The notes beneath the pieces were generated by a model. It made no database searches, was not told where the DNA came from, and saw only the letters and a list, made by a program, of their open reading frames with translations. From NCBI RefSeq assembly GCF_029946185.1, contig NZ_JAQSEA010000306.1, positions 11,044-75,043 on the forward strand: 64,000 bases of DNA, given 5' to 3'. Source of the stretch: Prosthecobacter sp. GTDB taxonomy: Bacteria > Verrucomicrobiota > Verrucomicrobiia > Verrucomicrobiales > Verrucomicrobiaceae. Each line of letters begins with the position of its first letter. Position 1 is the first letter of the stretch. Below are positions 1 through 64,000 of the stretch, one piece after another. The position numbers were made by a program, and so were the translations under genes.

Positions 1-1
1 C

Positions 2-871
2 AGCGATGAAGCAGGCACACACCGGCGCGTCATCGCGGTCTCACGCTTCAGTTCACCCGGTGCCGCAGAGGAGTTCATGCGGCATGACATTGATGTCATC
101 GCCAGCGATCTGCTGTCCGCCAACGCCGTCGCCTACCTGCCGCATGCGCCAAATGTCATCTATATGGCCGGCATGAAATTCGGCGCCACGGGCCAGGAAT
201 CCATGACATGGGCCATGAACGCATGGCTGCCCGGCCTCGTGTGCGAGCGCTACCACCGCAGCCGTATCACCGCCTTTTCCACCGGCAATGTCTATGGCCT
301 GACACCCGTGGAACGCGGCGGCAGTCATGAGGAGGACGCGCTCAATCCCGCCGGTGAATACGCCATGAGCTGCCTCGGCCGAGAGCGCATCTTCGAGCAC
401 TTCAGCCAGACCCGCGGCACCCCAGTTTCTCTCCTGCGCCTGAACTACGCCTGCGACCTCCGCTATGGCGTCATGGTCGATATCGCACGCCAGGTCTGGA
501 ACAACGAACCGGTCGATGTGACCATGGGCTACTTCAACACCATCTGGCAGGGAGATGCGAACGCACTCTCCCTCCTCAGCCTCGCCAAAGCGCAAAGTCC
601 TCCATGGGTCGTCAACCTCACCGGCACCGCCACCCTCAGGGTCCGCGAAGTGGCCCAACGCTTCGGCGAACTCTTCGGTAAGCCCGTCCAGATCACCGGC
701 AAGGAAGCCCCCGACGCGCTGCTCAGTAATCCCTACCGCAGCTTTGTCGATCTCGGCGTCCCCTTCATCCGCGACGAAGAACTCACCGAATGGGTTGCCA
801 ACTGGATCTCCACGGGCGGGGAATCCCTCGGCAAACCCACCCACTTCGAGTCCCGTGACGGAAAATTTTAA
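2..871 (+). CDS. NAD-dependent epimerase/dehydratase (extended SDR) family protein; 5' end lies outside the window
   Basis: The frame is open from nt 2 to the TAA at 869-871. Track ORF 77..871 is only the part after the first Met. Extended-SDR patterns are present: 'AFSTGNVYG', 'NPAGEYAMSCLGRE' at the YxxxK position, and 'LLRLNYA'. Confidence 0.75.
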   Translation, partial: SDEAGTHRRVIAVSRFSSPGAAEEFMRHDIDVIASDLLSANAVAYLPHAPNVIYMAGMKFGATGQESMTWAMNAWLPGLVCERYHRSRITAFSTGNVYGLTPVERGGSHEEDALNPAGEYAMSCLGRERIFEHFSQTRGTPVSLLRLNYACDLRYGVMVDIARQVWNNEPVDVTMGYFNTIWQGDANALSLLSLAKAQSPPWVVNLTGTATLRVREVAQRFGELFGKPVQITGKEAPDALLSNPYRSFVDLGVPFIRDEELTEWVANWISTGGESLGKPTHFESRDGKF

Positions 872-1273
872 TGCATCGTTGAGAGCCTAAAAAGCGCCTT
901 GAAGCAGCGGCGAATATGCCAGGACCAGTTCACGCTGGACATGGAAGGGCGTCAAGGCAGTTCAAAAAATCGCCCAGGAGTTCGACGCGCAGGTCAGCGA
1001 CTGGAAGAAGAGCTCAGCACGCTGGCAGGCAGTGTGAGCAGGAGGACTTCAGGCGGGAGCGCACCGGCCTGCACTCCAAGAGCGTCGAACTCATCGAACC
1101 TCGACACCCGCGCTAGGAAGGAGAACGACATGTGAATTGCTGAGTGAGTCCCATTACCTACAGCTTCCTTCGCCAACCCGCCCGCCTCTCCAAGCCCCCC
1201 CTGCCATCTCTCCACGCTGAAACGCCTCCCCGTTTGCAAAACGGCGGCTTTCCCCCATCTTGCCTGCCCTTTT

Positions 1274-3982
1274 ATGCCCGAACTCGACAAGACCTATTCA
1301 CCTGCGGAAGTCGAAGCCCGCTGGTATCAGCGCTGGCTGGACGACAAATGTTTTGAAGCCGACCCCGCTCGTGTGAGCGAGACCCGCCCGGCCTACTCCA
1401 TCGTCATACCCCCGCCAAACGTCACCGGCATCCTCACGCTCGGCCACGTCCTGAACAACACCATCCAGGACATCCTCGCCCGCCGCGCCCGCATGCTCGG
1501 GAAAGAAGTCCTCTGGCTCCCCGGCACCGACCACGCGGGCATCGCCACCCAGAACGTCGTCGAAAAGACCCTCAAAAAACAAGGCGTCATCAAGCACCGC
1601 GACGACCTCGGCCGCGAAGCCCTCGTTGCCAAAATCTGGGAGTGGAAAGAAAAGCACGGCGGCATCATCATCGAGCAGCTCAAAAAACTCGGCGCCTCCT
1701 GCGACTGGAGCCGCGAGCGCTTCACCTTTGATCCCGACTACAACGCCTGCGTCATGCGCGTGTTCGTCGATCTCTACAAAAAAGGCCTCATCTACCGTGG
1801 CAAGCGCATGGTGAACTGGTGCCCCTCCTCCCTCACCGCGCTTAGCGATGAAGAGGTCGTCATGAAGCCGCAGAACGCCATCATGTACCACTTCAAAGTC
1901 GAAGTGGTCGAAGCACCCGGCACCTGGCTCACCATCGCTACCACCCGCCCCGAAGTCATCCCTGGCGACACCGCCATCGCCGTGAATCCCAAGGACGAGC
2001 GCTACACCCATCTCATCGGCAAGCACGTCCGCCGCCCGCTGCCCCTCGAAAATCAAGCGCCACTCCAAATCATCAGCGACGAACACGTCGATTTCACCTT
2101 CGGCACCGGCGTCCTCAAAGTCACTCCCGCCCATGACAAAGCCGACTTCGAAATCGGCCAGCGCCACAAGCTTCCCGTCATCGACGTCATGCACCCCAAC
2201 GGCGTGCTCAACGACCTCGCCGGCAAAGACCTCGCCGGCATGGAACGCTTCGCCGCACGCAAACGCGCCGCCGAACTCCTCACCGAAATCGGCAGCCTCG
2301 TCAAAGAAGAGCCCTATCAAAACAACCTCGGCTACTCCGAGCGCGCCGACGTCCCCATCGAAAGCCGCCTCAGCGAACAGTGGTTCCTCAAATACCCAAG
2401 CGTCAAAGAATCCCAGGAAGTCGTCGCCAATGGCGAAATGAAATTCCACCCCGACCGCTGGGCCAAAACCTACGACCACTGGATGACCGGCCTCCAAGAC
2501 TGGTGCATCAGCCGCCAAGTCTGGTGGGGTCATCGCATCCCCGTCTGGTACAAAAAAGGCTCCGATAGATCCGCCTTAGCCGAAGGCTCCGTTTACTGCG
2601 GCACCGAAGCACCCGCCGACGCTGAAAACTGGGAGCAAGACCCCGACGTCCTCGACACCTGGTTCTCCTCCTGGCTCTGGCCCTTCGCCACCATGGGCTG
2701 GACCGGCAACAAAGAGCAGGATTCCACCAATCCAACCCTCCGCGCCTTTTACCCCACCACCGATCTCGTCACCGGCCCAGACATCATCTTCTTCTGGGTC
2801 GCCCGCATGATCATGGCCGGCTACGAATGGATGGGCGAGCTGCCCTTCAAGAACGTCTACTTCACCGGCATCATCCGCGACAAACAAGGTCGCAAAATGT
2901 CCAAGTCCCTCGGCAATTCCCCCGATCCCTTGGAGCTCATCGCCAGCTACAGCGCCGATGCCCTCCGCTTCGGCATCATGCGCAGCGCCCCGCTGGGCCA
3001 GGACATCGCCTTCGACGAAAAGAACGTCGAACTCGGCCGCAACTTCTGCACCAAGCTCTGGAACGCCGCCCGCTTCCGCCAGATGCAGGGCGGCATCACC
3101 GAGACCGAGATTAGCGCCGAGCTTCTCAGCAGCGATGACAAATGGATCCTCCTGCGCCTCAACACCGCCATCGCCGAAGTCACCACCGCACTCGAAGACT
3201 ACCGCTTCAGCGATGCCACCGCCACCCTCTACCGCTTCTTCTGGAGCGAGTACTGCGACTGGTACATCGAGGCCTCCAAAGCCACCCTCCAAGGCACCGA
3301 CGACAAGCGCAAAGCCAACACCCTCGCCGTCATCGACTTCGTCCTCAGCCACACCCTCCGCCTCTTCCATCCCTTCATGCCCTTCATCACCGAAGAGCTC
3401 TGGCACGGCATGGGTTTCAACACCGATCTTCCCGAAGATCAGGGCGGCAAAACCATCATGGTTGCCAAGTGGCCCAAGCCCCTCGATGCCGACGAACTCG
3501 CCTACTTCGGCATCCTCCCCGAAGACGAAAAAACCGCGAACGACAAATACGAAGCCGTCAATCTCGGTCGTGGCCTCAAGAGCACCTTCAATATCAACAA
3601 GCGTGTCCGCTTCGTCCTCAAGCCCTCACAGGAACTCCCCCCCCACGAGATCGAAGTCCTCCGCATCCTCCTCAACGCCGAACCCCTCGACGTCGATGCC
3701 ACCTTCGCGCCCACTCAAGGCACCCCCAGCGCCCTCACCCCGCTAGGCACCCTCTTCCTCCCCCTCGATGGCCTCATCGATGTCGAAGCCGAGCGCGCCC
3801 GCATCGGCAAAGAAGTCGCCAAAGTCGAATCCGAGCTGGAGAAAGTCGTCGCCAAGCTCGCCGACGAAAAGTTCACCTCCAAAGTCCCGCAAAAAGTCCT
3901 CGACGAGCACAATCAGCGCAAAACCGACTGGCAGGAAAAACTCGCCAAGCTCAAAGAAATGATGTCCGCCCTCGTACAGTAG
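1274..3982 (+). CDS. valS: valine--tRNA ligase
   Basis: 902-aa ORF with an ATG start. Class-I aaRS signatures are 'PPPNVTGILTLGHVLN' (HIGH region) and 'KMSKSLGN' (KMSKS). It has a long editing insertion and a C-terminal coiled coil typical of ValRS. Confidence 0.97.
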   Translation: MPELDKTYSPAEVEARWYQRWLDDKCFEADPARVSETRPAYSIVIPPPNVTGILTLGHVLNNTIQDILARRARMLGKEVLWLPGTDHAGIATQNVVEKTLKKQGVIKHRDDLGREALVAKIWEWKEKHGGIIIEQLKKLGASCDWSRERFTFDPDYNACVMRVFVDLYKKGLIYRGKRMVNWCPSSLTALSDEEVVMKPQNAIMYHFKVEVVEAPGTWLTIATTRPEVIPGDTAIAVNPKDERYTHLIGKHVRRPLPLENQAPLQIISDEHVDFTFGTGVLKVTPAHDKADFEIGQRHKLPVIDVMHPNGVLNDLAGKDLAGMERFAARKRAAELLTEIGSLVKEEPYQNNLGYSERADVPIESRLSEQWFLKYPSVKESQEVVANGEMKFHPDRWAKTYDHWMTGLQDWCISRQVWWGHRIPVWYKKGSDRSALAEGSVYCGTEAPADAENWEQDPDVLDTWFSSWLWPFATMGWTGNKEQDSTNPTLRAFYPTTDLVTGPDIIFFWVARMIMAGYEWMGELPFKNVYFTGIIRDKQGRKMSKSLGNSPDPLELIASYSADALRFGIMRSAPLGQDIAFDEKNVELGRNFCTKLWNAARFRQMQGGITETEISAELLSSDDKWILLRLNTAIAEVTTALEDYRFSDATATLYRFFWSEYCDWYIEASKATLQGTDDKRKANTLAVIDFVLSHTLRLFHPFMPFITEELWHGMGFNTDLPEDQGGKTIMVAKWPKPLDADELAYFGILPEDEKTANDKYEAVNLGRGLKSTFNINKRVRFVLKPSQELPPHEIEVLRILLNAEPLDVDATFAPTQGTPSALTPLGTLFLPLDGLIDVEAERARIGKEVAKVESELEKVVAKLADEKFTSKVPQKVLDEHNQRKTDWQEKLAKLKEMMSALVQ

Positions 3983-4202
3983 CCATCTCGCTCCCGTGAG
4001 ATCGGCTCAAAGCGCGCCTACCCGCCCAGCCCCCACGAATCTCCCACCAGCATTCGTGCCCGGCTCTTGGAACCGCGTAGTAACTCCGCAAGCAATCAGT
4101 CATCAATTCACGTCATACGGCGGTTAAATTTAAGGCTTGTCGCCAAAACCAGAGCATGGTCATTCTCTGGCCATTCCCAGCCTGAACGAAACAAACACAC
4201 AC

Positions 4203-4610
4203 ATGCTCAAGCTCCTCAAACTCTCCTTCCTGCCGAAGTCTCATGACCTCGGTCTCTTCATCTTCCGCGTCTCCGTAGGCCTCTCCATGCTGCTGCTGCA
4301 CGGCCGCGTCAAGATGCTGAACTTTTCCTCCATGGTGGAAAAATTCCCGTCCTTCTTCGGACTTCCTTCCAACGTAAATCTTGGTTTGGCCGTCTTCGCA
4401 GAGCTCTTCTGCTCTGCATTGTTGATCATTGGCCTCTTCACCCGTCTTGCGGCACTCATGCTGGCCTTCACCATGGGCACCGCATTTTACATGGTGCACA
4501 AAATGGCGCTCACCGGAGCGCAAAGCGGAGAGCTTGCCATGGTTTACCTTTTCGCCTACGTGACGCTACTTTTCACCGGCGCAGGCAAGTTCTCCGCAGA
4601 CCGAGCTTAA
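4203..4610 (+). CDS. DoxX family membrane protein
   Basis: Track ORF is 4137..4610. I prefer the in-frame ATG at 4203 ('MLKLLKLSFLPK'). There are four hydrophobic helices. The patterns 'GLFIFRVSVGLSMLLLHG' and 'LLIIGLFTRLAALMLAF' resemble DoxX/DoxD-like proteins. Confidence 0.7.
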   Translation: MLKLLKLSFLPKSHDLGLFIFRVSVGLSMLLLHGRVKMLNFSSMVEKFPSFFGLPSNVNLGLAVFAELFCSALLIIGLFTRLAALMLAFTMGTAFYMVHKMALTGAQSGELAMVYLFAYVTLLFTGAGKFSADRA

Positions 4611-4634
4611 GCACCTTTTGAATCACCCTGGTCA

Positions 4635-4665
4635 GGCGGCATACGCTGCCGGCCTTTTTGTTTTG
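4635..4665 (+). terminator. putative intrinsic terminator after the DoxX gene
   Basis: Stem-loop CGGCA-tacgc-TGCCG (4637-4651), extendable with one mismatch. It is followed by GCCTTTTTGTTTT and starts about 25 nt after the DoxX stop. Confidence 0.4.
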
Positions 4666-4835
4666 CGATGCGCGGTGTCAGTCCCTCAGGCCTGACACCT
4701 TGTGTCGCCACACCAGGGTAAAATCCCCACTCCGCGAACAAGATCCCTTAATGAGTGCCACATGCCTGACGCACAGGGAAGGAGCAACTGCTGCAAAGAA
4801 ATGCGTTCTGTGCGGCCAGTTGTGCCCGCATGACT

Positions 4836-5633
4836 TTACTGAGTGGCGAACTTGGTGAGGAGTCCACGTTTACGGGTGAGGTTAAGGACCCAGACGAAGA
4901 GCCAGCCGGCGAGAGCTAGGTAGAGAATGTTCAGTCCAGCTGCGTAGCCGAGGTAATCCCAGTTCATGGTACCGGATTTCATGACGGAACGCATGCCTTC
5001 AAAAATGTAGGTGGGTGGGAAACACCAGGCGATGGGACGAGCCCAAGCAGGCATGTCTTCAACCCGGTAAAACACGGCGACGACAGGCTGGAAGAAGAAG
5101 GGAATGGCCCAGGCGAGGGATTCGGCGGCGAGGCCCCAGCGCAGGATCAGGGCCGTGGAGATCATGCCGAGGGACCAGCCAAAGAGCATGAGGTTCAGAA
5201 AGAAGGGAATGAGCCACCAGCTGAGCTGGAAGATATTGAAGGCATATCCGAACCAAGAGATGAAGCTGAGCACGACGGCGGTGATGAGGATGCGCAGCAT
5301 GCCGACGATGAAGGTGGCGCTGATGTACTCCGAAGAACGAACGGGAGCGACGAAGATGTTGAGGAGGTTTCGCGTCCACACGTCTTCAAGGAAGGAAATG
5401 GCGACGCCCTGCTGGGCACGGAACATGATGTCCCAAAGGATCATGCCACCGAGGAAGAAGAGGACGTAGCTGCCGAATTCGGGGGTGGTGTTCTTCTGGA
5501 TGAAGACGGTGACGTTGCCCCACACGACGAGGTCCACCACCGGCCAGAAAGCCAGTTCGACGAGGCGCATGGGGCTGCGAGCATAGAGAAACAGGTAGCG
5601 CATCACGAGGGCGCTGATGATGCGGAAATTCAT
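4836..5633 (-). CDS. ABC-2 type transporter permease
   Basis: 265-aa polytopic membrane protein with about 6 TM helices and an ABC-2/NodJ-YadH-like layout. Its start overlaps the stop of the upstream ATPase gene by 4 nt. Confidence 0.85.
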   Translation of the reverse strand: MNFRIISALVMRYLFLYARSPMRLVELAFWPVVDLVVWGNVTVFIQKNTTPEFGSYVLFFLGGMILWDIMFRAQQGVAISFLEDVWTRNLLNIFVAPVRSSEYISATFIVGMLRILITAVVLSFISWFGYAFNIFQLSWWLIPFFLNLMLFGWSLGMISTALILRWGLAAESLAWAIPFFFQPVVAVFYRVEDMPAWARPIAWCFPPTYIFEGMRSVMKSGTMNWDYLGYAAGLNILYLALAGWLFVWVLNLTRKRGLLTKFATQ

Positions 5634-6415
5634 ACGGCTGACTCTTTTTTAGGTTCGTCGAGGAGTTCGCCGTCGCGGGCGATCTTGATGAAGACATCCT
5701 CAAGGTTGTCGCTGCTGGATTGGGCGACGATGTCTGCCGGGGTGCCTTGGCAGACGATCTTGCCTTTGTGGAGGAAGATGACGCGGTCGCAGACTTCCTC
5801 GATGTCGCGCATGTTGTGGGAGGTGTAGAGAATGGCGACGTTGCGCTCGCGCTGGACCTTGCGCACGACTTTGCGGACCTTGTCGGCGATGTCGGGGTCT
5901 AGGCTGGCGGTGGGCTCGTCGAGCATCAGCAACTCGGGGTCATTGAGGAAGGCTTTGACGAGATTGACGCGGGTGGACTCGCCTGCGGAGAGCTGGCCGG
6001 TAACGCTTTTGCTGAGGTGGGAGATCTCGAGCATCTCCATGAGCTCGGCGATTTTTTTCTTGGGATTCGGAACGCCGTAGATGCGAGCGAAGACGAGGAG
6101 GTTTTGCCAAACGAGGAGATTGCCGGGCAGGGCGGTATAGGCGGAGGAGAAATTCGCGCGCTGGAGGATTTTGATGCGGTTCGCCTGCAAGGGGAGGCCG
6201 AAGGCGTTGAGCTCTCCAGAGGTCGGCAGGGTGAGACCGAGGAGGCAGTTCATGGCGGTGGTCTTGCCTGCACCGTTGGCACCGAGGAGACCGAGCACTT
6301 CGCCGCGGTGGAGTTTGAAGCTGAAACGGTCGAGGGCCTTCACTCCATCGAACTCACGGGTGAGATCGATTGCTTCGAGGATGACTTCGCGGGTGTCTAG
6401 GGGTTCGGCGGACAT
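5630..6415 (-). CDS. ABC transporter ATP-binding protein
   Basis: Walker A 'GANGAGKTT', ABC signature 'LSAGESTR', Walker B 'LLMLDEPTASLD', H-loop 'YTSHNM'. Translationally coupled to the permease. Confidence 0.92.
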   Translation of the reverse strand: MSAEPLDTREVILEAIDLTREFDGVKALDRFSFKLHRGEVLGLLGANGAGKTTAMNCLLGLTLPTSGELNAFGLPLQANRIKILQRANFSSAYTALPGNLLVWQNLLVFARIYGVPNPKKKIAELMEMLEISHLSKSVTGQLSAGESTRVNLVKAFLNDPELLMLDEPTASLDPDIADKVRKVVRKVQRERNVAILYTSHNMRDIEEVCDRVIFLHKGKIVCQGTPADIVAQSSSDNLEDVFIKIARDGELLDEPKKESAV

Positions 6416-6421
6416 GCGCTG

Positions 6422-7180
6422 TTAGAGATAGTCCTCGATGGGCAGTTTGCCGTTCGTGGCGCAGATGAACATGGTGCCGGGCTTGGTGGTGCTGGGCTTG
6501 AGGGTGACTTTGCCGCCGCCCATTTCGACCATGAGCTGACCGGCAGCGATGTCCCAGAGGCTGATTTGCTCCTCCACATAGGCGTCGAGACGGCCGGTGG
6601 CGATGTAGGCCATGGCGAGGGCGGCGCTGCCAAGCATGCGGGTCTTGCGGACTTCGTAGGCGATGCGCTTGTAGCGATCAAAACCGAGGTCGAGTGCTTC
6701 CTTGCTCTTCGAGAAGCCGACGGTGACGACGGCTTCGGACATCTTTGCGCGGGTGCTGACGGCGATCGCTTTGCCGTTGAGGTGGGTCTTTTCGCCACGG
6801 ATGACTGTCCAAGTTTCGTTCTGCATGGGATCAAAGATAACGCCGATGAGGAGTTCTTTGGATTCGCGTTTGCGGGCGGCGATGGAGACGCAGAAGTGCG
6901 GGATGCTGAAGAAGTAATTTACAGTGCCGTCGATGGGATCAACGATCCATTCGACGTCGCCATTGCCGCCAGTTTCGCCGCCTTCCTCGCCGAGGATCGC
7001 GTGATCAGGGAAGCGGGCGAGGATCATGTCGGTGATGAGCTGCTGGCTGCGGACATCGAGCTCGAGCTTGATGTCGTGGCGCTGCATTTCGTTGACGGTG
7101 AGATCGGAGCCGAAGTTTTCTTTGATCATTTTGCCGGCGGCGTGCGCGGCTTCGATGGCGGTGGCGAGGAGTTGTTTCAC
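6422..7180 (-). CDS. inositol monophosphatase family protein (SuhB-like)
   Basis: IMPase motifs 'LGEEGG', 'WIVDPIDGTVNY' and 'WDIAAG'. The start is GTG at 7180, overlapping the coaB stop (GTGA). Confidence 0.88.
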   Translation of the reverse strand: MKQLLATAIEAAHAAGKMIKENFGSDLTVNEMQRHDIKLELDVRSQQLITDMILARFPDHAILGEEGGETGGNGDVEWIVDPIDGTVNYFFSIPHFCVSIAARKRESKELLIGVIFDPMQNETWTVIRGEKTHLNGKAIAVSTRAKMSEAVVTVGFSKSKEALDLGFDRYKRIAYEVRKTRMLGSAALAMAYIATGRLDAYVEEQISLWDIAAGQLMVEMGGGKVTLKPSTTKPGTMFICATNGKLPIEDYL

Positions 7181-7827
7181 TTCGGAGATTTTAGGGATGA
7201 GAGTCGGGAGATGTGCGCGATCAACTCACGCGCGAGGGTGGTTTTCGACTGCCTGGGGAGGGGAATCGTTTGACCACCGGGGAGGCAAAGGGTGACTTCG
7301 TTTTCTGCACTGTCAAACCCGATACCCGGCTGAGATACGTCGTTCGCGATGATGAGGTCGCAGCCTTTACGCGAGAGCTTGTCCTGGGCGTGGGCGATGA
7401 GGTTCTCGGTTTCTGCGGCAAAGCCGACGAGGAAGCCGGTGAAGGCGAAGTGGGAGCGGACGGAACCGAGGATGTCTTCGGTGCGCTCGAGTTCGAGGGT
7501 GAGGGTGGTGGCGGACTTTTTGATCTTTTGCGATGCGGTGTGGGCGGGGCGGTAGTCGGCGACGGCGGCGCTGAAGATGGCGGCGGTGCAGCCTGGGAGA
7601 TGGATACGGACGGCGTCGAACATTTCGCGGGCGGTTTCCACGCGGATGAGTTCCACGTTTGCTGGTGGCAGGATGCTGACGGGGCCGGAGATGAGCAGGA
7701 CTTCGTGGCCAGCTTTGGAGGCGGCTTCAGCCAGCGCGTAGCCCATGCGGCCGGAGGAGCGGTTTGACAGGAACCGTACCGGATCAATCGGCTCTCGCGT
7801 GGGACCGGCGGTGATGAGGAGGCGCAT
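7177..7827 (-). CDS. coaB: phosphopantothenate--cysteine ligase (stand-alone CoaB domain)
   Basis: 'MRLLITAGPTREPIDPVRFLSNRSSGRMG' is the canonical CoaB N-terminus. Track ORF extends to GTG 7848; ATG 7827 is preferred. No CoaC flavoprotein domain is fused. Confidence 0.85.
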   Translation of the reverse strand: MRLLITAGPTREPIDPVRFLSNRSSGRMGYALAEAASKAGHEVLLISGPVSILPPANVELIRVETAREMFDAVRIHLPGCTAAIFSAAVADYRPAHTASQKIKKSATTLTLELERTEDILGSVRSHFAFTGFLVGFAAETENLIAHAQDKLSRKGCDLIIANDVSQPGIGFDSAENEVTLCLPGGQTIPLPRQSKTTLARELIAHISRLSSLKSPK

Positions 7828-8098
7828 GGGTGAATTTTCGGGGGACACTGATTTTACACCGCAGAGTTCGGAACGCCGCAGAGATTTTCCCGAAGGTGTT
7901 TCTTTCAGGGCTTACGCATGAAGTGGCGGATGGGCGTGCGGCGGCCTGAGTGAAAGGAAAGAAGGGACTGAAAGGACGTGGTATTGCGTGATGGTTGGAT
8001 GTTTTGGCGCTGATAATGCGTCAATCCTTACCAACCAAAGGCGGGACGCCTCGATGAGACGCTTTCTCAGAGCACTTCTGGCCGAAGGACTATCCTCC

Positions 8099-11000
8099 TC
8101 ACTCCACCTTCAGCACGCCGTTCATCACCATCCAGTGCCCCGGGAAGGTGCAGAGGTAGGGATAGTCGCCTTTCTCTTTCGGAGCGGTGATGTGAATGGT
8201 GAATTCTCCTTTGGGATTTGTCATGTCGGTATAGGCGAGGACGTCGTCGGAGTCAGGCACGTAGTGTTTCGCCAAGCCCTGCGGATCGGTGATCATGAGA
8301 TTGGCAAGATTGCCGATTTTTTGCAGCGTGCCCGGTTTGGCGAGCATCCAGTTATGCGGTACGACGTCAGGATTCTTGAAGATGATGGTGAGTTTTTCGT
8401 CAGCTTTGGCGGTGAGCTGCTTCTGCACATATTGCAGGCCCAATGCGGCTTCGATGATGAGTTCGCGCCCACCTTCGCCTTTGGCCCATGGATTGAGTTT
8501 GGCCGGTTTCGGGGCTTCGAGGCCGATCTGCGCGGCGTGATTGGTCTTCGCAATTTTGGCGTAGCCGGGGAATTCGCTGAAGGGTTCAGCCAAGGCGTGC
8601 GCAGTGAGGAAGATGTCATGGCCGGTGCTCACATGAAGATGAATCTGGCTCGCGGTGACAATCTGCGGGATTTCGAGGAAGAGGGTCTTGCCGCCGTCGA
8701 GCTTATGCACGCTGCGGACTTCGAGCGGATCATGCCCGGGTGTGTCGGCATACTTCACGGAATACTCGGGCGAGCCATACTGCGGGCCGTAGCGGTAGTT
8801 CCAGCACTGCGCAAAGCAGGTGGCTGCATCGGCATTAGCCACCGGCTGGTTGAAGCGGAGGAGCACCCCATTGTCACGCGCTTCGAAGCCGACGGGCACG
8901 GGTTTCTCACCGCCAGTGAAGCGCACGCGCTGGAAGCAGCCGTCCTTCGGCGTGTAGCTGCCCCAGCCCTGCATGCCGTTCACGTAGAGATGGCCGTCCT
9001 TCGGATTGAAGCGAGCGCACTGCGGTCCGGAGTCAAAATTGCCGCTGATCTTAACGGCCCCGGCCTGCCAGCGGCCTTTGACATTCTGTCGCATGACAAG
9101 CCATGCACTGCCACCGCCGGAAGAGAGGTGAACGAAATTTCCATCGCCTTTGAGCGTGGTCCATTTCTCGCTGGTGATGAAGGCCTGGCTGCTGGCGCTG
9201 TTATCTTCGCCACGCGGCATGTACATCAGCACCGGCTCGGGAGACTGGCCGTTCTTCGGACCACCGGCACCGAAGTGCGCGCCCAGATTGTGATCGAGTT
9301 CAATCTGGCAGATGGAAGTCGCGGGAGTCCAGTCGCCTTCCTGTACACTGGTGGTGAGGAAACGTCCGTCGGGTGAGATACCGAGGCCGTTCGGATTGCG
9401 GAAGCCGGTGCCGAGCACTTCGAGTTTGTCGCGTCCGGTGATGCGGCATACGCCTTGATTGCCGGAGGCGAAATACCAGCGGCCTTCTTTGTCGGTTTCG
9501 AGGCCGACGATGAAGTCGTGTCCGCCAGGGGAGGTTTGCATGGCGTTGGTCACGCACTGGTAGAAATCGGCCTCATCATCGCCATTGAGATCGTGGAGGC
9601 AGGTGATTTGATCGCGGCCGAGGACGTAGAGCTTGTCCTTCACGATCTTCATGCCCAGCGGTTGATTCAAGCCGGTGGCGAAGCGCTTCCAGCGAATTTT
9701 TTCGAGCTTTTCATCAATGCCTTTCACCAGCCAGACTTCGCCGGTCATGGTGGCGATGGCGGCGGTGCCATCGCTGAAGAAGTCGTGCGCGGTGATGAAG
9801 AATAGCGCGCCGTAGGGGTTCTTGAAGGGGATCTCGATGGTGTCAGTGGCAAAGGGCTGCTGGGTGCCGAGCTTGCCTTTGGTTTCGATCCACTGGGGCC
9901 ATTGGGCGGGGCCACTAGCAGTGATTGCCACAAGGTCCTTCGGGTCTCCACTGGCTATGACGTGATCCGTTGCACCGTCTTTTTCGAATACAAAGACGAC
10001 TCTGCGACCAGAGATGTAATAGCCTTGATACAGACCGTCGCGCTTTGTCTGTGATTTGGCCATTACCTTCCCATTCATCGCAGCTCCACCCATGAAACCG
10101 TGGCGTGCATCGCCGAGCTTGATGAAGCCGCCAGTCCATGTGACTGGGATCGAAAGCGTTTCAGGATCAAAGACGCATGACATGTCTCCATATTGCACAC
10201 ACACCGCCTTCGGAATCGTCAGGCCCGCGCCTTTGAAGACACCGCTAAAGACCGGGCCGTGATCGCTTGCGGCGAAGCGGCCATCTTTCCAGGTCACCTG
10301 ATCGTTTTGATTGCCCCAGTGTCCTTGTTGGCCGCCATCGAGACCGGGGAACTGTGGGATCAATACGGGCAGAGGCTTCTGCTTCATGAACTGCAACGCC
10401 TGCTTACCGTAGAAGTCGAAGATGCGCTCGCGATTGACGAACTCCTGCCAGTGCACGTTGTCGTCCGGATTGAGCGGTTTGTGGTCGGGTGTGAAGGCAA
10501 CGGGCTTGGGTGCAGGCGGGGGCAGGAGGGCATCAAGGTTGTCGAAGTCCCAGAGGCCAATCGTGTTGTCCATGCGCAGACGCGGAGCGCTGCCTTTGCG
10601 TGGCTTCATCACACCGCGCGTGAGGCGCACATCATCAAGAAGGCCATCGCAACCAATGCCACCGTCGACAAGACTGCCAAACGCAATGCCACCGGCTGTT
10701 GGGGTGCCTTTGAGCGGCTGCACGGCTTTGGTGAATACTTGCTTGCCATCGATCCAAAGCGTGACGTTCTGTTCGTCAATGTTGACTACGAAGTCGTGCC
10801 ACTTGCCGTCGCAGACATCGACCTTTGAGTCGAAGTCACCGCCCCGCCCCGGCATGTACAGCGCCAGCGTGCCGCGCTTCGCATGCGTGTAGAGCTCCCA
10901 ATGCGTGGCGGATGATTTGGCGTCGGAAGCGATGAGGATGTTGAAGTGATCTTTGCCGGTGAGCTTGGCACGGCACTCAATGGTAAGTGGGAGCGTGCGG

Positions 11001-12028
11001 AAGGGCTCGTTGTCCGACTCAAAGTAGCTGCCCTTCAGTGCCTCGCCGAATTCTATGCTCAGGGATGGGACGCTTTCGCCGGTCATGACTGGTTTGGTGA
11101 TGATGCTGGCGGCAGCGGGTTTCTCATTCCAAGTGCGATACTTCGGCTTCGGGCCGGGGGGATTGTCGTCGAGCTGCGGCAGGAGCCAGGCGAGGCCGTC
11201 GAGATTGTCGAGCAGGCGGCCTTCGGCGTCTTCGTTGGTGTGGTTCAGGATGCCGATGGGGCCGTTGTAACCGCTCGCACGCACGATGCGCAGCACCTTC
11301 ACATCTTCGGTGCCCACGCCGAGCGGGAGAATCTTGCGGCCTTTGGCTTCGCCGTCGATGTCCATGCCGTTGAGATTGAAGCAAAGCAGATGCGGCAGCA
11401 TGCGTGGCAGCACTTTGGCAAGACGGTCGAGATGGCCGTGACCGTGGTGCAGATTGTAAACGATGCCGATGTTTTTGATGCCTTTGGCTTTCAGGGCTTC
11501 CACGATGGCAATGGCGTTCTCCGGCTCGCCATACCAGCCGCCGTGATTGTAGAGAGCGACCTGGCAGCCCAACGGTGCGGCGGCTTCGCAGATCGGCTGC
11601 AGGCGTTCGACTTCTTTCGCTACGCGAGCCTGCTGATCCGCCTCGTCCTTGACCTGGATCGCGCCGCCGTTGCCATTCACCCAGAGCTGGGGATGCACGC
11701 CATGGCGTTTGAAGAGTTCCAGTGTCTGCTTGGCCTCGTCATTGAGCACGGTCGGGAACCACCAGCCCATGAGCTCGATGTGATGTTTTTTGAGCGCGTT
11801 CAATTCCTCATCCCACTGCGGGATGTGCTCCTTGCGGTAGTCATAGACGAACTTCTTCACGCCCATTTTTTCCAGCATGGCCGCACGCTCTTCAGGACCG
11901 CGCTTGCCCGCATCAAACGGGACAATGCACCACGCTGCGAGGTTGGATTTATCAAAGAGAGTTTCTGCGGCCTGCGATTGACCGAGGGCAGACGCGACTA
12001 GGACTAGAGCTAAGAAACGTAAGAGCAT
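8099..12028 (-). CDS. 1309-aa exported multidomain protein: xylose-isomerase-like TIM barrel + LamG + PVC dehydrogenase-type beta-propeller + C-terminal azurin-like cupredoxin
   Basis: Track ORF is 8099..12154. I moved the start to ATG 12028 ('MLLRFLALVLVASALGQSQA' signal peptide), which also removes the overlap with the upstream gene. Domains read by motif, in order: a TIM barrel ('GIVYNLHHGHGH'), then LamG ('DGKWHDFVVNIDEQNVTLWIDGK'), then 'FPGLDGGQQGHWGNQ', then propeller blades ('GLNQPLGMKIVKDKLYVLGRDQITCLHDLNGDDEAD'), and finally an azurin-like end ('HNWML' ... 'YLCTFPGHWMVMNG'). There is no CxxCH anywhere. Confidence 0.85.
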   Translation of the reverse strand: MLLRFLALVLVASALGQSQAAETLFDKSNLAAWCIVPFDAGKRGPEERAAMLEKMGVKKFVYDYRKEHIPQWDEELNALKKHHIELMGWWFPTVLNDEAKQTLELFKRHGVHPQLWVNGNGGAIQVKDEADQQARVAKEVERLQPICEAAAPLGCQVALYNHGGWYGEPENAIAIVEALKAKGIKNIGIVYNLHHGHGHLDRLAKVLPRMLPHLLCFNLNGMDIDGEAKGRKILPLGVGTEDVKVLRIVRASGYNGPIGILNHTNEDAEGRLLDNLDGLAWLLPQLDDNPPGPKPKYRTWNEKPAAASIITKPVMTGESVPSLSIEFGEALKGSYFESDNEPFRTLPLTIECRAKLTGKDHFNILIASDAKSSATHWELYTHAKRGTLALYMPGRGGDFDSKVDVCDGKWHDFVVNIDEQNVTLWIDGKQVFTKAVQPLKGTPTAGGIAFGSLVDGGIGCDGLLDDVRLTRGVMKPRKGSAPRLRMDNTIGLWDFDNLDALLPPPAPKPVAFTPDHKPLNPDDNVHWQEFVNRERIFDFYGKQALQFMKQKPLPVLIPQFPGLDGGQQGHWGNQNDQVTWKDGRFAASDHGPVFSGVFKGAGLTIPKAVCVQYGDMSCVFDPETLSIPVTWTGGFIKLGDARHGFMGGAAMNGKVMAKSQTKRDGLYQGYYISGRRVVFVFEKDGATDHVIASGDPKDLVAITASGPAQWPQWIETKGKLGTQQPFATDTIEIPFKNPYGALFFITAHDFFSDGTAAIATMTGEVWLVKGIDEKLEKIRWKRFATGLNQPLGMKIVKDKLYVLGRDQITCLHDLNGDDEADFYQCVTNAMQTSPGGHDFIVGLETDKEGRWYFASGNQGVCRITGRDKLEVLGTGFRNPNGLGISPDGRFLTTSVQEGDWTPATSICQIELDHNLGAHFGAGGPKNGQSPEPVLMYMPRGEDNSASSQAFITSEKWTTLKGDGNFVHLSSGGGSAWLVMRQNVKGRWQAGAVKISGNFDSGPQCARFNPKDGHLYVNGMQGWGSYTPKDGCFQRVRFTGGEKPVPVGFEARDNGVLLRFNQPVANADAATCFAQCWNYRYGPQYGSPEYSVKYADTPGHDPLEVRSVHKLDGGKTLFLEIPQIVTASQIHLHVSTGHDIFLTAHALAEPFSEFPGYAKIAKTNHAAQIGLEAPKPAKLNPWAKGEGGRELIIEAALGLQYVQKQLTAKADEKLTIIFKNPDVVPHNWMLAKPGTLQKIGNLANLMITDPQGLAKHYVPDSDDVLAYTDMTNPKGEFTIHITAPKEKGDYPYLCTFPGHWMVMNGVLKVE

Positions 12029-12036
12029 GGGGAAGT

Positions 12037-13053
12037 TTAATTGGTGTTGGAATAGGCGGTCCACTGAGCGTCGATCCACTTTGCATCCGGCGCGCCGTCG
12101 AAGACGAGGATGCGGTATTTGGAGACGTAGGGCTTGCCGGGTTCGATGGACCAATCACCAGCTTGCGAAGGAGCGACGCAGAGCTGCGGGTTCTTCGGAT
12201 TGAGGCGCAGGGGCTGTGGAAAGCGGAAGTTCGAGGGATGAATCAGGATCACCATGCCAGTGGGTGCTCCATCGACCAGACCGCCGATATGGACCCACTT
12301 GCCCTTGGTGGAGTCCCCTTTGGCGCGGTCATGACCTTCGCTGGTCAGCATCGTCACGGCATCGACCTGATTCCAGGCGAGATTGCCGCGCACACCAAGA
12401 CCGCCGTAGTGGTACTTCGGCAGTTTCAGCGGCGGCGCCCCCGCACAGGTCTGTGTGCTGGTGAGATCGATGATGTTGGCGGGCTTGCCATCGAGCTCCT
12501 TCTGCGCCACCGCGACCTCCCACGTTTCATTGAGCACCTTTTGATCAGGCGCGTGGCTGTGATCGAGAAACAGATGCTGGCTGATGAAGCCACCGCCATC
12601 AGCACCACCCCAGCTCTTGTCCAGTTTATCGAAACGCACCTCGGCGAGGATCTGGTCGCCGCTCTTGTCCTTGCCGTCGCCTTTGCCCTGATTCCAGAAA
12701 TCGGGATGTTGTACATGTGGCGCCAGACCGTGAATCCCAACGAGACGTGTGTCTTGTGCATCACCGAACTCGGTCTTCGTCCATGCCATCCAGATGCCGC
12801 GATGCCAGCGGTGGTCTTCGGGATGATTGCCCGTGACAAGCTTGCCGCTGGGCGAGTACACCGGATGAAGATGAGCACCGTGTTTGAAGACGGCGGACAC
12901 ACCCTCGGGCACATCGCCCGCCTCCATTTGGTAATCACAGATCGTCTTCCCACCGCTGCTGAAGTGCAGGACGGAGCCGAGCTTTTCCACCTGGATATCG
13001 GCGGAGAAAGTATGGGTGGCCAGAAGGGCGGCAAGAAGAAGGGTCGGCTTCAT
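12037..13053 (-). CDS. secreted PmoA-like / DUF6807 (PF14100-like) family protein
   Basis: ATG start and signal peptide 'MKPTLLLAALLATHTFSA'. The patterns 'HRWHRGIWMAW' and 'ILIHPSNFRFPQPLRLNP' resemble my recollection of the DUF6807 family. It lies 8 nt upstream of the giant fusion gene. Confidence 0.6.
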   Translation of the reverse strand: MKPTLLLAALLATHTFSADIQVEKLGSVLHFSSGGKTICDYQMEAGDVPEGVSAVFKHGAHLHPVYSPSGKLVTGNHPEDHRWHRGIWMAWTKTEFGDAQDTRLVGIHGLAPHVQHPDFWNQGKGDGKDKSGDQILAEVRFDKLDKSWGGADGGGFISQHLFLDHSHAPDQKVLNETWEVAVAQKELDGKPANIIDLTSTQTCAGAPPLKLPKYHYGGLGVRGNLAWNQVDAVTMLTSEGHDRAKGDSTKGKWVHIGGLVDGAPTGMVILIHPSNFRFPQPLRLNPKNPQLCVAPSQAGDWSIEPGKPYVSKYRILVFDGAPDAKWIDAQWTAYSNTN

Positions 13054-13075
13054 GACGATGGAACGAAACGGTGCA

Positions 13076-14350
13076 TCAGAAACTCGCAGGCTTTACAAGC
13101 GTTCCCGCTTTCACTACGCCGCCCTGCATGACGGCAAGGAGGTTGTCGCGGTTTTCGAGAATGGAGATGTCCTGGAGCACGTCACCTTTCACCACGAGGA
13201 CATCGCCCAGTTTGCCAGCTTCGAGCGTGCCTATTTCCTTTTCGCGTCCCATCATCTTCGCGCCGCCGAGAGTGGCCCACTTGATCGTGTCGAGTGTAGA
13301 GAAGCCGACGTAATTGACGAAGAAGGTCAGCTCCTGCGCATAGGTGCCGTGCGGCGTCCAAGCAAAGCCGTAGTCGCCACCGAGGCCCAGGGTGCCACCG
13401 GCCTTGAGCACTTTGCGGCAGCTCTCAGCACCGGCCTCAAGAGTTTCTTGATGACCATCCAGCACACGCTGGGACAAGCCGAACTCCTTGCCACGCTGCA
13501 CGCTGAAGAGCTCGAATCCCAGACCGGGGCACATCGGGACATTGCGCTTGAGCAGGAGGTCGAGGCATTCGTCGTCCATGAAGGTGCCATGTTCGATGGC
13601 ATCGTAGCCAGCCTTGAGCGCATTGCGGATGCCCTCGGTGGCACGGCAGTGACCGGTGACTTTGAGGCCGTGATTGTGCGCCGTGGCCACGACGGCGTGC
13701 ATTTCTTCGAAGGTCATGCACAGCGTGTGGTGGTCGTTGATGTCGGGAGAAGCCGCATCTCCCGTGGGATAGGTTTTCACCCACTCGATGCCGTCTTTGA
13801 CGAGTTTGCGCACTGCACTGCGGGCCTGCTCGGGACCGTTCACGATGAAAACAATCCCCTCCATGCCGATGCGGCGGAAGTCAGGGTTCCAGTCCATCAG
13901 CCCGCCTGCACCGCAGATTTCACGGCCGCTGGCGCTGAGGCGCGGGCCGGGGATCATGTCCTCCTCGATGGCCTTTTTCATCCACACGTCAATGTTGTGC
14001 AGGCAGCCGCCACTGCGCGCCGATGTGTAGCCGCATTCGAGGGCTGTCTTCGCGTTCACGGCAGATTGCAGCGTGACGTATTCCACGGGGAACTTGATGT
14101 CGAGGTCCTGCAGCTCGGACACATTGAAGTAGGTGAGATGGATGTGCGCCTCCACGAGCCCTGGCATGATCGTGCCGCCACCAGCGTCAATGATGCGAGC
14201 CTCAGGAGCTGGTGGAGCCTCCGCAGCGGGACCCGCGTAGCTGATGATGCCGTCCGTGATGATCACAGCGGCGTTCGGAATGGCTGGCCGACCCGTGCCA
14301 TCGACGAGTTGGCCATTTTTGACGACGGTGATGCCTGGTTGGAGCTTCAT
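13076..14350 (-). CDS. amidohydrolase family metal-dependent hydrolase
   Basis: 'PGLVEAHIHL' is the HxH metal motif. 'VTGHCRATEGI..ALKAGYDAIEHG' and a TIM-barrel amidohydrolase layout are also present. Track ORF begins at TTG 14359; ATG 14350 ('MKLQPGITVV') is preferred. Confidence 0.85.
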   Translation of the reverse strand: MKLQPGITVVKNGQLVDGTGRPAIPNAAVIITDGIISYAGPAAEAPPAPEARIIDAGGGTIMPGLVEAHIHLTYFNVSELQDLDIKFPVEYVTLQSAVNAKTALECGYTSARSGGCLHNIDVWMKKAIEEDMIPGPRLSASGREICGAGGLMDWNPDFRRIGMEGIVFIVNGPEQARSAVRKLVKDGIEWVKTYPTGDAASPDINDHHTLCMTFEEMHAVVATAHNHGLKVTGHCRATEGIRNALKAGYDAIEHGTFMDDECLDLLLKRNVPMCPGLGFELFSVQRGKEFGLSQRVLDGHQETLEAGAESCRKVLKAGGTLGLGGDYGFAWTPHGTYAQELTFFVNYVGFSTLDTIKWATLGGAKMMGREKEIGTLEAGKLGDVLVVKGDVLQDISILENRDNLLAVMQGGVVKAGTLVKPASF

Positions 14351-14362
14351 GGTGCGCAAAGG

Positions 14363-15175
14363 CTATCGTTTCGTCCGGCGATTGGATAGAACAGAAGCGG
14401 CAGGGCTTGGAACATTCGCGGCAGCGTAGGTTTCACGATACGCGCCTGGTGTGAGGCTGGTCACGCGGCGGAATTCGCGGGTGAGGTGGCTTTGATCGGC
14501 GAAGCCGCAGCGCAGACCGATGTCAGCGATGGATTCGCGCGTATCGACCAGCAGGCGGCAGGCGTTTTGGATGCGCAGGCGTTTCAGGTATTGCTGCGGT
14601 GGCAGGCCATACTCTCGGACGAAGCTGCGCTCAAAGGCGCGTGGCGACATGCCAACGGCTCGCGCCATGTCGGCATTTGTCACCGATTCACCGAGGCGGC
14701 GGGTCATGAGCGCAATGACGACACCGAGGCGGATGTCGCTGCGCTGATCAATCTGCGCGGCATCCAGTGCGCGCGTGATGCCTGCGGTGCCGACGATGCG
14801 GCCTCGGGCATTGCATACGGGCCGTTTAGTGGTGAAGCACCATGCCGCCGTGTGATCAAAGCGACCGACGAGTTCGAGTCGGCCCTGCACCGTCTGCCCG
14901 GCCAGCACGGCTTCATCTCCTGCACGGAAATGCGCCGCGAGGTGTGCGGGCGAGAAATCATCATCGGTCCTGCCCAGCACTTCATCCAGCAGGTGCATCC
15001 CATAGTTCAGCAGGAAGGTGCGGTTCACCCAAAGGTAGCGGCGCTTGGCGTCCTTGATCCATGCCTGCACGTCCGGCAGCGCGTCAAAAAGATCGCGTAG
15101 GGCATCAACGGGGGATGTGGCGGCGGCTTTGGCTTTCACAAGCGGGAGACTAATCAGAACGTGTTGTGATGACAC
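14363..15175 (-). CDS. AraC family transcriptional regulator with N-terminal PAS-like sensor domain
   Basis: The C-terminal tandem HTH ('ADIGLRCGFADQSHLTREFRRVTSLTPGAYR') is typical of AraC/XylS. The N-terminal 'DALPDVQAWIKDAKRRYLWVNRTFLLNYG' looks like a PAS fold. The start is uncertain (GTG 15175). Confidence 0.85.
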   Translation of the reverse strand: MSSQHVLISLPLVKAKAAATSPVDALRDLFDALPDVQAWIKDAKRRYLWVNRTFLLNYGMHLLDEVLGRTDDDFSPAHLAAHFRAGDEAVLAGQTVQGRLELVGRFDHTAAWCFTTKRPVCNARGRIVGTAGITRALDAAQIDQRSDIRLGVVIALMTRRLGESVTNADMARAVGMSPRAFERSFVREYGLPPQQYLKRLRIQNACRLLVDTRESIADIGLRCGFADQSHLTREFRRVTSLTPGAYRETYAAANVPSPAASVLSNRRTKR

Positions 15176-15250
15176 GCCGAATCATGCAGGCATGAAAAAA
15201 GCGGAGCCGCATGCCGCGGCTCCGCTTGAGGGTAAAACGAATGCTTCTGA

Positions 15251-15607
15251 TTACTGGCGCACTTCTTTGATGTGCTTGTCAGGCGCGGCGTCGAAGGTGG
15301 CCTTGCTGGCGGCATCGGCGAAAGCGACCTGGCGGGTGTAGGTCACGGTTTTGGAAGCATCGGATTTCTTTTTGCTCAGCGGGCACTGGCCAGAGACGGC
15401 AGCGAGGATGTTGCTGAGGTAGCCCTTGGGGGCAGCGGTGAACTGGGCTTTGCACCTGTCGCAGCAGACAGCAACGGTCTTCGAGTAAGTGCTGGTGATG
15501 GCCGGGCTCGCAGGCTTGCCGGAAATGGGGCAGACGGTGTTCAGCGACTCGGCGGCAGGGGAAACGCCAGCCAGAAGGCTGAGGGCGGCGATGAGGATGT
15601 GTTTCAT
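15251..15607 (-). CDS. small secreted protein with tandem YHS/TRASH-like modules (putative metal binding)
   Basis: Only the last 118 codons of track ORF 15251..16141 look real. They start at ATG 15607 with signal peptide 'MKHILIAALSLLAGVSPAAE'. Module 1 is 'VCPISGKP...VAVCCDRCKAQFTAAPKGY'. Module 2, 'QCPLSKKK...VAFADAASKATFDAAPDKH', has lost the Cys pair. Confidence 0.55.
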   Translation of the reverse strand: MKHILIAALSLLAGVSPAAESLNTVCPISGKPASPAITSTYSKTVAVCCDRCKAQFTAAPKGYLSNILAAVSGQCPLSKKKSDASKTVTYTRQVAFADAASKATFDAAPDKHIKEVRQ

Positions 15608-15788
15608 GGTGGGCGGAGAATTATACGACGGCGCACTGGGATACGAATTCATGGATTCTCCGCAACTGAAACTTTCTGATCCTGCGGTGCGGGGATGGCG
15701 GATTCCGCTCTCAGGTACGGACTGAGCCTTTTCTCGCTGAGCACACGCCCGCGTCCGTGTGCATTCTGAGAGGGGAGCCCCCGGGGAG

Positions 15789-18251
15789 TCACTTCGGCTG
15801 ATACTTCGGATAGCGTTGCTGAAGCTGCTGCAGCATCTGCTTGGACTTGGCGGAGTCACCGGCCTTCTGCAGTACCTGGGCGGCTTTGTAGAGAGCGTTG
15901 GGGGTGACATCGGGATCATCAAAGAACTGGCTGGGCACGGCATACTTGGCAGCAGCGTCCTTCCATTTGCCGGCGGCGGCATCCTTCTGGCCTTCAGCGG
16001 CAAGTTTGTCACCCTGCGCAGCATAGATGTCGCCTTCGAGTATAAGGAGTTCGGCCTGGAGCCTGCCGTCTTTGACCACTTGCAGGGCCTCCTGGGCCAC
16101 CTTGTCGGCTTCATCAAAGAGTCCTTTGCCAAGCTGGGCACGGCCTTTGGTCAGCAGCGCACGTGAGCGCGTGGCGCTGTCGGGCTCTGATTTGAGAAAG
16201 TTGTCCGTGGCCTGAATGCTGGCGTCGTACTGCTGGTTGTTGAGCTGCGCCATGCCGAGGTAGTTCCACACGACAGGCTCGGTGTTCTCCGGGTTTTTCG
16301 GGGTGACGGCGAGTTCGAGGAAACGGGCGGCACGTTTGTAGTCGTCGCTGCTGTAAAGCTTGAGGCCGAGCCATTTCAAAATATTCGAGGGCACCAGGCC
16401 GGCGGGTTTGGACTGCAGGTAGTTGTCGATGGTTTTGGCGAGATTGTCGGCGTTCTGGCGTGCGTAGTCGCAGAGGATGATGAGCTGGCTGGACTTTTCG
16501 AGGTAGCCTTTGCTGTCGATCTCAATGGAGCGGCGCAGGGCCGGAACAGCCTTGTCGTAGATCTTCTGGTCGAAATTGCCCCGGCCGATGCCGTAGTAGG
16601 CCTGTGCGGCGGCGGTGGTGGCGGGGAATTGTTTCAGCAGCGTTTCAAACGCTACGATCATGCCCTTTGGATCCTTCTGCTCCATCGCGATGAAGCCGAG
16701 CTGCAGCCAGGAGAGTTCGCAGGCGTCGGATTTGGGGAATTCTTTGGTGACGTGTTCAAAGTCAGCCTTCGCCTTGGGCAGATCGCGAGCATCGCGGTTC
16801 GCGAGACCACGGCGGGCGTAGGCCTTGGGGAGGAACTCATGCCCGGGATTTTCGCTGATGAAACGGGTGAAGGTGCCCACGGCCTCCTGATGGCGTCCGG
16901 CCTCACCCTGTGCCCAGCCCATGTTGAAGAGCGTGCCCGGGCGGAGCTTTTCGGGCAGTTTGTCGAGGCCGATCTCATTGTAGCTCAGCGCCGCCTGCTG
17001 GTAGTCGCCTTTGTTGAAGTAAAAGTCAGCGCGGATCAGGCGTGCCAGCGAGAGGTATTCATGATTGGGGTGCTTTGGCGCCTGACGTGTAATGAAGGCG
17101 GTGGCGAACTCGCCGAGGTCCTTGTCATTCAGCAGATAGAAGCAGTACAACTTCCAGTATCCCGCACTGAAGGCTTCTTCCGTGTCGGCATGATACTGCT
17201 CGATGAGCAGGTAAACTTCAACGGCACGGGCATAACTCTTTCGCATGCGGTAGGCGTGGCCGACGAGCAGCAGCATCTTGGCACGTGCGGCTCCTTGCGG
17301 CAGGACTTCGGAGTTTTTGTTGTAGTAGTCGATGACGCCGTCGTAATCACCCTTGGCATAGAGCGCCTGAATGATGCCCACGAGGGAGATGCCGCGGTTT
17401 AGCTCGCTGGTTTCCGGCATGCGCAGCGCCTTTTCAAACATCGTGATGGACTCTTCCGGCTTATTGAGTTCGGCATAGAGCACGGCCGCACGAATGCTGG
17501 CCTCGGCGATGATGGCCCGGTCGGCGCTGGTCTTGACAAGTTCGTCAAAAATAGGCAACGCCTCGGCCTTTTTGTCCTGACCGAGGTAGATGCTACCGAG
17601 CGTGAGCAGTGACGTTTCGCGGTAAGGATTGTCGGTTTTCACCGCGATCACGCTGTTCAAGGCGGCTGCCTGTCTGGGCTTATCGCCAGCCATTTCATAG
17701 GCGCGGCTTTTGTTGTAGGCGGCAGCCAGCCGGACGGCAGCGCTCTTGGTTTTGGTTTCGGAAAAGTCGAAAAATTTGGCTGAGTCAGAAAACTTGGAGT
17801 CGTTGAACATCATCGCACCGAGGCGATAGGCGCAGGAGGGGGCTCCTTCGCTATCCGGGTAGCGGTTCACGACTTCTTCGTAATAGCCAGCGGCCTGCTT
17901 GAGCTGGTTTTGCTTCATGTAGCACTCGCCCATGCGGTAGAGTGCATCGGGCACCTGCCTGCCGGTGGGATACTGCTGCAGATATTTTCCATACGACTGC
18001 GCGGCCATGCCCCACTCCTGGCGGTCATAGGACAGCGTGGCAAAGTCGAACATGTCGTCATCAGGCCCCTTGGTCCTCGGCGGCGGACTCACGGGAATGG
18101 CCTTCGGCACGGGCGCATCATCTTCGACTGGCAGGGCACGCGGAGGGGCTGGCTGCTGCGCCATGGAAGAGAACGCTGCCAGGCAGAAAAGCACTGGCAT
18201 CAGACGGGGCGCAAGAATGCGCGGCAGGTTGGAAAACTTCGCGGCGGTCAT
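15789..18251 (-). CDS. large TPR-repeat protein with N-terminal anchor/signal and Pro-rich linker (CpoB/YbgF-like repeats)
   Basis: Start moved to ATG 18251 ('MTAAKFSNLPRILAPRLMPVLFCLAAFSSMA'). A Pro-rich 'QQPAPPRALPVEDDAPVPKAIPVSPPPR' follows, then many TPR units with the recurring pattern 'YP.S....A.YR.G'. The start is 1 nt after the exbD stop. Confidence 0.85.
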   Translation of the reverse strand: MTAAKFSNLPRILAPRLMPVLFCLAAFSSMAQQPAPPRALPVEDDAPVPKAIPVSPPPRTKGPDDDMFDFATLSYDRQEWGMAAQSYGKYLQQYPTGRQVPDALYRMGECYMKQNQLKQAAGYYEEVVNRYPDSEGAPSCAYRLGAMMFNDSKFSDSAKFFDFSETKTKSAAVRLAAAYNKSRAYEMAGDKPRQAAALNSVIAVKTDNPYRETSLLTLGSIYLGQDKKAEALPIFDELVKTSADRAIIAEASIRAAVLYAELNKPEESITMFEKALRMPETSELNRGISLVGIIQALYAKGDYDGVIDYYNKNSEVLPQGAARAKMLLLVGHAYRMRKSYARAVEVYLLIEQYHADTEEAFSAGYWKLYCFYLLNDKDLGEFATAFITRQAPKHPNHEYLSLARLIRADFYFNKGDYQQAALSYNEIGLDKLPEKLRPGTLFNMGWAQGEAGRHQEAVGTFTRFISENPGHEFLPKAYARRGLANRDARDLPKAKADFEHVTKEFPKSDACELSWLQLGFIAMEQKDPKGMIVAFETLLKQFPATTAAAQAYYGIGRGNFDQKIYDKAVPALRRSIEIDSKGYLEKSSQLIILCDYARQNADNLAKTIDNYLQSKPAGLVPSNILKWLGLKLYSSDDYKRAARFLELAVTPKNPENTEPVVWNYLGMAQLNNQQYDASIQATDNFLKSEPDSATRSRALLTKGRAQLGKGLFDEADKVAQEALQVVKDGRLQAELLILEGDIYAAQGDKLAAEGQKDAAAGKWKDAAAKYAVPSQFFDDPDVTPNALYKAAQVLQKAGDSAKSKQMLQQLQQRYPKYQPK

Positions 18252-18252
18252 C

Positions 18253-18696
18253 TCACTTGGTCGTGGCGGCAGGTTGGTCGGCGTCAGGTTTGCGTGTGGC
18301 AAAGGCGATGTTCCAGATGCCAGCCTTCTGGCAGGTGTCCAGCACGCGGATGACGTTCTGGTAGGGGGTGCCTTCATCACCCCGCAGGATCACGGCCTGA
18401 TCCTTGTAAAGCGAGACGATGTTCTTCAGCTTCACCAGCAACTCATCGGGGTTGAATTTCTGGCCGTTGACGAGGATCTCCCCGTCTTTTTTGATGTTGA
18501 TGATGATCTCACCGACATTGCGGGACTCCTTCTCCTTGCCCTCGTCGGCCGCAGGCACGCTGACATCCATGACCTGCTCCTCCTTGGCATACTGGAAGGT
18601 CACGGCAAAGAAAATGACGAGCAGGAACAGCACGTCCACCAGCGGCGCGAGCTGCATGGGCGAGGGTTCGATAGAATGCTGTTTTCTGAAATTCAT
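18253..18696 (-). CDS. ExbD/TolR family biopolymer transport protein
   Basis: 147 aa. 'MQLAPLVDVLFLLVIFFAV' is the single TM with the conserved Asp. The periplasmic domain carries 'ILRGDEGTPYQNVIRVLD'. Confidence 0.9.
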   Translation of the reverse strand: MNFRKQHSIEPSPMQLAPLVDVLFLLVIFFAVTFQYAKEEQVMDVSVPAADEGKEKESRNVGEIIINIKKDGEILVNGQKFNPDELLVKLKNIVSLYKDQAVILRGDEGTPYQNVIRVLDTCQKAGIWNIAFATRKPDADQPAATTK

Positions 18697-18717
18697 CGCG
18701 AAAGGAGATCTGCCTGT

Positions 18718-19530
18718 TTACTGGCCGGCGACGGCGCGTGCGGCACGCTTGTACTGCACCGCGAGCAGGGCCATCAGGTGGGTCGTCGCGGCTTCCATTT
18801 CAGAGATCAGGCGGTTCACCTTGCCACGGAAGATGGCGTAGAACATGAGGGCAGGAATGCCGATGACGAGTCCCGAGGCCGTGCACAGCAGCGCTTCGGA
18901 CACCCCTTGGGCGAGTCCCAGCTGGTTCGAGCCGCCGACTCCCTTGCCGGAAATTTCATGGAAGGTCGTGATCATGCCCAGCGTCGTACCGAGCAGGCCA
19001 AGCATGGGGGCGATGGCACCGACGTCTCCCAAATAGGCGATGCGAGCCAGCAGCAGGCTGGACTGGCGGTTGCCCTCGGCCTCGGTGACTTCTTTAACTT
19101 CTTCAAAGCTCGCTGTCGGGTTGCGCGTGGCAAAGTCGAGCGTCTTGGAGGTGATGCGAGCGATGCATTCGTTGCGGCGATTGCACACCGCCAGCAGCCC
19201 TAGGTAGTCCTGCTTGCGGATCAGGGCGTCCGCCGAATTCATGAAGGCATCGCTGACCACGGTGCCCTGCCGAACTGTGAAGGCGAAGAGCACAATCATA
19301 AAGAACGCGATCATCGACAGAATGATCAGCGGGTAGGCCATGACCCCGGTGCGCTTGACGAAACCGTTGAAGGTCAGCACATCACCATAGGGATTGTCTT
19401 CTTCGACGTGGGCTGTGGTCACGGTGACACCAGGCGCGGCAGGCACAGGCTGCTGGGACTGGGCTTTGAGGTTCACCGTGAAGATGACGGCCACCAGCAC
19501 TGCCAGGGCGAAGAAGATTTTTCGATGCAT
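18718..19530 (-). CDS. MotA/TolQ/ExbB proton-channel family protein
   Basis: 'APMLGLLGTTLGMITTF' and 'ALLCTASGLVIGIPALMFY' are hallmark helices. There is an N-terminal signal plus an extension. Confidence 0.9.
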   Translation of the reverse strand: MHRKIFFALAVLVAVIFTVNLKAQSQQPVPAAPGVTVTTAHVEEDNPYGDVLTFNGFVKRTGVMAYPLIILSMIAFFMIVLFAFTVRQGTVVSDAFMNSADALIRKQDYLGLLAVCNRRNECIARITSKTLDFATRNPTASFEEVKEVTEAEGNRQSSLLLARIAYLGDVGAIAPMLGLLGTTLGMITTFHEISGKGVGGSNQLGLAQGVSEALLCTASGLVIGIPALMFYAIFRGKVNRLISEMEAATTHLMALLAVQYKRAARAVAGQ

Positions 19531-19596
19531 GAGGTGGCGACTGTAAACGTGTGCGCCAGCCTTGCAAGGGGCCGGTGGCTGGCTTTCCCGGCCCGG

Positions 19597-21039
19597 TCAG
19601 GCCAGCAATTCCCGCACCACCTTGCACTCGTTTACGCCCGTGAGACGGAAATCCAGCCCCGCGTATTTGTACGTGAACTTTTCGTGGTCGAAGCCCAAAA
19701 TTCGCAAAATCGTGGCGTGCAGGTCATGCACATGCACCGGATTTTCCTGCGCGGCGAAGCCAAATTCATCGGTGGAACCATGCGTATAGCCACCCCGCAC
19801 CCCGCCACCCGCCAGCCACATGGTGAAGCCGTAGTGGTTGTGGTCGCGACCATGCTGCTTACCCGCATTGGCACCGGGCGTCGGAAGTTCCACCGCCGGT
19901 GTGCGGCCAAATTCGCCGCCCCACATCATCAGAGTGTCATCCCAGAGCCCGCGCTGCTTCAAGTCACCCATGAAGGCAGCAATCGCCCCGTCCGTCTGCA
20001 GGCCCAGTTTGCGGTGTTCAAGAATTTCGTCGTGATTGTCCCAGGGTTGGCCCGCGCCGGTCCAGAGCTGGATGAAGCGCACTCCCCGCTCCAGCAAACG
20101 CCGTGCAATCAGGCACTGGCGGCCAAAAGCATGGTCACCATACATCTTCCTCACCGATTCCGGCTCCTTCATGATGTCGAAGGCGTCCGTGGCCTCCATC
20201 TGCATGCGGTAGGCCAGTTCGTAGCTCTGCACCCGGGCTTCCAGCTGCTGGTCGCGGTCCTGCTGTACCAGATTACGCTGGTTCAATTCCTGCAGCAGGT
20301 CGAGCTGGCGGCGCTGCTGCTTCAAGTCGAGCGAGCCGTTCTTGATGAATTCCACGAGTTTTTCGACCCGGGTGTCCTCCGTGTTGATGTAGGCTCCCTG
20401 ATAGGCGCTCGGCAGGAAGGCAGACTGCCAGTTCTTCGTGCGCCGCGTCGGCATGCCTCCTGGGCACATGGCGATGTAGCCGGGCAGGTTGTGATTTTCA
20501 CTGCCCAGACCGTAGGTCACCCACGATCCCATCGTCGGGCGGTTCAAGCGGCCCTCGCCGCTGTTCATCAGGCCAAGGGAAGGCTCATGGTTCGGCACGT
20601 CGGCGTGCATGGAGCGGATCACGCAGAGGTCATCGGCAAAGGCACCTGTCTTTTCAAAGACCTCGCTCACTTCGAGCCCGCACTCACCGCGTTTCGTGAA
20701 TTTGAAGGGGGATTTGAAGCCCGCACCCGTAGGACGCTCCGTTTTGAGCACGTTCGGCAGCGGTTTGCCGTCGTATTGGTCCAGCATCGGCTTCGGATCG
20801 AAGGTATCGACGTGAGACGGCCCGCCGTTCATGAAGAAATGCACCACCCGCTTGGCCTTTGGCTCAAAATGCGGACGCTTCACCGCCATCGGGTCCATCG
20901 TTGCCGCAGAGGCCTGCGATGTGAACAGCGAGCCGGCGGCCATCGTGCCAAAGCCCATGCCGACACGCTGCAGCAGTTCGCGACGTGTCAAAAAGGCATG
21001 CTCCAAGTTTGGGGCATGATGTGAAAAAATTGAACTCAT
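19597..21039 (-). CDS. DUF1501 domain protein (sulfatase-fold, Tat-type signal)
   Basis: 'LTRRELLQRVGMGFGTMAAGSL' is a Tat-like leader. The DUF1501-typical body includes 'VVHFFMNGGPSHVDTFDPKP', 'IRSMHADVPNHEP' and 'GRDHN'. An alternative upstream start lies at 21090. Confidence 0.88.
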   Translation of the reverse strand: MSSIFSHHAPNLEHAFLTRRELLQRVGMGFGTMAAGSLFTSQASAATMDPMAVKRPHFEPKAKRVVHFFMNGGPSHVDTFDPKPMLDQYDGKPLPNVLKTERPTGAGFKSPFKFTKRGECGLEVSEVFEKTGAFADDLCVIRSMHADVPNHEPSLGLMNSGEGRLNRPTMGSWVTYGLGSENHNLPGYIAMCPGGMPTRRTKNWQSAFLPSAYQGAYINTEDTRVEKLVEFIKNGSLDLKQQRRQLDLLQELNQRNLVQQDRDQQLEARVQSYELAYRMQMEATDAFDIMKEPESVRKMYGDHAFGRQCLIARRLLERGVRFIQLWTGAGQPWDNHDEILEHRKLGLQTDGAIAAFMGDLKQRGLWDDTLMMWGGEFGRTPAVELPTPGANAGKQHGRDHNHYGFTMWLAGGGVRGGYTHGSTDEFGFAAQENPVHVHDLHATILRILGFDHEKFTYKYAGLDFRLTGVNECKVVRELLA

Positions 21040-21168
21040 GGGGGGTATGTATGATACGTCTCTGCCAGCTGATGCTTTCGCCTGATTCATAGCACAAAAA
21101 CGCGCAAAAAAGGAGTGAAAGCTGCTGATGAAAAAAACGCCCGGTAGCCGTATCCTTCGTACCCCCTA

Positions 21169-24100
21169 ATGTCTCTGCCTTTACGCCATCTTTCCTTGGC
21201 CGCCTTTGTCGTCGGCTCGTTTTCTCTTTCTGCCGCTCCCGCATGGAAAGACGCGGAAGTCGTTCTCAAAGCCAAATGCTACGAGTGCCACAACCCCAAA
21301 AAGACCAAAGGGGACGTGGATTTGCAGCAGTTTGCCGCTGATCCACAGCTCACCAAGCACTTTGAAATCTGGCTCAAGGTCAAAGACACCATCGAAAACG
21401 GCGACATGCCGCCGCCAAAGGCGCACCAGATGTCCGATCAGGAGCACACCGCCCTCCTCGGCTGGGTGAATGGGGAGCTCGATGCCCTAGCCACCGCGCA
21501 ATCGGGCGATCCTGGCCCCGTGACCATGCGGCGCCTCACCAACGCCGAGTACGACTACACCATCCGCGACCTGACCCGCCACGACTACGGCTTTGCCAAG
21601 GAATTCCAAACCGACGGCGGCGGCGGCGAGGGCTTCAGCAATACCGGCGATGTCCTCTTCATGAGCCCGGCAGCGCTGGACAAATACTTCGGTGCCGCCC
21701 GCAAGGTGGCCGACCACGCCACCATCATGCCGGGCACAGGCATTGTTTTCAATCCACAGCGCATCGGCCTGCGTGGGCCAGAGCAGGTGAAAGCGCAGGC
21801 GCAACAGGCCCTGTATGTCTGGTATCAGCAGAAAGCCGCACCGCATCTGCCCCAAGATGGCGATGACATGCTCGAGGCGGACTACATGGTCGCCTGCTGG
21901 AAGCACAAGCATTTCCAAACCCCGCTCGAACAACTCGCCAAAGACGGCGGCCTGAAGCTGCCCTTCCTGCAAAACTGGAACACCCTCGTCAACGCCACCG
22001 AGCCCAAGTCACGCTTTCTCGATCTCACCCGTGTGGCATGGCGTGAACTCCCCGCCCCCGAAGTCACCAAGCCCGGCCAGGTGCCGCAAGCGGTGGTTGA
22101 TGGAGCCAAGGCCATCCAAGCGCAGTTGCTTTCATGGAACAATCCCAAGAAAGCCGGCAGCGGTGTGCAGCGACGCCAGCAGGATGCGGATGGCATTCGC
22201 CCCTACCAGATGAACATCGAGGTGAAGGGCAAAAAGCAGGCCTTTCTCTGCATTGGCGATGATGGTGACGGCAACAAAGGCGACATCGCCCTCATTACGA
22301 AGCTTGATCTGAAGACCACCAAGGGACCGCTGCTTTATCTCAACTGGCTCAACAAGCAGCTCGATGAAGATCGCAAAGCCCTCGCCGCGATTCCACCACC
22401 AGCGAATGCAGAAGCGCTGAAACAACGCATCACAGAGCTCGAACGTGTGAAAAGCGCCTTCGGCAAACATCCCCAGGGCCGCCCAATCGAGCCCGGTGTG
22501 CTCGCCATCGCCGCACCGCTTGCCTTCACCCTGCCACTCCCTGAGAACGTCACCTGGATTCACGCTGAAGCCCGGCTGGATCTGCAAAACCCCGACATCA
22601 ATGACGGCACCATCCAATGGGATCTCACGGCCGACAAACCACGGGATGTCACCAAGATCATGCCCGGCATTCTCACTGTGTGGAAAACGCAGACAGATGC
22701 CGCGCGCAACACCATGCGGGATTTCAGCGCCATGAAGCAGGCCTTTCCGGACATGTATGAGCGCCGGCTCGAAGAAGTCGCCAGCAATCTCTACCGCCGC
22801 AAACCCGGCATCACCGTCTATTACTTCAGCGATGAGCAACTCGGTCAAATCCTCGGTGTCAAAGATCGTGATCTGCTAGCGGCGATGAAGAAGGACTTCA
22901 GCCTCACCGCCCCGCCAAACCTCAATCCCCAGCAGCAGAAGGAATTTGACGGTGCCATGCTCTACAATCTGCACAGTTTTGCCGGCCGCGCCTGGCGTCG
23001 TCCAATCAGCGATGAGGAAAGGCAGAAGCTCGATGCGCTGTACATCGACGGCCGCAAAAAGGAACTCGACCGCGAATCCGCCGCGCGCGAGGTTCTCGTT
23101 CGCGTGCTCGTCTCGCCCTACTTCCTGTTCAAAGCCGAGACCCTGCCGATGGCCAATGTCGCCCCCGGGGACGTCAAGCTCAGCGCCTTCGAACTCGCCT
23201 CCCGCCTCAGCTACTTCCTCTGGGCCTCGCAGCCCGACTGGGAACTGCGTAAAGCCGCCAATGACGGCAGCATCTTGAAGCCCGAAGTCCTCGCCGCACA
23301 GACCAAGCGCATGCTGCGCGATCCAAAAGCCAACGCCCTCGCCAAAGAATTCGCCGGGCAGTGGCTCAAGTTCAGCGGCTTCGATGCGCAAAGCACCGTC
23401 GATGAGAAAAAGTATCCGCAGTTCACCCCCGAACTCCGCAACGACATGCAGCGCGAGATCACCGAGTTCTTCACGCATCTCGTACGCGATGACCGCAACG
23501 TCGCCGACATCATGGGTGGCGACTACACCTTCCTCAACGAGCGCCTCGCCAAATTCTACGATGTCCCCGGCGTCACCGGTGGTGACTTCCGCGAAGTCAA
23601 AGTCGCAGAGCAGCATCGCGGCGGCCTCCTCGGCATGGGGGCCATCCTGACCAAGACCTCACGCCCCAATCGCACCAGCCCCGTACTTCGCGGCGACTAC
23701 CTCTATCAGGTCGTGCTCGGCTTCAGCTCACCACCACCACCACCGAATGTACCCAAGCTGCCCGACAGCGCCGAAAAGCCCGCCTCTTTACGCGAGGCTC
23801 TGATGCAGCATCGCGCGGATCAAGCCTGCTCCGTCTGCCATGACCGCATCGATCCACTCGGCTTCGCACTCGAAAGCTTTGACCCCATCGGCCGCTTCCG
23901 CATGGCCGATGAAACCGGCGGCAAGATCGATGACACCGGCGAACTCAAAGACGGCACCAAGTTCCAGGGCCTCGCCGGTCTGCGCGACTACCTCAAAAAG
24001 AACGAACCCAACTTCACCGCCCAGTTCTGCCGCAAGCTCCTCGGCTACGCCCTCGGCCGTCAGACCATGCCCAGCGACAAAGCACTCCTCACGCACATGC

Positions 24101-24213
24101 AAGCCGCCCTCAAGCAAAACAACGGCAAGTTCTCCGCCGCCGTCCTCGACGTCGTCAACAGCCGCCAGTTCCTCAATCGCCGCAGCGAGCCAGCGATGGC
24201 TTCCAACCAATAA
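21169..24213 (+). CDS. DUF1592/DUF1595/DUF1588/DUF1587/DUF1585-type protein with N-terminal CxxCH motif
   Basis: 1014 aa with a signal peptide and 'KCYECHNPKKTKGDVDL' (planctomycete cytochrome-c-type motif). The C-terminal 'CSVCHDRIDPLGFALESFD' is typical of this PVC family. A DUF1552 gene follows 12 nt downstream. Confidence 0.88.
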   Translation: MSLPLRHLSLAAFVVGSFSLSAAPAWKDAEVVLKAKCYECHNPKKTKGDVDLQQFAADPQLTKHFEIWLKVKDTIENGDMPPPKAHQMSDQEHTALLGWVNGELDALATAQSGDPGPVTMRRLTNAEYDYTIRDLTRHDYGFAKEFQTDGGGGEGFSNTGDVLFMSPAALDKYFGAARKVADHATIMPGTGIVFNPQRIGLRGPEQVKAQAQQALYVWYQQKAAPHLPQDGDDMLEADYMVACWKHKHFQTPLEQLAKDGGLKLPFLQNWNTLVNATEPKSRFLDLTRVAWRELPAPEVTKPGQVPQAVVDGAKAIQAQLLSWNNPKKAGSGVQRRQQDADGIRPYQMNIEVKGKKQAFLCIGDDGDGNKGDIALITKLDLKTTKGPLLYLNWLNKQLDEDRKALAAIPPPANAEALKQRITELERVKSAFGKHPQGRPIEPGVLAIAAPLAFTLPLPENVTWIHAEARLDLQNPDINDGTIQWDLTADKPRDVTKIMPGILTVWKTQTDAARNTMRDFSAMKQAFPDMYERRLEEVASNLYRRKPGITVYYFSDEQLGQILGVKDRDLLAAMKKDFSLTAPPNLNPQQQKEFDGAMLYNLHSFAGRAWRRPISDEERQKLDALYIDGRKKELDRESAAREVLVRVLVSPYFLFKAETLPMANVAPGDVKLSAFELASRLSYFLWASQPDWELRKAANDGSILKPEVLAAQTKRMLRDPKANALAKEFAGQWLKFSGFDAQSTVDEKKYPQFTPELRNDMQREITEFFTHLVRDDRNVADIMGGDYTFLNERLAKFYDVPGVTGGDFREVKVAEQHRGGLLGMGAILTKTSRPNRTSPVLRGDYLYQVVLGFSSPPPPPNVPKLPDSAEKPASLREALMQHRADQACSVCHDRIDPLGFALESFDPIGRFRMADETGGKIDDTGELKDGTKFQGLAGLRDYLKKNEPNFTAQFCRKLLGYALGRQTMPSDKALLTHMQAALKQNNGKFSAAVLDVVNSRQFLNRRSEPAMASNQ

Positions 24214-24225
24214 TCGCATTCCATT

Positions 24226-25545
24226 ATGAACCTTTCCCGTCGCAAATTTCTCCATGGCGCAGGCGTCGCCCTCGGCCTGCCATGGTTCGAATCCATCAGC
24301 TCTTTCGGAGCCGAATCGGTGAAGAACAACACCGCGCCGCGTCGTCTCGCTGTGTGCTTCACTGGCAACGGTGTCAATCCGCATCACTGGGGTGCCACCC
24401 AGGGTGCTGCGGGCATGGAGTTCATGAAGACACTCTCGCCATTGGAGCCGCTCAAGAAGCACGTCAGCGTGTTCAAAGGCCTCTGGAATCCGACCACCGT
24501 GGAAGGAGAAGGCGGCCACTATCCGAAGATGAACCTGCTCTGCGGTCTCAAGGTGAAGAAGACCACCACCGACGTCGAAGTCGGCACCACGATGGATCAG
24601 CTCATCGCCGCACAAACCGGCAAGTTCACGCCCATGCCGAGTGTCGTTCTCGGCACCGAGCGCCCCAGCTACAGCACGGATTCCGGCTTCACCTCCATCT
24701 ACTCCGCCTACATCTCCTGGAGCACCCCGACGACACCCGCTCCGAAGGAAATCTTCCCGCAGCAGGCCTTCGACCAGCTCTTTGACGACGGCAGCAAGCG
24801 CAAGCGCGACAAGAGCATCCTCGACCTCGTACTCGAAGACGCCGGCGCGCTGAAGCCCAAGCTCAGCCAGCGCGACAAACAAAAGCTCGACGAATACCTC
24901 ACCTCCGTGCGCGAGATCGAGCAGCGCGTCGAACTCGCCGAAAAAATCAGCAAGGCTGAAACCAACGGCGCAGGCTGGCAGCCCACCGTGAAAGTGGCCA
25001 CCATGGCGCGTCCCGGTGTCGGCATTCCCACCAGCGCGGAAGATCACCTGCGCCTCATGTTCGACATCATGCTCCTCGCCTTCCAGATGGACCGCACCCG
25101 CGTGGCCACGTTCATGATGAACAACGACCTCTCCAACATGCGCTTCCCCAGCCTCGATGGCATCAGCGGCGGCATCCATGAACTGTCCCACCACGCCAAT
25201 GACGAGCACCGCCTCGATATGTATCAGCGCGTCAATCAGCACCAGGTGAAGCTCTGGGGCGAATTCCTCGCCAAGATGCAGGCCACCAATGAAGGCGAGC
25301 GCACCCTGCTCGAAAACAGCATGATCATGCTCACCAGCAGCCTCTTCGATGGCAACGCACACGACTCCCGCCAGCTCCCCGTCGTCCTCGCCGGCGGCGG
25401 TGGTGGCACCATCCAAGGCGGTCGCTTCCACGATCTCAGCGCCGATCCGAACCGCAAAATGTGCCGCCTCCACATCGCCCTCATGGACCGCATGGGCCTC
25501 CACGTCGGCCACTTCGGTGATGCGGAGAACGCGCTGGCAATTTAG
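24226..25545 (+). CDS. DUF1552 (HxxSHH) domain protein
   Basis: 'MNLSRRKFLHGAGVALGLPWFES' is a Tat-like leader. 'GGIHELSHHAND' is the HxxSHH family signature. Confidence 0.9.
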   Translation: MNLSRRKFLHGAGVALGLPWFESISSFGAESVKNNTAPRRLAVCFTGNGVNPHHWGATQGAAGMEFMKTLSPLEPLKKHVSVFKGLWNPTTVEGEGGHYPKMNLLCGLKVKKTTTDVEVGTTMDQLIAAQTGKFTPMPSVVLGTERPSYSTDSGFTSIYSAYISWSTPTTPAPKEIFPQQAFDQLFDDGSKRKRDKSILDLVLEDAGALKPKLSQRDKQKLDEYLTSVREIEQRVELAEKISKAETNGAGWQPTVKVATMARPGVGIPTSAEDHLRLMFDIMLLAFQMDRTRVATFMMNNDLSNMRFPSLDGISGGIHELSHHANDEHRLDMYQRVNQHQVKLWGEFLAKMQATNEGERTLLENSMIMLTSSLFDGNAHDSRQLPVVLAGGGGGTIQGGRFHDLSADPNRKMCRLHIALMDRMGLHVGHFGDAENALAI

Positions 25546-25561
25546 ACAGTACTCAAGGCTG

Positions 25562-25585
25562 GCTTCATATCCATGTGGATGAAGC
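25562..25585. terminator. hairpin between convergent DUF1552 and DUF1549/1553 genes
   Basis: GCTTC(at)ATCCA-tg-TGGATGAAGC forms 5+5 bp with a 2-nt bulge. There is no clear U-tract. Confidence 0.3.
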
Positions 25586-25602
25586 AGGAGGGGTAAGTAG
25601 CC

Positions 25603-28569
25603 TCACTCCTTCGTGATCGTCTCATCCAGATTCAGCAGCACGCGGGCGACCAATGTGTGCGAATCGATCTCACCCGGTTTCGGCTGGTGGCGTTTGAGCA
25701 TGTCCACCAGCACGGTGGTTTCTTTGGCCGTCGGCTGCCGCCCGGTACAGAGCTGGAAACCGTAGGCGATGCGCGCAGCATCATCGCTGCCGCCTTCTTT
25801 CCACATGCGTTCTCCCAGCGCCTTGGCGGCTGCCATGCTCATGGTTTCATTCAGTGTCATGAGCGCCTGCAGCGGCGTGTTGCTCTTCGAGCGGCGGATG
25901 CAGGAGCTCTCTCCATTGGGCACGTCGAAGGTGCTCAAAAACGGATACGGCGTGCTGCGGCGGCGGAACACATAGATGCTGCGGCGGAACTGGCTCTCAT
26001 CCTCATCCACCTTCCACGGGAAAGGCGCATAGCTGGCGGGTTTCTCAAACAGATACGCAGGCGCCGGCGGCATCACGGGACGCCCTCCGATCTCCGGATT
26101 GAGCAGCCCGCTCGCTGCCAGTTGAATGTCACGCACCACTTCCCCCTCCACGCGAAAGCGGGGGCCCCTCGCAAGCAGTCGGTTGTAGGGATCACGCTCA
26201 AGAAGCACCGGCGTCACCTTGCTGGACTGCTGATAAGTCTCGCTGCTGGTGATGAGCCGCAGCAGATGCTTGCTGCTCCAGCCGTGCTCCATGAAATCGA
26301 CGGCAAGCCAGTCGAGCAACGCAGGATGGCTCGGCGGTGCTCCCTGCGTGCCGAAGTCCTCCGCAGTTTCCACCAGTCCGGTGCCAAAGCAGGCCTGCCA
26401 CACGCGGTTCACATAAGCGCGCGCTGTGGTGGGCGATTTTCTATCCACCATCCAGCGGGCAAAAGTAAGACGCGAGCCATCAGCATTCTTGGGCAGCGGA
26501 TTCAGCATGGCAGGCACACCGGCGGTGACGCGGTTGTCAGGCTTGAGGAAATCACCGCGCTTGAGCACCGAGGTCATGCGCGGCTCATCGCGCGGGTCCA
26601 GCGTCAGGGTGGTGGTGCCTTCGGGGTGCTGCCTCCACAGCGATTCAATTTCGTCATTCACCGGCTGCCACTCCGCCACCGTGGTGCGGAAGGCGCTGAA
26701 CTCAGATTTCTTGCCGTAGAGCGGATCCGCCGCCGCATCCGGCGCATCGGTGACACTGATGCGATACCGTCCGAGGTTCATCGTCTGCAGGTCATCGCTG
26801 TTCCAGCCGCCGTGCTTCATGCTCAGCGTCACACTCAGTTCACTGTCTGCTTTGACCTCAAGGGGCCGCTCCAAAACAAACACCGCATTGCGCGGCACAT
26901 TGCGTCGTCCAGGCCCCGCATTGATGCCCCATGCGGTCTCCGCTTTGCCATCAATCGCATACGCAATCGGGCCAGTGACGCGCTTGTCCTTCGTGAGATC
27001 CTGATCACGCGCAAAGGGGGAAAGCGGTGAGTTCTCGGGCTCTCCATAGTCAGCGCTCGCTTTGACAAACTTCAGCTTCGTCATCTTGCCATCGATCTTC
27101 ATCTCAGCACTGAACTCCGTGAGCGCCGCCGTGCCTTTGATCGAACGGCCCGGGCCGTAGGCAGGCAGATTCGGGTCGTTCATCAGCTCCAAACGGAAGG
27201 CCGCGATGGTCTTCGATCCGCCCGGTTTCACCGCAAACTTCACATCGCTCTTCGTCGGCGCATACCCTTGCGCGAGGATGCTGCCATCCGGCTGCCGCAG
27301 CGCCTTCTCACCACCGGAAGGATCGTCTTCAAAAGACAGAGTATGCCACTGCGGCTGCGCGGCCTTGACAGAGCTGACCCACGTTTTCATCCGCTCCTGC
27401 CAATAAGGGTGATCATGCTTCAGCTTGGCTTCGAGTTCGGCACTGCGCGTGAGGACTTGCCCGCGCTGCATCTGCTCGCTGGCGGTGTACACCACGCGCC
27501 AGGGTTCGTCGTCATTGTTGAGGAAGGCAAACATGCGGTAGTACTCCTCCTGCGTGATGGGGTCGTACTTGTGGTTGTGGCACTGCGTGCAGCCGATGGT
27601 AAGGCCGAGGATGCTTTTGCCGATAGTGTCCATGCGGTCAAACATCGATTCCATGCGGAACTGCTCCGGGTCCACGCCACCCTCCTCATTCACCATCGTG
27701 TTGCGTAGAAACCCGGTGGCCACGATCTGATCCTGCGTGGCCTTGGGCAACTCATCACCCGCAAGCTGCTCAATGATGAACTGGTCGTACGGCAGGTCGC
27801 GATTATAGGCGCTGATGACCCAGTCACGGTAAAACCAGATGAAGCGCATCGGATCCTTTTCATAGCCGTTGCTATCCGCGTAATGCGCCGCATCCAGCCA
27901 GTGCCGCGCCCAGCGCTCGCCGAAGTGCTGGCTGGCAAGCAAGTTGGCGGTGAGCTGTTGAATGCTTGCTGCCGGAGCGTGCTTGTAAGCGGTGGTAAAG
28001 CCGACGATCTCCTGCGGCGTCGGTGGCAGGCCGGTGAGATCGAGATGAAGCCGACGCAGCAGTGTTTCAGGCGCGGCAGGAGGCGAGGGCTGCAATCCTT
28101 CATTTGCCAGCCGCTCGCGAATAAAGGCATCGATGGGATGCTTCGCTGTCGCAGGCACTTGCGACCGCACCGGCGGCTTGAAAGCCCAGTGGTCGGTCTT
28201 CTTGTCGATGCTCACACTCGCGCTGTCAGGCCAGACGGCCCCCTCATCGATCCACTCCTTCAGCTTGCCGATCTCCTCCGCGCTCAGCGGGTCCCCTTTG
28301 CGCGGCATGCGCATCTTGGGGTTCGTGCCCAGCACAGCGTGAATCAGACGGCTGTCGTCGGCTTTGCCGAGGACAATCGCAGCACCAAAATCTCCGCCTA
28401 TGAGCGCGCTGGGCTTGTGATCCAGCCGGAAGGCCGCCTCCTGCTTGTGCGCGCCGTGGCACTGATAGCAGTGCTCGCTAAAAATGGGCTGGATGTCCTG
28501 CACGAAATCGACCGCCGCATAAACAGGCGCAGTGAGGAGCAGCAGGAGAAGGGCGGAGGAACTTTTCAC
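25603..28569 (-). CDS. DUF1549/DUF1553 (PSCyt2/PSD1) protein with N-terminal CxxCH motif
   Basis: 988 aa with a signal peptide. 'IQPIFSEHCYQCHGAHKQEAAFRLD' matches PSCyt1. DUF1549-like 'FIRERLANEGLQPSP' and DUF1553-like 'CTQCHNHKYDPITQEEYY' are also present. Confidence 0.9.
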   Translation of the reverse strand: MKSSSALLLLLLTAPVYAAVDFVQDIQPIFSEHCYQCHGAHKQEAAFRLDHKPSALIGGDFGAAIVLGKADDSRLIHAVLGTNPKMRMPRKGDPLSAEEIGKLKEWIDEGAVWPDSASVSIDKKTDHWAFKPPVRSQVPATAKHPIDAFIRERLANEGLQPSPPAAPETLLRRLHLDLTGLPPTPQEIVGFTTAYKHAPAASIQQLTANLLASQHFGERWARHWLDAAHYADSNGYEKDPMRFIWFYRDWVISAYNRDLPYDQFIIEQLAGDELPKATQDQIVATGFLRNTMVNEEGGVDPEQFRMESMFDRMDTIGKSILGLTIGCTQCHNHKYDPITQEEYYRMFAFLNNDDEPWRVVYTASEQMQRGQVLTRSAELEAKLKHDHPYWQERMKTWVSSVKAAQPQWHTLSFEDDPSGGEKALRQPDGSILAQGYAPTKSDVKFAVKPGGSKTIAAFRLELMNDPNLPAYGPGRSIKGTAALTEFSAEMKIDGKMTKLKFVKASADYGEPENSPLSPFARDQDLTKDKRVTGPIAYAIDGKAETAWGINAGPGRRNVPRNAVFVLERPLEVKADSELSVTLSMKHGGWNSDDLQTMNLGRYRISVTDAPDAAADPLYGKKSEFSAFRTTVAEWQPVNDEIESLWRQHPEGTTTLTLDPRDEPRMTSVLKRGDFLKPDNRVTAGVPAMLNPLPKNADGSRLTFARWMVDRKSPTTARAYVNRVWQACFGTGLVETAEDFGTQGAPPSHPALLDWLAVDFMEHGWSSKHLLRLITSSETYQQSSKVTPVLLERDPYNRLLARGPRFRVEGEVVRDIQLAASGLLNPEIGGRPVMPPAPAYLFEKPASYAPFPWKVDEDESQFRRSIYVFRRRSTPYPFLSTFDVPNGESSCIRRSKSNTPLQALMTLNETMSMAAAKALGERMWKEGGSDDAARIAYGFQLCTGRQPTAKETTVLVDMLKRHQPKPGEIDSHTLVARVLLNLDETITKE

Positions 28570-28660
28570 GAGTGGGATTCAGAGGAGTACGCTGCTCTTG
28601 CATGCGAAATCAGCGCCTGCCGCATGGAGAATGCTGTCGGGCGGAAGTCGCGGCACGCAC

Positions 28661-29977
28661 TCAGCGGACTTTGGCATCTGCAGCAGTCACCGCAGTGGCC
28701 GGAGCTTTCTTGACCGAACTTGGCTTGGCGGCCTTCGGGCTGTCTGCCATGGCCAAGGGAGTGGCAATAGCCGGTGGTTTCTCGCTGCTCACGGCTGAGG
28801 ACACTTGCACGCTGGGGACGGATTGACGGGTGGGCCAGAAACAAAATCCAATCACCGTGAGAGCGGCAAGATTCAACACCACGGCGACGATGCCACGCCT
28901 GCTGAATGATTTTTTCGGGGCGGTCGCTGGAGTCTTGGCAGCAGCGGCGGGTAAAGCTGCCGTCTTAGCGAGGGTGGCAGACGCAGGAGCTGGCACGGAC
29001 TTTGGCTTCGGCGCACCAGAATGCGCTGCCTTTGGCGCACTGGGAAGCGCACGCATCGGGGCGGCGTATTGAACTGGCATCGCTGCACTGGGAGCCACTG
29101 CGGCCACCAGCATCGTGGTCTGCGCTCCAGGTACCATCACGGGTGCCTGCTGCGGCATGTAGTGGAATCCCATGTGCATGCTGTGCATCAGCACATCCAG
29201 CGCCTGAGCCACGGAGTGTGGGCGCTGCGGTGGTGCCAGATTCAGCAGCCACGCCAGCCAGTCACGCAGGGGCGGGTCCAGATCCGGCCGCAGGTGGCTC
29301 AGCACATGGCTGGCGTTGAAGCCCTGCCAGTCCCGTATGACCTCCTCCACTGTCGTGCCTTGCGCCGGCGCAGTGTTCGTGGCGATGCAAAACAAGCTGC
29401 CTGCCGCTGTGAAAAGATCGCTCTGTGTCGTCGGCTGGCCGCCAGCATGCAGCTCCGGCGCGCGAAACCACAGCGTCTCCGGCGGCTGCGTCTGCCGGGC
29501 CAGCGACAGGCCCCAGTCTTGCACTTGGAGAAACAAGCCACCACCGGGATGGTCGACGATGATGAGATTGCTCGGCTTCGGATCGCCATGCGGCTGGCGC
29601 AGGTGCTCGCCCACCAACAGGGCATGCATCAGCTGCACCGCCAGCGCACGCAGATCATTGGGCGCGGGCTGGCGCTCAGCGGCAAAGGTGCGGCCGTTTT
29701 TTCCCGGCATGAATTCAGACACCAAGGCAAACTCATCCTCCCTCGGCAGCAGCGTGATGAGTCCCGCGATCTGCGGATGCCGCATCTGCATGAGTGCAGG
29801 AGCCAGCAGTTGCAGGCGCTCACGATCCAGCGGATGCACGGTCTCGTGCTCCTCCATCAATGCTTTGATCAGCACCTTGCGTCCGGTCATCGTTTCCACT
29901 CCACGATATACTTTGGCTGAAGGCCCTGCGGCGATGATCTTTTCGGGCTGAAACTGGTCGGGGTGCATTTTTAGCAA
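28661..29977 (-). CDS. membrane-anchored Ser/Thr protein kinase-like protein (non-RD, HGD type)
   Basis: Kinase subdomains: 'KVLIKAL' (Lys), 'HGDPKPSNLII' (catalytic loop), 'VQDWGLS' (DFG position), 'FRAPEL' (APE). These are followed by an Ala/Pro-rich linker, the TM 'GIVAVVLNLAALTVIGFCFW' and a roughly 70-aa tail. Confidence 0.8.
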   Translation of the reverse strand: MLKMHPDQFQPEKIIAAGPSAKVYRGVETMTGRKVLIKALMEEHETVHPLDRERLQLLAPALMQMRHPQIAGLITLLPREDEFALVSEFMPGKNGRTFAAERQPAPNDLRALAVQLMHALLVGEHLRQPHGDPKPSNLIIVDHPGGGLFLQVQDWGLSLARQTQPPETLWFRAPELHAGGQPTTQSDLFTAAGSLFCIATNTAPAQGTTVEEVIRDWQGFNASHVLSHLRPDLDPPLRDWLAWLLNLAPPQRPHSVAQALDVLMHSMHMGFHYMPQQAPVMVPGAQTTMLVAAVAPSAAMPVQYAAPMRALPSAPKAAHSGAPKPKSVPAPASATLAKTAALPAAAAKTPATAPKKSFSRRGIVAVVLNLAALTVIGFCFWPTRQSVPSVQVSSAVSSEKPPAIATPLAMADSPKAAKPSSVKKAPATAVTAADAKVR

Positions 29978-30068
29978 CGATTTCTAATATCATCGCAAAA
30001 TCCCAAGGCCAAACGCAAGAGAAGATTGGCGTACTTGCACCTCGCCGCATCTGCCCCACAGTCGCGCC

Positions 30069-30872
30069 ATGATGAAACTCGGACTCATTGGCTGTGGAAA
30101 AATGGGCGGCGCATTGCTGCGCGGCGTGGAGCAGGCACTTGGCAAGGCCAGCCTGAACGTGGCGCTCAGCGATGTCATGCCCGAGGCCGTAAACGCCCTG
30201 CGCAAATGCCTCACCTGCAAAACCATCACCGGCACCCCGGCGGAAGTAGCAGCAGCATCAGACGTCATCATCCTTGCTGTGAAACCAGGAGACATGAAGT
30301 CCCTGTGCGAGGCCCTCGCGCAGGTCAAAGGCTCGCGTCTCTACCTCAGCATCGCCGCCGGTGTCTCACTCGCAAACCTCGAAACCTGGCTCGGCGACAA
30401 GCAGCGCGTCATTCGCAGCATGCCCAACACCCCGGCCCTCGTTGGCAAAGGCGCCGCAGCTTTCTCACGCGGCAGCAAGGCAAACGCCAAAGACGCCGCC
30501 CTCGCCTCCAAAATCCTCGGAGCCGTCGGCACCGCCGATGAAGTCGCAGAAAAGCTGCTCGATGCCGTCACCGGCCTCTCAGGCAGTGGCCCCGCCTATG
30601 TTTACACTGTGATCGAAGCCCTCGCCGATGGCGGAGTGCTCATGGGCCTGCCCCGCGCAGCCGCCCTGCGTCTCGCGGCCCAAACCGTCGCCGGAGCTGC
30701 CGAGATGGTCCTCACCACCGGCAAACACCCCGCGACCCTGCGCGATGAAGTCACCAGCCCGGGCGGCACCACCATCGCCGGCCTCGAAAAACTCGAGCAA
30801 CACGGCTTGCGCAACGCCATGATCCAGGCCGTCCGCGCCGCCACCGAAAAAAGCAAGTCCTTAGGCACCTAA
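30069..30872 (+). CDS. proC: pyrroline-5-carboxylate reductase
   Basis: 'LGLIGCGKMGGALL' is the Rossmann motif. 'SPGGTTIAGL..LE' is the C-terminal ProC signature. 267 aa. Confidence 0.93.
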   Translation: MMKLGLIGCGKMGGALLRGVEQALGKASLNVALSDVMPEAVNALRKCLTCKTITGTPAEVAAASDVIILAVKPGDMKSLCEALAQVKGSRLYLSIAAGVSLANLETWLGDKQRVIRSMPNTPALVGKGAAAFSRGSKANAKDAALASKILGAVGTADEVAEKLLDAVTGLSGSGPAYVYTVIEALADGGVLMGLPRAAALRLAAQTVAGAAEMVLTTGKHPATLRDEVTSPGGTTIAGLEKLEQHGLRNAMIQAVRAATEKSKSLGT

Positions 30873-31139
30873 CCTGAGGATAGACCTCCACTAACAGTGT
30901 TCAGAGAACCTTCGTATCAAGAGCTACGCATCCACTTTGGGTGATGCTTTGCAGGTAGATGGAGTGTTTGCTTGCAAGCATGCCTCGGTCCCGGCATCCG
31001 GCACGACGAAGCGTGCCCCCCCCTTTGACAGGTTTTCTTGCTGGTGTCAGGCCGATATTTTCCTCGGCCTTCAAGGCAGGACTAGAGGCTGCTGCGTTGG
31101 CTGCGGAGCTTCTGCCATCCTTCTCAACCATCCCAAAGC

Positions 31140-32144
31140 ATGATAATCCAAGATGATCACCTCGCGCTGCTGGCGCGGCCTTATGGACTTGCTCCCGGTG
31201 AGCTCGAATTTCTGCGCAGCAGCCAGAACCATGTCTATCTGTGCCGGCGAGATGGTGAGAAGTTCATCCTGCGAGTTTCCAAGGAAAGGCACCGTGACCT
31301 TGCCGATGTGGAGGCGGAGCTGGCCTGGGTTGAGTTTCTTTCTGCACGTAGAGTCGATGTTTGCAGGCCCATCCCGACGCTTGGTGGCGAGGCCTGTGTG
31401 GCACTTTGTCTCGATGGTGAAAACCACGTGGCGACGTGCTTTGAGCATGCGCCTGGAGCCAAGATCACTCCACAGGATATCGCCCCGCCGGTTTATGAAA
31501 AGCTTGGAGGAGTGCTGGCCCAGATGCACACTCACACGCTGGATTTGCCTGGTAATCATGCCGCGCAGGCACGCGCTCCCTGGCATGAGTCACGTCTGTT
31601 GCGGGAGGATGTGGCAGGTTTGCAGGGGCGATTGTCACCGCAGTTTTCTGCAAGCCTTGCTGATTTGATCCACGAGCTGCAGGCGCTTTCCGTAAACCCG
31701 AAAACGTATGGCCTCATTCATGCTGACGCCTGCCTGGGAAACTGCTTTCTCGAAGATGACAGGCTGTGGATCTTTGATTTCGACAACAGTGAGAAGGGAC
31801 ACTTCATCCAGGACTTCGCGACGATCTTGTATGACTCCATCTACTGCCGGGTTCTCAACAAGTTTGCTGATGCCGGGCTGAATGATCGCATGGCCCCCTT
31901 GTGGGCGGGACTTTGGAAGGGCTACTCAAAGTCGGGGCCGCTGACTGAAATTGATCCGCTGCAACTGAAGCGATTCTTCCTGCTACGGGAGGCGGTCATC
32001 TATATACAATACCACCGAACTCTCGACGTTCTGACGTTGGACGATTCGTTCAAGGCGGGGCTAGAAGTGATGCGGACGAATGTGGAAAACCAGGAGCACC
32101 AGGTGGATTTTCGGCAGCTCTCGAAGCATCCAACGAGTGATTGA
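31140..32144 (+). CDS. phosphotransferase (APH/choline-kinase-like) family protein
   Basis: 'GLIHADACLGNCFLEDDRLWIFDFDNS' matches the Brenner HxDxxxxN motif plus the DxD of aminoglycoside/homoserine-kinase-II-type kinases. Confidence 0.8.
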   Translation: MIIQDDHLALLARPYGLAPGELEFLRSSQNHVYLCRRDGEKFILRVSKERHRDLADVEAELAWVEFLSARRVDVCRPIPTLGGEACVALCLDGENHVATCFEHAPGAKITPQDIAPPVYEKLGGVLAQMHTHTLDLPGNHAAQARAPWHESRLLREDVAGLQGRLSPQFSASLADLIHELQALSVNPKTYGLIHADACLGNCFLEDDRLWIFDFDNSEKGHFIQDFATILYDSIYCRVLNKFADAGLNDRMAPLWAGLWKGYSKSGPLTEIDPLQLKRFFLLREAVIYIQYHRTLDVLTLDDSFKAGLEVMRTNVENQEHQVDFRQLSKHPTSD

Positions 32145-32211
32145 AAAAGTCCTCGAAAGGCTGTGGGTCAACCCGCTTTAATCGACAGCTTCTCCAGCAC
32201 TTCTGTTGCTT

Positions 32212-32889
32212 TCACGGCACAACCTTGACCGGGGTGCCGACGGAGGATTCGTGGTAGAAGATCTCGGCCATGCGGTGAGGGAGGCGGATGCAGCCGTGGG
32301 AGGCGGGGTAGCCGGGAAGGTAGCCTTCGTGCATGCCAATGGCACCGGTGATGCGCATGAAGTAGGGCATTCTGGCTGCGTCAAAAATGGCTCCCGCCGG
32401 GCGTGAGTCTTTGCGCACGTCGATCTCGCGCTTCAAGACCATGCCATCTCTGCTGACGTAGTCGCCGAACAACGAAGAGGTGTGATCGATGTCCTTCTCT
32501 ATGACGCTGAAACTGCCAGCTCTGGTGGCCATGCCTTCACGACCTGACGAAATCGGCGAGATGCCGGCGAGCTGGCCGCCTTTGTAGAAGTAAATTTTTT
32601 GCTCGCGCAGACTGATTACCATGCGAGGCGAACCGACCATGGAATCGCCATTCCACTGGCCCGCATCATGGGCGAGGACTGGGAGACGTGATGAGTTCCT
32701 ATCCCGCAGCGGAGCTTGTTTCTTTTCTACAACGATCCGCTCAACCCAGTAGCCGCCCCCGCCGGGTATCGGACGACGGACACTGACTACCCTTTGATCT
32801 GAGCAGGCCAGCAGGCTAACCGCTGGCAGCAGCAGGAGGCCGCGCACTGCACCAAACCGCAAACAGAGTTTATGGAATGAGAAGTTCAC
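32212..32889 (-). CDS. L,D-transpeptidase (YkuD) lipoprotein
   Basis: The lipobox is 'VSLLACSD'. The catalytic motif is 'GMHEGYLPGYPASHGCIRL'. Confidence 0.88.
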   Translation of the reverse strand: MNFSFHKLCLRFGAVRGLLLLPAVSLLACSDQRVVSVRRPIPGGGGYWVERIVVEKKQAPLRDRNSSRLPVLAHDAGQWNGDSMVGSPRMVISLREQKIYFYKGGQLAGISPISSGREGMATRAGSFSVIEKDIDHTSSLFGDYVSRDGMVLKREIDVRKDSRPAGAIFDAARMPYFMRITGAIGMHEGYLPGYPASHGCIRLPHRMAEIFYHESSVGTPVKVVP

Positions 32890-32956
32890 TGAGCCGGGTA
32901 AAACACAGCCCTACACTGCGTGCAACCCTTTTCACTGGGCCGCATGCTCAACGTGG

Positions 32957-34816
32957 CTACTTTGCGTCAACTTGCGTCAGCTTTTCCATTTCCTCGGTCG
33001 CCTTTTCCCAGTCGGTGGTGAATTGGGGGATCTTGGTCTCGACGGCTTCCAGTTCGGCGCTGAGGACGCGGAACTGGGCGGCGTCGGCATAGGTGGCCTC
33101 TTCCTGAAGGAGGTTCACGATTTCGTGTTTGCGCTTATCGAAGGCGGTGAGCTCCTGTTCGATTTTGAAGATGCGCAGATCGAGCTCCTTCTTGGCTTTG
33201 CTGTAGGCATTGCGGGCATCGGCTTCGGCACGGCGCTGCTGCTTGCTTTTGGGCGGCTCTTTGGCTGAGGGGGCGCTGAAGTTGGTGGGCTGGGCGTTGT
33301 GAAGGGTCGCGGTGAGGGCCTCGCGGGCGGAGCCGGCCTTGGACTTGTCGAGGTAGTACTGGTAGTCGCCGGCGTAGGGGGTGATGACGCCGGCGCTGAC
33401 GTGGAGGACGTGCTTGGCCATCTGACGAATGAAGTGCACGTCATGGCTGATGAAGACGAGGGTGCCGTCGTATTGAGAGAGAGCGCCGATGAGGGCGTCG
33501 ATGCTACCCATGTCGAGATGGGTGGTGGGCTCGTCCATGAGGAGGAAGTTCGGCGGATCGAGCAGGAGGCGCACGAGCACGAGGCGGGATTTTTCACCCC
33601 CGCTGAGCACGCCGACGGGCTTGAACACGTCATCGCCATGAAAGAGGAAGGAGCCGAGGAGGGTGCGGCACATGTTTTCACCAGGACGGCTGGGGAGGTC
33701 CATGGCGGACTGCAGGACGGTGTGCTTCATGTTGAGCACATCGCCGCGATACTGGGCGAAGTAGCCGAGCTTGACGTTATGGCCGAGCTCGTAGGTTCCG
33801 GCCTGCGGGGTGAGTGCTCCGGCGAGGAGCTTGAGCAGGGTGGATTTACCGGCACCGTTCGGGCCGACGAGCACGGTGCACTGGCCGCGCTCCATTTCGA
33901 GATCGAGGCCGGTGTAAATGGGCTGGGTGCCATAGGCGAAATCGAGGTCCTTCACGCGGATGACGCGCTGGCCGCTGCGCAGGGGCTGCGGGAAGCGGAA
34001 CTTGACGGTTTTGGCATCGGCCATGGGGGCATCGACTTTTTCGATGCGGTCGATCATCTTGGCTTTGTCCTGCGCGCGGGAGGCGAAGTTGGCCTTGGCT
34101 TTGAAGCGGTCCACCCAGGCCTGCATTTTGGCGAGTTCGCGCTGCTGATTGTCGTAGGCGCCTTGGAGCTGCTCCATGCGGGCTGATTTTTCGCGGAGAT
34201 AGTCGTCGTAGTTGCCGGTGTAGCGGGTGATCTTGCTGTGGGCGACTTCGAGGATACTGTCGCAGAGCGCATTGAGGAATTCGCGGTCATGCGAAATCAT
34301 GAGGATGGCACCCGGGTAGCTCTGGAGGTAGCTCTGGAACCAGATGAGGGATTCGAGGTCGAGATGGTTGGTCGGCTCATCGAGCAGGAGGAGATCGGGC
34401 TCCTGGACGAGGAGGCGGGCGAGATGGGCGCGCATGACCCAGCCACCACTGAGGGTGCGGGCATTGCGCTCAAAGTCGGACTCGCGGAAGGCGAGGCCGC
34501 TGAGGATGCGCTTGGCCTTGGGCTCAATTTCCCAGCGTTGATGCTCGTCCACGTGACCGGTAGCGAGTTCAAGGACGGTGACGTCTTCAATGGGGGCGCT
34601 CTCCTGCGGCAGGAAGCCGAAGGTGATGCCGCGCTCCATCACGACCTGGCCATCATCCGGGGTGGTGTCACGCAGGAGGAGGGAGAAGAGTGTGGATTTG
34701 CCGGCGCCATTGGGGCCGATCAGGCCGATTTTTTCGCCACGGTTGATGTGAAACGACACCTGGCTGAACAAAGTGCGGCCGGCGTAGGTTTTACTGACAT
34801 TGGAAACGGAGAGCAT
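32957..34816 (-). CDS. ABC-F family ATPase (two NBDs, no TMD)
   Basis: Two Walker A motifs ('GPNGAGKSTLFSLL', 'GPNGAGKSTLLKLL') and two signatures ('LSGGWVMR', 'LSGGEKSR'). It has an inter-domain linker and a C-terminal coiled coil. Start moved to ATG 34816 ('MLSVSNVSKTY'). Confidence 0.92.
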   Translation of the reverse strand: MLSVSNVSKTYAGRTLFSQVSFHINRGEKIGLIGPNGAGKSTLFSLLLRDTTPDDGQVVMERGITFGFLPQESAPIEDVTVLELATGHVDEHQRWEIEPKAKRILSGLAFRESDFERNARTLSGGWVMRAHLARLLVQEPDLLLLDEPTNHLDLESLIWFQSYLQSYPGAILMISHDREFLNALCDSILEVAHSKITRYTGNYDDYLREKSARMEQLQGAYDNQQRELAKMQAWVDRFKAKANFASRAQDKAKMIDRIEKVDAPMADAKTVKFRFPQPLRSGQRVIRVKDLDFAYGTQPIYTGLDLEMERGQCTVLVGPNGAGKSTLLKLLAGALTPQAGTYELGHNVKLGYFAQYRGDVLNMKHTVLQSAMDLPSRPGENMCRTLLGSFLFHGDDVFKPVGVLSGGEKSRLVLVRLLLDPPNFLLMDEPTTHLDMGSIDALIGALSQYDGTLVFISHDVHFIRQMAKHVLHVSAGVITPYAGDYQYYLDKSKAGSAREALTATLHNAQPTNFSAPSAKEPPKSKQQRRAEADARNAYSKAKKELDLRIFKIEQELTAFDKRKHEIVNLLQEEATYADAAQFRVLSAELEAVETKIPQFTTDWEKATEEMEKLTQVDAK

Positions 34817-34899
34817 GAGGGGGTGTTCAGTTAAACAGAACTGGACGAAACTCAAGCTTGGCGCGGTGCGTTCTTTGAGGAAAGCTGCCTGTTCACCCT

Positions 34900-36009
34900 A
34901 TGAAATCGAGTTTCGTCTGTTTGTTTGCCCTTGCCGCTGTGTCTTTGCAGGCGGCGGAATATTTGTCCAAACCCCTTGATGTGCTGCGTGCGGTGCAGAA
35001 GGAGGGCCAGGGAAATGAGGCGGCGGGGAAGGCGTGGCAGGAGATCGTGAAGGCGGATCCTGCGGCTCTGCCGGAGGTGCTGAAGGGTATGAACGGGGCG
35101 AACCCGCTGGCGGAAAACTGGCTGAGGGCGGCGGTGGGCGTGATCGCAGATGAGGCGCTGAAGGCGAAGAAGCTGCCCGTGGAGGCCCTGGTGACGTTTT
35201 TGAAGAACACACAAAACAGCCCCGGCGCGCGGGTGGTGGCGTTTGATTTGATCCACCGGGCAGACGAGAAGCTGGCGGAGGAGCTGACGCCGACGCTGCT
35301 GGAAGACCCGAGTTCGGACCTGCGGCGGCATCCGGTGGCGAAGCTGATCGAGGCTGGTGATGCGGCGCTAGAGAAGAAGGACAAGGACGCTGCGGTGGTG
35401 GCCTACGGCAAAGGATTGGGCGGAGCGCGGGATGAGGACCAGATCAAGGTGCTGGCGAAAAAGCTGCGTGCACTGGACCAGAAGGTGGACCTGCCGAAGC
35501 ACTTTGGGTTTCTGATGAGCTGGAAGATGATCGCGCCGTTTAGCAATGCGGATCGGGCGGGATTCGACACGGTGTATCCGCCGGAGAAGGAGCTGAAGTT
35601 TGATGCCGTGTATGAGGGCAAAACGAAGGAGGCGAAGTGGGTGGACTTCACGAGTACGGATGAGTACGGTAAGATTGATTTCAACAAGCCTTTCGGGATG
35701 GAAAAGAGCGTGGTGGGCTATGCTGCGACGGATTTTTTCAGCACGGAGGATCGTCCGGCGGAGATCCGCATCGGGTGCAAGGATGGCTGGAAGGTGTGGC
35801 TGAACGGGGAGCTGCTGTTTGCGCGGGATGAGTATCACCGCGGTGCGAAGCTGGATCAGTACAAGCTGCCGTGTCAGCTCAAGAAGGGCAAGAACACGAT
35901 CCTGGTGAAGTGCTGCCAGAACGAGCAGACGGAGCAGTGGACGGTGGAGTGGGAATTCCAACTGCGTGTGTGCGATGCGACGGGGACGGCGATTGTGGCA
36001 GCGAAGTAA
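34900..36009 (+). CDS. secreted hypothetical protein: helical (HEAT-like) N-domain + C-terminal beta-sandwich
   Basis: Signal peptide 'MKSSFVCLFALAAVSLQA'. The C-terminal pattern 'W.MIAPFSN....F..VYPPE ... GCKDGWKVWLNGELLF ... GKNTILVKCCQ' recalls sandwich domains common in PVC HEAT-repeat proteins. It is the first gene of a 4-gene operon. Confidence 0.6.
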   Translation: MKSSFVCLFALAAVSLQAAEYLSKPLDVLRAVQKEGQGNEAAGKAWQEIVKADPAALPEVLKGMNGANPLAENWLRAAVGVIADEALKAKKLPVEALVTFLKNTQNSPGARVVAFDLIHRADEKLAEELTPTLLEDPSSDLRRHPVAKLIEAGDAALEKKDKDAAVVAYGKGLGGARDEDQIKVLAKKLRALDQKVDLPKHFGFLMSWKMIAPFSNADRAGFDTVYPPEKELKFDAVYEGKTKEAKWVDFTSTDEYGKIDFNKPFGMEKSVVGYAATDFFSTEDRPAEIRIGCKDGWKVWLNGELLFARDEYHRGAKLDQYKLPCQLKKGKNTILVKCCQNEQTEQWTVEWEFQLRVCDATGTAIVAAK

Positions 36010-36020
36010 TTTTCTCGGCC

Positions 36021-36356
36021 ATGATTGATGATGATGACTATATCTCCGCACCGGATGGCGGTCCCTGGAAGCGCCGACTGCTTGGCTACTGCGCACCATT
36101 GGTCATCGTGGCCTATGCTGTGTACGGGTATCTGATCCAGAAGGTTATATTTCCACGCGGCGGAGTGTTTTTTGTCGGTTATGCGGCGAAGTTTCTGGCC
36201 CTCAGCTATGTAGCGGGTGCCTTCTACCTGTACTTTCACTATGGCTGGGGGCTCAGTGAGCGACTGTGCATGCACAGCTTCCGACCCAAGTATTTCGCGA
36301 TTTTTTCCTTACTGCTGTTCTTTGTCACTGCCTGCTACTTTCAATTCGTTTCCTGA
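36021..36356 (+). CDS. small aromatic-rich integral membrane protein (hypothetical)
   Basis: In-frame ATG at 36021 inside track ORF 35871..36356. The acidic N-terminus 'MIDDDDYISAPDGG' is followed by about three hydrophobic helices. It is visibly more AT-ending in codon choice than its neighbours. Confidence 0.5.
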   Translation: MIDDDDYISAPDGGPWKRRLLGYCAPLVIVAYAVYGYLIQKVIFPRGGVFFVGYAAKFLALSYVAGAFYLYFHYGWGLSERLCMHSFRPKYFAIFSLLLFFVTACYFQFVS

Positions 36357-36373
36357 ATCCACCGCTTCCCATC

Positions 36374-37540
36374 ATGAAGACCTCTCTTGTTTTAGTTTTC
36401 AGCCTTTGTTTTTCCTCCTTTGCACGGGCGGACTGGCTGCAGTTTCGCGGGCCGAATGCGACGGCGGTTTCGACGGAGGCAAAGGTGCCAGGGGATGATT
36501 TGAAAATCGCGTGGGCGGCGGATTTGCCGGGGCGTGGGCTTTCGGCACCGATTGTGGTGGGAGACCGTGTGTTTGTGACGTGCTCGAGCGGACCGGGGCA
36601 GGAGACGCTGCATGTGTTTTGCTTCAATGCGGCGGATGGCTCGAAGCGGTGGGAGCGTGCGATGCGCTCGACCGGCCGGACGATGACTCACAACAAGACC
36701 TGTGTGGCGGCGAATACGCCGTGCAGTGATGGGGACCGGGTGTTTGCGCTGTTTTCGTCAAATGATCTGTTTGCCTTTGATCTCGATGGCAATCTGCTGT
36801 GGTTGCGTGGGCTGACGTTTGACTACCCGAATGCGAGCAACAGCCTGGGGATGTCACAGTCGCCGGTGGTGCTGGACGGCACGCTGGTGGTGCAGAGTGA
36901 GAATGATAGCGAGTCCTTCACAGCGGGCCTAGATGTGGTTACGGGCCGCAACCGGTGGAAGATGGAGCGGCCGAAGGCGGCAAACTGGACGAGCGCGACG
37001 ATTTGGAAGAACACGGTGGCGCTGCAGTCGAGCAAGGGGATCCTAGCGGTGGACCCGGCGACGGGCAAGACGGTGTGGGATTACAGCGATGGGGCGAGCA
37101 CGATTCCTTCGAGTGTGGGTGCGGGTGAGACGCTGTATGCGGTGTCACACGGGATCACGGCGCTGGCCCCGGAGAAGGGCGCGGTGACGCAGCTTTGGCG
37201 CAATGAGAAGCTGAACTCAGGCACGGCGAGTCCGCTGGTGCTGGGTGACTTCCTTTATGTGGTGAACGGCGCGGGCGTGCTGATCAAGGCGAGCGTGAAG
37301 AATGGTGATGAGGCGTGGAAGCTGCGCATGAAGGGGCCTTTCAGCGGATCGCCGGTGGCGGCTGGCAAGCGCATCTACATTGTGAATGAGCGCGGTATTT
37401 TTCAGGTGATTGATCCAGAAGCGCCTGAGGGCAAGGTGCTGAAGGAAATTGAACTGAAGGAGACTGTGCTCACTACGCCTTCGATTTCTGGTGGGGCGAT
37501 CTATGTGCGCAGTGACGCGAAACTTTGGAAGCTGCAATAA
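36374..37540 (+). CDS. PQQ-like (BamB-type) beta-propeller repeat protein, secreted
   Basis: Start moved to ATG 36374 ('MKTSLVLVFSLCFSSFARA'). 'DWLQFRGPN', 'SAPIVVGDRVFV' and repeated 'G..LW' blade motifs are typical of PQQ-binding-like propellers. Confidence 0.8.
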   Translation: MKTSLVLVFSLCFSSFARADWLQFRGPNATAVSTEAKVPGDDLKIAWAADLPGRGLSAPIVVGDRVFVTCSSGPGQETLHVFCFNAADGSKRWERAMRSTGRTMTHNKTCVAANTPCSDGDRVFALFSSNDLFAFDLDGNLLWLRGLTFDYPNASNSLGMSQSPVVLDGTLVVQSENDSESFTAGLDVVTGRNRWKMERPKAANWTSATIWKNTVALQSSKGILAVDPATGKTVWDYSDGASTIPSSVGAGETLYAVSHGITALAPEKGAVTQLWRNEKLNSGTASPLVLGDFLYVVNGAGVLIKASVKNGDEAWKLRMKGPFSGSPVAAGKRIYIVNERGIFQVIDPEAPEGKVLKEIELKETVLTTPSISGGAIYVRSDAKLWKLQ

Positions 37541-38277
37541 TGGCAACAACCGACAAGACCGGGCAAGAGGCCGAAGAACTGGATGTGTCCATCACGTCTG
37601 AGGTGGAGCAGGAGACCTCGCGTGCGCTGGGGAAGGAGACGCGGCAGGTGCTGTTTGCGGTGCTGCTGGTGGCCGCTTTCATGGCGCTGGCGCATTTCAC
37701 AGGTCTGAAGGCATGGATCACGAATGTGCAGACATGGAAGGAGATGGTGCGCGAATTTGGCTGGGGAGCGCATGCCATCTTCATGGTCGCGTGTGCGGGA
37801 ACGGTGATGCTGGGCGTTCCGCGTCTGCCACTGTGTGCTGCCGCAGGGCTGGTCTTTGGCTTTGGTGAGGGGCTGGTACTTTCGCTGGTGGCATCGACCC
37901 TGGGGTCGTATGGAGCGTTTATGCTGTCACGTCATGGGTTCCGCCGGGCGGTTGAATCGAGGGCGGCAAAATGGCCGTGGCTCAAAAAAATGCTGAAAAA
38001 GCCTTCCGTCCTGCGGGTGTTTTGGGTGAGGCAGCTCATGGTGCCCGGGCTGGTCTTGAATGTGCTGCTGGGCATGACGCCAGTGAAGCATACGCGTTTC
38101 CTACTGGGCACGCTGCTGGGCTACTTGCCGCTGAATGTGGCATTCAGCCTTGTGGGCAGCGGATTGGGCAAAGGAAGTCTCGCGACGACCTTGACCCAAC
38201 TGCTGGCGGCCATGGCGGTGATCAACATCGCGGCATGGCTGGTGTACCGTGTGATGAAGAAGCAGAAGAACGGCTGA
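37540..38277 (+). CDS. TVP38/TMEM64 (DedA-related) family membrane protein
   Basis: 'VPRLPLCAAAGLVFGFGEGLVLSLVASTLGSYGAFMLSR' and 'PGLVLNVLLGMTPV' match the family pattern. ATG 37540 overlaps the TAA of the upstream gene (ATAATG). Confidence 0.8.
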   Translation: MATTDKTGQEAEELDVSITSEVEQETSRALGKETRQVLFAVLLVAAFMALAHFTGLKAWITNVQTWKEMVREFGWGAHAIFMVACAGTVMLGVPRLPLCAAAGLVFGFGEGLVLSLVASTLGSYGAFMLSRHGFRRAVESRAAKWPWLKKMLKKPSVLRVFWVRQLMVPGLVLNVLLGMTPVKHTRFLLGTLLGYLPLNVAFSLVGSGLGKGSLATTLTQLLAAMAVINIAAWLVYRVMKKQKNG

Positions 38278-38287
38278 GGCGGCGGAC

Positions 38288-38728
38288 TTAGTGCATAGCG
38301 TGCCAAGCCAGCGAGTGATGCTCGGCGACCTCTGAGTCGGCCTGCATCGCTGACGCTGCGACGGCGCACAGGCCGATGAGCACGACGACCGGGAAGATGA
38401 CGATCAGCATTGGCAGGAGCATGATGAAGGCCAGCGGCGCAAGGATGAGGCTCAGCGCAATCGTCTCCCAACCGAACTGCTTCAGGTGGAGCCCGACGGG
38501 AGGTGTGCCGTGCTGTCCGCTCTCAACAAAAACGTGCTCCTGGCGCAGCCAGATGAGCAGGGGGCGGAGTGCCTGGCGGAAAGGCCGAAGGACGGTGGCC
38601 TTCATGCGTCGGAACTGCCAGACGCGGTGGAGATTGCGGGTGACGAAACGCGCTTCGGCGTTGTGAGCATTGGCGGCTTGCTGAAACGAGGCCGCCTGTC
38701 CTCGTTGAGGTGCAGGGATCGTGTTCAT
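38288..38728 (-). CDS. hypothetical membrane protein
   Basis: 146-aa ORF with genome-typical GC3-rich codons. It has a basic N-terminal half and two adjacent TM helices ('IALSLILAPLAFIMLLPMLIVIFPVVVLIGLCAVAA'). I recognise no family. Confidence 0.5.
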   Translation of the reverse strand: MNTIPAPQRGQAASFQQAANAHNAEARFVTRNLHRVWQFRRMKATVLRPFRQALRPLLIWLRQEHVFVESGQHGTPPVGLHLKQFGWETIALSLILAPLAFIMLLPMLIVIFPVVVLIGLCAVAASAMQADSEVAEHHSLAWHAMH

Positions 38729-38796
38729 AGGTTTGGATGGTTACAGTACCTATAACGGACGACCCGACCGTAATATTGACAAAATCGCTGCAAACT

Positions 38797-39042
38797 TCAT
38801 CCAGCCCGGCCATGCATTGAGCAGGCCCGGCATCCGGAGCACAAGTCACAGCTAACCGTGTGAGGATTCTCCAGACACTTGGGGCAATGGACGCAGAGCA
38901 TGCAAAACGGACGCTGCGTGCTTGTCATGCCGGAAGCGCAGGGAAGTCTTTTCGCTGCACTGTTAGATACAGAACACGCTCTCGACGAGCGTGTGTGGAT
39001 GGGTTCCAAGACATCAGTTTTCATGAGTGCGAGCCGGAGCAT
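38797..39042 (-). CDS. possible small Cys-rich protein (2 x CxxCxxCxxC); speculative
   Basis: 81-codon ORF with an ATG start. The C-terminal 'FCMLCVHCPKCLENPHTVSCDLCSGCRACSMHG' carries two CxxCxxCxxC motifs. GC3 is only about 62% by my count (50 of 81 codons). There is no obvious SD. It could be non-coding. Confidence 0.25.
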   Translation of the reverse strand: MLRLALMKTDVLEPIHTRSSRACSVSNSAAKRLPCASGMTSTQRPFCMLCVHCPKCLENPHTVSCDLCSGCRACSMHGRAG

Positions 39043-39065
39043 CTAACAGAACCGAAAAACGCGCT

Positions 39066-39083
39066 ATTGGCAGACCTGCCAAT
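39066..39083. promoter_or_regulatory. perfect 18-bp palindrome ATTGGCAG-ac-CTGCCAAT in a divergent promoter region
   Basis: Read directly from the sequence. It lies 54 nt upstream of the FHA-LuxR ATG (39138) and 23 nt upstream of the minus-strand small ORF ATG (39042). Confidence 0.3.
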
Positions 39084-39137
39084 ACGAGAACTTTTTTCCG
39101 CGCGTTGCACATCGCAGGCTCCTGCGCAGAATCATGC

Positions 39138-40019
39138 ATGCCAGTGAATGCCGGGACGAGGGACCAACCAGCCTGTTTGAAATGGAGTGGAGGTGTGCAC
39201 ACGCTCGCGGGCCCCTGTTTCATTGGCCGTCGTTCGGACAACGATGTTCCCATCAACAATGTACAGGCTTCACGTCGCCACGCGGTGTTGATTCATTTGA
39301 ACGACGACTGGTGGGTCAATGACCTGGGCAGCCGCAATGGCGTATTCATTAATGGCCTGCGTATTAACAGTGCGCGTCGCCTAAGGAACGGAGATGAAAT
39401 CCGCATCGCCAATCAACGGCTGAGCTTCTGCAATACGACGCAGCCCGCTCCGCACCATAGTTCCATCATGGGCAAGATCACGGAGCTTGCGAAGCAGACC
39501 ATGAGCGATGCGCCGCTCTCTTCGGCTGCATGCGAACTCCTCATCGTCACGGAGCAGGGGGAGATTCTCGAAGGCGACAAAGCCGCGCACTGGTTCTTTG
39601 GCAAATCTTTGGAGCGTGCGCCCGGTGCCCCGCACTATTTTCTGCCGCCTGCGGTCCGCCAGTGGCTGCAGCAGCTTGCCGTCGAAAATGAGAATATTTT
39701 TCCTCCGCTGGAAATGGAGCAGGATGGGCATCGCATTGTGCTCTCGCTGGCGCGTTGTAGGGACAACCGCTTCTATCTGCTAGGGCGTGTGGAATCCTTG
39801 CAGGTTTCCATCGAACGACTGCAGAGCCTCGGCCTCACCGAGCGTGAGGCGGAAGTCATGCACTGGGTGTGCGAGGGCAAGAACAACCCGGAAATCGCGC
39901 AGATTCTTGACGTCACGCTGCACACGGTGAACCGACACAACGAGCACATCTTCAAAAAGCTTGCCGTGGACAACCGACACAAGGCCATCAAGGCTGTGAA
40001 AGAGCGGCTGGGGGTGTGA
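39138..40019 (+). CDS. FHA-domain / LuxR-type HTH transcriptional regulator
   Basis: FHA domain: 'CFIGRRSDNDVPINNVQASRRHAVLIHLNDDWWVNDLGSRNGVFINGLRI...GDEIRIANQRLSF'. LuxR HTH: 'LTEREAEVMHWVCEGKNNPEIAQILDVTLHTVNRHNEHIFKKLAV'. Start moved to ATG 39138. Confidence 0.85.
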   Translation: MPVNAGTRDQPACLKWSGGVHTLAGPCFIGRRSDNDVPINNVQASRRHAVLIHLNDDWWVNDLGSRNGVFINGLRINSARRLRNGDEIRIANQRLSFCNTTQPAPHHSSIMGKITELAKQTMSDAPLSSAACELLIVTEQGEILEGDKAAHWFFGKSLERAPGAPHYFLPPAVRQWLQQLAVENENIFPPLEMEQDGHRIVLSLARCRDNRFYLLGRVESLQVSIERLQSLGLTEREAEVMHWVCEGKNNPEIAQILDVTLHTVNRHNEHIFKKLAVDNRHKAIKAVKERLGV

Positions 40020-40123
40020 TCTTGCCGAGGGAAAAACGCTCAGATAGCCCCTCATTCAAGACTATCGAGTCGCGATGTATTTTCCACCCGCTTAGAGCCG
40101 GGCGGGCTGTCGCCACACCCATC

Positions 40124-40149
40124 CCACAGCAGGCAAACACCTGCTGTGG
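40124..40149 (+). terminator. strong hairpin between convergent genes
   Basis: CCACAGCAGG-caaaca-CCTGCTGTGG is a perfect 10-bp stem, followed by TTGTGACGGTTATT. It starts 104 nt after the FHA-LuxR stop codon and ends 24 nt before the DUF1080 gene stop codon. Confidence 0.45.
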
Positions 40150-40173
40150 TTGTGACGGTTATTCGGGAACGGC

Positions 40174-41151
40174 CTACTTCACCACCGGAGTCAGGACCAT
40201 GTTGCGGTAGTCCACGTTGGTGTGGTCGCCTTGGAGGTAGATCGGGCCGGGCTTGAATTCGTCGCTGCTCATGGCACCCCCGGTGCAGCCGAGGACGGGG
40301 GCGTTGTCGATGATGGTCTTGCCATTGAGGATCACGGTGAGGTGGCGGTCCACGAGGGTGATGTCGAGGGTCTGCCATTCGCCAATGGGCTTCTCGGCAG
40401 CGACACTTGGGGTGATGCGGCTATAGAGTGCACCCATGTGGTGTGAATCAAGGGGCTTGCCGAAGCTTTCCATGACCTGCACCTCATAAATGCCGCGCAG
40501 GTAGATGCCGCTGTTGCTGCCTTCCTGAGTGCGCACTTCGGTCTTCAGATTGAAATCTTCGAATTCGGCATCTGTGCGCAGATTGCCGAAGTGTTTGTCC
40601 TTGGCCTTCACCACGCGGTTTTCGAGCACTCCATCGACCACGCTCCAGCCGTTATCGGCGCCTTCCTTGAGCAGACGCCAGCCGGCGAGGTCCTTGCCAT
40701 TCAAGAGCTGGGTGGGCGCGCCAAACTTCACCTTCGCGAGATCGGGTGCTGCTGGCACATCCGCGATGCGTTTGCCGGCGAACTCCTGGGCCTGCCCCAT
40801 GTCTTTGCCTGCTGCATTTTTCTTGGAGGCGGTGAGTTTCAAAACTTCGCCTTCGGTTTTAGCGGTGATCGTTTCGATGGTGGCCAGCTTGCCTTCTTTG
40901 TTCTTTTGCTCGCGCGTCACGATGAGGGTGTCGCCTTCGAGCTTGGTGCTGGTGGTTGGCACCACGCTGCCGCCGCCCCAGAGGACGCTGGAGCTGAGAG
41001 AGCCGTCTTTTTCCTCGACCCCGAGCCAGCCTGCGCCACCGCCAGGAATGGTGAGAGCCCAGCGGCCGATGAAGGGATTGTCAGCAGCATTCAAAAGGGC
41101 GCCGAGGCTGAACACGGCGGCGATGGTGAGGGGACGAAGCGAGAGCAACAT
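40174..41151 (-). CDS. DUF1080 (3-keto-disaccharide hydrolase-like) domain protein, secreted
   Basis: Signal peptide. The patterns 'GWSVVDGVLEN', 'FGNLRTDAEFEDFNLKTEVR...GSNSGIYLRG.YEVQV.', 'W.T.DI.L' and 'GPIYLQGDHTNVDYRNMVL' match the DUF1080 pattern. Confidence 0.85.
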   Translation of the reverse strand: MLLSLRPLTIAAVFSLGALLNAADNPFIGRWALTIPGGGAGWLGVEEKDGSLSSSVLWGGGSVVPTTSTKLEGDTLIVTREQKNKEGKLATIETITAKTEGEVLKLTASKKNAAGKDMGQAQEFAGKRIADVPAAPDLAKVKFGAPTQLLNGKDLAGWRLLKEGADNGWSVVDGVLENRVVKAKDKHFGNLRTDAEFEDFNLKTEVRTQEGSNSGIYLRGIYEVQVMESFGKPLDSHHMGALYSRITPSVAAEKPIGEWQTLDITLVDRHLTVILNGKTIIDNAPVLGCTGGAMSSDEFKPGPIYLQGDHTNVDYRNMVLTPVVK

Positions 41152-41187
41152 GATGTAAGCGGGTCGGAGGATTGAGTTGAGCGTGGT

Positions 41188-42201
41188 TTAACGGGATGAT
41201 TTGTGCTGATCCTTCACGCAGTCGGAATCGGCAGGTGTGGGCGAGCCGATTTGATCGGCTGGATGATTGAACAGATACTGCCAGACGGCTTCGTGGATGT
41301 ATTTGCCGTCCTTGTCCTTCACCGCTGCGCCACCAGGTGTCACGGAGCTGTGGGCGCGTTTGTCGTCGCCTTTCACATCCGCATTGGTGATGAGGCGGCG
41401 GGTATTTTGAAAGGGGGGAGCGCTGATATCGACATCCACAATCGGGCCAAACTGATTCAAACCCATCATCTCCCAGGAGCGGCAGTAGTGATCGCCTGAC
41501 CAGCCGCCATCAAGGACGTGGCTGAAGCCAAAAATGCGATTCGCTGGTGTGGCGGAGGGCAGCGACTGCCAGCTGTCGTAGTTGTCACGCGGGCCGCAGA
41601 AGCAGACGACGCGATCCACTTTTTGATGCTTGGCGAAGCGGGCGGAAGTCGTGGCGCCATGCGATGCACCTGAGACGATGACCTTGTCCCAGCGGAGGCC
41701 TTTGCCGTCTGCGCTGATGAACTGCTCCCATTTGCCCTCGGGATGCTCTTTGGAGAGCCATTGCACGAACTGAAACGAGCGCTCCATCATGCCGTCCGGC
41801 TGAGGGATGCTGACAAGGTCGCTGTGGTCTTCGCCGGTGCAGGCTTCGAGGCGGATGTCGCCGAGCGTCTTGCCGTCATCGCGACGCGCAGAGGGGATGA
41901 TGCCGAACCATTTGTTGGCGTAGTGCGGCTGGATGGCGTGGAGGCCGTAGCTGTTGAGGCGCTCGAACAAGGGTGCGCTGTAGCCCATGAGCCAGATCAC
42001 CAGTTTGCCCTGGAGCTTGACGCTGGTATCGACGCTGGCGTTTTGGAGGTCCTGCGGCTTGCCCTTTTTGTCTGTGAAGACGAAATCGATTTCTGGATGT
42101 TCCTTGGCACGCGGGTCGATTTCGCTGGCGCGTTTTGAGATGGTTGGGGCGGCATTGAGGCCGACGGAGAGGGCCAGCAGGCAGGTGAGGAGGTACTTCA
42201 T
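41188..42201 (-). CDS. secreted putative alpha/beta-fold hydrolase
   Basis: Start moved to ATG 42201 ('MKYLLTCLLALSVGLNA'), which removes the overlap with pheA. 'VIVSGASHGATTS' fits a GxSxG nucleophile elbow. The family was not recognised. Confidence 0.5.
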   Translation of the reverse strand: MKYLLTCLLALSVGLNAAPTISKRASEIDPRAKEHPEIDFVFTDKKGKPQDLQNASVDTSVKLQGKLVIWLMGYSAPLFERLNSYGLHAIQPHYANKWFGIIPSARRDDGKTLGDIRLEACTGEDHSDLVSIPQPDGMMERSFQFVQWLSKEHPEGKWEQFISADGKGLRWDKVIVSGASHGATTSARFAKHQKVDRVVCFCGPRDNYDSWQSLPSATPANRIFGFSHVLDGGWSGDHYCRSWEMMGLNQFGPIVDVDISAPPFQNTRRLITNADVKGDDKRAHSSVTPGGAAVKDKDGKYIHEAVWQYLFNHPADQIGSPTPADSDCVKDQHKSSR

Positions 42202-42208
42202 AAGTTGG

Positions 42209-43042
42209 TCAGGATTCAAAGCGAAGGCCGGCGGAGTAGGAGCCCACGCTGCGGAGGGTCGCACCATCAGCACGTGTTTGATTGAGGGCTTTCTGAACGC
42301 GGGGATCGGCGGTGGAACCTTCGATCTCGATGTAGAAGCGGTACTTGTTCGGCTGGCCGCGGATCGGGCGTGATTCGAGGCGCTTCATATTGATGTCGTT
42401 TTCGCTCAGCGGTGTGAGGAAACGGCAGAGGCTGCCGGAGCGGTCCGGCAGCTCGACGATGAGCGCGGTGCGGTTGTGTTCGAGCCCGGGTGTGTTGGCC
42501 TCGTGCCCGAGGAGATAGAACTGCGTGATGTTTGGCACCTCGCCAGCAATCGGGAAGTGCAGCACCTGGAGGCCATGAAGCTCGGCGTTTTGACGCGGAC
42601 CGATGGCGGCGGCCCCCGGTGTGGCGACGGCTTTTTCGGCGGCTTTCGCTGTGCTGGGCTCGACAACACGCTTTACGTCGGGGTAATGGCCTTTGAGCCA
42701 GTCATCGCCGTGATAGAAGGGCATCGCATGGGAATGGATGGAGGTGATGGACTCCCCTGCCCGGCCAAGGAGGGCGAGTTTCACATCGAGCGTGAGTTCT
42801 TCGAGAATGTACAGCTTGCTGCGTGTGTCCACGAGGCGGTCCACGGTGTCGATGATGAAGCCGCCGGAGGAGTTTTCGATGGGCACGATGCCGAGTGCCT
42901 CCTGATTTGTAGCGAGGAAGTCAAACACATCGCCCACGTTGTCGCGGAGGCTTACCGCCACGCCGGGGAAACGCATCTGGGTGATGAGATGCGAGAAGCT
43001 GCCCTCAGGACCGAGGCAGGCGATGGTGGGCGGCGGATTCAT
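42209..43042 (-). CDS. pheA: prephenate dehydratase
   Basis: 'IACLGPEGSFSH' and 'IVPIENSSGG' mark the PDT domain. The C-terminal ACT domain carries 'LESRPIRGQPNKYRFYIEIEG' (ESRP motif). Confidence 0.92.
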   Translation of the reverse strand: MNPPPTIACLGPEGSFSHLITQMRFPGVAVSLRDNVGDVFDFLATNQEALGIVPIENSSGGFIIDTVDRLVDTRSKLYILEELTLDVKLALLGRAGESITSIHSHAMPFYHGDDWLKGHYPDVKRVVEPSTAKAAEKAVATPGAAAIGPRQNAELHGLQVLHFPIAGEVPNITQFYLLGHEANTPGLEHNRTALIVELPDRSGSLCRFLTPLSENDINMKRLESRPIRGQPNKYRFYIEIEGSTADPRVQKALNQTRADGATLRSVGSYSAGLRFES

Positions 43043-43141
43043 GCGAGGTCCGCATGCTGCGGTGGTGGGTGGCTGAGGTCAAGCTGTCTCCATCAGAGCA
43101 ATGGCATTCGTGAGGATTGCCTATGCTCCCATGAGCAAGTC

Positions 43142-43227
43142 CGCATGCCGAGGTATGCGAGAGGGTGCGGGCGGACCCCTCGTGTGCGCTGGGTGGTTGA
43201 ATGTTCCTCGCATACCTCCGGCATGCG
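43142..43227. repeat. 20/21-nt inverted repeat with 45-nt spacer in the pheA-pbpC divergent intergenic region
   Basis: CGCATGCCGAGGTATGCGAG (43142-43161) versus the reverse complement of CTCGCATACCTCCGGCATGCG (43207-43227). They are identical except for one extra G. Related half-motifs lie near 43046 and 43245. Confidence 0.5.
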
Positions 43228-43423
43228 TCTTTGAAACGGGATCTTCCTCGCATGGCCCGGTGGTTCTCGCTGCACCGCTTTGCGGTTCGCTTCATCACCG
43301 GCTCATTTCTCTGCTTGCTGCCGGGAGCCCATAACACGATTGACCTGCGTGATTGGAGGAGACTGATCTTGTCCATCAAGCACCATGCTCTGGATTTCAG
43401 CGGCATCTCGCGTTGATTGGTGC

Positions 43424-45679
43424 ATGCGTCGGCGCTGGCTTATCTTTTTCACCGTCCTACTCGCTCTAGCAGCAGGTGGCTGGTGGGGTGTGCCGTGGTT
43501 ACTTCCGCTGCCGGAGGCGCTGATGCGGCCGCCGCCGGCATCGATGCTTTACCTCGCGCGTGATGGTACGCCGCTGCGACATTTGCTGGACGAAAACGGT
43601 ACGCGTTCCGCGCCGCCGGTGAAGTATGCGGAGATTCCGCCTACGCTGGTGCATGCGCTGCTGGCGGCGGAGGACAAACGCTTTTTCTCGCATGGCGGCA
43701 TCGACCTCCTCGCGGTGCTGCGTGCAGGTCGGGACAATGCGAGCAGCGGGCACATCGTCTCGGGAGCTTCGACGATTCATCAGCAGCTCATTAAGAACAC
43801 CACACCGCAAGCAGGGAGGCGCACCTTTTGGGTCAAGGTGGTCGAAGCATTGCGCGCCCGTCGCCTCGCGATGTCCTGGAGCCGCGAGGAGGTGCTGGCG
43901 GCGTATGCGAACCGCATTTCGTTTGGCAATCTGATGACCGGGGCTGCTGCGGCTGCGGCTGGGTATTTTCATAAACCGCTGGGCGACCTGACGCCGGCTG
44001 AGTGTGCGCTGCTCGCCGCCCTGCCGCAATCTCCGGCGCGGTTGAACCCGTTTCGTCATTTGGAGGGCGTTCTGCCGAGGCAGCGGCACATTCTGGACAA
44101 GATGCACGAGTTGCACTGGCTTGATGAGGAGCAGCATCGCGTTGCGTTGAGTCAGAAGATCGTGCTGCAACGCTTCAGCGGTGGATTTGAAGCGCCGCAT
44201 GCGATTGAGATGCTGCGGGGTGAAGTGGGTGGCGGGACGATCCGGACGACGCTGGATGCGACACTGCAACAGCAGGTGGAGACGATCATGGCGCAGCGAC
44301 TGGAGGCGCTGAAGGGACGGCATGTGACGCATGCGGCGGTGGTGGTGATCGAAAATACGACGGGGGTGGTGCGAGCGCTGGCGGGATCGCGCGATTTTTT
44401 CGCGAAGGATGGTGGACAGCTTAACGGGGCGTGGGCGCCGCATTCGCCGGGGTCGGCGATGAAGCCGTTCACCTATTTGCTGGCATTTGAGCGCGGGGCG
44501 ACGGCGGCGAGTATTGTGGCGGATCTGCCGGTTGAGTTTGCGACTTCTTCGGGGACGTACCGGCCGGAGAATTTTTCGCTGCGGAGCTATGGACCGATGA
44601 CTTATCGCTATGCGCTGGGCAATTCGCTTAACATCTCGGCGGTGCGGGTGCTGGATTCCATCGGGGGTGCTGAGACGCTGCTGCCGAAACTGCGGGAGCT
44701 GGGGCTGGGTACGCTGACGGAGGATGCGACGCATTACGGGCTGGGGCTCACGATTGGAAATGCTTCGGTGCGGCTGGTCGAACTCGCGAACGCGTATGCG
44801 TGCCTCGCACGGCTGGGAAGGTTCAAGGCGTGGACGCTGCGGCAGGATGGGAAGGCTGGGGCGGAGCGGCGGATTTTGGGTGAGAATGAGAGCTGGCTGA
44901 TCGCGGATATTCTCAGCGACAACCAGGCGCGGGAGATGGCGTTTGGAGGGTGGTCGGTGCTGCGGCTGCCGTTTAAGTGCGCGGTGAAAACGGGCACGAG
45001 TTCCACGTTTCGGGACAACTGGACGCTGGGGTACACGCCTGAGTTTACGGTGGGTGTGTGGGCAGGGAATTTCGACAACACGCCGATGCAGGATGTGAGC
45101 GGTGTGACGGGTGCGGGGCCGATCTTTCGCGATGTGATGATGCATCTGCATGAGAAACATGCCATGAGCTGGTATGCGATGCCGAAGGAGATGGTACGGG
45201 CGCGGATTGACCCTCGCACAGGGAAACGACTGACGCCGCAGTCGCCGCCGGCACGGGTGAGCCGGGAGGAGTTTTTTGCTGCCGGGAGGCTGCCGCCGGT
45301 GGCGCAGGCGGGTGATTACGATGTGCGTGGTCGTGCGATTTTGGCGCGTGAGTATGCGGGGTGGATTGGGAGCAGCGGGAACTGGCTGGGGGATCTGGTC
45401 ACTGCTGGTGATGCGGATGCGAGGCCGGTGCTGCGGATCACGAATCCGATTGCTGGCACGGTGGTGATTCTTGATCCAGACATTCGCAACAGCGGCAGTC
45501 GATTGCTGCTGCAGGCTGCGGGATCGAGCCAGCCGCGATGGAGTTGCAAGACGCTGGAGCTGCGCCATGAGGGGGCCTATACCTTTGCTATTCTCAAGCC
45601 TGGAAGGCATGAGATTGAAGCGTGGGATGAGGCGAGCGGATTGAGTGCGCGGACGTTTGTGATTGTGCAGGAAGAGTAG
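43424..45679 (+). CDS. pbpC: penicillin-binding protein 1C (bifunctional glycosyltransferase/transpeptidase)
   Basis: GT51 motifs 'EDKRFFSHGGID' and 'GASTIHQQLIKN'. TPase motifs 'SAMK', 'SLN' and 'KTGTS'. The C-terminal 'ITNPIAG..VILDPD' beta-sandwich and the roughly 750-aa size fit PbpC. Start moved to ATG 43424. Confidence 0.88.
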   Translation: MRRRWLIFFTVLLALAAGGWWGVPWLLPLPEALMRPPPASMLYLARDGTPLRHLLDENGTRSAPPVKYAEIPPTLVHALLAAEDKRFFSHGGIDLLAVLRAGRDNASSGHIVSGASTIHQQLIKNTTPQAGRRTFWVKVVEALRARRLAMSWSREEVLAAYANRISFGNLMTGAAAAAAGYFHKPLGDLTPAECALLAALPQSPARLNPFRHLEGVLPRQRHILDKMHELHWLDEEQHRVALSQKIVLQRFSGGFEAPHAIEMLRGEVGGGTIRTTLDATLQQQVETIMAQRLEALKGRHVTHAAVVVIENTTGVVRALAGSRDFFAKDGGQLNGAWAPHSPGSAMKPFTYLLAFERGATAASIVADLPVEFATSSGTYRPENFSLRSYGPMTYRYALGNSLNISAVRVLDSIGGAETLLPKLRELGLGTLTEDATHYGLGLTIGNASVRLVELANAYACLARLGRFKAWTLRQDGKAGAERRILGENESWLIADILSDNQAREMAFGGWSVLRLPFKCAVKTGTSSTFRDNWTLGYTPEFTVGVWAGNFDNTPMQDVSGVTGAGPIFRDVMMHLHEKHAMSWYAMPKEMVRARIDPRTGKRLTPQSPPARVSREEFFAAGRLPPVAQAGDYDVRGRAILAREYAGWIGSSGNWLGDLVTAGDADARPVLRITNPIAGTVVILDPDIRNSGSRLLLQAAGSSQPRWSCKTLELRHEGAYTFAILKPGRHEIEAWDEASGLSARTFVIVQEE

Positions 45680-45696
45680 TTATGGAACGCTCGAAA

Positions 45697-45714
45697 GCGG
45701 CGCTGAAGCGCCGC
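45697..45714. terminator. GC hairpin between convergent pbpC and EamA genes
   Basis: GCGGCGC-tgaa-GCGCCGC is a perfect 7-bp stem. A TTTTT run follows at 45737-45741. Confidence 0.3.
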
Positions 45715-45739
45715 ACTCCGGGGACGCTAGCGCGACTTT

Positions 45740-46636
45740 TTACACCACGACCAGCACGATGGCGCTCATCATGAGGAGGGCACCGGCCAGGCGCCAGCGC
45801 ATGACGGCGGGGCCGAGGTGCTGCTCTGCATTCATGAACCAATGGCCGATCATCCACACGAGGGCAACGCTGAGCAGGCCACGTGAGGCATAGACGATGT
45901 TGGCGGAGGTGGCCTTGCCAAAGACGGCGACGGTGCTGACGAAGATGATGCTCTGGGTACCGAGCAGGACTGCTCCGCCTACGAGCCAGGGCCAGGCCTG
46001 CACACGAATGGCGCTGAGCGGTGCGGAAAAACGAAAGACGAGGCCGAAGGAAAGCAGCGCATTGATCCAAAAAATGCAGGGCAGCAGACGGCCGACGCCA
46101 AAATAGGGGCCCCACTTTTGCACCAGCACATCAAACACGGCAAAGGCGACCGCACCGACGCCACCGGCCACGAAGGTGATGAGGAGATTGCGCGGCGGCT
46201 GGCCGGCATCCTTGCGATTGAGGAAGGTGATGCCGAGCACACTCAGAAAGGCGGCGATCCACAGCTTCGCCCCCACGGCTTCTCCAATCAGGAGGGGGGT
46301 GAAGAATGCGACGAGGATGACCTTCAACCCGAAGACAGGCACGGCTACGGAGACATCCCCTTTTTCCAGGGCCAAAAACTGCGAAATCTGACCGACGAAC
46401 AGGCACATGGCGATGACGCCGGGCTTCCAAAGATCCACGACTTCCAACGGCGGGCCACCGAGAAGCCAGAGGAAGGAAAAGAGTCCTGCGACGATCAAAT
46501 TTGCGACAAAGGTGGTGCGCCAGAGACCGACGCCGAGATCGCTGGAGCGTTTCAGCACGAGCGCACCGAAGGCGTACAGGAGGGCGGCGATGAGCGGAAA
46601 AAGCGTGGTGGCGAAGGCTGGGGACACCCGCGCCAT
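45740..46636 (-). CDS. EamA/DMT family transporter
   Basis: About 10 TM helices in two EamA-like halves. Start moved to ATG 46636 ('MARVSPAFATTLFPLIAALLYAFG'). Confidence 0.85.
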   Translation of the reverse strand: MARVSPAFATTLFPLIAALLYAFGALVLKRSSDLGVGLWRTTFVANLIVAGLFSFLWLLGGPPLEVVDLWKPGVIAMCLFVGQISQFLALEKGDVSVAVPVFGLKVILVAFFTPLLIGEAVGAKLWIAAFLSVLGITFLNRKDAGQPPRNLLITFVAGGVGAVAFAVFDVLVQKWGPYFGVGRLLPCIFWINALLSFGLVFRFSAPLSAIRVQAWPWLVGGAVLLGTQSIIFVSTVAVFGKATSANIVYASRGLLSVALVWMIGHWFMNAEQHLGPAVMRWRLAGALLMMSAIVLVVV

Positions 46637-46747
46637 TAACACGCGGGCGCAGGGTAGCAAGCCCGAGGAATTCCAGCGGCATCAGCAGCCACTTGCCACG
46701 CGCGGAGTGCTCGCTAAGCAGAGAATCCCCCTAATTTTAAATTTTCC

Positions 46748-47896
46748 ATGAGCGCCTCTTTCCCCGAACAATCCGTCGCCGTCCTCTTCAGTGGTGGTGA
46801 CTCACCTGGCATGAATGCCTTCCTGCGCGCCATCGTGCGCCTGGGCCTGAACCGTGAAAAAGTCGCCGTGCTCGGCATTCGCGACGGCTACCGCGGTCTC
46901 GTCCGCACGGCGCGTGCCGTGAATGACGACGCGGAAGCCCTGGTGCGCCTGAAAAACGACATCGCCACCCATACCGGCCGTTCGGGATTGATCTCCGAGC
47001 AGCTGCACGTCATCCAAATGGACCACGCCAGCGTGAGCGGCATCATGGGCAAGGGGGGCACCATCCTCGGCTCTGCGCGCTGCCTGGAATTCCACGAGAA
47101 AAAGGTGCGCGACAGCGTGATCAAGCTTCTCAAGAGCCTCAACGTGCGGGCGCTGGTCGTGGTGGGTGGTGATGGCTCGCTGACGGGTGCGCGGCTGCTC
47201 GCAGCAGAAAGCGATCTGCGCGTGATCGGCATTCCTGCCACGATCGATAACGATCTGCAATTCACTGACATGGCGCTGGGCGTGGACACGGCGGTCAACA
47301 CGCTGGTCTGGGCGGTGGATCACTTCATCGACACCGCGCGCAGCCACCGCCGCGTGATGGTGCTGGAAACGATGGGACGTGCGAGCGGAGATCTGGCGCG
47401 CATGGCTGGTCTGGCCTCGGGTGCAGAGATGATCATCACGCCGGAAACGGGCCCGCTGAACGAGGAGGCTATGAAGAAGCTCGCGGCCAAGATCGAAGGC
47501 GCGATGACACGCGGACGCGGCCACGCCATCGTGCTGGTAGCGGAAGGCGTGGAGTTTGACCCGCCGCAGAAGCGCAACCGCGCCTACGTGCTGATGGATG
47601 CCTTCCAGCAGTACTTCCAACGCGCCGGGGCCCCCTTCCCCGACCTCGAGGTGCGCCCTTCGGTGCTGGGCCATTTGCAACGTGGCGGACATACCACGCC
47701 GCAGGACTGCCTGCTGGCCGCACGCTTTGCGGATTGCGCCTGGAGCAGCATTCAGAAGCCCGACGGCGGCAGCGGCATCACGGTGCTGCGCAAGAACGTT
47801 GTCGAGATTGTTCCTTATGGAGAGCCAGACATGCCGGAACGTGCGGCCTTCTCCCGTGAGATGGAGCGGCTGCATGATGATTTGAGCTCGTGGTAG
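46748..47896 (+). CDS. pfkA: 6-phosphofructokinase (ATP-type GGDGS motif)
   Basis: 'VAVLFSGGDSPGMNA', 'VVVGGDGSLTGA', 'IGIPATIDNDL', 'ETMGRASG' and 'VLGHLQRGG'. Confidence 0.92.
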   Translation: MSASFPEQSVAVLFSGGDSPGMNAFLRAIVRLGLNREKVAVLGIRDGYRGLVRTARAVNDDAEALVRLKNDIATHTGRSGLISEQLHVIQMDHASVSGIMGKGGTILGSARCLEFHEKKVRDSVIKLLKSLNVRALVVVGGDGSLTGARLLAAESDLRVIGIPATIDNDLQFTDMALGVDTAVNTLVWAVDHFIDTARSHRRVMVLETMGRASGDLARMAGLASGAEMIITPETGPLNEEAMKKLAAKIEGAMTRGRGHAIVLVAEGVEFDPPQKRNRAYVLMDAFQQYFQRAGAPFPDLEVRPSVLGHLQRGGHTTPQDCLLAARFADCAWSSIQKPDGGSGITVLRKNVVEIVPYGEPDMPERAAFSREMERLHDDLSSW

Positions 47897-47912
47897 GAGC
47901 GGGGAGGGACTG

Positions 47913-47990
47913 TCAAGGGATGGTCAAGAGGTCAAAGCTGGATCAAGAGGGGGCTGACGGCACCTCTTGACGACTTCTTGAGCTACTTGA
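47913..47990. repeat. cluster of TCAAG / CTTGA pentamer repeats forming hairpin(s) between convergent genes
   Basis: Four direct TCAAG-like units start at 47913, 47924, 47932 (TCAAAG) and 47943. Three inverted CTTGA units start at 47966, 47977 and 47986. The core stem is TCAAGAGG (47943-47950) / CCTCTTGA (47963-47970). Confidence 0.5.
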
Positions 47991-48002
47991 CTGGGTTGTT
48001 CG

Positions 48003-48389
48003 TCAGTTCGAGTGATTGACCACGGTTATAGGCCCGTGAAAACCAAAGGCCACGTCCATTGCCTGCAACGCAGCGTACGGCCAGAGGCACACGGTCACGA
48101 CAGTCAGACCCACGGTGATTTTTGCATCAGCAGATCGTATCAACGGGATGCCTTGATGAGATCCAGAATGCAAGCTGACCCATACTGCCCAAAGCAACGG
48201 AATCAAAAATGCCCAGAGGCCGGTTTTGAACACGAATGCCGCGTAGTTTGGCAAGGCATCCAGCATCAAATTCGGCGGCTCGATTTTCTCCATCCAGCGC
48301 ACCATTTTGCGTGTGAGGGCATAGCCGATCCCGATGAACAGGCACTGCACCAAAAGAAGCACGCTGATGGCCTTGGGTGGAAAATTCAT
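48003..48389 (-). CDS. hypothetical membrane protein
   Basis: 128-aa ORF with four hydrophobic segments. No family was recognised. It is somewhat AT-richer than its surroundings. Confidence 0.5.
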   Translation of the reverse strand: MNFPPKAISVLLLVQCLFIGIGYALTRKMVRWMEKIEPPNLMLDALPNYAAFVFKTGLWAFLIPLLWAVWVSLHSGSHQGIPLIRSADAKITVGLTVVTVCLWPYAALQAMDVAFGFHGPITVVNHSN

Positions 48390-48405
48390 GGCAGGACCGA
48401 TTGTA

Positions 48406-49500
48406 TCAATTTTTCACCCAGCGATCCAGCCATTTCAGGGTCTGCTCCCACATCTCAGGGAGATAGACGTGGCCGACGTCGGGATAGAGGGTGTTTTCGA
48501 AATAGGATGGCGTTTCTTTGCCATGCAGTGCGTAGATTTGGCTGACGATTTCGCCGATGTGATGCACGCCGTCGGTGGGGGAGCCGCTGTCTTGGTCTCC
48601 GGTCATGAAGAGCATGGGGCGTGGTGCTGCGAGGGCGATGATGGCTTCGGTGTCGAAGTGTTTGAGCATGCCGGGGACGAAGTAGTAGATGCCGTGGGCT
48701 TTGAGCATGCTGGCGCGGATGAGTTCTTCGTAGCGGGTCATGCAGCCGACGCAAACGGCGGCACGCGGACGGTCATCGAGCGCCATGATCCACCAACTGC
48801 GGGTGGAGCCCATGCTGATGCCGGTGACGCCGATGCGGTGTGCGTCCACCTCGGGGAGTGAGCAGAGGTAATCGAGGGCGGTGAGGTCATCTCGAAGCAT
48901 CATGCCCCAAAGGGTGCGACCGACCCAGAGATTGAATTTGGCGGCGGTCATCTCGCCCGCGCTGCCTAGCTGCTGCGGGCCGTCGGGGCCGTGTCCGTTG
49001 CGTTCTCCAAAGCAGGGCGCGTCGATGCCGAGGACGATGTAACCTGCTTCTGCCAAAGCGGGACCTGCGGCCACGGGGGTGGCATTGGTCTGCAGGAGTT
49101 CTTGTTTGCCGCTGTCATACTGGCCGCCGTGCCAGTGGCAGTAGAGGATAGCGGGAGCTTTGTTTTGTGGCGTGGCGTGCTTCGGGATGAAGACATAGCC
49201 TTTCACAATTTCGCCCGCGCCGTCGTCGAACTGAATCGTCTCTAGGGTGTAGCTGCCTTTGTCTTCACGGCTGATCACTTGGAAGGCAGTGGTCGGTGGG
49301 CGGGGCGGGAGATCGCCGAGGAGTTCGTTCAGCTTTGCGCGGATTTCGGTACGCTGCTGCTGCCATGCTTCTAGAGAGGCAGGCACCTGCAAGGGCGTGG
49401 CGATTTTTGCTCTCGCCAGCCAGGCATCGGCGGTAGCATTGGGTTCGGCGGCTTGCATGGAGGTGAGGACGAGAGTGAGGCAAACAGCGGTGGTACGCAT
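48406..49500 (-). CDS. secreted alpha/beta hydrolase (acetyl-xylan-esterase / dienelactone-hydrolase-like)
   Basis: Signal peptide. 'IGVTGISMGSTRSWW' provides the GxSxG motif. The C-terminal 'DVGHVY' provides the His. The architecture resembles AXE1/DLH-type esterases. Confidence 0.8.
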   Translation of the reverse strand: MRTTAVCLTLVLTSMQAAEPNATADAWLARAKIATPLQVPASLEAWQQQRTEIRAKLNELLGDLPPRPPTTAFQVISREDKGSYTLETIQFDDGAGEIVKGYVFIPKHATPQNKAPAILYCHWHGGQYDSGKQELLQTNATPVAAGPALAEAGYIVLGIDAPCFGERNGHGPDGPQQLGSAGEMTAAKFNLWVGRTLWGMMLRDDLTALDYLCSLPEVDAHRIGVTGISMGSTRSWWIMALDDRPRAAVCVGCMTRYEELIRASMLKAHGIYYFVPGMLKHFDTEAIIALAAPRPMLFMTGDQDSGSPTDGVHHIGEIVSQIYALHGKETPSYFENTLYPDVGHVYLPEMWEQTLKWLDRWVKN

Positions 49501-49567
49501 CCGCTGGTTCTATCAGGTCGGGAATTTTGACGCAACATGGATGCATGGGATGCGTTCACAACGGCCC

Positions 49568-50293
49568 ATGAAACATGCTTCCCTGCTCACCCTGACGCTC
49601 GCTCTCGCCGCCTTTGCTGCTCGTGCCGAGGACAAGCCGCTGCTCGCCATCCCTGGCAAGGTCATCTATGAAAACAATCTCAGTTCCGGTACCGGCGCGC
49701 CGTGGAAGGCTGCCAAGGGTAAGTGGGAGGCGGTGGACGGTGTGCTGCGCGGCTCTGAGCTGGCGGCGGACAAGCATGGCGCGGTGACACGTCTGCCCAA
49801 CAAGCTGAAGGACTTTGTGGTTGAGTATGAGTTCAAGTTTTCGGGCGCGAAGAGCACAAGCCTGTCCATCAACGCGATCAAGGATCACATGGCGCGCATC
49901 AGCATCACGCCGAAGTCGGTGGCGATTCAACGGGATGACAATGACCATGAAGGCCCGGACAAGGCGGTGGTGTTTGCGCGCTTTACCACGGAGATCGGCG
50001 AAGGCTGGCACAAGGTGCGTCTGGAAATGGTGGGCGATAAAATGCTGGGCAAGGTGGACGACCTGGTCGCATGGGGAGCCAGTGAGCTTTTCCTGACCGA
50101 GAAAGCCAGCCCCGGCTTTACCGTGAGCGGGCAGTCGGTGGACTTCCGTAATTTCTCGATGCACGAAGCCACGCTGAATCCTGCTTGGGAAGAGGTAAAG
50201 GGCACCCTGCCGAAGCCCGGCGAAAAGGTGGCTGCTGCTGCCAAGCCAGCTGGCAAAGGCGCGGCGAAGGGAAAGAAGAAGAAGGCTGAATAA
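49568..50293 (+). CDS. secreted DUF1080-like (concanavalin-like) domain protein with Lys-rich tail
   Basis: In-frame ATG at 49568 ('MKHASLLTLTLALAAFAARA') within track ORF 49259..50293. 'GKWEAVDGVLRGSE', 'LKDFVVEYEFKFSG' and 'VDFRNFSMHEA' are present. The tail is 'AAKPAGKGAAKGKKKKAE'. Confidence 0.7.
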   Translation: MKHASLLTLTLALAAFAARAEDKPLLAIPGKVIYENNLSSGTGAPWKAAKGKWEAVDGVLRGSELAADKHGAVTRLPNKLKDFVVEYEFKFSGAKSTSLSINAIKDHMARISITPKSVAIQRDDNDHEGPDKAVVFARFTTEIGEGWHKVRLEMVGDKMLGKVDDLVAWGASELFLTEKASPGFTVSGQSVDFRNFSMHEATLNPAWEEVKGTLPKPGEKVAAAAKPAGKGAAKGKKKKAE

Positions 50294-50337
50294 GGGCAGT
50301 GGATTGACTTTACCATGCGCCCTCGTTAAAAAGGCGC

Positions 50338-50769
50338 ATGGCATTTCCCATTCGTTCCCCTCGTGATCTGGTCGGCGGCATCGCCGTGTTTGGCCGCATC
50401 CTCGATAAAATCCGTCTCAACGCCAAGGAAGGCCAATTGCCTGAAGGTTATCATCTGGGCTATCTGACGGGGAGCCGCACCTTTGATGAGCGTGTGTGCA
50501 AATTTCTCGGCGTGGATTTCTATGAACTGTCTGGACGCACGCTCGCAGGCGGCACCGATGAAGAGATCCTGGAGTGGTGCTGCCTGACCGGCAACCGACC
50601 TACCGCAGAGCAGATTGAGATCTGGAACGGCTTCATGCACAAGCGTGGCTGGCGGGATGCGGCGTCCGAAGGACTCGTCAAACAGCGTGCAGAAGCCGGG
50701 CTCGGGCACCGTGAAGACTTGGTGACGTTCTTTGATGTGATGGATGTCGAAGAAGGCCGTGCGCCCTGA
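50338..50769 (+). CDS. small conserved hypothetical protein (DUF5069-like by recollection)
   Basis: 143 aa. 'PRSPRDLVGGIAVFGRILDKIRL' and 'LGYLTGSRTFDERVCKFLGVDF' resemble a PVC-enriched DUF. This was not verified. Confidence 0.6.
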   Translation: MAFPIRSPRDLVGGIAVFGRILDKIRLNAKEGQLPEGYHLGYLTGSRTFDERVCKFLGVDFYELSGRTLAGGTDEEILEWCCLTGNRPTAEQIEIWNGFMHKRGWRDAASEGLVKQRAEAGLGHREDLVTFFDVMDVEEGRAP

Positions 50770-52530
50770 TCAGAATCCGCGCGGAGCCATTGAGTAGAGG
50801 CCCAAGGTAACATCGTAGGCGTCGAGCAGCGTCATGCGCTTGACTTCATGGCCTGCACCCCAGGAGTCGGTGAAGAGCAACTGGTGTTTGGCGAGGTTGT
50901 AGCCGATGATCAGGCGCATGTGGCCGCCGCTGATCTGGCCGCCGCCCGGTAGCGGTGGATCCTCGGGCTTCTGACCCAGGAAAAGGCCCCAGAGCAAGGG
51001 CACGCCTTTGTCGGTGTATTCTTTGACGATGGAAATGAATTCCTTCTCAGATACACGGCGCTTGCCACGGTAGTAATACTGTTCGGGATTCACCAGCGGT
51101 TTGAAAGTCACATTGAAGGCTCCATCGATCTTGGCGAGGCTCTTCTGCATGGTGGTGATGTCAGCACCGCTTCCAGCATCGATGCTGACAAGCTTCGCCA
51201 TCTCGTGCTGGTCACAGGGAATGCGCATGTACTCAAACAAGCGCTGACAGCTCGCGGCGACGCAGTAGCCTTTCTGCCCCTGATCCACCATGGGAACGCC
51301 GGAAATAAAGACATCACCTTCAGTGGTCTTTTTGACACGCTGGAGCAGCTCCATGCGCTGGACGCCGGTGGCCATCTTGCCCATGCTCCAGTCGGCCTGA
51401 TTGGGCGCTGCTAGTTTCAGGCGCAAGAACTCGGGCCTCGTCACTTTGCCGGGGGTGTTGTACTCGTTGTATTCGAGCAATGCGACACCGCTGGGTGAAG
51501 TCCAGTTCCAGCCGGTGACGGGCAGCGCGGCATTGGAGGACAATATCTGGCGCTTGGGAGCGACCTTCATCACCTGACCGAGGTTTTGACCAATCAGCTT
51601 GAAAATGCGGTCGAACTCCTTCGTGGTGATATCGCCCGAGTCGCCGCGATTGTAGAAGGAGATCGTGACGCGCGCTGTTTTGCCGTTCACAAGCTCCAGA
51701 ATGGCTTCCTCCACTTTGATGGAACCACCAAACATGGTCAGATTGGTCTCCGCGTTACTGAACATGTGACGTGAAAAGCGTGCGCGGTCCTTGGCACTGC
51801 TCACCCATTCAAACTGCGGAGGCTTTTGCTGCTTATCCTGATCTTGAAGCTTCAGCACGTAGTTCTTTTCCAAATCTGCCGGACTCCATTTCCAGAGGCT
51901 CGTGAAATTCAACAGTGCATCTAGGTTGGCCGAGATTTCCGGTTGTGTTTCCCGACGTGCCGGGTCTCTGCCGGTAGGAGCGACATTGATGGAGAACCGT
52001 CCGGTTGAATCTTGGTAAGCAAAAACACCATACCCGGCTTTGAGCCATTGTTTGACCGGAATCGTTTCGAGGGTTGATTTTATTTTGCCATCTTCACCTT
52101 CCTTGCCGAAATGACTGGCCAGCAGTGCATAAACAGCCGCAGGTTGTGTGGTCAGCTTGTCACCAGGAAGCAAAATCATTCGGATCGATCTGGCTTTATC
52201 ATCCTCCCAAAAAACTTCGAACAGGCTCAGTTTGAGTGCGCCAGCAAAGGCCGTGAGATTGATGTCGTACTTGTCTGAATACGCCGAAATCGCATACCCT
52301 TCGGACCTGGACGCAGACTGTTCGTAAATTGGGAGGTTACCCTTCGAAAACTGGTTGTAAACGGACTCGTATTTCTGGCGCGTGAGGCCAAGCAGATCAT
52401 CCCAATTTAATACTGCGTCTGCTGATACATCCAGTTTGGCAGATGGTGTCGGGTTTGTCTGCGCCGTTCCCATCGGTACCAGACAACCAAACCAGCATGC
52501 CCAGTAGCTGATCATTAATTTGCGATTCAT
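50770..52530 (-). CDS. exported protein with duplicated N-terminal domain and C-terminal papain-like (C39-like) cysteine peptidase domain
   Basis: Start moved to ATG 52530 ('MNRKLMISYWACWFGCLVPMGTA'). The C-terminal 176 aa (50773-51300) carry 'DQGQKGYCVAAS' (Gln/Cys), 'SGGHMRLIIGYN' (His) and 'FTDSWG' (Asp). It lies 54 nt downstream of nuoN on the same strand. Confidence 0.65.
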   Translation of the reverse strand: MNRKLMISYWACWFGCLVPMGTAQTNPTPSAKLDVSADAVLNWDDLLGLTRQKYESVYNQFSKGNLPIYEQSASRSEGYAISAYSDKYDINLTAFAGALKLSLFEVFWEDDKARSIRMILLPGDKLTTQPAAVYALLASHFGKEGEDGKIKSTLETIPVKQWLKAGYGVFAYQDSTGRFSINVAPTGRDPARRETQPEISANLDALLNFTSLWKWSPADLEKNYVLKLQDQDKQQKPPQFEWVSSAKDRARFSRHMFSNAETNLTMFGGSIKVEEAILELVNGKTARVTISFYNRGDSGDITTKEFDRIFKLIGQNLGQVMKVAPKRQILSSNAALPVTGWNWTSPSGVALLEYNEYNTPGKVTRPEFLRLKLAAPNQADWSMGKMATGVQRMELLQRVKKTTEGDVFISGVPMVDQGQKGYCVAASCQRLFEYMRIPCDQHEMAKLVSIDAGSGADITTMQKSLAKIDGAFNVTFKPLVNPEQYYYRGKRRVSEKEFISIVKEYTDKGVPLLWGLFLGQKPEDPPLPGGGQISGGHMRLIIGYNLAKHQLLFTDSWGAGHEVKRMTLLDAYDVTLGLYSMAPRGF

Positions 52531-52584
52531 GTACGGATTTAACCCAAAGAGGCTGTCCGCTGTCAATGGCGGCTGCGTTTTTGT

Positions 52585-54057
52585 TCACTTCGCAACCATG
52601 CCTACGCCCGAAGGCGTCAGCACTTGCTGCAGCGGCTTGGGATAGACACCGAGGATCAGGATGATGAGGGCGAGGGCACAGGCGACGGCTTTGGCGGGGC
52701 CTGAGAAGGTCAGCGCGGGGACATCGGTGCCTTCGGTGGTGTACATCGCGAGGATGGTCTTGAAGTAGTAGTAGAAACCGGCGGCGGCGGCGATGATGGC
52801 ACAGATCAGGGCACCCCAGTAACCATGATCGGCCAGGCCGAGGAAGACGAAGAGCTTGCCGAGGAAACCTGCGGTGAGCGGCAGACCGGCGAGGGATGCG
52901 AAGGAGATGGTCATCAGCATCGCTAGGAGCGGGTTGCGTTTGGCGAGTCCGGCGAAGTCCTTGATGTCTTCTCCGAGACCGTTGGCGCGCATGAGGCCGA
53001 GACCGAGGAAGCCGAGAACGGTCATGGGCAGGTAGGTGGCGAGGTAGAAGGCGACGACGCTACCGGAGGAGAGATCGAAGCGGGCGCTTTCGCGGCAGGC
53101 GAGTGCGAGGAGCAGGTAGCCAGCGTGGGAGATGCTGGAGTAGGCGAGCAGACGCTTGACGCTGGTCTGGAACATCGCTGGCAGGCTACCGAGCAGGACG
53201 GTGAGCGAACCGGTGACGAGCAGGAGGGCCTGAATCTCGCTGCCGATGATGGAGCCTTCGGCCATGAAAGCGTTCAGCGCACGTGTGAGGACGACGAAGC
53301 CAGCGGCCTTGGAGCCGACGGACAGGAAGGCCGTCACGGGAGTGGGGGCGCCTTGATAGACATCTGGCACCCACATGTGGAAGGGAGCGGCGGCGACTTT
53401 AAAACCGAGACCGCAAAGCAGCACGGCGGCACCGAAGAGTGCGGTGGTTTTGCTGGTGGCAGGATTGGCGAGCGCTTTGGCGATGCCGTCGAAGCTCATG
53501 GTGCCGGTGGCGCCGTAGATCCAGGCGATGCCATAGACGAGGACGCCGGTCGAAAGAGCGCCGAGGATGAGGTATTTGACACCGGCTTCGAGGCTGAAGG
53601 CGCTTTTACGTGCGAAGGCGACGAGGACGTAGAACGAGACGGTGACGAGTTCCAGGGTGACGAAGACTGTGACAAGATCACGAGCGGAGGCCATCCACAT
53701 CATGCCCGCGCAAACGATGAGCGGCAGGCTGAACATTTCGGCGAGTTTGCCGTCGACGGTGAAGCGGGTGAGATACGGGGCGCACTCAAGCGTGAGCCAG
53801 AGAACGAGGATGGTTATTGCGAGCGCGAAGCCTTTGTAGAAAAGGGCGAGACTGTCGAGCTGGTGCCAGGGCTGGACGAAGCCGGGCAGGCTGGCGCTGT
53901 CGTGCGGCACGAAGAAGAACAGCACGAGCGCGAGCGTGGTGCCTGCGATGGCGGTGAGACCGAGAGTGCTGCGGGAGATGTCGGGCTTGAAGGCCTCGAG
54001 CAGCAGCAGTGCAAGTCCGAGGAGGGCGAGGCCGGCTTCGATGGTGAAAACGCTCAT
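52585..54057 (-). CDS. nuoN: NADH-quinone oxidoreductase subunit N
   Basis: 490-aa antiporter-like polytopic protein. It is last in the canonical I-J-K-L-M-N order. Confidence 0.93.
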   Translation of the reverse strand: MSVFTIEAGLALLGLALLLLEAFKPDISRSTLGLTAIAGTTLALVLFFFVPHDSASLPGFVQPWHQLDSLALFYKGFALAITILVLWLTLECAPYLTRFTVDGKLAEMFSLPLIVCAGMMWMASARDLVTVFVTLELVTVSFYVLVAFARKSAFSLEAGVKYLILGALSTGVLVYGIAWIYGATGTMSFDGIAKALANPATSKTTALFGAAVLLCGLGFKVAAAPFHMWVPDVYQGAPTPVTAFLSVGSKAAGFVVLTRALNAFMAEGSIIGSEIQALLLVTGSLTVLLGSLPAMFQTSVKRLLAYSSISHAGYLLLALACRESARFDLSSGSVVAFYLATYLPMTVLGFLGLGLMRANGLGEDIKDFAGLAKRNPLLAMLMTISFASLAGLPLTAGFLGKLFVFLGLADHGYWGALICAIIAAAAGFYYYFKTILAMYTTEGTDVPALTFSGPAKAVACALALIILILGVYPKPLQQVLTPSGVGMVAK

Positions 54058-54064
54058 GGCAGGA

Positions 54065-55525
54065 CTACAGCGCGGATTTCATGAGGTTGAGCAGCAGCCA
54101 AGGGCAGCAGCCGGTGACAAGCAGCGTGGCTGCGAGGATGATGAAGGGGACGCGCTGTGAAAACGCAGGATCGATCATGAACAGGCCGGTGGCAGGGCTG
54201 CCGTGGAAGATGCTGCGATAGGCACGCAGCATATAAACAGCGGACATCACCACGCCCCAGAGCGCCAGGATGACGGTCCATTGCAGATTGGTCAAAGCAC
54301 CTGCTTTGATTTCGGTGAAGTTGCCGAGGAAGATCATTACTTCCCCCGCAAAGTTAGTCAGGCCGGGGAGACCGATGGAGGCAAAGGCACCAAAGGCAAA
54401 GAGCACTGTAAAGGCTGGTGCATGGGAGGCTAGGCCGCCGAGCTTGTTGTACTCCAGGGTGCCAAGCTGATTGCGCATGCGACCGCAGAGGCCGAAAAGC
54501 AGCGCAATGGAGATGCCATGGGCGAACATGAGGATCACCGCGCCTTTGAGGGCGATTTCCGTGCCTGCGGCGATGCCGAGGAAAATGTAACCCATGTGCA
54601 TGACGCTGGAGTTTGCGAGCGTGTCGTCGAGACGATTTGCATGGATGGTGACGAGGCCCATGATGAGAATGTTGCCGAGGAGCATCAGCAGCAGTGCGTT
54701 CTGCACCCATTCCACATGGACACCCTGCGGCAGGAGCGGCAGGGCTATGCGGATGAGACCATAGAGACCGAATTTTTTTAGCACTCCAGAGTGCAGCATA
54801 GCTACCGGAGTGGGTGCGGTGGCGTAAGCAGGTGCTGCCCAGCTATGAAAGGGAAAGAGGCTGACGAGGGAGCCAAATCCCAGCAGGAGGACGAAGAAGA
54901 TCTGTGCCTGTTTGGCAGCGGGCAGCGGATTGAGCCTGGCCTGACTGCGAAGGGCTTCGAGGTCGAAGGTGAGCTTGGAGCCGCCGCTGAATTCGAGAAC
55001 GAGCCAGACCAAACCTGCGAGCAGGACTAGGCTGCCAGCACCGAGATAAATCGTAGCTTTCCATGCAACGGCCTTGCGATGGGCGGGTTCGGCACGCCCA
55101 TGAAGTGCTATCATGAGAAAGGTGGGGATCAACGCGAGTTCGTGGAAGGCGTAGATGAAGAAAATATCCGTGGTGAGGAAGGCTCCCAGTGCACCGCCGC
55201 CGATGAGCAGCGAGGAAATGTAGAAGATAGCAGGGCGGTCATGGATCTGCCAGATGGCGGCCAGCATCACCAGGGTGGTGAGCAGGACGAGAATGAGTGA
55301 TATGCCATCCGCACCGACGGCGAAGCTGAGGGATGGATTTTCGAGGATCGGCCGCGAATAGGTGAAGGCGAGTCCAGTTTTGCCCCAGTATTGCACCGTG
55401 GTGTACAAGACGAGGATCAGATTGATGATCGTGGCACCGAGGGATACTGCGCGGGCAGGCGCACCGAGCCCGACCGCCAGTGCGGCGAGGAGGGGTAGTG
55501 CGATGATTAATTCAAGAACGCTCAT
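54065..55525 (-). CDS. nuoM: NADH-quinone oxidoreductase subunit M
   Basis: 486-aa antiporter-like subunit ('FHSWAAPAYATAPTPVAMLHSGVLKK'), positioned between nuoL and nuoN. Confidence 0.93.
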   Translation of the reverse strand: MSVLELIIALPLLAALAVGLGAPARAVSLGATIINLILVLYTTVQYWGKTGLAFTYSRPILENPSLSFAVGADGISLILVLLTTLVMLAAIWQIHDRPAIFYISSLLIGGGALGAFLTTDIFFIYAFHELALIPTFLMIALHGRAEPAHRKAVAWKATIYLGAGSLVLLAGLVWLVLEFSGGSKLTFDLEALRSQARLNPLPAAKQAQIFFVLLLGFGSLVSLFPFHSWAAPAYATAPTPVAMLHSGVLKKFGLYGLIRIALPLLPQGVHVEWVQNALLLMLLGNILIMGLVTIHANRLDDTLANSSVMHMGYIFLGIAAGTEIALKGAVILMFAHGISIALLFGLCGRMRNQLGTLEYNKLGGLASHAPAFTVLFAFGAFASIGLPGLTNFAGEVMIFLGNFTEIKAGALTNLQWTVILALWGVVMSAVYMLRAYRSIFHGSPATGLFMIDPAFSQRVPFIILAATLLVTGCCPWLLLNLMKSAL

Positions 55526-55537
55526 TCAATTTCTCCA

Positions 55538-57412
55538 TCAATGGCCCAGACGGGGCAGCACAAAAACAACAAGATAAATCACGGCAATAACGCCACCGCC
55601 CAGCAGGAAAGTGTAGCCTTGCAGATGTCCGCCCTGCAGCATGCGGGTGGCGGCTCCGAGACGAGCGACGAGCGCCGTGGGCAGACGGGCGACGAGGCCA
55701 TCCACAAACACACGCTCCAAGGCGGTGACGATCCACGCCAAGCGGTCCTGGCAGATGCGGACGATGACGGCGTACATTTCGTCGAAGTAGAACTTGTTGG
55801 CGAAGAGCTTGATGCTGATGGGGTCCTTATCCTTGCCGCGATAGAGGTAGATCGCGCCGCCGGTTCCGATGAGGAATGCGGCGATGGAGGCAAACAGCAC
55901 GGTGGCGTGAGGCGGCTCATGCGCGGGTTTCAGGGCCTGCAGCGGCGTGGCAAATCCATCCCAGGCTGAAAAGATCGAAAAGATCGCCAAGATCACCAGA
56001 GGGAGCAGCATGATCAACGGCACCTCAGTCGCGTGATGTGCCGACTCGGTGCGTGGCTTGCCGAAGAAAGCGATGATGACCAACCGCATCATGTAGAACG
56101 AAGTCAGCAGGGCGGTGAGCGCGGCTGAGTGGAAGAGAATGTTGCAGCCGCTGTCATAAGCCGCTCCCAAGATGCCTTCCTTGCTGTAGAAGCCACTGGT
56201 GATGTAGGGAAGGCCCATCAATGCCAGAGTGCCGATGAGGAAGGTCCAGAAAGTGACGGGCATGTGCTTGCGTAGACCGCCCATCTTCCAGATGTCCTGC
56301 TCGTGGTGGCAGGCATAGATGATGGCACCGGAACCGAGGAAGAGCATCGCTTTGAAAAAAGCGTGAGTGTAGAGATGGAACATGGCCGGATGGCCGGGAT
56401 TCGGACCGTGAGGATGGCCAGCCATTGCCACGGCACCGACGGCCATGACCATGTAGCCAAGCTGGGAGAGGGTGGAGTAGGCTAGCACACGCTTGATGTC
56501 ATTCTGCTGTGTGGCCATCAAGGCGGCCATCAGAGCGGTGAAGGCGCCGATGCCAGCGATGATTTCAGCCGCTAGGGGAGAAGCCTCAATGAGGAAGCTC
56601 ATACGGACGAGCATGTAAACACCTGCGGCGACCATGGTAGCGGCGTGGATGAGGGCGGAGACGGGAGTGGGGCCTTCCATGGCGTCTGGCAACCAGACGT
56701 GCAGCGGGAACTGGGCGGATTTACCCACCGCACCGAGGAAGATACACAGGGCAGCGGCCGTGGTGAAACCAGCGCTATAACCGGGTGCCTCAGGACTCAG
56801 CGGACCGCCGGGCCCAAAAGCCGAGGTGAGGTCTTCGATATTTACATTGCCGTGATGAGCTCCAAACAGCAGCAGAATGCCGATCATGAAGCCGAAGTCA
56901 CCAATGCGATTGGTGAGGAAGGCTTTTTTGCAGGCTTCCGCTGCGCTGGCTTTTTGATACCAGTGGCCGATCAGCAGGTAGGAACTCAGACCGACGAGCT
57001 CCCAGAAGATGAACATCATGATCAGGTTTCCGGCCAGCACGATGCCAGTCATGGAAAACATGAAGAGCGAGAGTGAGCCGAAGAAGCGGGGCTTTGCCTC
57101 ATCGTCCTTCATGTAGCCGAGCGAGAAGATATGCACCAGCATGCCGATGAAGCTGACGATGAACATCATGCCGCGGCTCTGCTTGTCGATCAGGACATCA
57201 ATGTTTGCGTGAAAATGACCGACATCAAGGAAAGGCAGGAGCATCTGCGTCTTGTTGTCATCTGCCGCAGCCAAGAGAGCCAGGCAGGCGATGAAGGAAA
57301 TGATCGAGGAGCCCACTGAAATGAGCACAGCGGCACCTTTGAGCTGACGGTGCCCCAGAAGAATGACGAGCGCCGAAAAGAATGGCAGCAGTAGGATGAT
57401 GCTGGCGTGCAT
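55538..57412 (-). CDS. nuoL: NADH-quinone oxidoreductase subunit L
   Basis: 624 aa. 'GKSAQFPLHVWLPDAMEGPTPVSALIHAATMVAAG' is present. The long C-terminal extension is typical of NuoL. Confidence 0.95.
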   Translation of the reverse strand: MHASIILLLPFFSALVILLGHRQLKGAAVLISVGSSIISFIACLALLAAADDNKTQMLLPFLDVGHFHANIDVLIDKQSRGMMFIVSFIGMLVHIFSLGYMKDDEAKPRFFGSLSLFMFSMTGIVLAGNLIMMFIFWELVGLSSYLLIGHWYQKASAAEACKKAFLTNRIGDFGFMIGILLLFGAHHGNVNIEDLTSAFGPGGPLSPEAPGYSAGFTTAAALCIFLGAVGKSAQFPLHVWLPDAMEGPTPVSALIHAATMVAAGVYMLVRMSFLIEASPLAAEIIAGIGAFTALMAALMATQQNDIKRVLAYSTLSQLGYMVMAVGAVAMAGHPHGPNPGHPAMFHLYTHAFFKAMLFLGSGAIIYACHHEQDIWKMGGLRKHMPVTFWTFLIGTLALMGLPYITSGFYSKEGILGAAYDSGCNILFHSAALTALLTSFYMMRLVIIAFFGKPRTESAHHATEVPLIMLLPLVILAIFSIFSAWDGFATPLQALKPAHEPPHATVLFASIAAFLIGTGGAIYLYRGKDKDPISIKLFANKFYFDEMYAVIVRICQDRLAWIVTALERVFVDGLVARLPTALVARLGAATRMLQGGHLQGYTFLLGGGVIAVIYLVVFVLPRLGH

Positions 57413-57421
57413 GCGGGCGCG

Positions 57422-57739
57422 TTATCCTTGAAGTTTGGTGACGGACTCCACATCCACGCTCTGTTTGGAGCGGAAGAGAGCCACGATGATGGCGAGGCCC
57501 ACAGCCACTTCAGCGGCAGCCACGGTGATGGTGAAGAAGACGAGCGACTGCGCGGTGTAATCCGGCAGGCCGTTGGCGAGATGAAAGCGGGAGAAGCCGA
57601 CGAGCGCGAGATTCGCGGCGCTGAGCATCATCTCCAGACACATGTAAACGATGATGATGTTTCTGCGGGCAATGACGCCAGCGAGACCCAGAGAGAAAAG
57701 CATGCCGCTGACAACGAGATAGTGGCCGAGGGTGATCAT
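57422..57739 (-). CDS. nuoK: NADH-quinone oxidoreductase subunit K
   Basis: 105 aa with three TM helices ('EMMLSAANLALV', 'VAAAEVAVGLAI'). It overlaps the nuoJ stop by 4 nt. Confidence 0.93.
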   Translation of the reverse strand: MITLGHYLVVSGMLFSLGLAGVIARRNIIIVYMCLEMMLSAANLALVGFSRFHLANGLPDYTAQSLVFFTITVAAAEVAVGLAIIVALFRSKQSVDVESVTKLQG

Positions 57740-58317
57740 GGGGCGCTCCTTTCACGTTTGCTGAGAACAACCACACCGATGGTGCCGACCAGCAGCAGCA
57801 GGCCAATCACTTGAAGGTGGAAGCCGTATTGATCAAAAAGGGTGAAGCCGATGAGCTTGGCATCCGGGAGCGTGCCTGATTTGAGGTCATTGGTGATGGT
57901 GGGGAGGGCCGCCGCCTTGCCGATCTTTGTTGCGGCTTCAGCCAGAGCCAACGGGGTGTCCTGCGAGGTTTTCTTGGCCAGTTCAGTGCTGCCGACAACT
58001 GCGGCGATTTGAAGGGTCAGCAACACTGCGAGCAGAACACCGGAGACGATGGCTGGCATGTTCAGTTTCTTGCCCTCCTCCGTCTTGATGTCGAGGAGCA
58101 TGATGATGAAGAGGAAGAGCACCATCACCGCGCCGGCATAGACGAGAATTTGGATCACCGCGATGAAGTAGGCATCCAGACTCAGGAACAGGGCAGCCAA
58201 GCCAACGAAGCTGGCGGCAAGCGAGAGGGCGCAGGTTACAGGATTGCGCCCGGTGACGACCATGAAGCCGAAGCCCAGGGTGATCAGTGCGAAGAGATAG
58301 AACAGCAGCGGGGGCAT
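57736..58317 (-). CDS. nuoJ: NADH-quinone oxidoreductase subunit J
   Basis: The in-frame ATG at 58317 overlaps the nuoI TAA (TAATG). The NuoJ-like helices include 'ILVYAGAVMVLFLFIIMLL'. Confidence 0.9.
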   Translation of the reverse strand: MPPLLFYLFALITLGFGFMVVTGRNPVTCALSLAASFVGLAALFLSLDAYFIAVIQILVYAGAVMVLFLFIIMLLDIKTEEGKKLNMPAIVSGVLLAVLLTLQIAAVVGSTELAKKTSQDTPLALAEAATKIGKAAALPTITNDLKSGTLPDAKLIGFTLFDQYGFHLQVIGLLLLVGTIGVVVLSKRERSAP

Positions 58318-58862
58318 TATTTGAGCTCGTTCCACTTGTTCACCAGCCCCACGCGCTGGCCGCCGATTTCATAGAGGCGTTTTTTGTCGTGCACCATCTC
58401 CTGGCGTGAGAGACCGGTGATGGCGTAGTCCTTGCGAAGGAATATGGCCTGCTCCGGGCAGACCTCCTCGCACATGCCGCAGTAGATGCAGCGAATCATG
58501 TCGATGTCGAATTCCTTGGGGCGCTTCTCGACCTTGGCCCACGGATCGTCGCTGGGGATCTCAGCGGGGATGATTTTGATGGCTTTGGGCGGGCAGATGA
58601 ACTCGCAGAGCTGGCAGCTGACGCAGCGCTCGCGATCCTGCTCATCGGTGACGAGGGCGGGAGCACCACGGTAGTAGTCCGGCAGATGTTCGTCCCACTT
58701 CTGCTCCGGGTATTCCATCGTCACCTTGGGCTTGCTGCCGGCGATCTGGAGGAAGGTTTTGATGCCGTGCCCAATCGTGATTTTCAGCCCTTTGTACAGC
58801 GTGGAAATGAACCAGCGTTCATGCCAGGCAAGTTTAGGACGTTGTACAATGATAGTGGCCAT
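58317..58862 (-). CDS. nuoI: NADH-quinone oxidoreductase subunit I (2x[4Fe-4S])
   Basis: Two ferredoxin motifs: 'CVSCQLCEFICP' and 'CIYCGMCEEVCP'. 181 aa. Confidence 0.95.
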   Translation of the reverse strand: MATIIVQRPKLAWHERWFISTLYKGLKITIGHGIKTFLQIAGSKPKVTMEYPEQKWDEHLPDYYRGAPALVTDEQDRERCVSCQLCEFICPPKAIKIIPAEIPSDDPWAKVEKRPKEFDIDMIRCIYCGMCEEVCPEQAIFLRKDYAITGLSRQEMVHDKKRLYEIGGQRVGLVNKWNELK

Positions 58863-58931
58863 GTAGGAGCAGGGAACCGCAGGAGAATCGGATTTGATTA
58901 TCCGAACGTCCCGCAGTGCGGCAACCGCTAT

Positions 58932-58949
58932 TTGTGAAAAATTTCACAA
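58932..58949. promoter_or_regulatory. CRP/FNR-family-type palindrome TTGTGAAA-aa-TTTCACAA (TGTGA-N6-TCACA)
   Basis: Read directly: TGTGA at 58933-58937 and TCACA at 58944-58948. The site is centred about 78 nt upstream of the nuoI ATG (58862). Confidence 0.4.
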
Positions 58950-59008
58950 GGACGGGCCGGAATCACAAAATCAGCCAGAAATTGACCTTGAATCGTCTGG
59001 CTGAGCGA

Positions 59009-59027
59009 AGGGGCCTACAAGGCCCCT
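59009..59027 (-). terminator. hairpin just after the ComEA-like gene stop
   Basis: AGGGGCCT-aca-AGGCCCCT is a perfect 8-bp stem, 7 nt downstream of the TAG (59035-59037, minus strand). There is no U-tract. Confidence 0.35.
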
Positions 59028-59034
59028 GGGGAGG

Positions 59035-59445
59035 CTATTTGGGTGCCTGGGCGTCCGTTTTCTTCGGCGCAGCCTTCTTTTTAGAAGCCCGCGCTTTTTT
59101 CTCCGGCTGCGGAAAACCTGCTTTCGCGTAGGCAACGATCTGGGCAAAGGTGCCTTCACCGATGCCTTCGGCTTTCACCAGGTGAGTCACATCGGCCAAA
59201 GGCCGGACTTTTTGAATGGCCTTGGCGCGGACCTCGCCAATGCCAGGAAGCGTCATGAGCGCTGCCAGATCACCCTCGTTCAGTAAAGACAGCAACTGGG
59301 CACTCTCCAAGAGCGAAAGCGTTTTGGCAACGGCCTCCACTTTGGCCGAGGGCTTGGGTGGACTTTTCTTTTGCGGGGCGGTTTGAGCTACAGCCAGAGA
59401 GGAGCTGAGAGCTAGGGCGACGAGGAATGCGACGAGTCTTTTCAT
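59035..59445 (-). CDS. ComEA-like helix-hairpin-helix DNA-binding protein, secreted
   Basis: Signal peptide. 'LMTLPGIGEVRAKAIQ' and 'LVKAEGIGEGTFAQI' are tandem HhH motifs. The C-terminal tail is Lys-rich. Confidence 0.8.
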   Translation of the reverse strand: MKRLVAFLVALALSSSLAVAQTAPQKKSPPKPSAKVEAVAKTLSLLESAQLLSLLNEGDLAALMTLPGIGEVRAKAIQKVRPLADVTHLVKAEGIGEGTFAQIVAYAKAGFPQPEKKARASKKKAAPKKTDAQAPK

Positions 59446-59792
59446 AGGAGATACGGTATAAATATCGCAGCAATATTATTAAATTAACACTACGAATGGC
59501 GAGGAAAAAATTGTCGCACCCCTCTTTTTGCAGGCCCCACGTCACTGCCAGACACCCAAAGGCTCGAGGCCGCACATATCGGCGGGTAGTTGCGCAAAGA
59601 AGGGACTGATGTCAGCTTCTTTCCCACCGGGAAGAACGGGCCCGCCAGTTCCTCCAAGTGACTCGGGACACTAAAGTAAGGTGCTGGAACTAAATAACCA
59701 TTTGGTCGAATTCTCAGGAATAAGATAGAAGGAGTTAGAATTCTTATGGCGCTTCTAATTTATCTCGGTTAGAATAATACACACTTGGGTAA

Positions 59793-62099
59793 ATGACTAA
59801 TTCTGATCGCATCCGCATCTTGATCGTCGAAAACGAAGGCCTCGTGGGCTGCGACATGGCTACGACCCTCGGCAAACTGGGCTATGTGGTCGTCGCTATC
59901 TGTGCGTCTGGAGAGGAAGCCTTAGAGCGCCATGAAGAATTTCGCCCGGATCTGGTCTTGATGGACGTCCACCTCGCAGGCCAGCTTGATGGGATTGAAA
60001 CGGCGAGAGAGCTGCAACGCCGCAGCCCAGTGGCGATCGTTTATGTGACGGCCTGCGCTGATCTGGACACCGTGGCCCGTGCGCGCCAAACGCACCCGCA
60101 TGGGTATTTGCTCAAGCCCTTCAATCACGATGAACTACGCCTGGCCGTGGAAGTGGCTGCACAGCGTCATTTTGAAGAGACAGAGCGTCAACGCCGGGAG
60201 CACAGCTACTTTGAGGCCTTTCAAAGCCTCGCTGATGGGGTGATCGCCGCAGACTTGTCTGGCGGTGTGGTGTTTATGAACCCTTCCGCAGCCCGTGCTA
60301 CTGGCTGGAATGCGCAGGAGGCCGTTGGCCGCTCTTTGAACGAGGTCTTTCGTATTTATCAGAGCACGGGTGAGCCCGCCGAGATTCTCTCTGCGGAGAA
60401 CGCCACGCAAGCGGAGCGCACCGTCTATCTCACCACGCTGGCGGGGGAACGGGTGCCGATCCAGGACCGCACGGCACCGCTGCGCGATGGGCAGGGCCAC
60501 CTGACCGGCCTCATCATTCTCTTCCGTGCCGCGGCCGTGCCAGCGCCATTGGAAACCGCGAGCATTCCGAACCGCAGCACTGCGCCGCTGGTAGATGTGG
60601 TCGAAAGCATTTCCGACCCGCTGTTTGCTCTGGATGCCCGCTGGCGTGTGACGTATGCCAACGCGAGCGCGTTGCGTCTCTTTGACCGCAATTTGCAGAA
60701 CATGCTGGGCCTCTCGCTGTGGGACATCATGCCCAGCGCGACCCGCGAACTGCACCATGAGGCCTTCGCCCATGCCATGCTGCACCGCGAGACAGTGAAC
60801 CGGGAACTCTACCTGGACGAAAAGCAGCTCTGGCTGGAACTGCGCGGCTACCCCTTTGCTGAAGGTCTGCTGCTGCTGGTGCAGGATGTCACAGCCCGGC
60901 GCGAAGAGGCTGAGCGGCGCAACCGCATTGACCGCCTTGAATCCCTAGGCCTGCTGGCGCGTGGGTTCGCGCATGATTTCAACAATCTGCTCACTGTGCT
61001 GCTGGGTAATATCTCGCTGGCCGAGATGCGCCTGCGCAATGCCATCACGCTGCCCGAACTGCACACGGCCAAGCAGGCTACGCTGCAGGCGCAGAATCTG
61101 GTGCAGCAGTTGCTCACCTTTGCCCGTGGCGGTGCGCCGATCAAAACGCAGCTCCGACTGGGTGACCTCATCGAGACTTTTTTCACGCATCACTCGCGCG
61201 CCAATCGCGTGGAGTACCGCATCGAAGTGCAGCCCGGGCTGCCGCAGATCGCCATTGATGGTGCGCAGGTTCGCCGCCTGCTGAGCAATCTCATCCGCAA
61301 TGCGGAACAGGCGCAGCCCGATGGCGGTGAAATCACCGTGCGCTGCTTCGCGCCTGATCATGCGGAGATGTTCCCCGGTGAAATGGTCACTGATACGAAC
61401 TTCCAGCCATCGGGCCTTGCCATCGAAGTCGCAGATGCAGGTGAAGGCATCCAGACAGAGCACCTTTCGCATATTTTTGAACCCTACTTCAGCACCCGCA
61501 AGGCTGACAACGCGACGGGTCTGGGCCTCACGGTCTGTGAATCCATCGCGAAAGCGCATGGCGGCTCGCTGACGGTCAGCTCAGAGCAGGGCAAGGGCAC
61601 CACGGTGCGGTTCTACCTGCCGCTGGATTCCGATGGTGAAGACGCGGACGCTTTTGGCCTGAGCAAGGTGTTCGACGCGCCACCCGAACTGAATGCTGTC
61701 AATCCACGCATCCTGGTGCTGGAAGATGATCCGCTGGTGCGCTCATTGATCGTCCGCAATCTCACTGGCAACGGCTTCGATGTGGTGGAGAGCTCCGAAG
61801 GCAGTGAAACGGTGCGCATGTACCAAGAAAGCGTGACGCAAGGGCGAGCTTTTGACCTCGTCATTCTCGACCTCAGCATTCCCAATGGCATGGGCGGTGT
61901 GCGTGCGATGGAAAAACTCCGCGCCATCGACCCTGATGTCTTTGCGATTGTCTCCAGCGGCTACTCAGATGATCCCGTCATGGCCAACCCGGGTGCCTAC
62001 GGCTTTGCGGCCGTGCTGCCCAAGCCGTACGAGCCCGCTGACATGCTGCGGCTGGTGCGCAACATCCTGGCAACACGCGGCATCCGCCGTGAATCGTAA
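59793..62099 (+). CDS. hybrid sensor histidine kinase/response regulator (REC-PAS-PAS-HisKA-HATPase-REC)
   Basis: REC1: 'ILIVENEG...DLVLMDVHL...LLKPF'. There are two PAS-like segments. H-box: 'FAHDFNNLLTVLLGNISLAE'. N/G boxes: 'LIRNAEQA', 'DAGEGI', 'GLGLTVCESIAKAHGG'. REC2: 'ILVLEDDP...DLVILDLSIPNGMGG...LPKPY'. Confidence 0.93.
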   Translation: MTNSDRIRILIVENEGLVGCDMATTLGKLGYVVVAICASGEEALERHEEFRPDLVLMDVHLAGQLDGIETARELQRRSPVAIVYVTACADLDTVARARQTHPHGYLLKPFNHDELRLAVEVAAQRHFEETERQRREHSYFEAFQSLADGVIAADLSGGVVFMNPSAARATGWNAQEAVGRSLNEVFRIYQSTGEPAEILSAENATQAERTVYLTTLAGERVPIQDRTAPLRDGQGHLTGLIILFRAAAVPAPLETASIPNRSTAPLVDVVESISDPLFALDARWRVTYANASALRLFDRNLQNMLGLSLWDIMPSATRELHHEAFAHAMLHRETVNRELYLDEKQLWLELRGYPFAEGLLLLVQDVTARREEAERRNRIDRLESLGLLARGFAHDFNNLLTVLLGNISLAEMRLRNAITLPELHTAKQATLQAQNLVQQLLTFARGGAPIKTQLRLGDLIETFFTHHSRANRVEYRIEVQPGLPQIAIDGAQVRRLLSNLIRNAEQAQPDGGEITVRCFAPDHAEMFPGEMVTDTNFQPSGLAIEVADAGEGIQTEHLSHIFEPYFSTRKADNATGLGLTVCESIAKAHGGSLTVSSEQGKGTTVRFYLPLDSDGEDADAFGLSKVFDAPPELNAVNPRILVLEDDPLVRSLIVRNLTGNGFDVVESSEGSETVRMYQESVTQGRAFDLVILDLSIPNGMGGVRAMEKLRAIDPDVFAIVSSGYSDDPVMANPGAYGFAAVLPKPYEPADMLRLVRNILATRGIRRES

Positions 62100-62146
62100 C
62101 CCTGTGCATTCGTTGACAACCGCGCCAGGTTTGAGAAATAACCTGC

Positions 62147-62578
62147 ATGCGCGAACAGGACCTCCTCGACAAACTCAGCAAGATCGAGCGGCTGTATGCA
62201 GGTGCTGCGACTCCAGGTGAGAAAGAAGCTGCAGCCGATGCCATGGAGCGCATCAAACGGCGGCTGGGTGAGACGGCAAAGATCGAGAGGCCCATCGAGT
62301 ACAAGTTCACGCTGAGCGATGGCTGGTCGAAAAAACTCTTCACTGCCCTGCTGCGTCGGTATGCGCTCAGGCCGTATCGATACGCACGCCAGCGACGGAC
62401 CACGGTCATGGTCCGAGTGCCGCGCAGTTTTGTGAATGAGACGCTGTGGCCGGAGTTCCTTGAACTGAGCAAGGTTTTGCAAACCTACCTCGACGAGGTG
62501 ACGGAACGCGTCATCTCGGGGGCCATCCATGCGAATGAAGGCGAGGAAGAAGTGATTGCTGGTGAGTATCTGGGCTGA
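62147..62578 (+). CDS. hypothetical protein with DUF2786-like N-terminal helix
   Basis: 143 aa. 'LLDKLSKIERLYAGAATPGEKEAAADAMERIKRRL' resembles the DUF2786 helical motif. The rest ('RPYRYARQRRTTVMVRVPRSFVNETLWPEF') matches no family I recognise. It starts 47 nt after the HK stop. Confidence 0.55.
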   Translation: MREQDLLDKLSKIERLYAGAATPGEKEAAADAMERIKRRLGETAKIERPIEYKFTLSDGWSKKLFTALLRRYALRPYRYARQRRTTVMVRVPRSFVNETLWPEFLELSKVLQTYLDEVTERVISGAIHANEGEEEVIAGEYLG

Positions 62579-62584
62579 AGCCGG

Positions 62585-63781
62585 CTACTTGTCGTCCTGC
62601 CATAGGAGGCGTGCGGCATAGACGCTGTTGTCTGCGCCGTATTTGTTGTCGGGTTTGATGACGATGTCCGGGCCGTTCTTCTGCATCCACTCGGCGACGG
62701 TGACCCAGGTTTCGTTTTCGCTGACCTCACAGACGCCGAAGTTTCCGAGGCGTGCACCACGCTCGGGCACAAGGATGCGTTCGGTTTCGCGTTTGACCGT
62801 GAGGGTGGCTTTGTCCACCTCTGCCATGAACAACGGGGCACGATGGCGGAAGACGTGATCGTTGTTGGCGCCTCTGCGGGTGTAAACGAGATAGAGGTGG
62901 TCTTTGTGCGTGACCCAGTGCTGCTGGGTGTTGTAGTTGCCGAGATCGCTGCCGTCAGTCCAGTCCCAGCGTTTGGGTTCGCTGAAATGCAGGCCGTCAT
63001 CGCTGACACACACATAGCCTGCGGTGTCGTTGCGCAGAGTCAGATAGAATTTTCCGGCGCAGCGGATCAATGAGGGCTCATAGACGCCGCGCCCGGACTC
63101 CAGCGCCAGATCATTGCCTTGCTCGACATAGTGCAGGGCGCTGCCGTCAAAGCTGCAACGCAGCACGGTGACGCGGTAGTATTTGTCGCCTTTGGCTTTG
63201 AAGTAGATGGGCAGGAGGATGTCGCCGTTTTCGATATCGACGCGCTGCACACTGCCAGCGCCCGCGTTGAAAAACTTGGGACCTTCTGGCATCGGCATCG
63301 CTGTCCACGGTGACCACGTGGACTGCTGCGGATCATAGACGGAGAAGCAGGTTTCGCGGGGGCGTTCGTGAATGACCTTGTTGTCGGAATAACGCACGGT
63401 GTGGCCGATGCCGAGGAGTTTGCCTGACTTTGCATGATACTTCGGCGTGAAGTCACAGGCGGCGACAATCACGCCTTCCGGCTCTTCGCGTCGGCCCAGA
63501 GTTGCCGTGTGCTCGACAGGCTGCGTCCACGTCTTGCCGAGACCGGAGGTGCTGACGTGGTTCAATGCATAAAAGACATCGCTGCCGGTGAGCAGTAGCT
63601 TCTGCATCGTGAGCACGACCTGCGGCGGGCTGCCGGGGATCGCGCCTGCACGCGGATGGACCCAGCACATTTTACCATCGTATCCCTGGGTGATCGTTTC
63701 GAGCTTTATTTCGTACGGCTCGGCGGCGTGGAGGGCGGAGATAACAAAGAGGGCGGGAGTGAGCAGACGAAACATGCTCAC
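62585..63781 (-). CDS. secreted sialidase-like / BNR-type beta-propeller protein (tentative)
   Basis: Signal peptide '[19 protein letters not shown]'. There are degenerate Asp-box-like segments ('STSGLGKTW', '[11 protein letters not shown]') and a repetitive beta-strand pattern. The function is uncertain. Confidence 0.5.
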
Positions 63782-63782
63782 A

Positions 63783-64000
63783 TCAACGCGCCAGAGCCGT
63801 CGGGTTGTGCGACTTTTGCCTGTCCCACAGCAACTTCATGGCGATCACACCGAGCCATGGGGCGAGGCCAGCGGCGGCCATGCCGAGGTCAAAGGACTTG
63901 GTCTCGTCAATGACGTGGCCGAACAACTTGTGCATGGGCGAGGACACCGCCCACACCCAGGTGCTGAGCAAGCCCGTGAGACGACCGACATGCCGGTCTG
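63783..64000 (-). CDS. 3' end of a gene whose start lies beyond the window (hydrophobic C-terminus, unknown function)
   Basis: The minus-strand frame is open from the window edge to the stop at 63783. The track start at 63971 is only an in-frame TTG. It ends 2 nt from the start of the sialidase-like gene. Confidence 0.45.
   Translation of the reverse strand, partial: DRHVGRLTGLLSTWVWAVSSPMHKLFGHVIDETKSFDLGMAAAGLAPWLGVIAMKLLWDRQKSHNPTALAR

Follow-up and report, generated by a model that had tools for sequence, protein, structure and literature searches.

Soluble PQQ-dependent aldose dehydrogenases, represented by A. calcoaceticus sGDH, E. coli YliI/Asd and T. thermophilus TTHA0570 (2ISM), are periplasmic or extracellular six-bladed beta-propellers. 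The known bacterial members are single-domain proteins that use free acceptors, and none is known to carry a cupredoxin. The fungal AA12 pyranose dehydrogenase is fused to both a cytochrome and a carbohydrate-binding module. Planctomycetota and Verrucomicrobiota possess secreted multidomain propeller proteins, the PVC 'membrane-bound dehydrogenases' (TIGR02604/DUF7133 with HEAT repeats and a CxxCH cytochrome c; Lac161_ORF7, AGW45552). TIGR02604 proteins have been proposed to cleave glycosides, and the family has been classed among 'putative beta-propeller glycoside hydrolases' (PMC7397252). For related propellers, a single biochemical study exists, and it reports hydrolysis of lactose rather than its oxidation; a Chthoniobacter cosmid pairs DUF6807 with the propeller-cytochrome c family (both PMC5342196). 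Periplasmic 3-keto-glycoside pathways, including Bacteroides thetaiotaomicron BT2156-BT2160, Agrobacterium/Sinorhizobium ThuAB and Caulobacter LacABC, combine a sugar dehydrogenase of the Gfo/Idh/MocA or FAD type with a xylose-isomerase-like TIM barrel and a concanavalin-like jelly roll (DUF1080); in LacABC and ThuAB, cytochrome c receives the electrons (PMC8121099). The oxidative chitin (Ong) pathway relies on an LPMO for oxidation and on the cytoplasmic GlcNAc1A deacetylase OngB, an amidohydrolase-superfamily enzyme that N-deacylates N-acetylglucosaminate, an amino sugar oxidised at C1 (PMC12017989).

The locus described here lies in a 64,000-nucleotide window of a Prosthecobacter sp. genome and consists of four minus-strand ORFs for a regulator, an amidohydrolase, a DUF6807 protein and a giant multidomain protein (Table 1), separated by gaps of 12, 22 and 8 nt. 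An earlier sequence-only reading had reported this tight same-strand arrangement, and its gap sizes match exactly. No terminator-like sites occur in the gene junctions of the cluster, which is closed downstream by a 250-nt gap. Directly upstream, a small secreted gene (15251..15652) is followed by an intrinsic terminator, the only strong site in a scan whose terminator-like sites totalled 7 against 8.4 expected from shuffles. This terminator is kept, with stem-preserving changes, in relatives sharing the upstream context of a TPR gene and the small gene, and is predicted to end the small gene and insulate the cluster. The adjoining leader, a putative promoter, contains the conserved blocks TGCCTGCATGATTC and CGTGTCATC.AAACACGTTC; a sigma-70 consensus was not found in this region. 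Although the regulator ORF extends as far as GTG 15175, it is GTG 15139 that is conserved as a start and probably the true one, as a relative bears a 19-nt deletion between the two codons. From this layout we infer co-transcription as one regulator-led unit. Tentatively, and with slightly less than an even chance of being right, we read it as centred on a secreted sugar oxidoreductase with an azurin-type electron exit, followed by import and an amidohydrolase step.

Table 1. Features of the four-gene cluster and its upstream region, with positions in the window
Feature	Position	Strand	Remarks
Intrinsic terminator	15199..15227	-	13-bp stem, 9 G-C pairs, T-run
Leader/putative promoter region	15140..15198	-	~60 nt; between terminator and probable regulator start; 19-locus alignment
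PAS_4-AraC (HTH_18) regulator gene	14363..15139	-	first gene; 258 aa from GTG 15139
Amidohydrolase gene	13076..14350	-	424 aa; without signal peptide
DUF6807 ('PmoA-like') gene	12037..13053	-	338 aa; secreted
In-frame insertion in DUF6807 gene	12710..12757	-	48 nt (16 aa); absent from 16/16 homologues compared
Giant protein gene	8099..12028	-	1309 aa from ATG; stop codon 8099-8101; secreted, multidomain
Signal peptide	11966..12028	-	aa 1-21, cleavage between MLLRFLALVLVASALGQSQAA and E; heuristic; N-terminus consensus conserved
Divergent xylose-isomerase-like TIM barrel	11129..11965	-	aa about 22-300
LamG/concanavalin-A-like jelly roll	10607..11032	-	aa 333-474
DUF6797 beta-sandwich	9929..10261	-	aa about 590-700
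Six-bladed beta-propeller	8909..9928	-	aa about 701-1040; presumed catalytic dehydrogenase domain
Beta-sandwich domain	8594..8908	-	aa about 1041-1145; always accompanies propeller
Azurin-type type-1 copper domain	8102..8467	-	aa about 1188-1309

The identities proposed earlier for the three smaller proteins are borne out by Pfam: PAS_4 and HTH_18 on the regulator, Amidohydro_1 (113.6 bits) on the amidohydrolase and DUF6807 (182 bits) on the PmoA-like protein. In the latter, the 16-aa insertion lies within a loop flanked by the conserved motifs TEFGD and HPDFWN. Six relatives carry a gene for a DUF7133 propeller-HEAT-cytochrome c-DUF6807 fusion adjoining the giant gene. The amidohydrolase retains all metal ligands (HxH, Lys, His, His and Asp), and its best PDB match is 3MTW (Cc2672; E = 8.5e-58), with the alignment starting at residue 9. 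It falls well short of the NCBIfam equivalog NF051886 (249.6 bits; the cut-off is 500) and is therefore no orthologue, and the D-aminoacylase-like group that includes OngB was not found among its PDB matches. A heuristic check of the N-termini revealed no signal peptide on either the amidohydrolase or the regulator. The amidohydrolase is thus predicted to be a cytoplasmic, metal-dependent member of the Cc2672/Sgx9260 carboxypeptidase-prolidase group. Since it lacks a signal peptide and aligns from residue 9 to the cytoplasmic-type Cc2672, it cannot prepare a periplasmic substrate, as had initially been supposed; more plausibly, it would act after oxidation and uptake.

Conservation of the neighbourhood is partial. 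Among 65 informative loci with the giant gene, all three partners are present in 19 and none in 24; the amidohydrolase occurs with or without the AraC gene but without DUF6807 in 10, and DUF6807 alone in 6. The three partner genes are optional add-ons to the giant gene. At other loci, a sulfatase, an SASA/GDSL esterase, a stand-alone TIM barrel or an alpha/beta-hydrolase is slotted in, and the description of the module as self-contained does not hold. Carbohydrate-related neighbours in relatives comprise secreted sulfatases, SASA/GDSL esterases, ThuA, DUF1080, heparinase II/III, Gfo/Idh/MocA proteins and an FAH and SDR pair. A conserved transporter was not found in the giant-gene loci compared. 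Some relatives also have intradiol dioxygenase, cupin or histidinol-dehydrogenase-like neighbours.

These partial loci, in which either module accompanies the giant gene without the other, are compatible with a doubtful alternative, namely that AraC regulator and amidohydrolase form a cytoplasmic unit in their own right, serving the catabolism of peptides or N-acyl-amino acids, and the DUF6807-giant pair a separate periplasmic unit, the two being merely adjacent and co-transcribed in this lineage. The different cell compartments of the two pairs point the same way, as does the AraC-to-amidohydrolase junction, the tightest conserved one (at most 60 nt in 25 of 27 loci, against 15 of 36 tight DUF6807-to-giant junctions). 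Conservation is also higher for the amidohydrolase (80-96% identity) than for the giant protein (64-88%), and the amidohydrolase occurs elsewhere with a GntR regulator and an alpha/beta-hydrolase, the giant gene being absent within 8 kb. Mere adjacency, however, fits poorly with the fact that amidohydrolase and regulator recur beside the giant gene against many different backgrounds, with unrelated flanks and altered gene order. Starting from amidohydrolase homologues, the giant gene is present in three of five distinct contexts; in one genome, the AraC-amidohydrolase pair instead adjoins a PQQ-propeller-cytochrome c quinohaemoprotein and a stand-alone TIM barrel, a functional swap of the giant protein.

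The giant protein is most likely a secreted single-polypeptide carbohydrate oxidoreductase and the conserved core of the cluster. An assembly or frameshift artefact joining separate genes, a concern of the sequence-only reading, is ruled out: the fusion is matched end to end, at 70-88% identity, by over 120 clusters of proteins grouped at 90% identity, and it is full length in 406 genomes, the best 80 being all Verrucomicrobiales. Its order is signal peptide, TIM barrel, LamG, DUF6797, six-bladed propeller, beta-sandwich and azurin domain, with Laminin_G_3 (52.5 bits), Copper-bind (34.6 bits) and DUF6797 (31.1 bits) above the Pfam cut-offs; overall, nearly all earlier domain calls were upheld. 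Secretion of the giant and DUF6807 proteins, also proposed before, agrees with Sec-like N-termini, judged heuristically from a hydrophobic core and an A/S-x-A cleavage site. AlphaFold models of the giant protein reach mean pLDDT values of 65 and 76, a moderate confidence.

The modelled propeller best matches the soluble glucose-dehydrogenase homologue 2ISM (E = 3.5e-11; target-normalised TM-score, TMt, 0.68). Sequence similarity to PQQ enzymes is weak, and Pfam GSDH gives no match on the propeller; a profile alignment to YliI (hhalign, E = 2.6e-4, probability 42%) places the invariant His837 on the His of GNHFGGR and FRNPNG on IRNPQG. Arg877-Asn878 is likewise invariant family-wide; of the propeller His residues, His837 is the only one conserved across the wider family. 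The fold and a BLAST match to a true DUF7133 protein (E = 3e-5) support the earlier call of a propeller, but its PVC-type label is borne out only remotely by sequence profiles (TIGR02604 scores 27.6 bits where the cut-off is 122; DUF7133, E = 0.0038). The C-terminal domain matches auracyanin A (2AAN, E = 2.3e-14) and azurins, scoring 37.6 against the azurin equivalog cut-off of 105. Its four copper ligands, His1225, Cys1293 (TGC 8150-8152), His1298 and Met1302, are invariant (H...C-x4-H-x3-M).

The TIM barrel scores 29.8 bits with AP_endonuc_2 on the whole protein (cut-off 31.1) and 34.9 bits in isolation, and its fold matches ketose 3-epimerases, UlaE, YcjR and 4OVX (TMt 0.6-0.69). The canonical Glu-Asp-His-Glu metal ligand set is absent, replaced by the invariant motifs YNHGGW, NLHHGHxH, NLNGMD and LNHT; therefore, the previous designation 'sugar-isomerase-type' is correct as a fold label only. 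LamG aligns to DUF1080 over 43 residues (E = 0.0074). A low-confidence linker (aa about 500-582) holding an invariant GHWGNQND motif precedes DUF6797, and the beta-sandwich beyond the propeller has no Pfam match.

At least 2591 clusters at 50% identity contain the DUF6797-propeller core, with about 40% identity across the family, and no Pfam model specific to this propeller family exists. Matches of relatives span query residues about 195-635, equivalent to giant-protein residues about 695-1135 (propeller and beta-sandwich). Among 39 diverse relatives, DUF6797 is present in 38, a cupredoxin in 13 and a cytochrome c in 10, with a TIM barrel (11) or ThuA (10) at the other end; LamG and PA14 carbohydrate-binding-type domains also occur. 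Nor is the composition unique: it represents one permutation in a large family, catalogued yet uncharacterised. A redox enzyme would require a one-electron carrier of interchangeable type, and the swapping of cupredoxin for cytochrome c and of TIM barrel for ThuA points to a sugar dehydrogenase of the periplasm that has its own electron carrier built in. Together with the invariant ligands, the carrier swap supports the original idea of a redox protein that passes electrons to a copper domain of its own.

It is improbable that electrons run in the other direction, from the azurin domain into the propeller or the His-rich TIM barrel to serve a site of reduction or oxygen activation there (cf. 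the nitrous oxide reductase cupredoxin), or that the substrate is something other than a carbohydrate, such as an amine, alcohol or aromatic compound. The invariant NLHHGHxH motif and the dioxygenase, cupin and histidinol-dehydrogenase-like neighbours would suit such a role, but relatives' neighbours are mainly carbohydrate-active and the propeller lacks conserved His residues save His837. Nitrous oxide reductases (propeller plus cupredoxin) do appear among the fold matches, yet at an rmsd of about 30 A, reflecting shared domain order rather than superposable structures. Very unlikely is a non-redox glycoside hydrolase or lyase with a structural or unrelated copper domain: purified Lac161_ORF7 hydrolysed lactose (Km 1.8 mM; PMC5342196), its family's listing as hydrolases and the LamG and PA14 domains of relatives agree, but the giant protein is only remotely TIGR02604, its fold matches are dehydrogenases, its copper ligands are invariant, systematic pairing with cupredoxin or cytochrome c is hard to explain without electron transfer, and oxidative glycoside cleavage could likewise yield the reported 'hydrolysis'.

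For the preferred sugar oxidoreductase unit, we infer redox activity, electron-flow direction, cofactor and substrate, as well as the roles of TIM barrel, LamG and DUF6807, as follows. In the periplasm, the propeller would oxidise a sugar or a derivative of one, two electrons leaving singly through the tethered azurin-type domain towards the respiratory chain. The TIM barrel and LamG may act on the carbohydrate or on its oxidised form, by binding or further conversion, and the DUF6807 protein may aid the same periplasmic chemistry. After import of the oxidised product, the amidohydrolase would cleave an amide bond next to a carboxylate, and the PAS-AraC regulator would induce the unit on sensing a pathway intermediate. 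In the favoured version, an N-acylated amino sugar would be oxidised at C1 to an N-acyl-amino-aldonate, chemically an N-acyl-alpha-amino acid, which is the type of substrate that enzymes of this amidohydrolase group act on. C3 oxidation (3-keto-glycoside chemistry) would fit the associations with TIM barrel, ThuA and DUF1080 equally well.

Compared with known systems, the giant protein resembles Lac161_ORF7-type proteins in being a secreted six-bladed propeller fused to a one-electron carrier, in the DLNGDDEAD and G-x-RNP motifs and in genomic ties to DUF6807, fusions included. It differs in HMM scores far under the cut-offs, in lacking HEAT repeats and CxxCH, in using type-1 copper instead of haem and in adding DUF6797, TIM barrel and LamG, its propeller being a separate, better-conserved family. 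With the soluble PQQ aldose dehydrogenases it shares the fold, the aligned GNH and RNP motifs of YliI and a location outside the cytoplasm, but identity is about 18%, PQQ binding is putative and its propeller is fused. AA12 follows the logic proposed for the giant protein, a dehydrogenase with a tethered electron-transfer domain and a sugar-binding module. The copper domain has the cupredoxin fold and the HNW and C-T-F-P-G-H-x-x-x-M motifs of azurin and auracyanin, which are free carriers rather than the C-terminal part of a 1309-aa protein. The amidohydrolase aligns end to end, with all metal-ligand motifs, to Cc2672 L-arginine carboxypeptidase, Sgx9260 prolidases (3MTW, 2QS8) and ochratoxinase, and would share their hydrolysis of amides whose amine part is an alpha-amino acid. 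OngB performs the step proposed for it, but is D-aminoacylase-like and mononuclear, whereas the cluster enzyme belongs to an L-specific group; no Ong homologues were seen at the cluster, where the proposed oxidation would fall to a dehydrogenase rather than an LPMO. The 3-keto-glycoside pathways contain the same set of functions and are linked to the giant protein by relatives with ThuA in place of the TIM barrel and by ThuA and DUF1080 neighbours; here, in contrast, the dehydrogenase is a propeller, the TIM barrel lacks canonical ligands and all functions reside on one polypeptide.

The explanation that best accommodates the evidence, offered tentatively and at slightly below even confidence, is that the four minus-strand genes form a regulator-led unit in which the core of the giant protein would act as a periplasmic carbohydrate dehydrogenase hard-wired to its azurin domain, with the DUF6807 protein as a putative helper in the periplasm and the amidohydrolase and PAS-AraC regulator as an optional cytoplasmic continuation and sensor. 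The gaps of 12, 22 and 8 nt that the sequence-only reading had placed between the four genes were exact on re-measurement. The giant ORF is open as far as TTG 12154, with the extension running into the DUF6807 gene, and the ATG listed in the table was taken as its start because every homologue begins there.

Positions of the cluster genes, their flanking elements and other features of the window
Feature	Position	Strand	Remark
Downstream CoaB, inositol monophosphatase and ABC transporter genes	4836-7848	-	synteny already lost
Non-coding gap downstream of giant gene	7849-8098		250 nt
Giant protein gene	8099..12028	-	1309 aa; ORF from ATG 12028
DUF6807 protein gene	12037..13053	-	ORF
Insertion in DUF6807 gene	12710-12757	-	48 nt, in frame
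Amidohydrolase gene	13076..14350	-	ORF
PAS_4-AraC regulator gene	14363..15175	-	ORF extent
Terminator to regulator start	15140-15198	-	conserved blocks
Terminator	15199-15227		13-bp stem
Small secreted protein gene	15251..15652	-	Cys-rich
PVC gene pairs	19597-28569		
DUF1080 protein gene	40174-41151	-	143.8 bits
Two unannotated genes	41188-43042	-	after DUF1080 gene

The upstream 'gap' of 610 nt encodes a small secreted Cys-rich protein, for which no Pfam match was found. In 23 related loci, its gene has been conserved in this position immediately ahead of the cluster. A terminator ends this gene and is kept in relatives, where aligned substitutions preserve its stem; the remaining terminator-like sites are weak (7 found versus 8.4 expected from shuffled sequence), and no such site lies within any of the four-gene junctions. 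Most likely, the regulator starts at GTG 15139 rather than at GTG 15175, as suggested by a 19-nt deletion between both GTGs in a related locus (L007) and by conservation beginning at GTGAAAGCC, and this start would leave about 60 nt between the terminator and the start codon. The conserved blocks in that interval include the imperfect palindrome CGTGTCATC.AAACACG. A sigma-70 promoter scan of 7600-16000 returned no consensus site, and a TAGTCT box lies 7 nt ahead of GTG 15139, a position that would imply a leaderless or near-leaderless mRNA. The small secreted protein contains two half-repeats resembling CP-x-SGKP / CC-x2-C and is a candidate metal-binding protein of the TRASH/YHS-like type; in three loci without the three partner genes (L011, L033 and L038), its gene lies directly upstream of the giant gene.

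On the other side of the cluster, the non-coding gap is followed by genes for phosphopantothenoylcysteine synthetase (CoaB), an inositol monophosphatase and an ABC transporter. A role for these genes was rejected, as none of them occurs near the giant gene in 80 related loci, which comprise the closest relatives only and in which gene calls are heuristic and codon-usage-scored. Synteny stops right after the giant gene, and 22-23 close loci carry divergent FAH-family hydrolase and SDR genes where the window has the three downstream genes. Being on one strand, with short gaps, no internal terminator and insulated flanks, and with their tight spacing retained in the closest 12-19 related loci, the four genes look, by their layout, like a single insulated transcription unit. 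Elsewhere in the window, 28 kb off, a separate gene encodes a strong 3-keto-disaccharide hydrolase (DUF1080) protein. The window also holds typical PVC gene pairs (DUF1501; a PSCyt1/PSD/DUF1592-type cytochrome with DUF1552; PSCyt1-DUF1549-DUF1553), which together with a G+C content of about 60% agree with a Verrucomicrobiaceae origin.

Partner genes were counted by tblastn in the 65 related loci whose upstream sequence extends for at least 6 kb, on the same strand as the giant gene and no more than 6.5 kb upstream of it. The complete set of AraC regulator, amidohydrolase and DUF6807 genes is present in 19 of the 65, AraC with amidohydrolase in five, amidohydrolase with DUF6807 in five, amidohydrolase only in five, DUF6807 only in six and AraC only in one, whereas 24 have no partner, so that the conservation of the four genes as a set holds in part. 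Complete sets are found at 12/13 loci whose giant protein is at least 80% identical to that of the window, at 5/27 in the range of 70-79% and at 2/25 below 70%; their near-universal presence in the first group says little on function because synteny extends through the entire neighbourhood in these genomes. A single Prosthecobacter MAG encodes two paralogues of the giant gene (loci L060 and L061; 88% and 68% identity to that of the window), one with the full partner set and the other with the amidohydrolase only, 2.5 kb downstream.

A rival explanation, unlikely but carrying appreciable weight, treats the cluster as two independent modules that are merely adjacent. Against it, the partner genes are found together again in many flanking contexts that are unrelated to one another, and with their order permuted, such as DUF6807-AraC-amidohydrolase-giant, which argues for a functional link. 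The AraC-to-amidohydrolase junction spans at most 60 nt in 25 of 27 loci, the amidohydrolase-to-DUF6807 junction in 15 of 23 and the DUF6807-to-giant junction in 15 of 36; in 12 loci a small PD-(D/E)XK (PDDEXK_3) gene is inserted at the last of these (e.g. L035:9484-9912), which accounts for a spacing of about 580 or 655 nt that is seen repeatedly. When amidohydrolase homologues at 82-90% identity were taken as the start point, the giant gene was present in three of five distinct contexts. In another of the five, on the contig of P0517, PAS-AraC, amidohydrolase and alpha/beta-hydrolase genes face those for a 725-aa quinohaemoprotein, composed of a PQQ-repeat propeller and cytochrome c, and for a stand-alone TIM-barrel protein of 329 aa, apparently analogous parts replacing the giant protein. 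Genes slotted into the block in relatives encode secreted sulfatases, SASA/GDSL carbohydrate esterases, a stand-alone TIM-barrel paralogue and, in one case, a 1460-aa sulfatase-GDSL-SASA fusion, while further neighbours include ThuA, DUF1080, heparinase II/III, Gfo/Idh/MocA and the divergent FAH and SDR pair.

The concern that the 1309-aa ORF might be an assembly or frameshift artefact was dispelled by more than 120 sequence clusters at 90% identity, whose members match it end to end and are 70-88% identical to it. Among the names they bear at source are 'azurin/sugar phosphate isomerase/epimerase', 'DUF6797 domain-containing protein' and 'LamG-like jellyroll', and public databases already list the proteins of the cluster with generic names. 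Pfam and NCBIfam searches bore out most of the domain calls of the sequence-only reading, with matches to PAS_4 and HTH_18 in the regulator, Amidohydro_1 in the amidohydrolase, and Laminin_G_3, DUF6797 (31.1-36.1 bits) and Copper-bind in the giant protein; AP_endonuc_2 proved marginal, and the 'PVC-type' propeller is a remote relative only. AlphaFold models of the giant protein, built as two halves with 57-sequence alignments as input and compared by Foldseek, contain the TIM barrel, jelly roll, propeller and cupredoxin folds, albeit at moderate model confidence. The N-terminal half (mean pLDDT 76) comprises a (beta/alpha)8 barrel and a jelly roll, and the C-terminal half (mean pLDDT 65) a disordered linker, the DUF6797 beta-sandwich, a six-bladed propeller, a second beta-sandwich and the cupredoxin. 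Among the matches listed for the whole-protein profile in the PDB there were only azurins.

The propeller differs from the PVC-type TIGR02604/DUF7133 family in falling below both cut-offs (27.6 bits against 122.2, and 17 bits against 27 with E = 0.0038, respectively) and in lacking the CxxCH haem motif, with no C..CH anywhere in the 1309 residues. The best structural match to its six-bladed fold is 2ISM, a Thermus soluble glucose-dehydrogenase homologue (E = 3.5e-11, target-normalised TM-score (TMt) 0.68, 18% identity); at the sequence level, the propeller profile gave matches at chance level only in the PDB. In enzymes of the YliI class, the His of the GNH motif is the catalytic base and an Arg-Asn pair binds PQQ. 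The hhalign alignment of a diverse 39-relative profile with E. coli YliI (E = 2.6e-4, probability only 42%, and 6% with a narrower propeller profile) places the invariant His837 on the His of GNHFGGR and R877-N878 of FRNPNG on IRNPQG, a correspondence that is a lead, not proof. Fold matches to nitrous oxide reductase have an rmsd of about 30 A and share only the propeller-then-cupredoxin order. A multi-His metal centre of that type in the propeller was rejected, since H748, H918 and H967 are invariant in close relatives only and not in the wider family.

In the copper domain, Copper-bind (PF00127) is recognised with 34.6 bits, above its cut-off of 21.2, and the PDB profile search returned auracyanin A (E = 2.3e-14) together with many azurins. 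All four copper ligands, H1225, C1293, H1298 and M1302, are present in the H...C-x4-H-x3-M spacing of azurins and are invariant in alignments of 12 and of 57 homologues. Unlike free azurin, however, the domain falls below the TIGR02695 equivalog cut-off (37.6 bits versus 105.1), and from its sequence it is best classed as azurin-like, not as an azurin orthologue.

Against AP_endonuc_2 (PF01261, cut-off 31.1), the TIM barrel reaches 29.8 bits when the whole protein is searched and 34.9 bits when the domain is taken in isolation. Its blocks in the model mostly have pLDDT values of 80-97, and its Foldseek matches include ketose 3-epimerases, UlaE, YcjR and the Planctomyces protein 4OVX (TMt 0.6-0.69, E down to 3e-10). 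In a weak profile alignment to 4OVX (E = 0.0012), the canonical Glu-Asp-His-Glu metal ligands are absent: Tyr160 stands at the first Glu position, with YNH replacing ENH, Asn192 occupies the Asp position, and the strand of the last Glu reads LNH. The barrel carries an invariant His-rich motif, NLHHGHxH. A stand-alone secreted paralogue of about 310 aa (L075:7210-8142 (+) and L082:7226-8152; also L027 and L061) lies just upstream of the giant gene in some relatives, with histidinol-dehydrogenase-like, cupin, alpha/beta-hydrolase and sulfatase genes.

A genome scan detected relatives of the giant protein in 406 species-level genomes, of which the best 80 (64-88% identity) all belong to Verrucomicrobiales, comprising Prosthecobacter, Brevifollis and related MAGs. 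The core alone (residues 500-1195) matches representatives of at least 2591 clusters drawn at 50% identity, 802 of them at E <= 1e-30, in proteins 370 to 2360 residues long. A Pfam scan of 39 diverse core relatives found DUF6797 in 38, plastocyanin/azurin (Copper-bind) in 13, cytochrome c in 10, a xylose-isomerase-like TIM barrel in 11, ThuA in 10, LamG in 10 and PA14 in three; thus, the core pairs with either of two one-electron carriers and with either of two sugar-pathway domains. This swapping of carriers and sugar domains provides the strongest argument that the core may be a carbohydrate redox enzyme, and the giant protein is one permutation of the catalogued, functionally uncharacterised PVC 'propeller + electron carrier' giants. 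A redox enzyme with reversed electron flow or with a non-carbohydrate substrate appears quite unlikely. That the propeller is instead a non-redox enzyme cleaving glycosides, an activity claimed for Lac161_ORF7 (PMC5342196; PMC7397252), is very improbable.

For the carbohydrate dehydrogenase that we prefer, the amidohydrolase offers a hint at the substrate. Over its whole length it can be aligned with the L-arginine carboxypeptidase Cc2672 of Caulobacter (3MTW, E = 8.5e-58), and also with Sgx9260 prolidases and ochratoxinases, and it retains the binuclear-metal ligands HxH, Lys, His, His and Asp (ahihl/mhvhl, wvKt/viKi, tgHc/aaHa, iEHg/iEHa and ggDy/gtDa versus 3MTW). It nevertheless reaches only 249.6 bits, half of the 500-bit cut-off, against the Cc2672-type equivalog NF051886. 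The amides that enzymes of the Cc2672 group hydrolyse have an alpha-amino acid as their amine moiety, and an N-acyl-2-amino-2-deoxy-aldonate, formed when an N-acyl amino sugar is oxidised at C1, is an amide of this kind. The giant and DUF6807 proteins carry putative signal peptides and the amidohydrolase appears to have none, which conflicts with the earlier suggestion that it prepares the periplasmic substrate; a step after oxidation and uptake would fit instead. Conservation is markedly higher in the amidohydrolase, with 80-96% identity across more than 120 clusters, than in the giant protein, with 64-88%.

The DUF6807 protein matches PF14100 with 182 bits, in an alignment that spans positions 4-269 of the 270-position model, and a sequence search of the PDB gave no match. 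The insertion in its gene (16 aa, AQDTRLVGIHGLAPHV) lies between two conserved motifs and is missing from all 16 aligned homologues, 88%-identical ones included; no second copy of it occurs in the window, and it did not arise by simple duplication. In six relatives, a 1117-aa fusion of a DUF7133 propeller, HEAT repeats, cytochrome c and DUF6807 is encoded beside the giant gene (L044:2461-5814 (+); also L007, L013, L014, L029 and L080), and on a Chthoniobacter cosmid a TIGR02604-cytochrome protein is likewise accompanied by one of PF14100 (PMC5342196). Both are among the observations tying the parts of the cluster together.

Within the dehydrogenase reading, we would favour C1 over C3 oxidation, based on the fold precedent, the amidohydrolase logic and the FAH/SDR neighbours of aldonate pathways. 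In its most specific form, this reading would make of the giant protein a first 'copper-wired' sugar dehydrogenase, a single secreted polypeptide in which a propeller with PQQ-type or new cofactor oxidises an N-acylated or decorated sugar at C1, electrons pass via azurin to the respiratory chain, and the resulting N-acyl-amino-aldonate is imported and de-acylated by the amidohydrolase. Such a complete chain is improbable as a whole; if true, it would represent an LPMO-independent oxidative amino-sugar pathway and define a function for thousands of PVC-group proteins as well as for DUF6807 and DUF6797.

The broader interest lies in the DUF6797-propeller core, at least 2591 clusters at 50% identity, in which carriers and sugar-handling domains swap and whose members are functionally uncharacterised. 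A literature search on DUF6797 returned nothing and DUF6807 receives passing mention only, while for PF14100, TIGR02604 and DUF7133 the yield was limited to the Lac161 cosmid paper and one genome description. If the core is a periplasmic sugar dehydrogenase linked to the respiratory chain, it would constitute a major non-hydrolytic route to energy from glycans in Verrucomicrobiota and Planctomycetota, and would help to account for the many 'cytochrome/azurin + ThuA/TIM barrel' giants there. With a dedicated sensor-regulator and a partner enzyme of tractable chemistry, the cluster is a convenient entry point, and cultured carriers are available, such as Prosthecobacter fluviatilis KACC 12649 (L006), in which the cluster is complete.

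Two known systems invite comparison. A precedent for the proposed role of the amidohydrolase is OngB, a member of the amidohydrolase superfamily that removes the acetyl group of N-acetylglucosaminate in the oxidative chitin pathway (PMC12017989), although it belongs to a different, D-aminoacylase-like branch from the amidohydrolase of the cluster. The periplasmic 3-keto-glycoside scheme described for Bacteroides, Agrobacterium and Caulobacter (PMC8121099), on the other hand, fits the associations with the TIM barrel, ThuA and DUF1080, and this speaks against a firm preference for C1 oxidation.

Follow-up and report, generated by a model that had tools for sequence, protein, structure and literature searches.

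A C-terminal azurin/auracyanin-like domain as a probable tethered electron carrier of an sGDH-like propeller in a secreted 1309-aa protein of Prosthecobacter sp.

What does a copper domain do at the C-terminus of a large secreted protein with a dehydrogenase-like propeller, and in which direction would it pass electrons? In Verrucomicrobiota and Planctomycetota, large paralogous families of periplasmic propeller proteins with redox domains are unexplained. The window analysed here (the whole 64,000-nt stretch of DNA) contains one such gene on the minus strand (8099..12028; start codon ATG at 12028, stop codon TGA at 8099-8101), which encodes a secreted multidomain protein of 1309 aa. The last 122 codons of this gene are exactly positions 8102-8467. 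A database search detected 120 full-length homologues, which are 70-88% identical to it and comparable in size (about 1256-1358 aa). At the N-terminus, a Sec-type signal peptide was read from the sequence (aa 1-22, MLLRFLALVLVASALGQSQA, probably cleaved before AE; minus strand, 11963..12028), and the consensus of the homologues likewise starts with a hydrophobic stretch, after which comes 'AADLFDK'.

The preliminary description had assigned the C-terminus to an azurin-type type-1 copper domain, and this assignment was borne out by Pfam, phmmer, AlphaFold2 (AF2), Foldseek and ligand conservation. The cupredoxin domain (aa 1188-1309; minus strand, 8102..8467) matched the Copper-bind HMM PF00127 over aa 1198-1309 at 34.6 bits, compared with a gathering score of 21.2 (E 2.6e-8). 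By phmmer against PDB sequences, the best matches were auracyanin A (E 1.5e-14) and azurins (E 4e-10 to 1e-8). The AF2 model of aa 1170-1309 had a pLDDT of 96.2, and the domain model was superposed by Foldseek on auracyanin A (E 1.9e-12, TM 0.89, rmsd 1.9 A) and on azurins (TM about 0.8). The three segments that had been aligned by eye with azurin are all present in the protein, and HMMER paired them with the same azurin segments, for example, GHNWVL, RVIAHT and YFCSFPGHFALMKG of azurin-I (1rkr). In these alignments, the four ligand residues of the domain (H, C, H and M) are in register with the type-1 ligands of auracyanin A and azurin-I. The codons of the ligands were read directly on the DNA as His1225 at 8354-8356 (CAT), Cys1293 at 8150-8152, His1298 at 8135-8137 and Met1302 at 8123-8125, in agreement with the range of 8123-8152 given previously for the C-x4-H-x3-M motif.

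Next to this overall agreement, the domain differs from azurin proper in several features. The hallmarks of azurin include the N-terminal disulfide Cys3-Cys26 and Gly45, which provides a fifth, carbonyl ligand. Here, aa 1171-1309 contain no Cys other than the copper ligand and hence no counterpart of the Cys3-Cys26 disulfide, and Pro occupies the Gly45 position in 37/37 sequences. The NCBI azurin equivalog TIGR02695 was not reached (37.6 bits, compared with a cut-off of 105.1), and by score the domain is nearer to the auracyanins than to azurin.

The four ligands are strongly conserved. The C-x4-H-x3-M motif is kept in all but one of the 120 full-length homologues; among 117 domain sequences, one His and the Cys are invariant, and the other His and the Met are at least 90% conserved. 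In a set of 37 cupredoxin sequences, consisting of the query and 36 cluster representatives, the counts were 37/37 for the first His, 35/35 for Cys, 35/35 for the second His and 34/35 for Met, and this set also keeps the second-sphere residues of the azurin site, namely the Asn that follows the first His and the Phe of C-T-F-P-G-H. The axial Met position is occupied by Ile in one homologue and by Thr in another. Both chance similarity and a degenerate cupredoxin were rejected on score and ligand conservation. Judged from the sequence, the domain most likely binds one type-1 copper via His1225, Cys1293, His1298 and Met1302. A search of a large protein database with the 128-aa domain alone indicated that the domain is widespread, including in Planctomycetota; almost all matches were short fragments on short contigs, from which the architectures were not readable.

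We then analysed the C-terminal modules of related proteins. The absence of CxxCH from the 1309-aa protein, as described previously, was confirmed on its sequence; no CxxCH was found in any of the 120 closest homologues, and the protein did not match the TIGR02603 haem domain. The tails of more distant relatives were surveyed using 150 representatives of the middle region, clustered at 50% identity. Both types of redox tail were found, with cupredoxins in 36 representatives and c-type haems in 51, while 53 (fragments included) lacked a redox tail. The haem-bearing representatives carry one to five CxxCH motifs: 42 are penta-haem and nine have one to three. In cupredoxin and haem representatives alike, the redox module follows the core of propeller and beta-sandwich, and homologous cores thus carry alternative copper or haem carriers at the same position, as in a partner-tethered class of enzymes. 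In three relatives of 48-52% identity (P0245, P0250 and P0259), a mono-haem domain of about 70 aa begins right after the junction '...EPF(T/S)xFPGYxKI'; the same junction, with the motif 'EPFSEFPGYAKIAK', directly precedes the cupredoxin linker in the 1309-aa protein.

These results modify the proposal that the cupredoxin stands in place of a CxxCH haem domain. Relatives do alternate between the two tails, but some clusters carry both, since the PVC-type haem domain TIGR02603 occurs together with a cupredoxin in about ten of them. TIGR02603 is present in the relatives P0247, P0262, P0318 and P0321, while the haem modules of the closest relatives are mostly penta-haem or small mono-haem modules rather than the PVC-type domain. 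The copper tail was also not a one-off event in this protein: the cupredoxin is shared by an entire, diversified clade that spans Verrucomicrobiota and Planctomycetota. Relatives were detected in 375 species genomes, and 78 of the 80 best species-level genomes retain the fusion, the genes of the other two being cut by contig ends. Nor was the proposed direction, copper swapped in for haem, supported by a neighbour-joining tree (built without support values), in which the only nested exception is the mono-haem trio lying inside the cupredoxin group. Haem replacing copper is the simpler reading of this nesting, suggesting that haem replaced copper in this one case. In addition, there is a large sister clade without any redox tail, which implies that a built-in carrier is not essential to the core.

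The alternation between cupredoxin and haem at the tail gives good comparative support for the module as an electron-transfer partner of the core, and the pattern is that expected of interchangeable, stackable electron-transfer modules. This bears on the reading in which the cupredoxin has a structural or binding role, such as docking, copper buffering or retention of a degenerate site, and handles no electrons. Many cupredoxin folds have lost copper, and the Ile and Thr replacements of the axial Met might be taken as signs of such loss; however, such replacements are known from proteins that retain type-1 copper. In a sample of over 150 sequences that reaches down to about 35% identity, essentially all keep the four ligands together with the second-sphere Asn and Phe, and an alternation with haem domains is not expected of a structural module. 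We therefore regard a purely structural cupredoxin as very improbable.

To characterize the partner of the cupredoxin, the core of the protein was modelled with AF2 (pTM 0.82, pLDDT 76). From the N-terminal side, it consists of a DUF6797 beta domain (aa about 593-691; minus strand, 9956..10252; model residues 34-132), a beta-propeller of the sGDH/NHL type that is presumed to be catalytic (aa about 714-1039; minus strand, 8912..9889) and a beta-sandwich encoded 3' of the propeller part (aa about 1045-1143; minus strand, 8600..8896; model residues 486-584). The first and last of these were delimited by AF2 strands, the first also by a Pfam match over aa 619-660 (31.1 bits, compared with a gathering score of 24.9), and DUF6797 was present before the propeller in all eight diverse relatives scanned. 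No literature on DUF6797 was found. The beta-sandwich carries a WNYxYxxxYGSxE stretch, in which W517, Y519, Y525, G526 and S527 are invariant among 48 diverse relatives. Between the core and the cupredoxin lies a probable flexible tether (aa about 1150-1187; minus strand, 8468..8581) with a pLDDT below 50 at model residues 598-611 and 625-631. In the model, this low-confidence linker of about 40 residues fits a mobile carrier domain.

The propeller was assigned by AF2, Foldseek and profile comparison. Its best Foldseek match was 2ism, a Thermus sGDH-like putative glucose dehydrogenase (E 2e-9, TM 0.66), followed by the PQQ sugar dehydrogenase 3a9g (TM 0.65); both are six-bladed and were superposed with an rmsd of 4.4-4.7 A at 16-18% identity. 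The structural neighbours as a whole were sGDH-like PQQ sugar dehydrogenases and AA12 enzymes. At the sequence level, a profile that included the cupredoxin (A3) returned only azurins, and a propeller-only profile (A4) was used instead. Against the PDB, this profile detected NHL blades and the sGDH 1c9u at E 0.63, with profile positions 170-217 aligned to chain residues 221-266. The propeller contains the motif GFRNPNG, which hhalign paired with GHRNPQG of sGDH with a probability of 79% over 46 columns; the sGDH sequence used was approximate, and the pairing is a lead only. PQQ is contacted by, among others, the Arg-Asn of G-H-R-N-P-Q-G in sGDH and by nine residues in CcPDH; across 48 relatives, the Arg of GFRNPNG is invariant and the Asn varies. 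A GGHDF motif is present as well. The propeller also contains a DxNxDxxxD loop, which matches the structural metal motif of six-bladed PQQ enzymes (10.64898/2026.07.10.737718). The 1309-aa protein gave no match to Pfam GSDH (PF07995) at E up to 1, and the weak matches of the propeller were to TIGR02604, DUF7133 and SGL. The term 'PVC dehydrogenase-like', used for the protein in the preliminary description, holds for the propeller in the sense of a distant TIGR02604 homologue, but the match covers only aa 782-860 and stays far below the family cut-off (27.6 bits, compared with 122.2). Based on these comparisons, the propeller probably belongs to the sGDH (PQQ sugar dehydrogenase) superfamily, with a predicted PQQ-type cofactor. 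As a point against a sugar dehydrogenase, we also note that the sequence tie to sGDH is one local motif. A NosZ-like or CuNiR-like core found no support in structural or profile matches.

The analysis thus establishes the cupredoxin fold, a ligand set that is strongly conserved, the fusion to the core and, among relatives, the exchange with haem tails. The best model is that of a periplasmic multidomain oxidoreductase in which the cupredoxin is a tethered one-electron carrier for the sGDH-like propeller, and we consider this model, with its predicted copper occupancy, cofactor, substrate class and direction of electron transfer, reasonably likely. In such an enzyme, the propeller would oxidize a sugar, or else a comparable alcohol or aldehyde, and would pass the electrons singly to its own blue copper; the mobile cupredoxin could then hand them to a high-potential acceptor in the periplasm or membrane and, from there, to a terminal oxidase. 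Azurin and amicyanin are physiological acceptors of periplasmic quinoprotein dehydrogenases, and the complex of aromatic amine dehydrogenase with azurin (2h3x) was among the Foldseek matches of the cupredoxin domain. The flow is most likely from the substrate towards the respiratory chain.

The opposite direction, in which the cupredoxin would take electrons from the respiratory chain and feed a reductase or oxidase site in the propeller, was weighed against the same evidence. NosZ has the same layout, with its cupredoxin C-terminal to a propeller, tethered donors are documented for CuNiR (PMC7201279), the auracyanins, as the best PDB relatives, shuttle electrons within respiratory and photosynthetic chains, and the penta-haem tails of the sister clade would also suit electron input. 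The propeller itself argues otherwise: its best matches are six-bladed sGDH-like dehydrogenases, NosZ, nitrite reductase and other metallo-reductases were absent from the top 50 Foldseek matches, the sGDH-type RNP motif is kept, and the residues invariant in 48 relatives showed no cluster of His that could hold a catalytic copper or iron. Reverse flow thus appears unlikely, and oxidation of a substrate by the propeller with export of electrons through the cupredoxin remains the preferred reading.

The N-terminal half of the protein contains two further domains. Behind the signal peptide lies a TIM barrel (aa about 23-330; minus strand, 11039..11962), recognized through Pfam and relatives as a divergent xylose-isomerase-like domain of the 'sugar phosphate isomerase/epimerase' type. 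AP_endonuc_2 (PF01261) matched aa 98-260 at 29.8 bits, just below its gathering score of 31.1; it was above threshold in the relatives P0247 (41.8 bits) and P0281 (36.0 bits), and precomputed annotations list it for the majority of close homologues. A profile built from 15 barrel sequences found nothing among PDB sequences, and no characterized subfamily was assigned. The barrel is followed by a LamG/concanavalin-A-like jelly roll (aa 333-474; minus strand, 10607..11032; Pfam Laminin_G_3, 52.5 bits, E 8e-14). This domain is a probable carbohydrate-binding module, as PF13385 has been taken to be in freshwater Verrucomicrobia (PMC5615132). An F5/8 type C domain is attached in relatives. Single-sequence phmmer searches of the middle region and the N-terminal half against the PDB returned only noise (doublecortin, E 0.014; laminin G, E 0.3).

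These domains raise a further alternative, in which the propeller, alone or with the TIM barrel, would break glycosidic bonds via transient oxidation, and the cupredoxin would recycle or prime the cofactor. In the neighbouring TIGR02604 family, a single protein, with TIGR02604, HEAT and cytochrome c domains, has been assayed; its activity was that of a beta-galactosidase rather than a dehydrogenase, with a Km of 1.8 mM for the hydrolysis of lactose (PMC5342196), a lone report of activity without mechanistic follow-up. In planctomycetes, the TIGR02604 family has been counted among putative propeller glycoside hydrolases (PMC7397252); the 1309-aa protein, however, falls outside this family. Annotated sugar phosphate isomerases have proved to be 3-keto-glycoside lyases that act after periplasmic oxidation (10.1101/2024.03.25.586180, PMC7676230), and the attached LamG domain, like the F5/8 type C domain of relatives, would suit a glycan substrate, but the TIM-barrel profile found no solved relative, leaving the lyase role putative. 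Moreover, a transient, redox-neutral mechanism needs no conserved carrier that alternates with penta-haem chains. This alternative is accordingly given a low probability.

Similarly doubtful, although it combines all the domains, is an 'oxidative glycosidase' wired into respiration. Here, the LamG domain would hold the glycan, the propeller would oxidize a sugar hydroxyl and send the electrons via the blue copper to the respiratory chain, and the TIM barrel would cleave or rearrange the resulting keto-sugar. In that case, the step that breaks the glycosidic bond would itself yield energy conserved by PVC bacteria, and the cupredoxin, penta-haem and no-tail clades might be variants tuned to different acceptors.

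The surroundings of the gene were examined for functional partners. Upstream on the same strand lies a DUF6807 gene (12037..13053, minus strand; Pfam DUF6807, 182 bits), separate from the 1309-aa protein. Its stop codon TAA (12037-12039) is 8 nt from the ATG of the 1309-aa gene, and the two genes are probably co-transcribed. They belong to a gene cluster in the order AraC, amidohydrolase, DUF6807 and the 1309-aa gene. Of 80 related genomes, 41 have a DUF6807 homologue no more than 8 kb upstream, and in about 20 it is the immediate neighbour. The neighbouring genes encode no obvious redox partner, consensus scans detected no promoter or terminator around the 3' end of the gene, and neither tRNA genes nor Rfam matches were found in the 64,000-nt window.

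The copper architecture is already abundant, with hundreds of proteins in databases under the pipeline label "azurin", which gives its recognition lesser weight as a discovery. The literature on TIGR02604/DUF7133 and on fused cupredoxins did not describe the architecture of the 1309-aa protein, and a phylogeny of azurin reported azurin genes in 7.6% of Verrucomicrobia genomes, in a text in which the words fusion and multidomain are absent (PMC8779525). The family is a tractable entry point to the propeller proteins of these phyla, offering a small and spectroscopically obvious blue-copper reporter inside the enzyme, as well as natural variants with haem or nothing in the place of the cupredoxin; homologues occur in the cultured strains Prosthecobacter fluviatilis KACC 12649 and Brevifollis gellanilyticus NBRC 108608. 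If the carrier role is true, redox-partner tethering, known from copper nitrite reductase, would extend to an sGDH-like enzyme, and natural sugar dehydrogenases that are self-wired would be of practical interest for direct-electron-transfer biosensors.

Finally, we compared the 1309-aa protein with known systems. The best relatives of its cupredoxin domain in both sequence and structure are auracyanins A and B of Chloroflexus aurantiacus (2aan and 1qhq) and the auracyanin of Roseiflexus (6kol), at 33% identity, which share the His/Cys/His/Met set and an equal loop length. The auracyanins are free-standing and membrane-anchored, whereas here the domain forms the C-terminus of a 1309-aa enzyme on a protein tether. 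The azurins of Pseudomonas and Alcaligenes likewise share C-T-F-P-G-H-x3-M, H-N-W at the first His and the helix insertion, but are free proteins, and they differ in the disulfide and the residue at position 45 as described above. Among soluble PQQ sugar dehydrogenases (2ism, 3a9g and 1c9u), the correspondence lies in the G-x-RNP-x-G stretch and in the six-bladed propellers that are the best Foldseek matches. The fungal AA12 pyranose dehydrogenase CcPDH consists of a propeller with a fused cytochrome domain and a CBM, so that, as here, an electron-transfer domain and a carbohydrate-binding module are joined to a propeller in one chain. The sGDH and AA12 enzymes have no TIM barrel and the carrier of AA12 is haem, whereas the protein described here has a TIM barrel and a copper carrier, with structural similarity limited to a TM of about 0.66. 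PVC-type CxxCH proteins (TIGR02604, HEAT and TIGR02603) occur in the same phyla and follow the same logic of a propeller and a C-terminal redox domain; the 1309-aa protein has neither HEAT nor CxxCH, and DUF6797 and the beta-sandwich flank its propeller. In NosZ, a seven-bladed propeller with CuZ is fed by a C-terminal CuA cupredoxin as the electron-transfer domain; the order of propeller and cupredoxin is the same as here, but CuA is binuclear while the predicted site in the present domain is a mononuclear type-1 site. A precedent for the alternation of carriers is tethered CuNiR, in which the partner is fused as a cupredoxin (HdNiR type) or a cytochrome c (RpNiR) (PMC7201279, PMC6038957). 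As in the family described here, cupredoxin and c-type cytochrome alternate across lineages; the catalytic core of CuNiR is unrelated, and its partner donates electrons, while in the 1309-aa protein the flow is probably the reverse.

The giant gene is contained in a single long minus-strand ORF (8099–12154 in an ORF reading of the window). Its ATG at 12028 is taken as the true start, because a Sec-type signal peptide (MLLRFLALVLVASALGQSQA, cut before AE) follows directly from it, the preceding gene stops 8 nt before this ATG, and the resulting protein of 1309 aa falls within the size range of the homologues (approximately 1256–1358 aa). The segment 8102–8467 (minus strand) represents exactly the final 122 codons. 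When re-read on the DNA, the copper-ligand codons were located at 8354–8356 (His1225), 8150–8152 (Cys1293), 8135–8137 (His1298) and 8123–8125 (Met1302), all on the minus strand, and the coordinates and strings quoted in the preliminary description were correct.

That description assigned an azurin-type type-1 copper ligand set to this segment and proposed HMM and structural comparisons, both of which, together with phmmer and the ligand alignment, bore the assignment out. The Pfam Copper-bind model gave 34.6 bits (gathering threshold 21.2). In a phmmer search of all PDB sequences, auracyanin A (E 1.5e-14) and dozens of azurins (1e-8 to 4e-10) were matched, with the query His, Cys, His and Met in register with their ligands. 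The AF2 model of aa 1170–1309, which rests on 117 homologous domain sequences, had a pLDDT of 96.2, and its top Foldseek match was auracyanin A (TM 0.89, rmsd 1.9 Å), followed by auracyanin B and Roseiflexus auracyanin, with azurins ranking after the auracyanins (TM approximately 0.8). The ligand loop has the azurin spacing, C-x4-H-x3-M, but the domain contains Pro in place of Gly45 and no second Cys, and therefore lacks the azurin disulfide. Azurin sensu stricto was rejected on the NCBI equivalog model (37.6 versus a cut-off of 105). The C-terminal domain is thus a cupredoxin, aptly labelled an azurin/auracyanin-like type-1 copper domain.

Of the ligands, the first His and Cys did not vary across the 117 domain sequences, and conservation was at least 90% for both the second His and Met; C-x4-H-x3-M was kept in 119 of 120 full-length homologues, none of which contained CxxCH. 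In a set of 37 cupredoxin sequences, consisting of the query and 36 cluster representatives (50% identity) whose cores share as little as approximately 35% identity with that of the query, the ligand counts were 37/37 (His), 35/35 (Cys), 35/35 (His) and 34/35 (Met), and Asn followed the first His in all 37. This conservation across divergent sequences indicates that the copper site is under selection; that the cupredoxin is a non-redox relic is highly improbable. The axial Met is replaced by Ile in homologue P0068 (HWMVINGLM) and by Thr in P0302 (HWQVTRG), which may represent higher-potential or perturbed type-1 sites.

The feature is real and conserved in an uncharacterised family. The best 120 database matches (70–88% identity) all showed the architecture of the giant protein, and all 120 closest homologues carried the cupredoxin. 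Relatives were encoded in 375 stretches of one-genome-per-species data; nearly all of the best 80 were labelled Verrucomicrobia (Prosthecobacter, Brevifollis, Verrucomicrobiaceae and unclassified Verrucomicrobia MAGs), and 78 of these 80 kept the cupredoxin, the remaining two being cut by contig ends. Domain fragments with 50–58% identity were found in Gemmataceae, Pirellulaceae and other Planctomycetota. Several sources name homologues 'azurin', 'azurin/sugar phosphate isomerase/epimerase' or 'plastocyanin/azurin family copper-binding protein', and others are called 'heme-binding domain-containing protein' although they lack CxxCH. Homologues P0009, P0061, P0103 and P0110 are 'putative heme-binding protein' or 'heme-binding domain-containing protein' at NCBI, yet possess the cupredoxin; the label seems to have been transferred from PVC-type proteins. 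Literature searches for a cupredoxin–propeller fusion found no paper describing one.

Upstream of the cupredoxin, Pfam detected a xylose-isomerase-like TIM barrel (aa 98–260, near threshold), a LamG domain (aa 333–474), DUF6797 (aa 619–660) and weak matches to DUF7133 and SGL (aa 740–890), and NCBIfam a weak match to the PVC-type propeller TIGR02604. A TIGR02604 protein hydrolyses lactose (PMC5342196), and 'sugar phosphate isomerase' proteins act as 3-keto-glycoside lyases (10.1101/2024.03.25.586180, PMC7676230); both activities favour a glycoside-cleaving enzyme whose redox chemistry is catalytic and not respiratory, a reading that we consider unlikely. The all-beta AF2 model of aa 560–1190 (pLDDT 76, pTM 0.82) consists of a small beta domain, a propeller, a beta-sandwich and a low-confidence end, which we read as a flexible tether. 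Its best structural matches were the sGDH-like PQQ sugar dehydrogenases 2ism (E 2e-9, TM 0.66) and 3a9g (TM 0.65), with fungal AA12 enzymes lower in the ranking. A propeller-only profile matched NHL-type blades and lactonases, and sGDH with an E-value of 0.63 at best (profile positions 170–217 versus chain residues 221–266). Locally, hhalign paired GFRNPNGLGISPDG with GHRNPQGLAFTPNG of sGDH (probability 79%), a lead only. The loop HDLNGDDEADF matches DxNxDxxxD, the structural metal motif reported for six-bladed PQQ enzymes (2026 preprint, 10.64898/2026.07.10.737718). Together, these structural, profile and motif matches place the core in the sGDH/NHL/SGL propeller superfamily, with sGDH as the closest likeness and with putative PQQ dependence.

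An exhaustive HMMER search with aa 560–1190 gave 2551 representatives (782 below 1e-30). The best 150 were classified by C-terminal module: 36 had a cupredoxin (two of them also with a haem domain after it), 42 a penta-haem tail and 9 between one and three CxxCH, whereas 53, a count that includes fragments, had no redox tail and 10 were of other kinds. N-terminally, the TIM and LamG modules were combined with every tail type. In three proteins 48–52% identical (P0245, P0250 and P0259), a mono-haem domain of approximately 70 aa directly follows the '...EPF(T/S)xFPGYxKI' junction, the same junction that opens into the cupredoxin linker in the giant protein. Exchange of modules at the C-terminal position of the core is clear, and is the strongest evidence here for the cupredoxin as its electron-transfer partner. 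In a neighbour-joining (NJ) tree of the core (no support values), a cupredoxin group of approximately 40 leaves was separated from a clade of no-tail and penta-haem proteins, and the mono-haem trio was nested within the cupredoxin group, for which haem replacing copper would be a simpler reading than the reverse. The proposal of a copper module swapped in for the usual haem was supported in part: the idea of a built-in electron-transfer module stands, and haem and cupredoxin tails do alternate among relatives, but the swap is too simple: copper-for-haem replacement in this lineage was not supported, and both modules coexist in some proteins. Eight or nine cupredoxin proteins among the best 150 had an extra CxxCH upstream of the core, identified by NCBIfam as the PVC-type haem domain TIGR02603 in both representatives checked (P0247 and P0262); in P0318 and P0321, TIGR02603 came after the cupredoxin. 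P0247, P0248, P0254, P0257, P0260, P0262 and P0263 combine a C-terminal cupredoxin with a CxxCH domain that precedes DUF6797, and this combination implies a putative two-centre haem and copper relay in one polypeptide. Elsewhere in the tree, a large sister clade (P0266, P0268, P0276 and others) carries approximately 700 C-terminal aa with five CxxCH, and another clade stops 25–35 aa past the beta-sandwich, without a redox module.

The giant gene closes a series of genes on one strand, in the order AraC/PAS regulator, amidohydrolase, DUF6807 and giant gene, with intergenic gaps of 3–22 nt. The DUF6807 gene (12037–13053, minus; 182 bits, no NCBIfam match), of a family formerly called PmoA, ends 8 nt before the giant gene, and the amidohydrolase and the AraC regulator, which contains a PAS domain (13076–15175, minus for both), lie directly upstream. 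The nearest NCBIfam model of the amidohydrolase was Caulobacter-type Xaa-Pro dipeptidase (250 bits, below the cut-off of 500). Within 8 kb upstream of the best 80 of the 375 relatives, DUF6807 was found in 41, the amidohydrolase in 34 and AraC in 32; the latter two and the giant gene may belong to one operon. In none of the 80 related loci were the downstream CoaB, inositol monophosphatase and ABC transporter genes detected beside the giant gene, and no obvious redox partner was found among the neighbours. Elsewhere, the window contains classic PVC gene pairs, namely, DUF1501 (19597–21090, minus), a PSCyt1/PSD3/PSD5/PSD4/PSCyt3/PSD2 protein (21169–24213, plus) followed by DUF1552/HXXSHH (24226–25545, plus), and a PSCyt1/PSCyt2/PSD1 protein (25603–28569, minus). 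Also present are three Proton_antipo_M genes of NuoL/M/N or Mrp type (52585–57412, minus) followed by a 598-aa ORF (50770–52566, minus; no Pfam match at 1e-5), and a BamB-like PQQ_2 propeller protein (36266–37540, plus; 133 bits) adjoined by a 369-aa ORF without a Pfam match (34900–36009, plus). Neither tRNA genes nor Rfam families (at the gathering threshold) were present in the 64 kb, and GC was 56–62% throughout.

Periplasmic quinoprotein dehydrogenases use azurin and amicyanin, and tethered redox partners exist in copper nitrite reductases, a precedent for the tethered copper domain described here. By analogy with both, the giant protein is probably a periplasmic dehydrogenase. The propeller would take electrons from the substrate and hand them to the tethered type-1 copper domain, which would deliver them to the respiratory chain. 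Electron flow in reverse, into a reductase-type core, seems rather improbable. With its tethered type-1 copper domain, the protein is a variation on a known design principle, already visible in automated annotation, and not a new kind of system.
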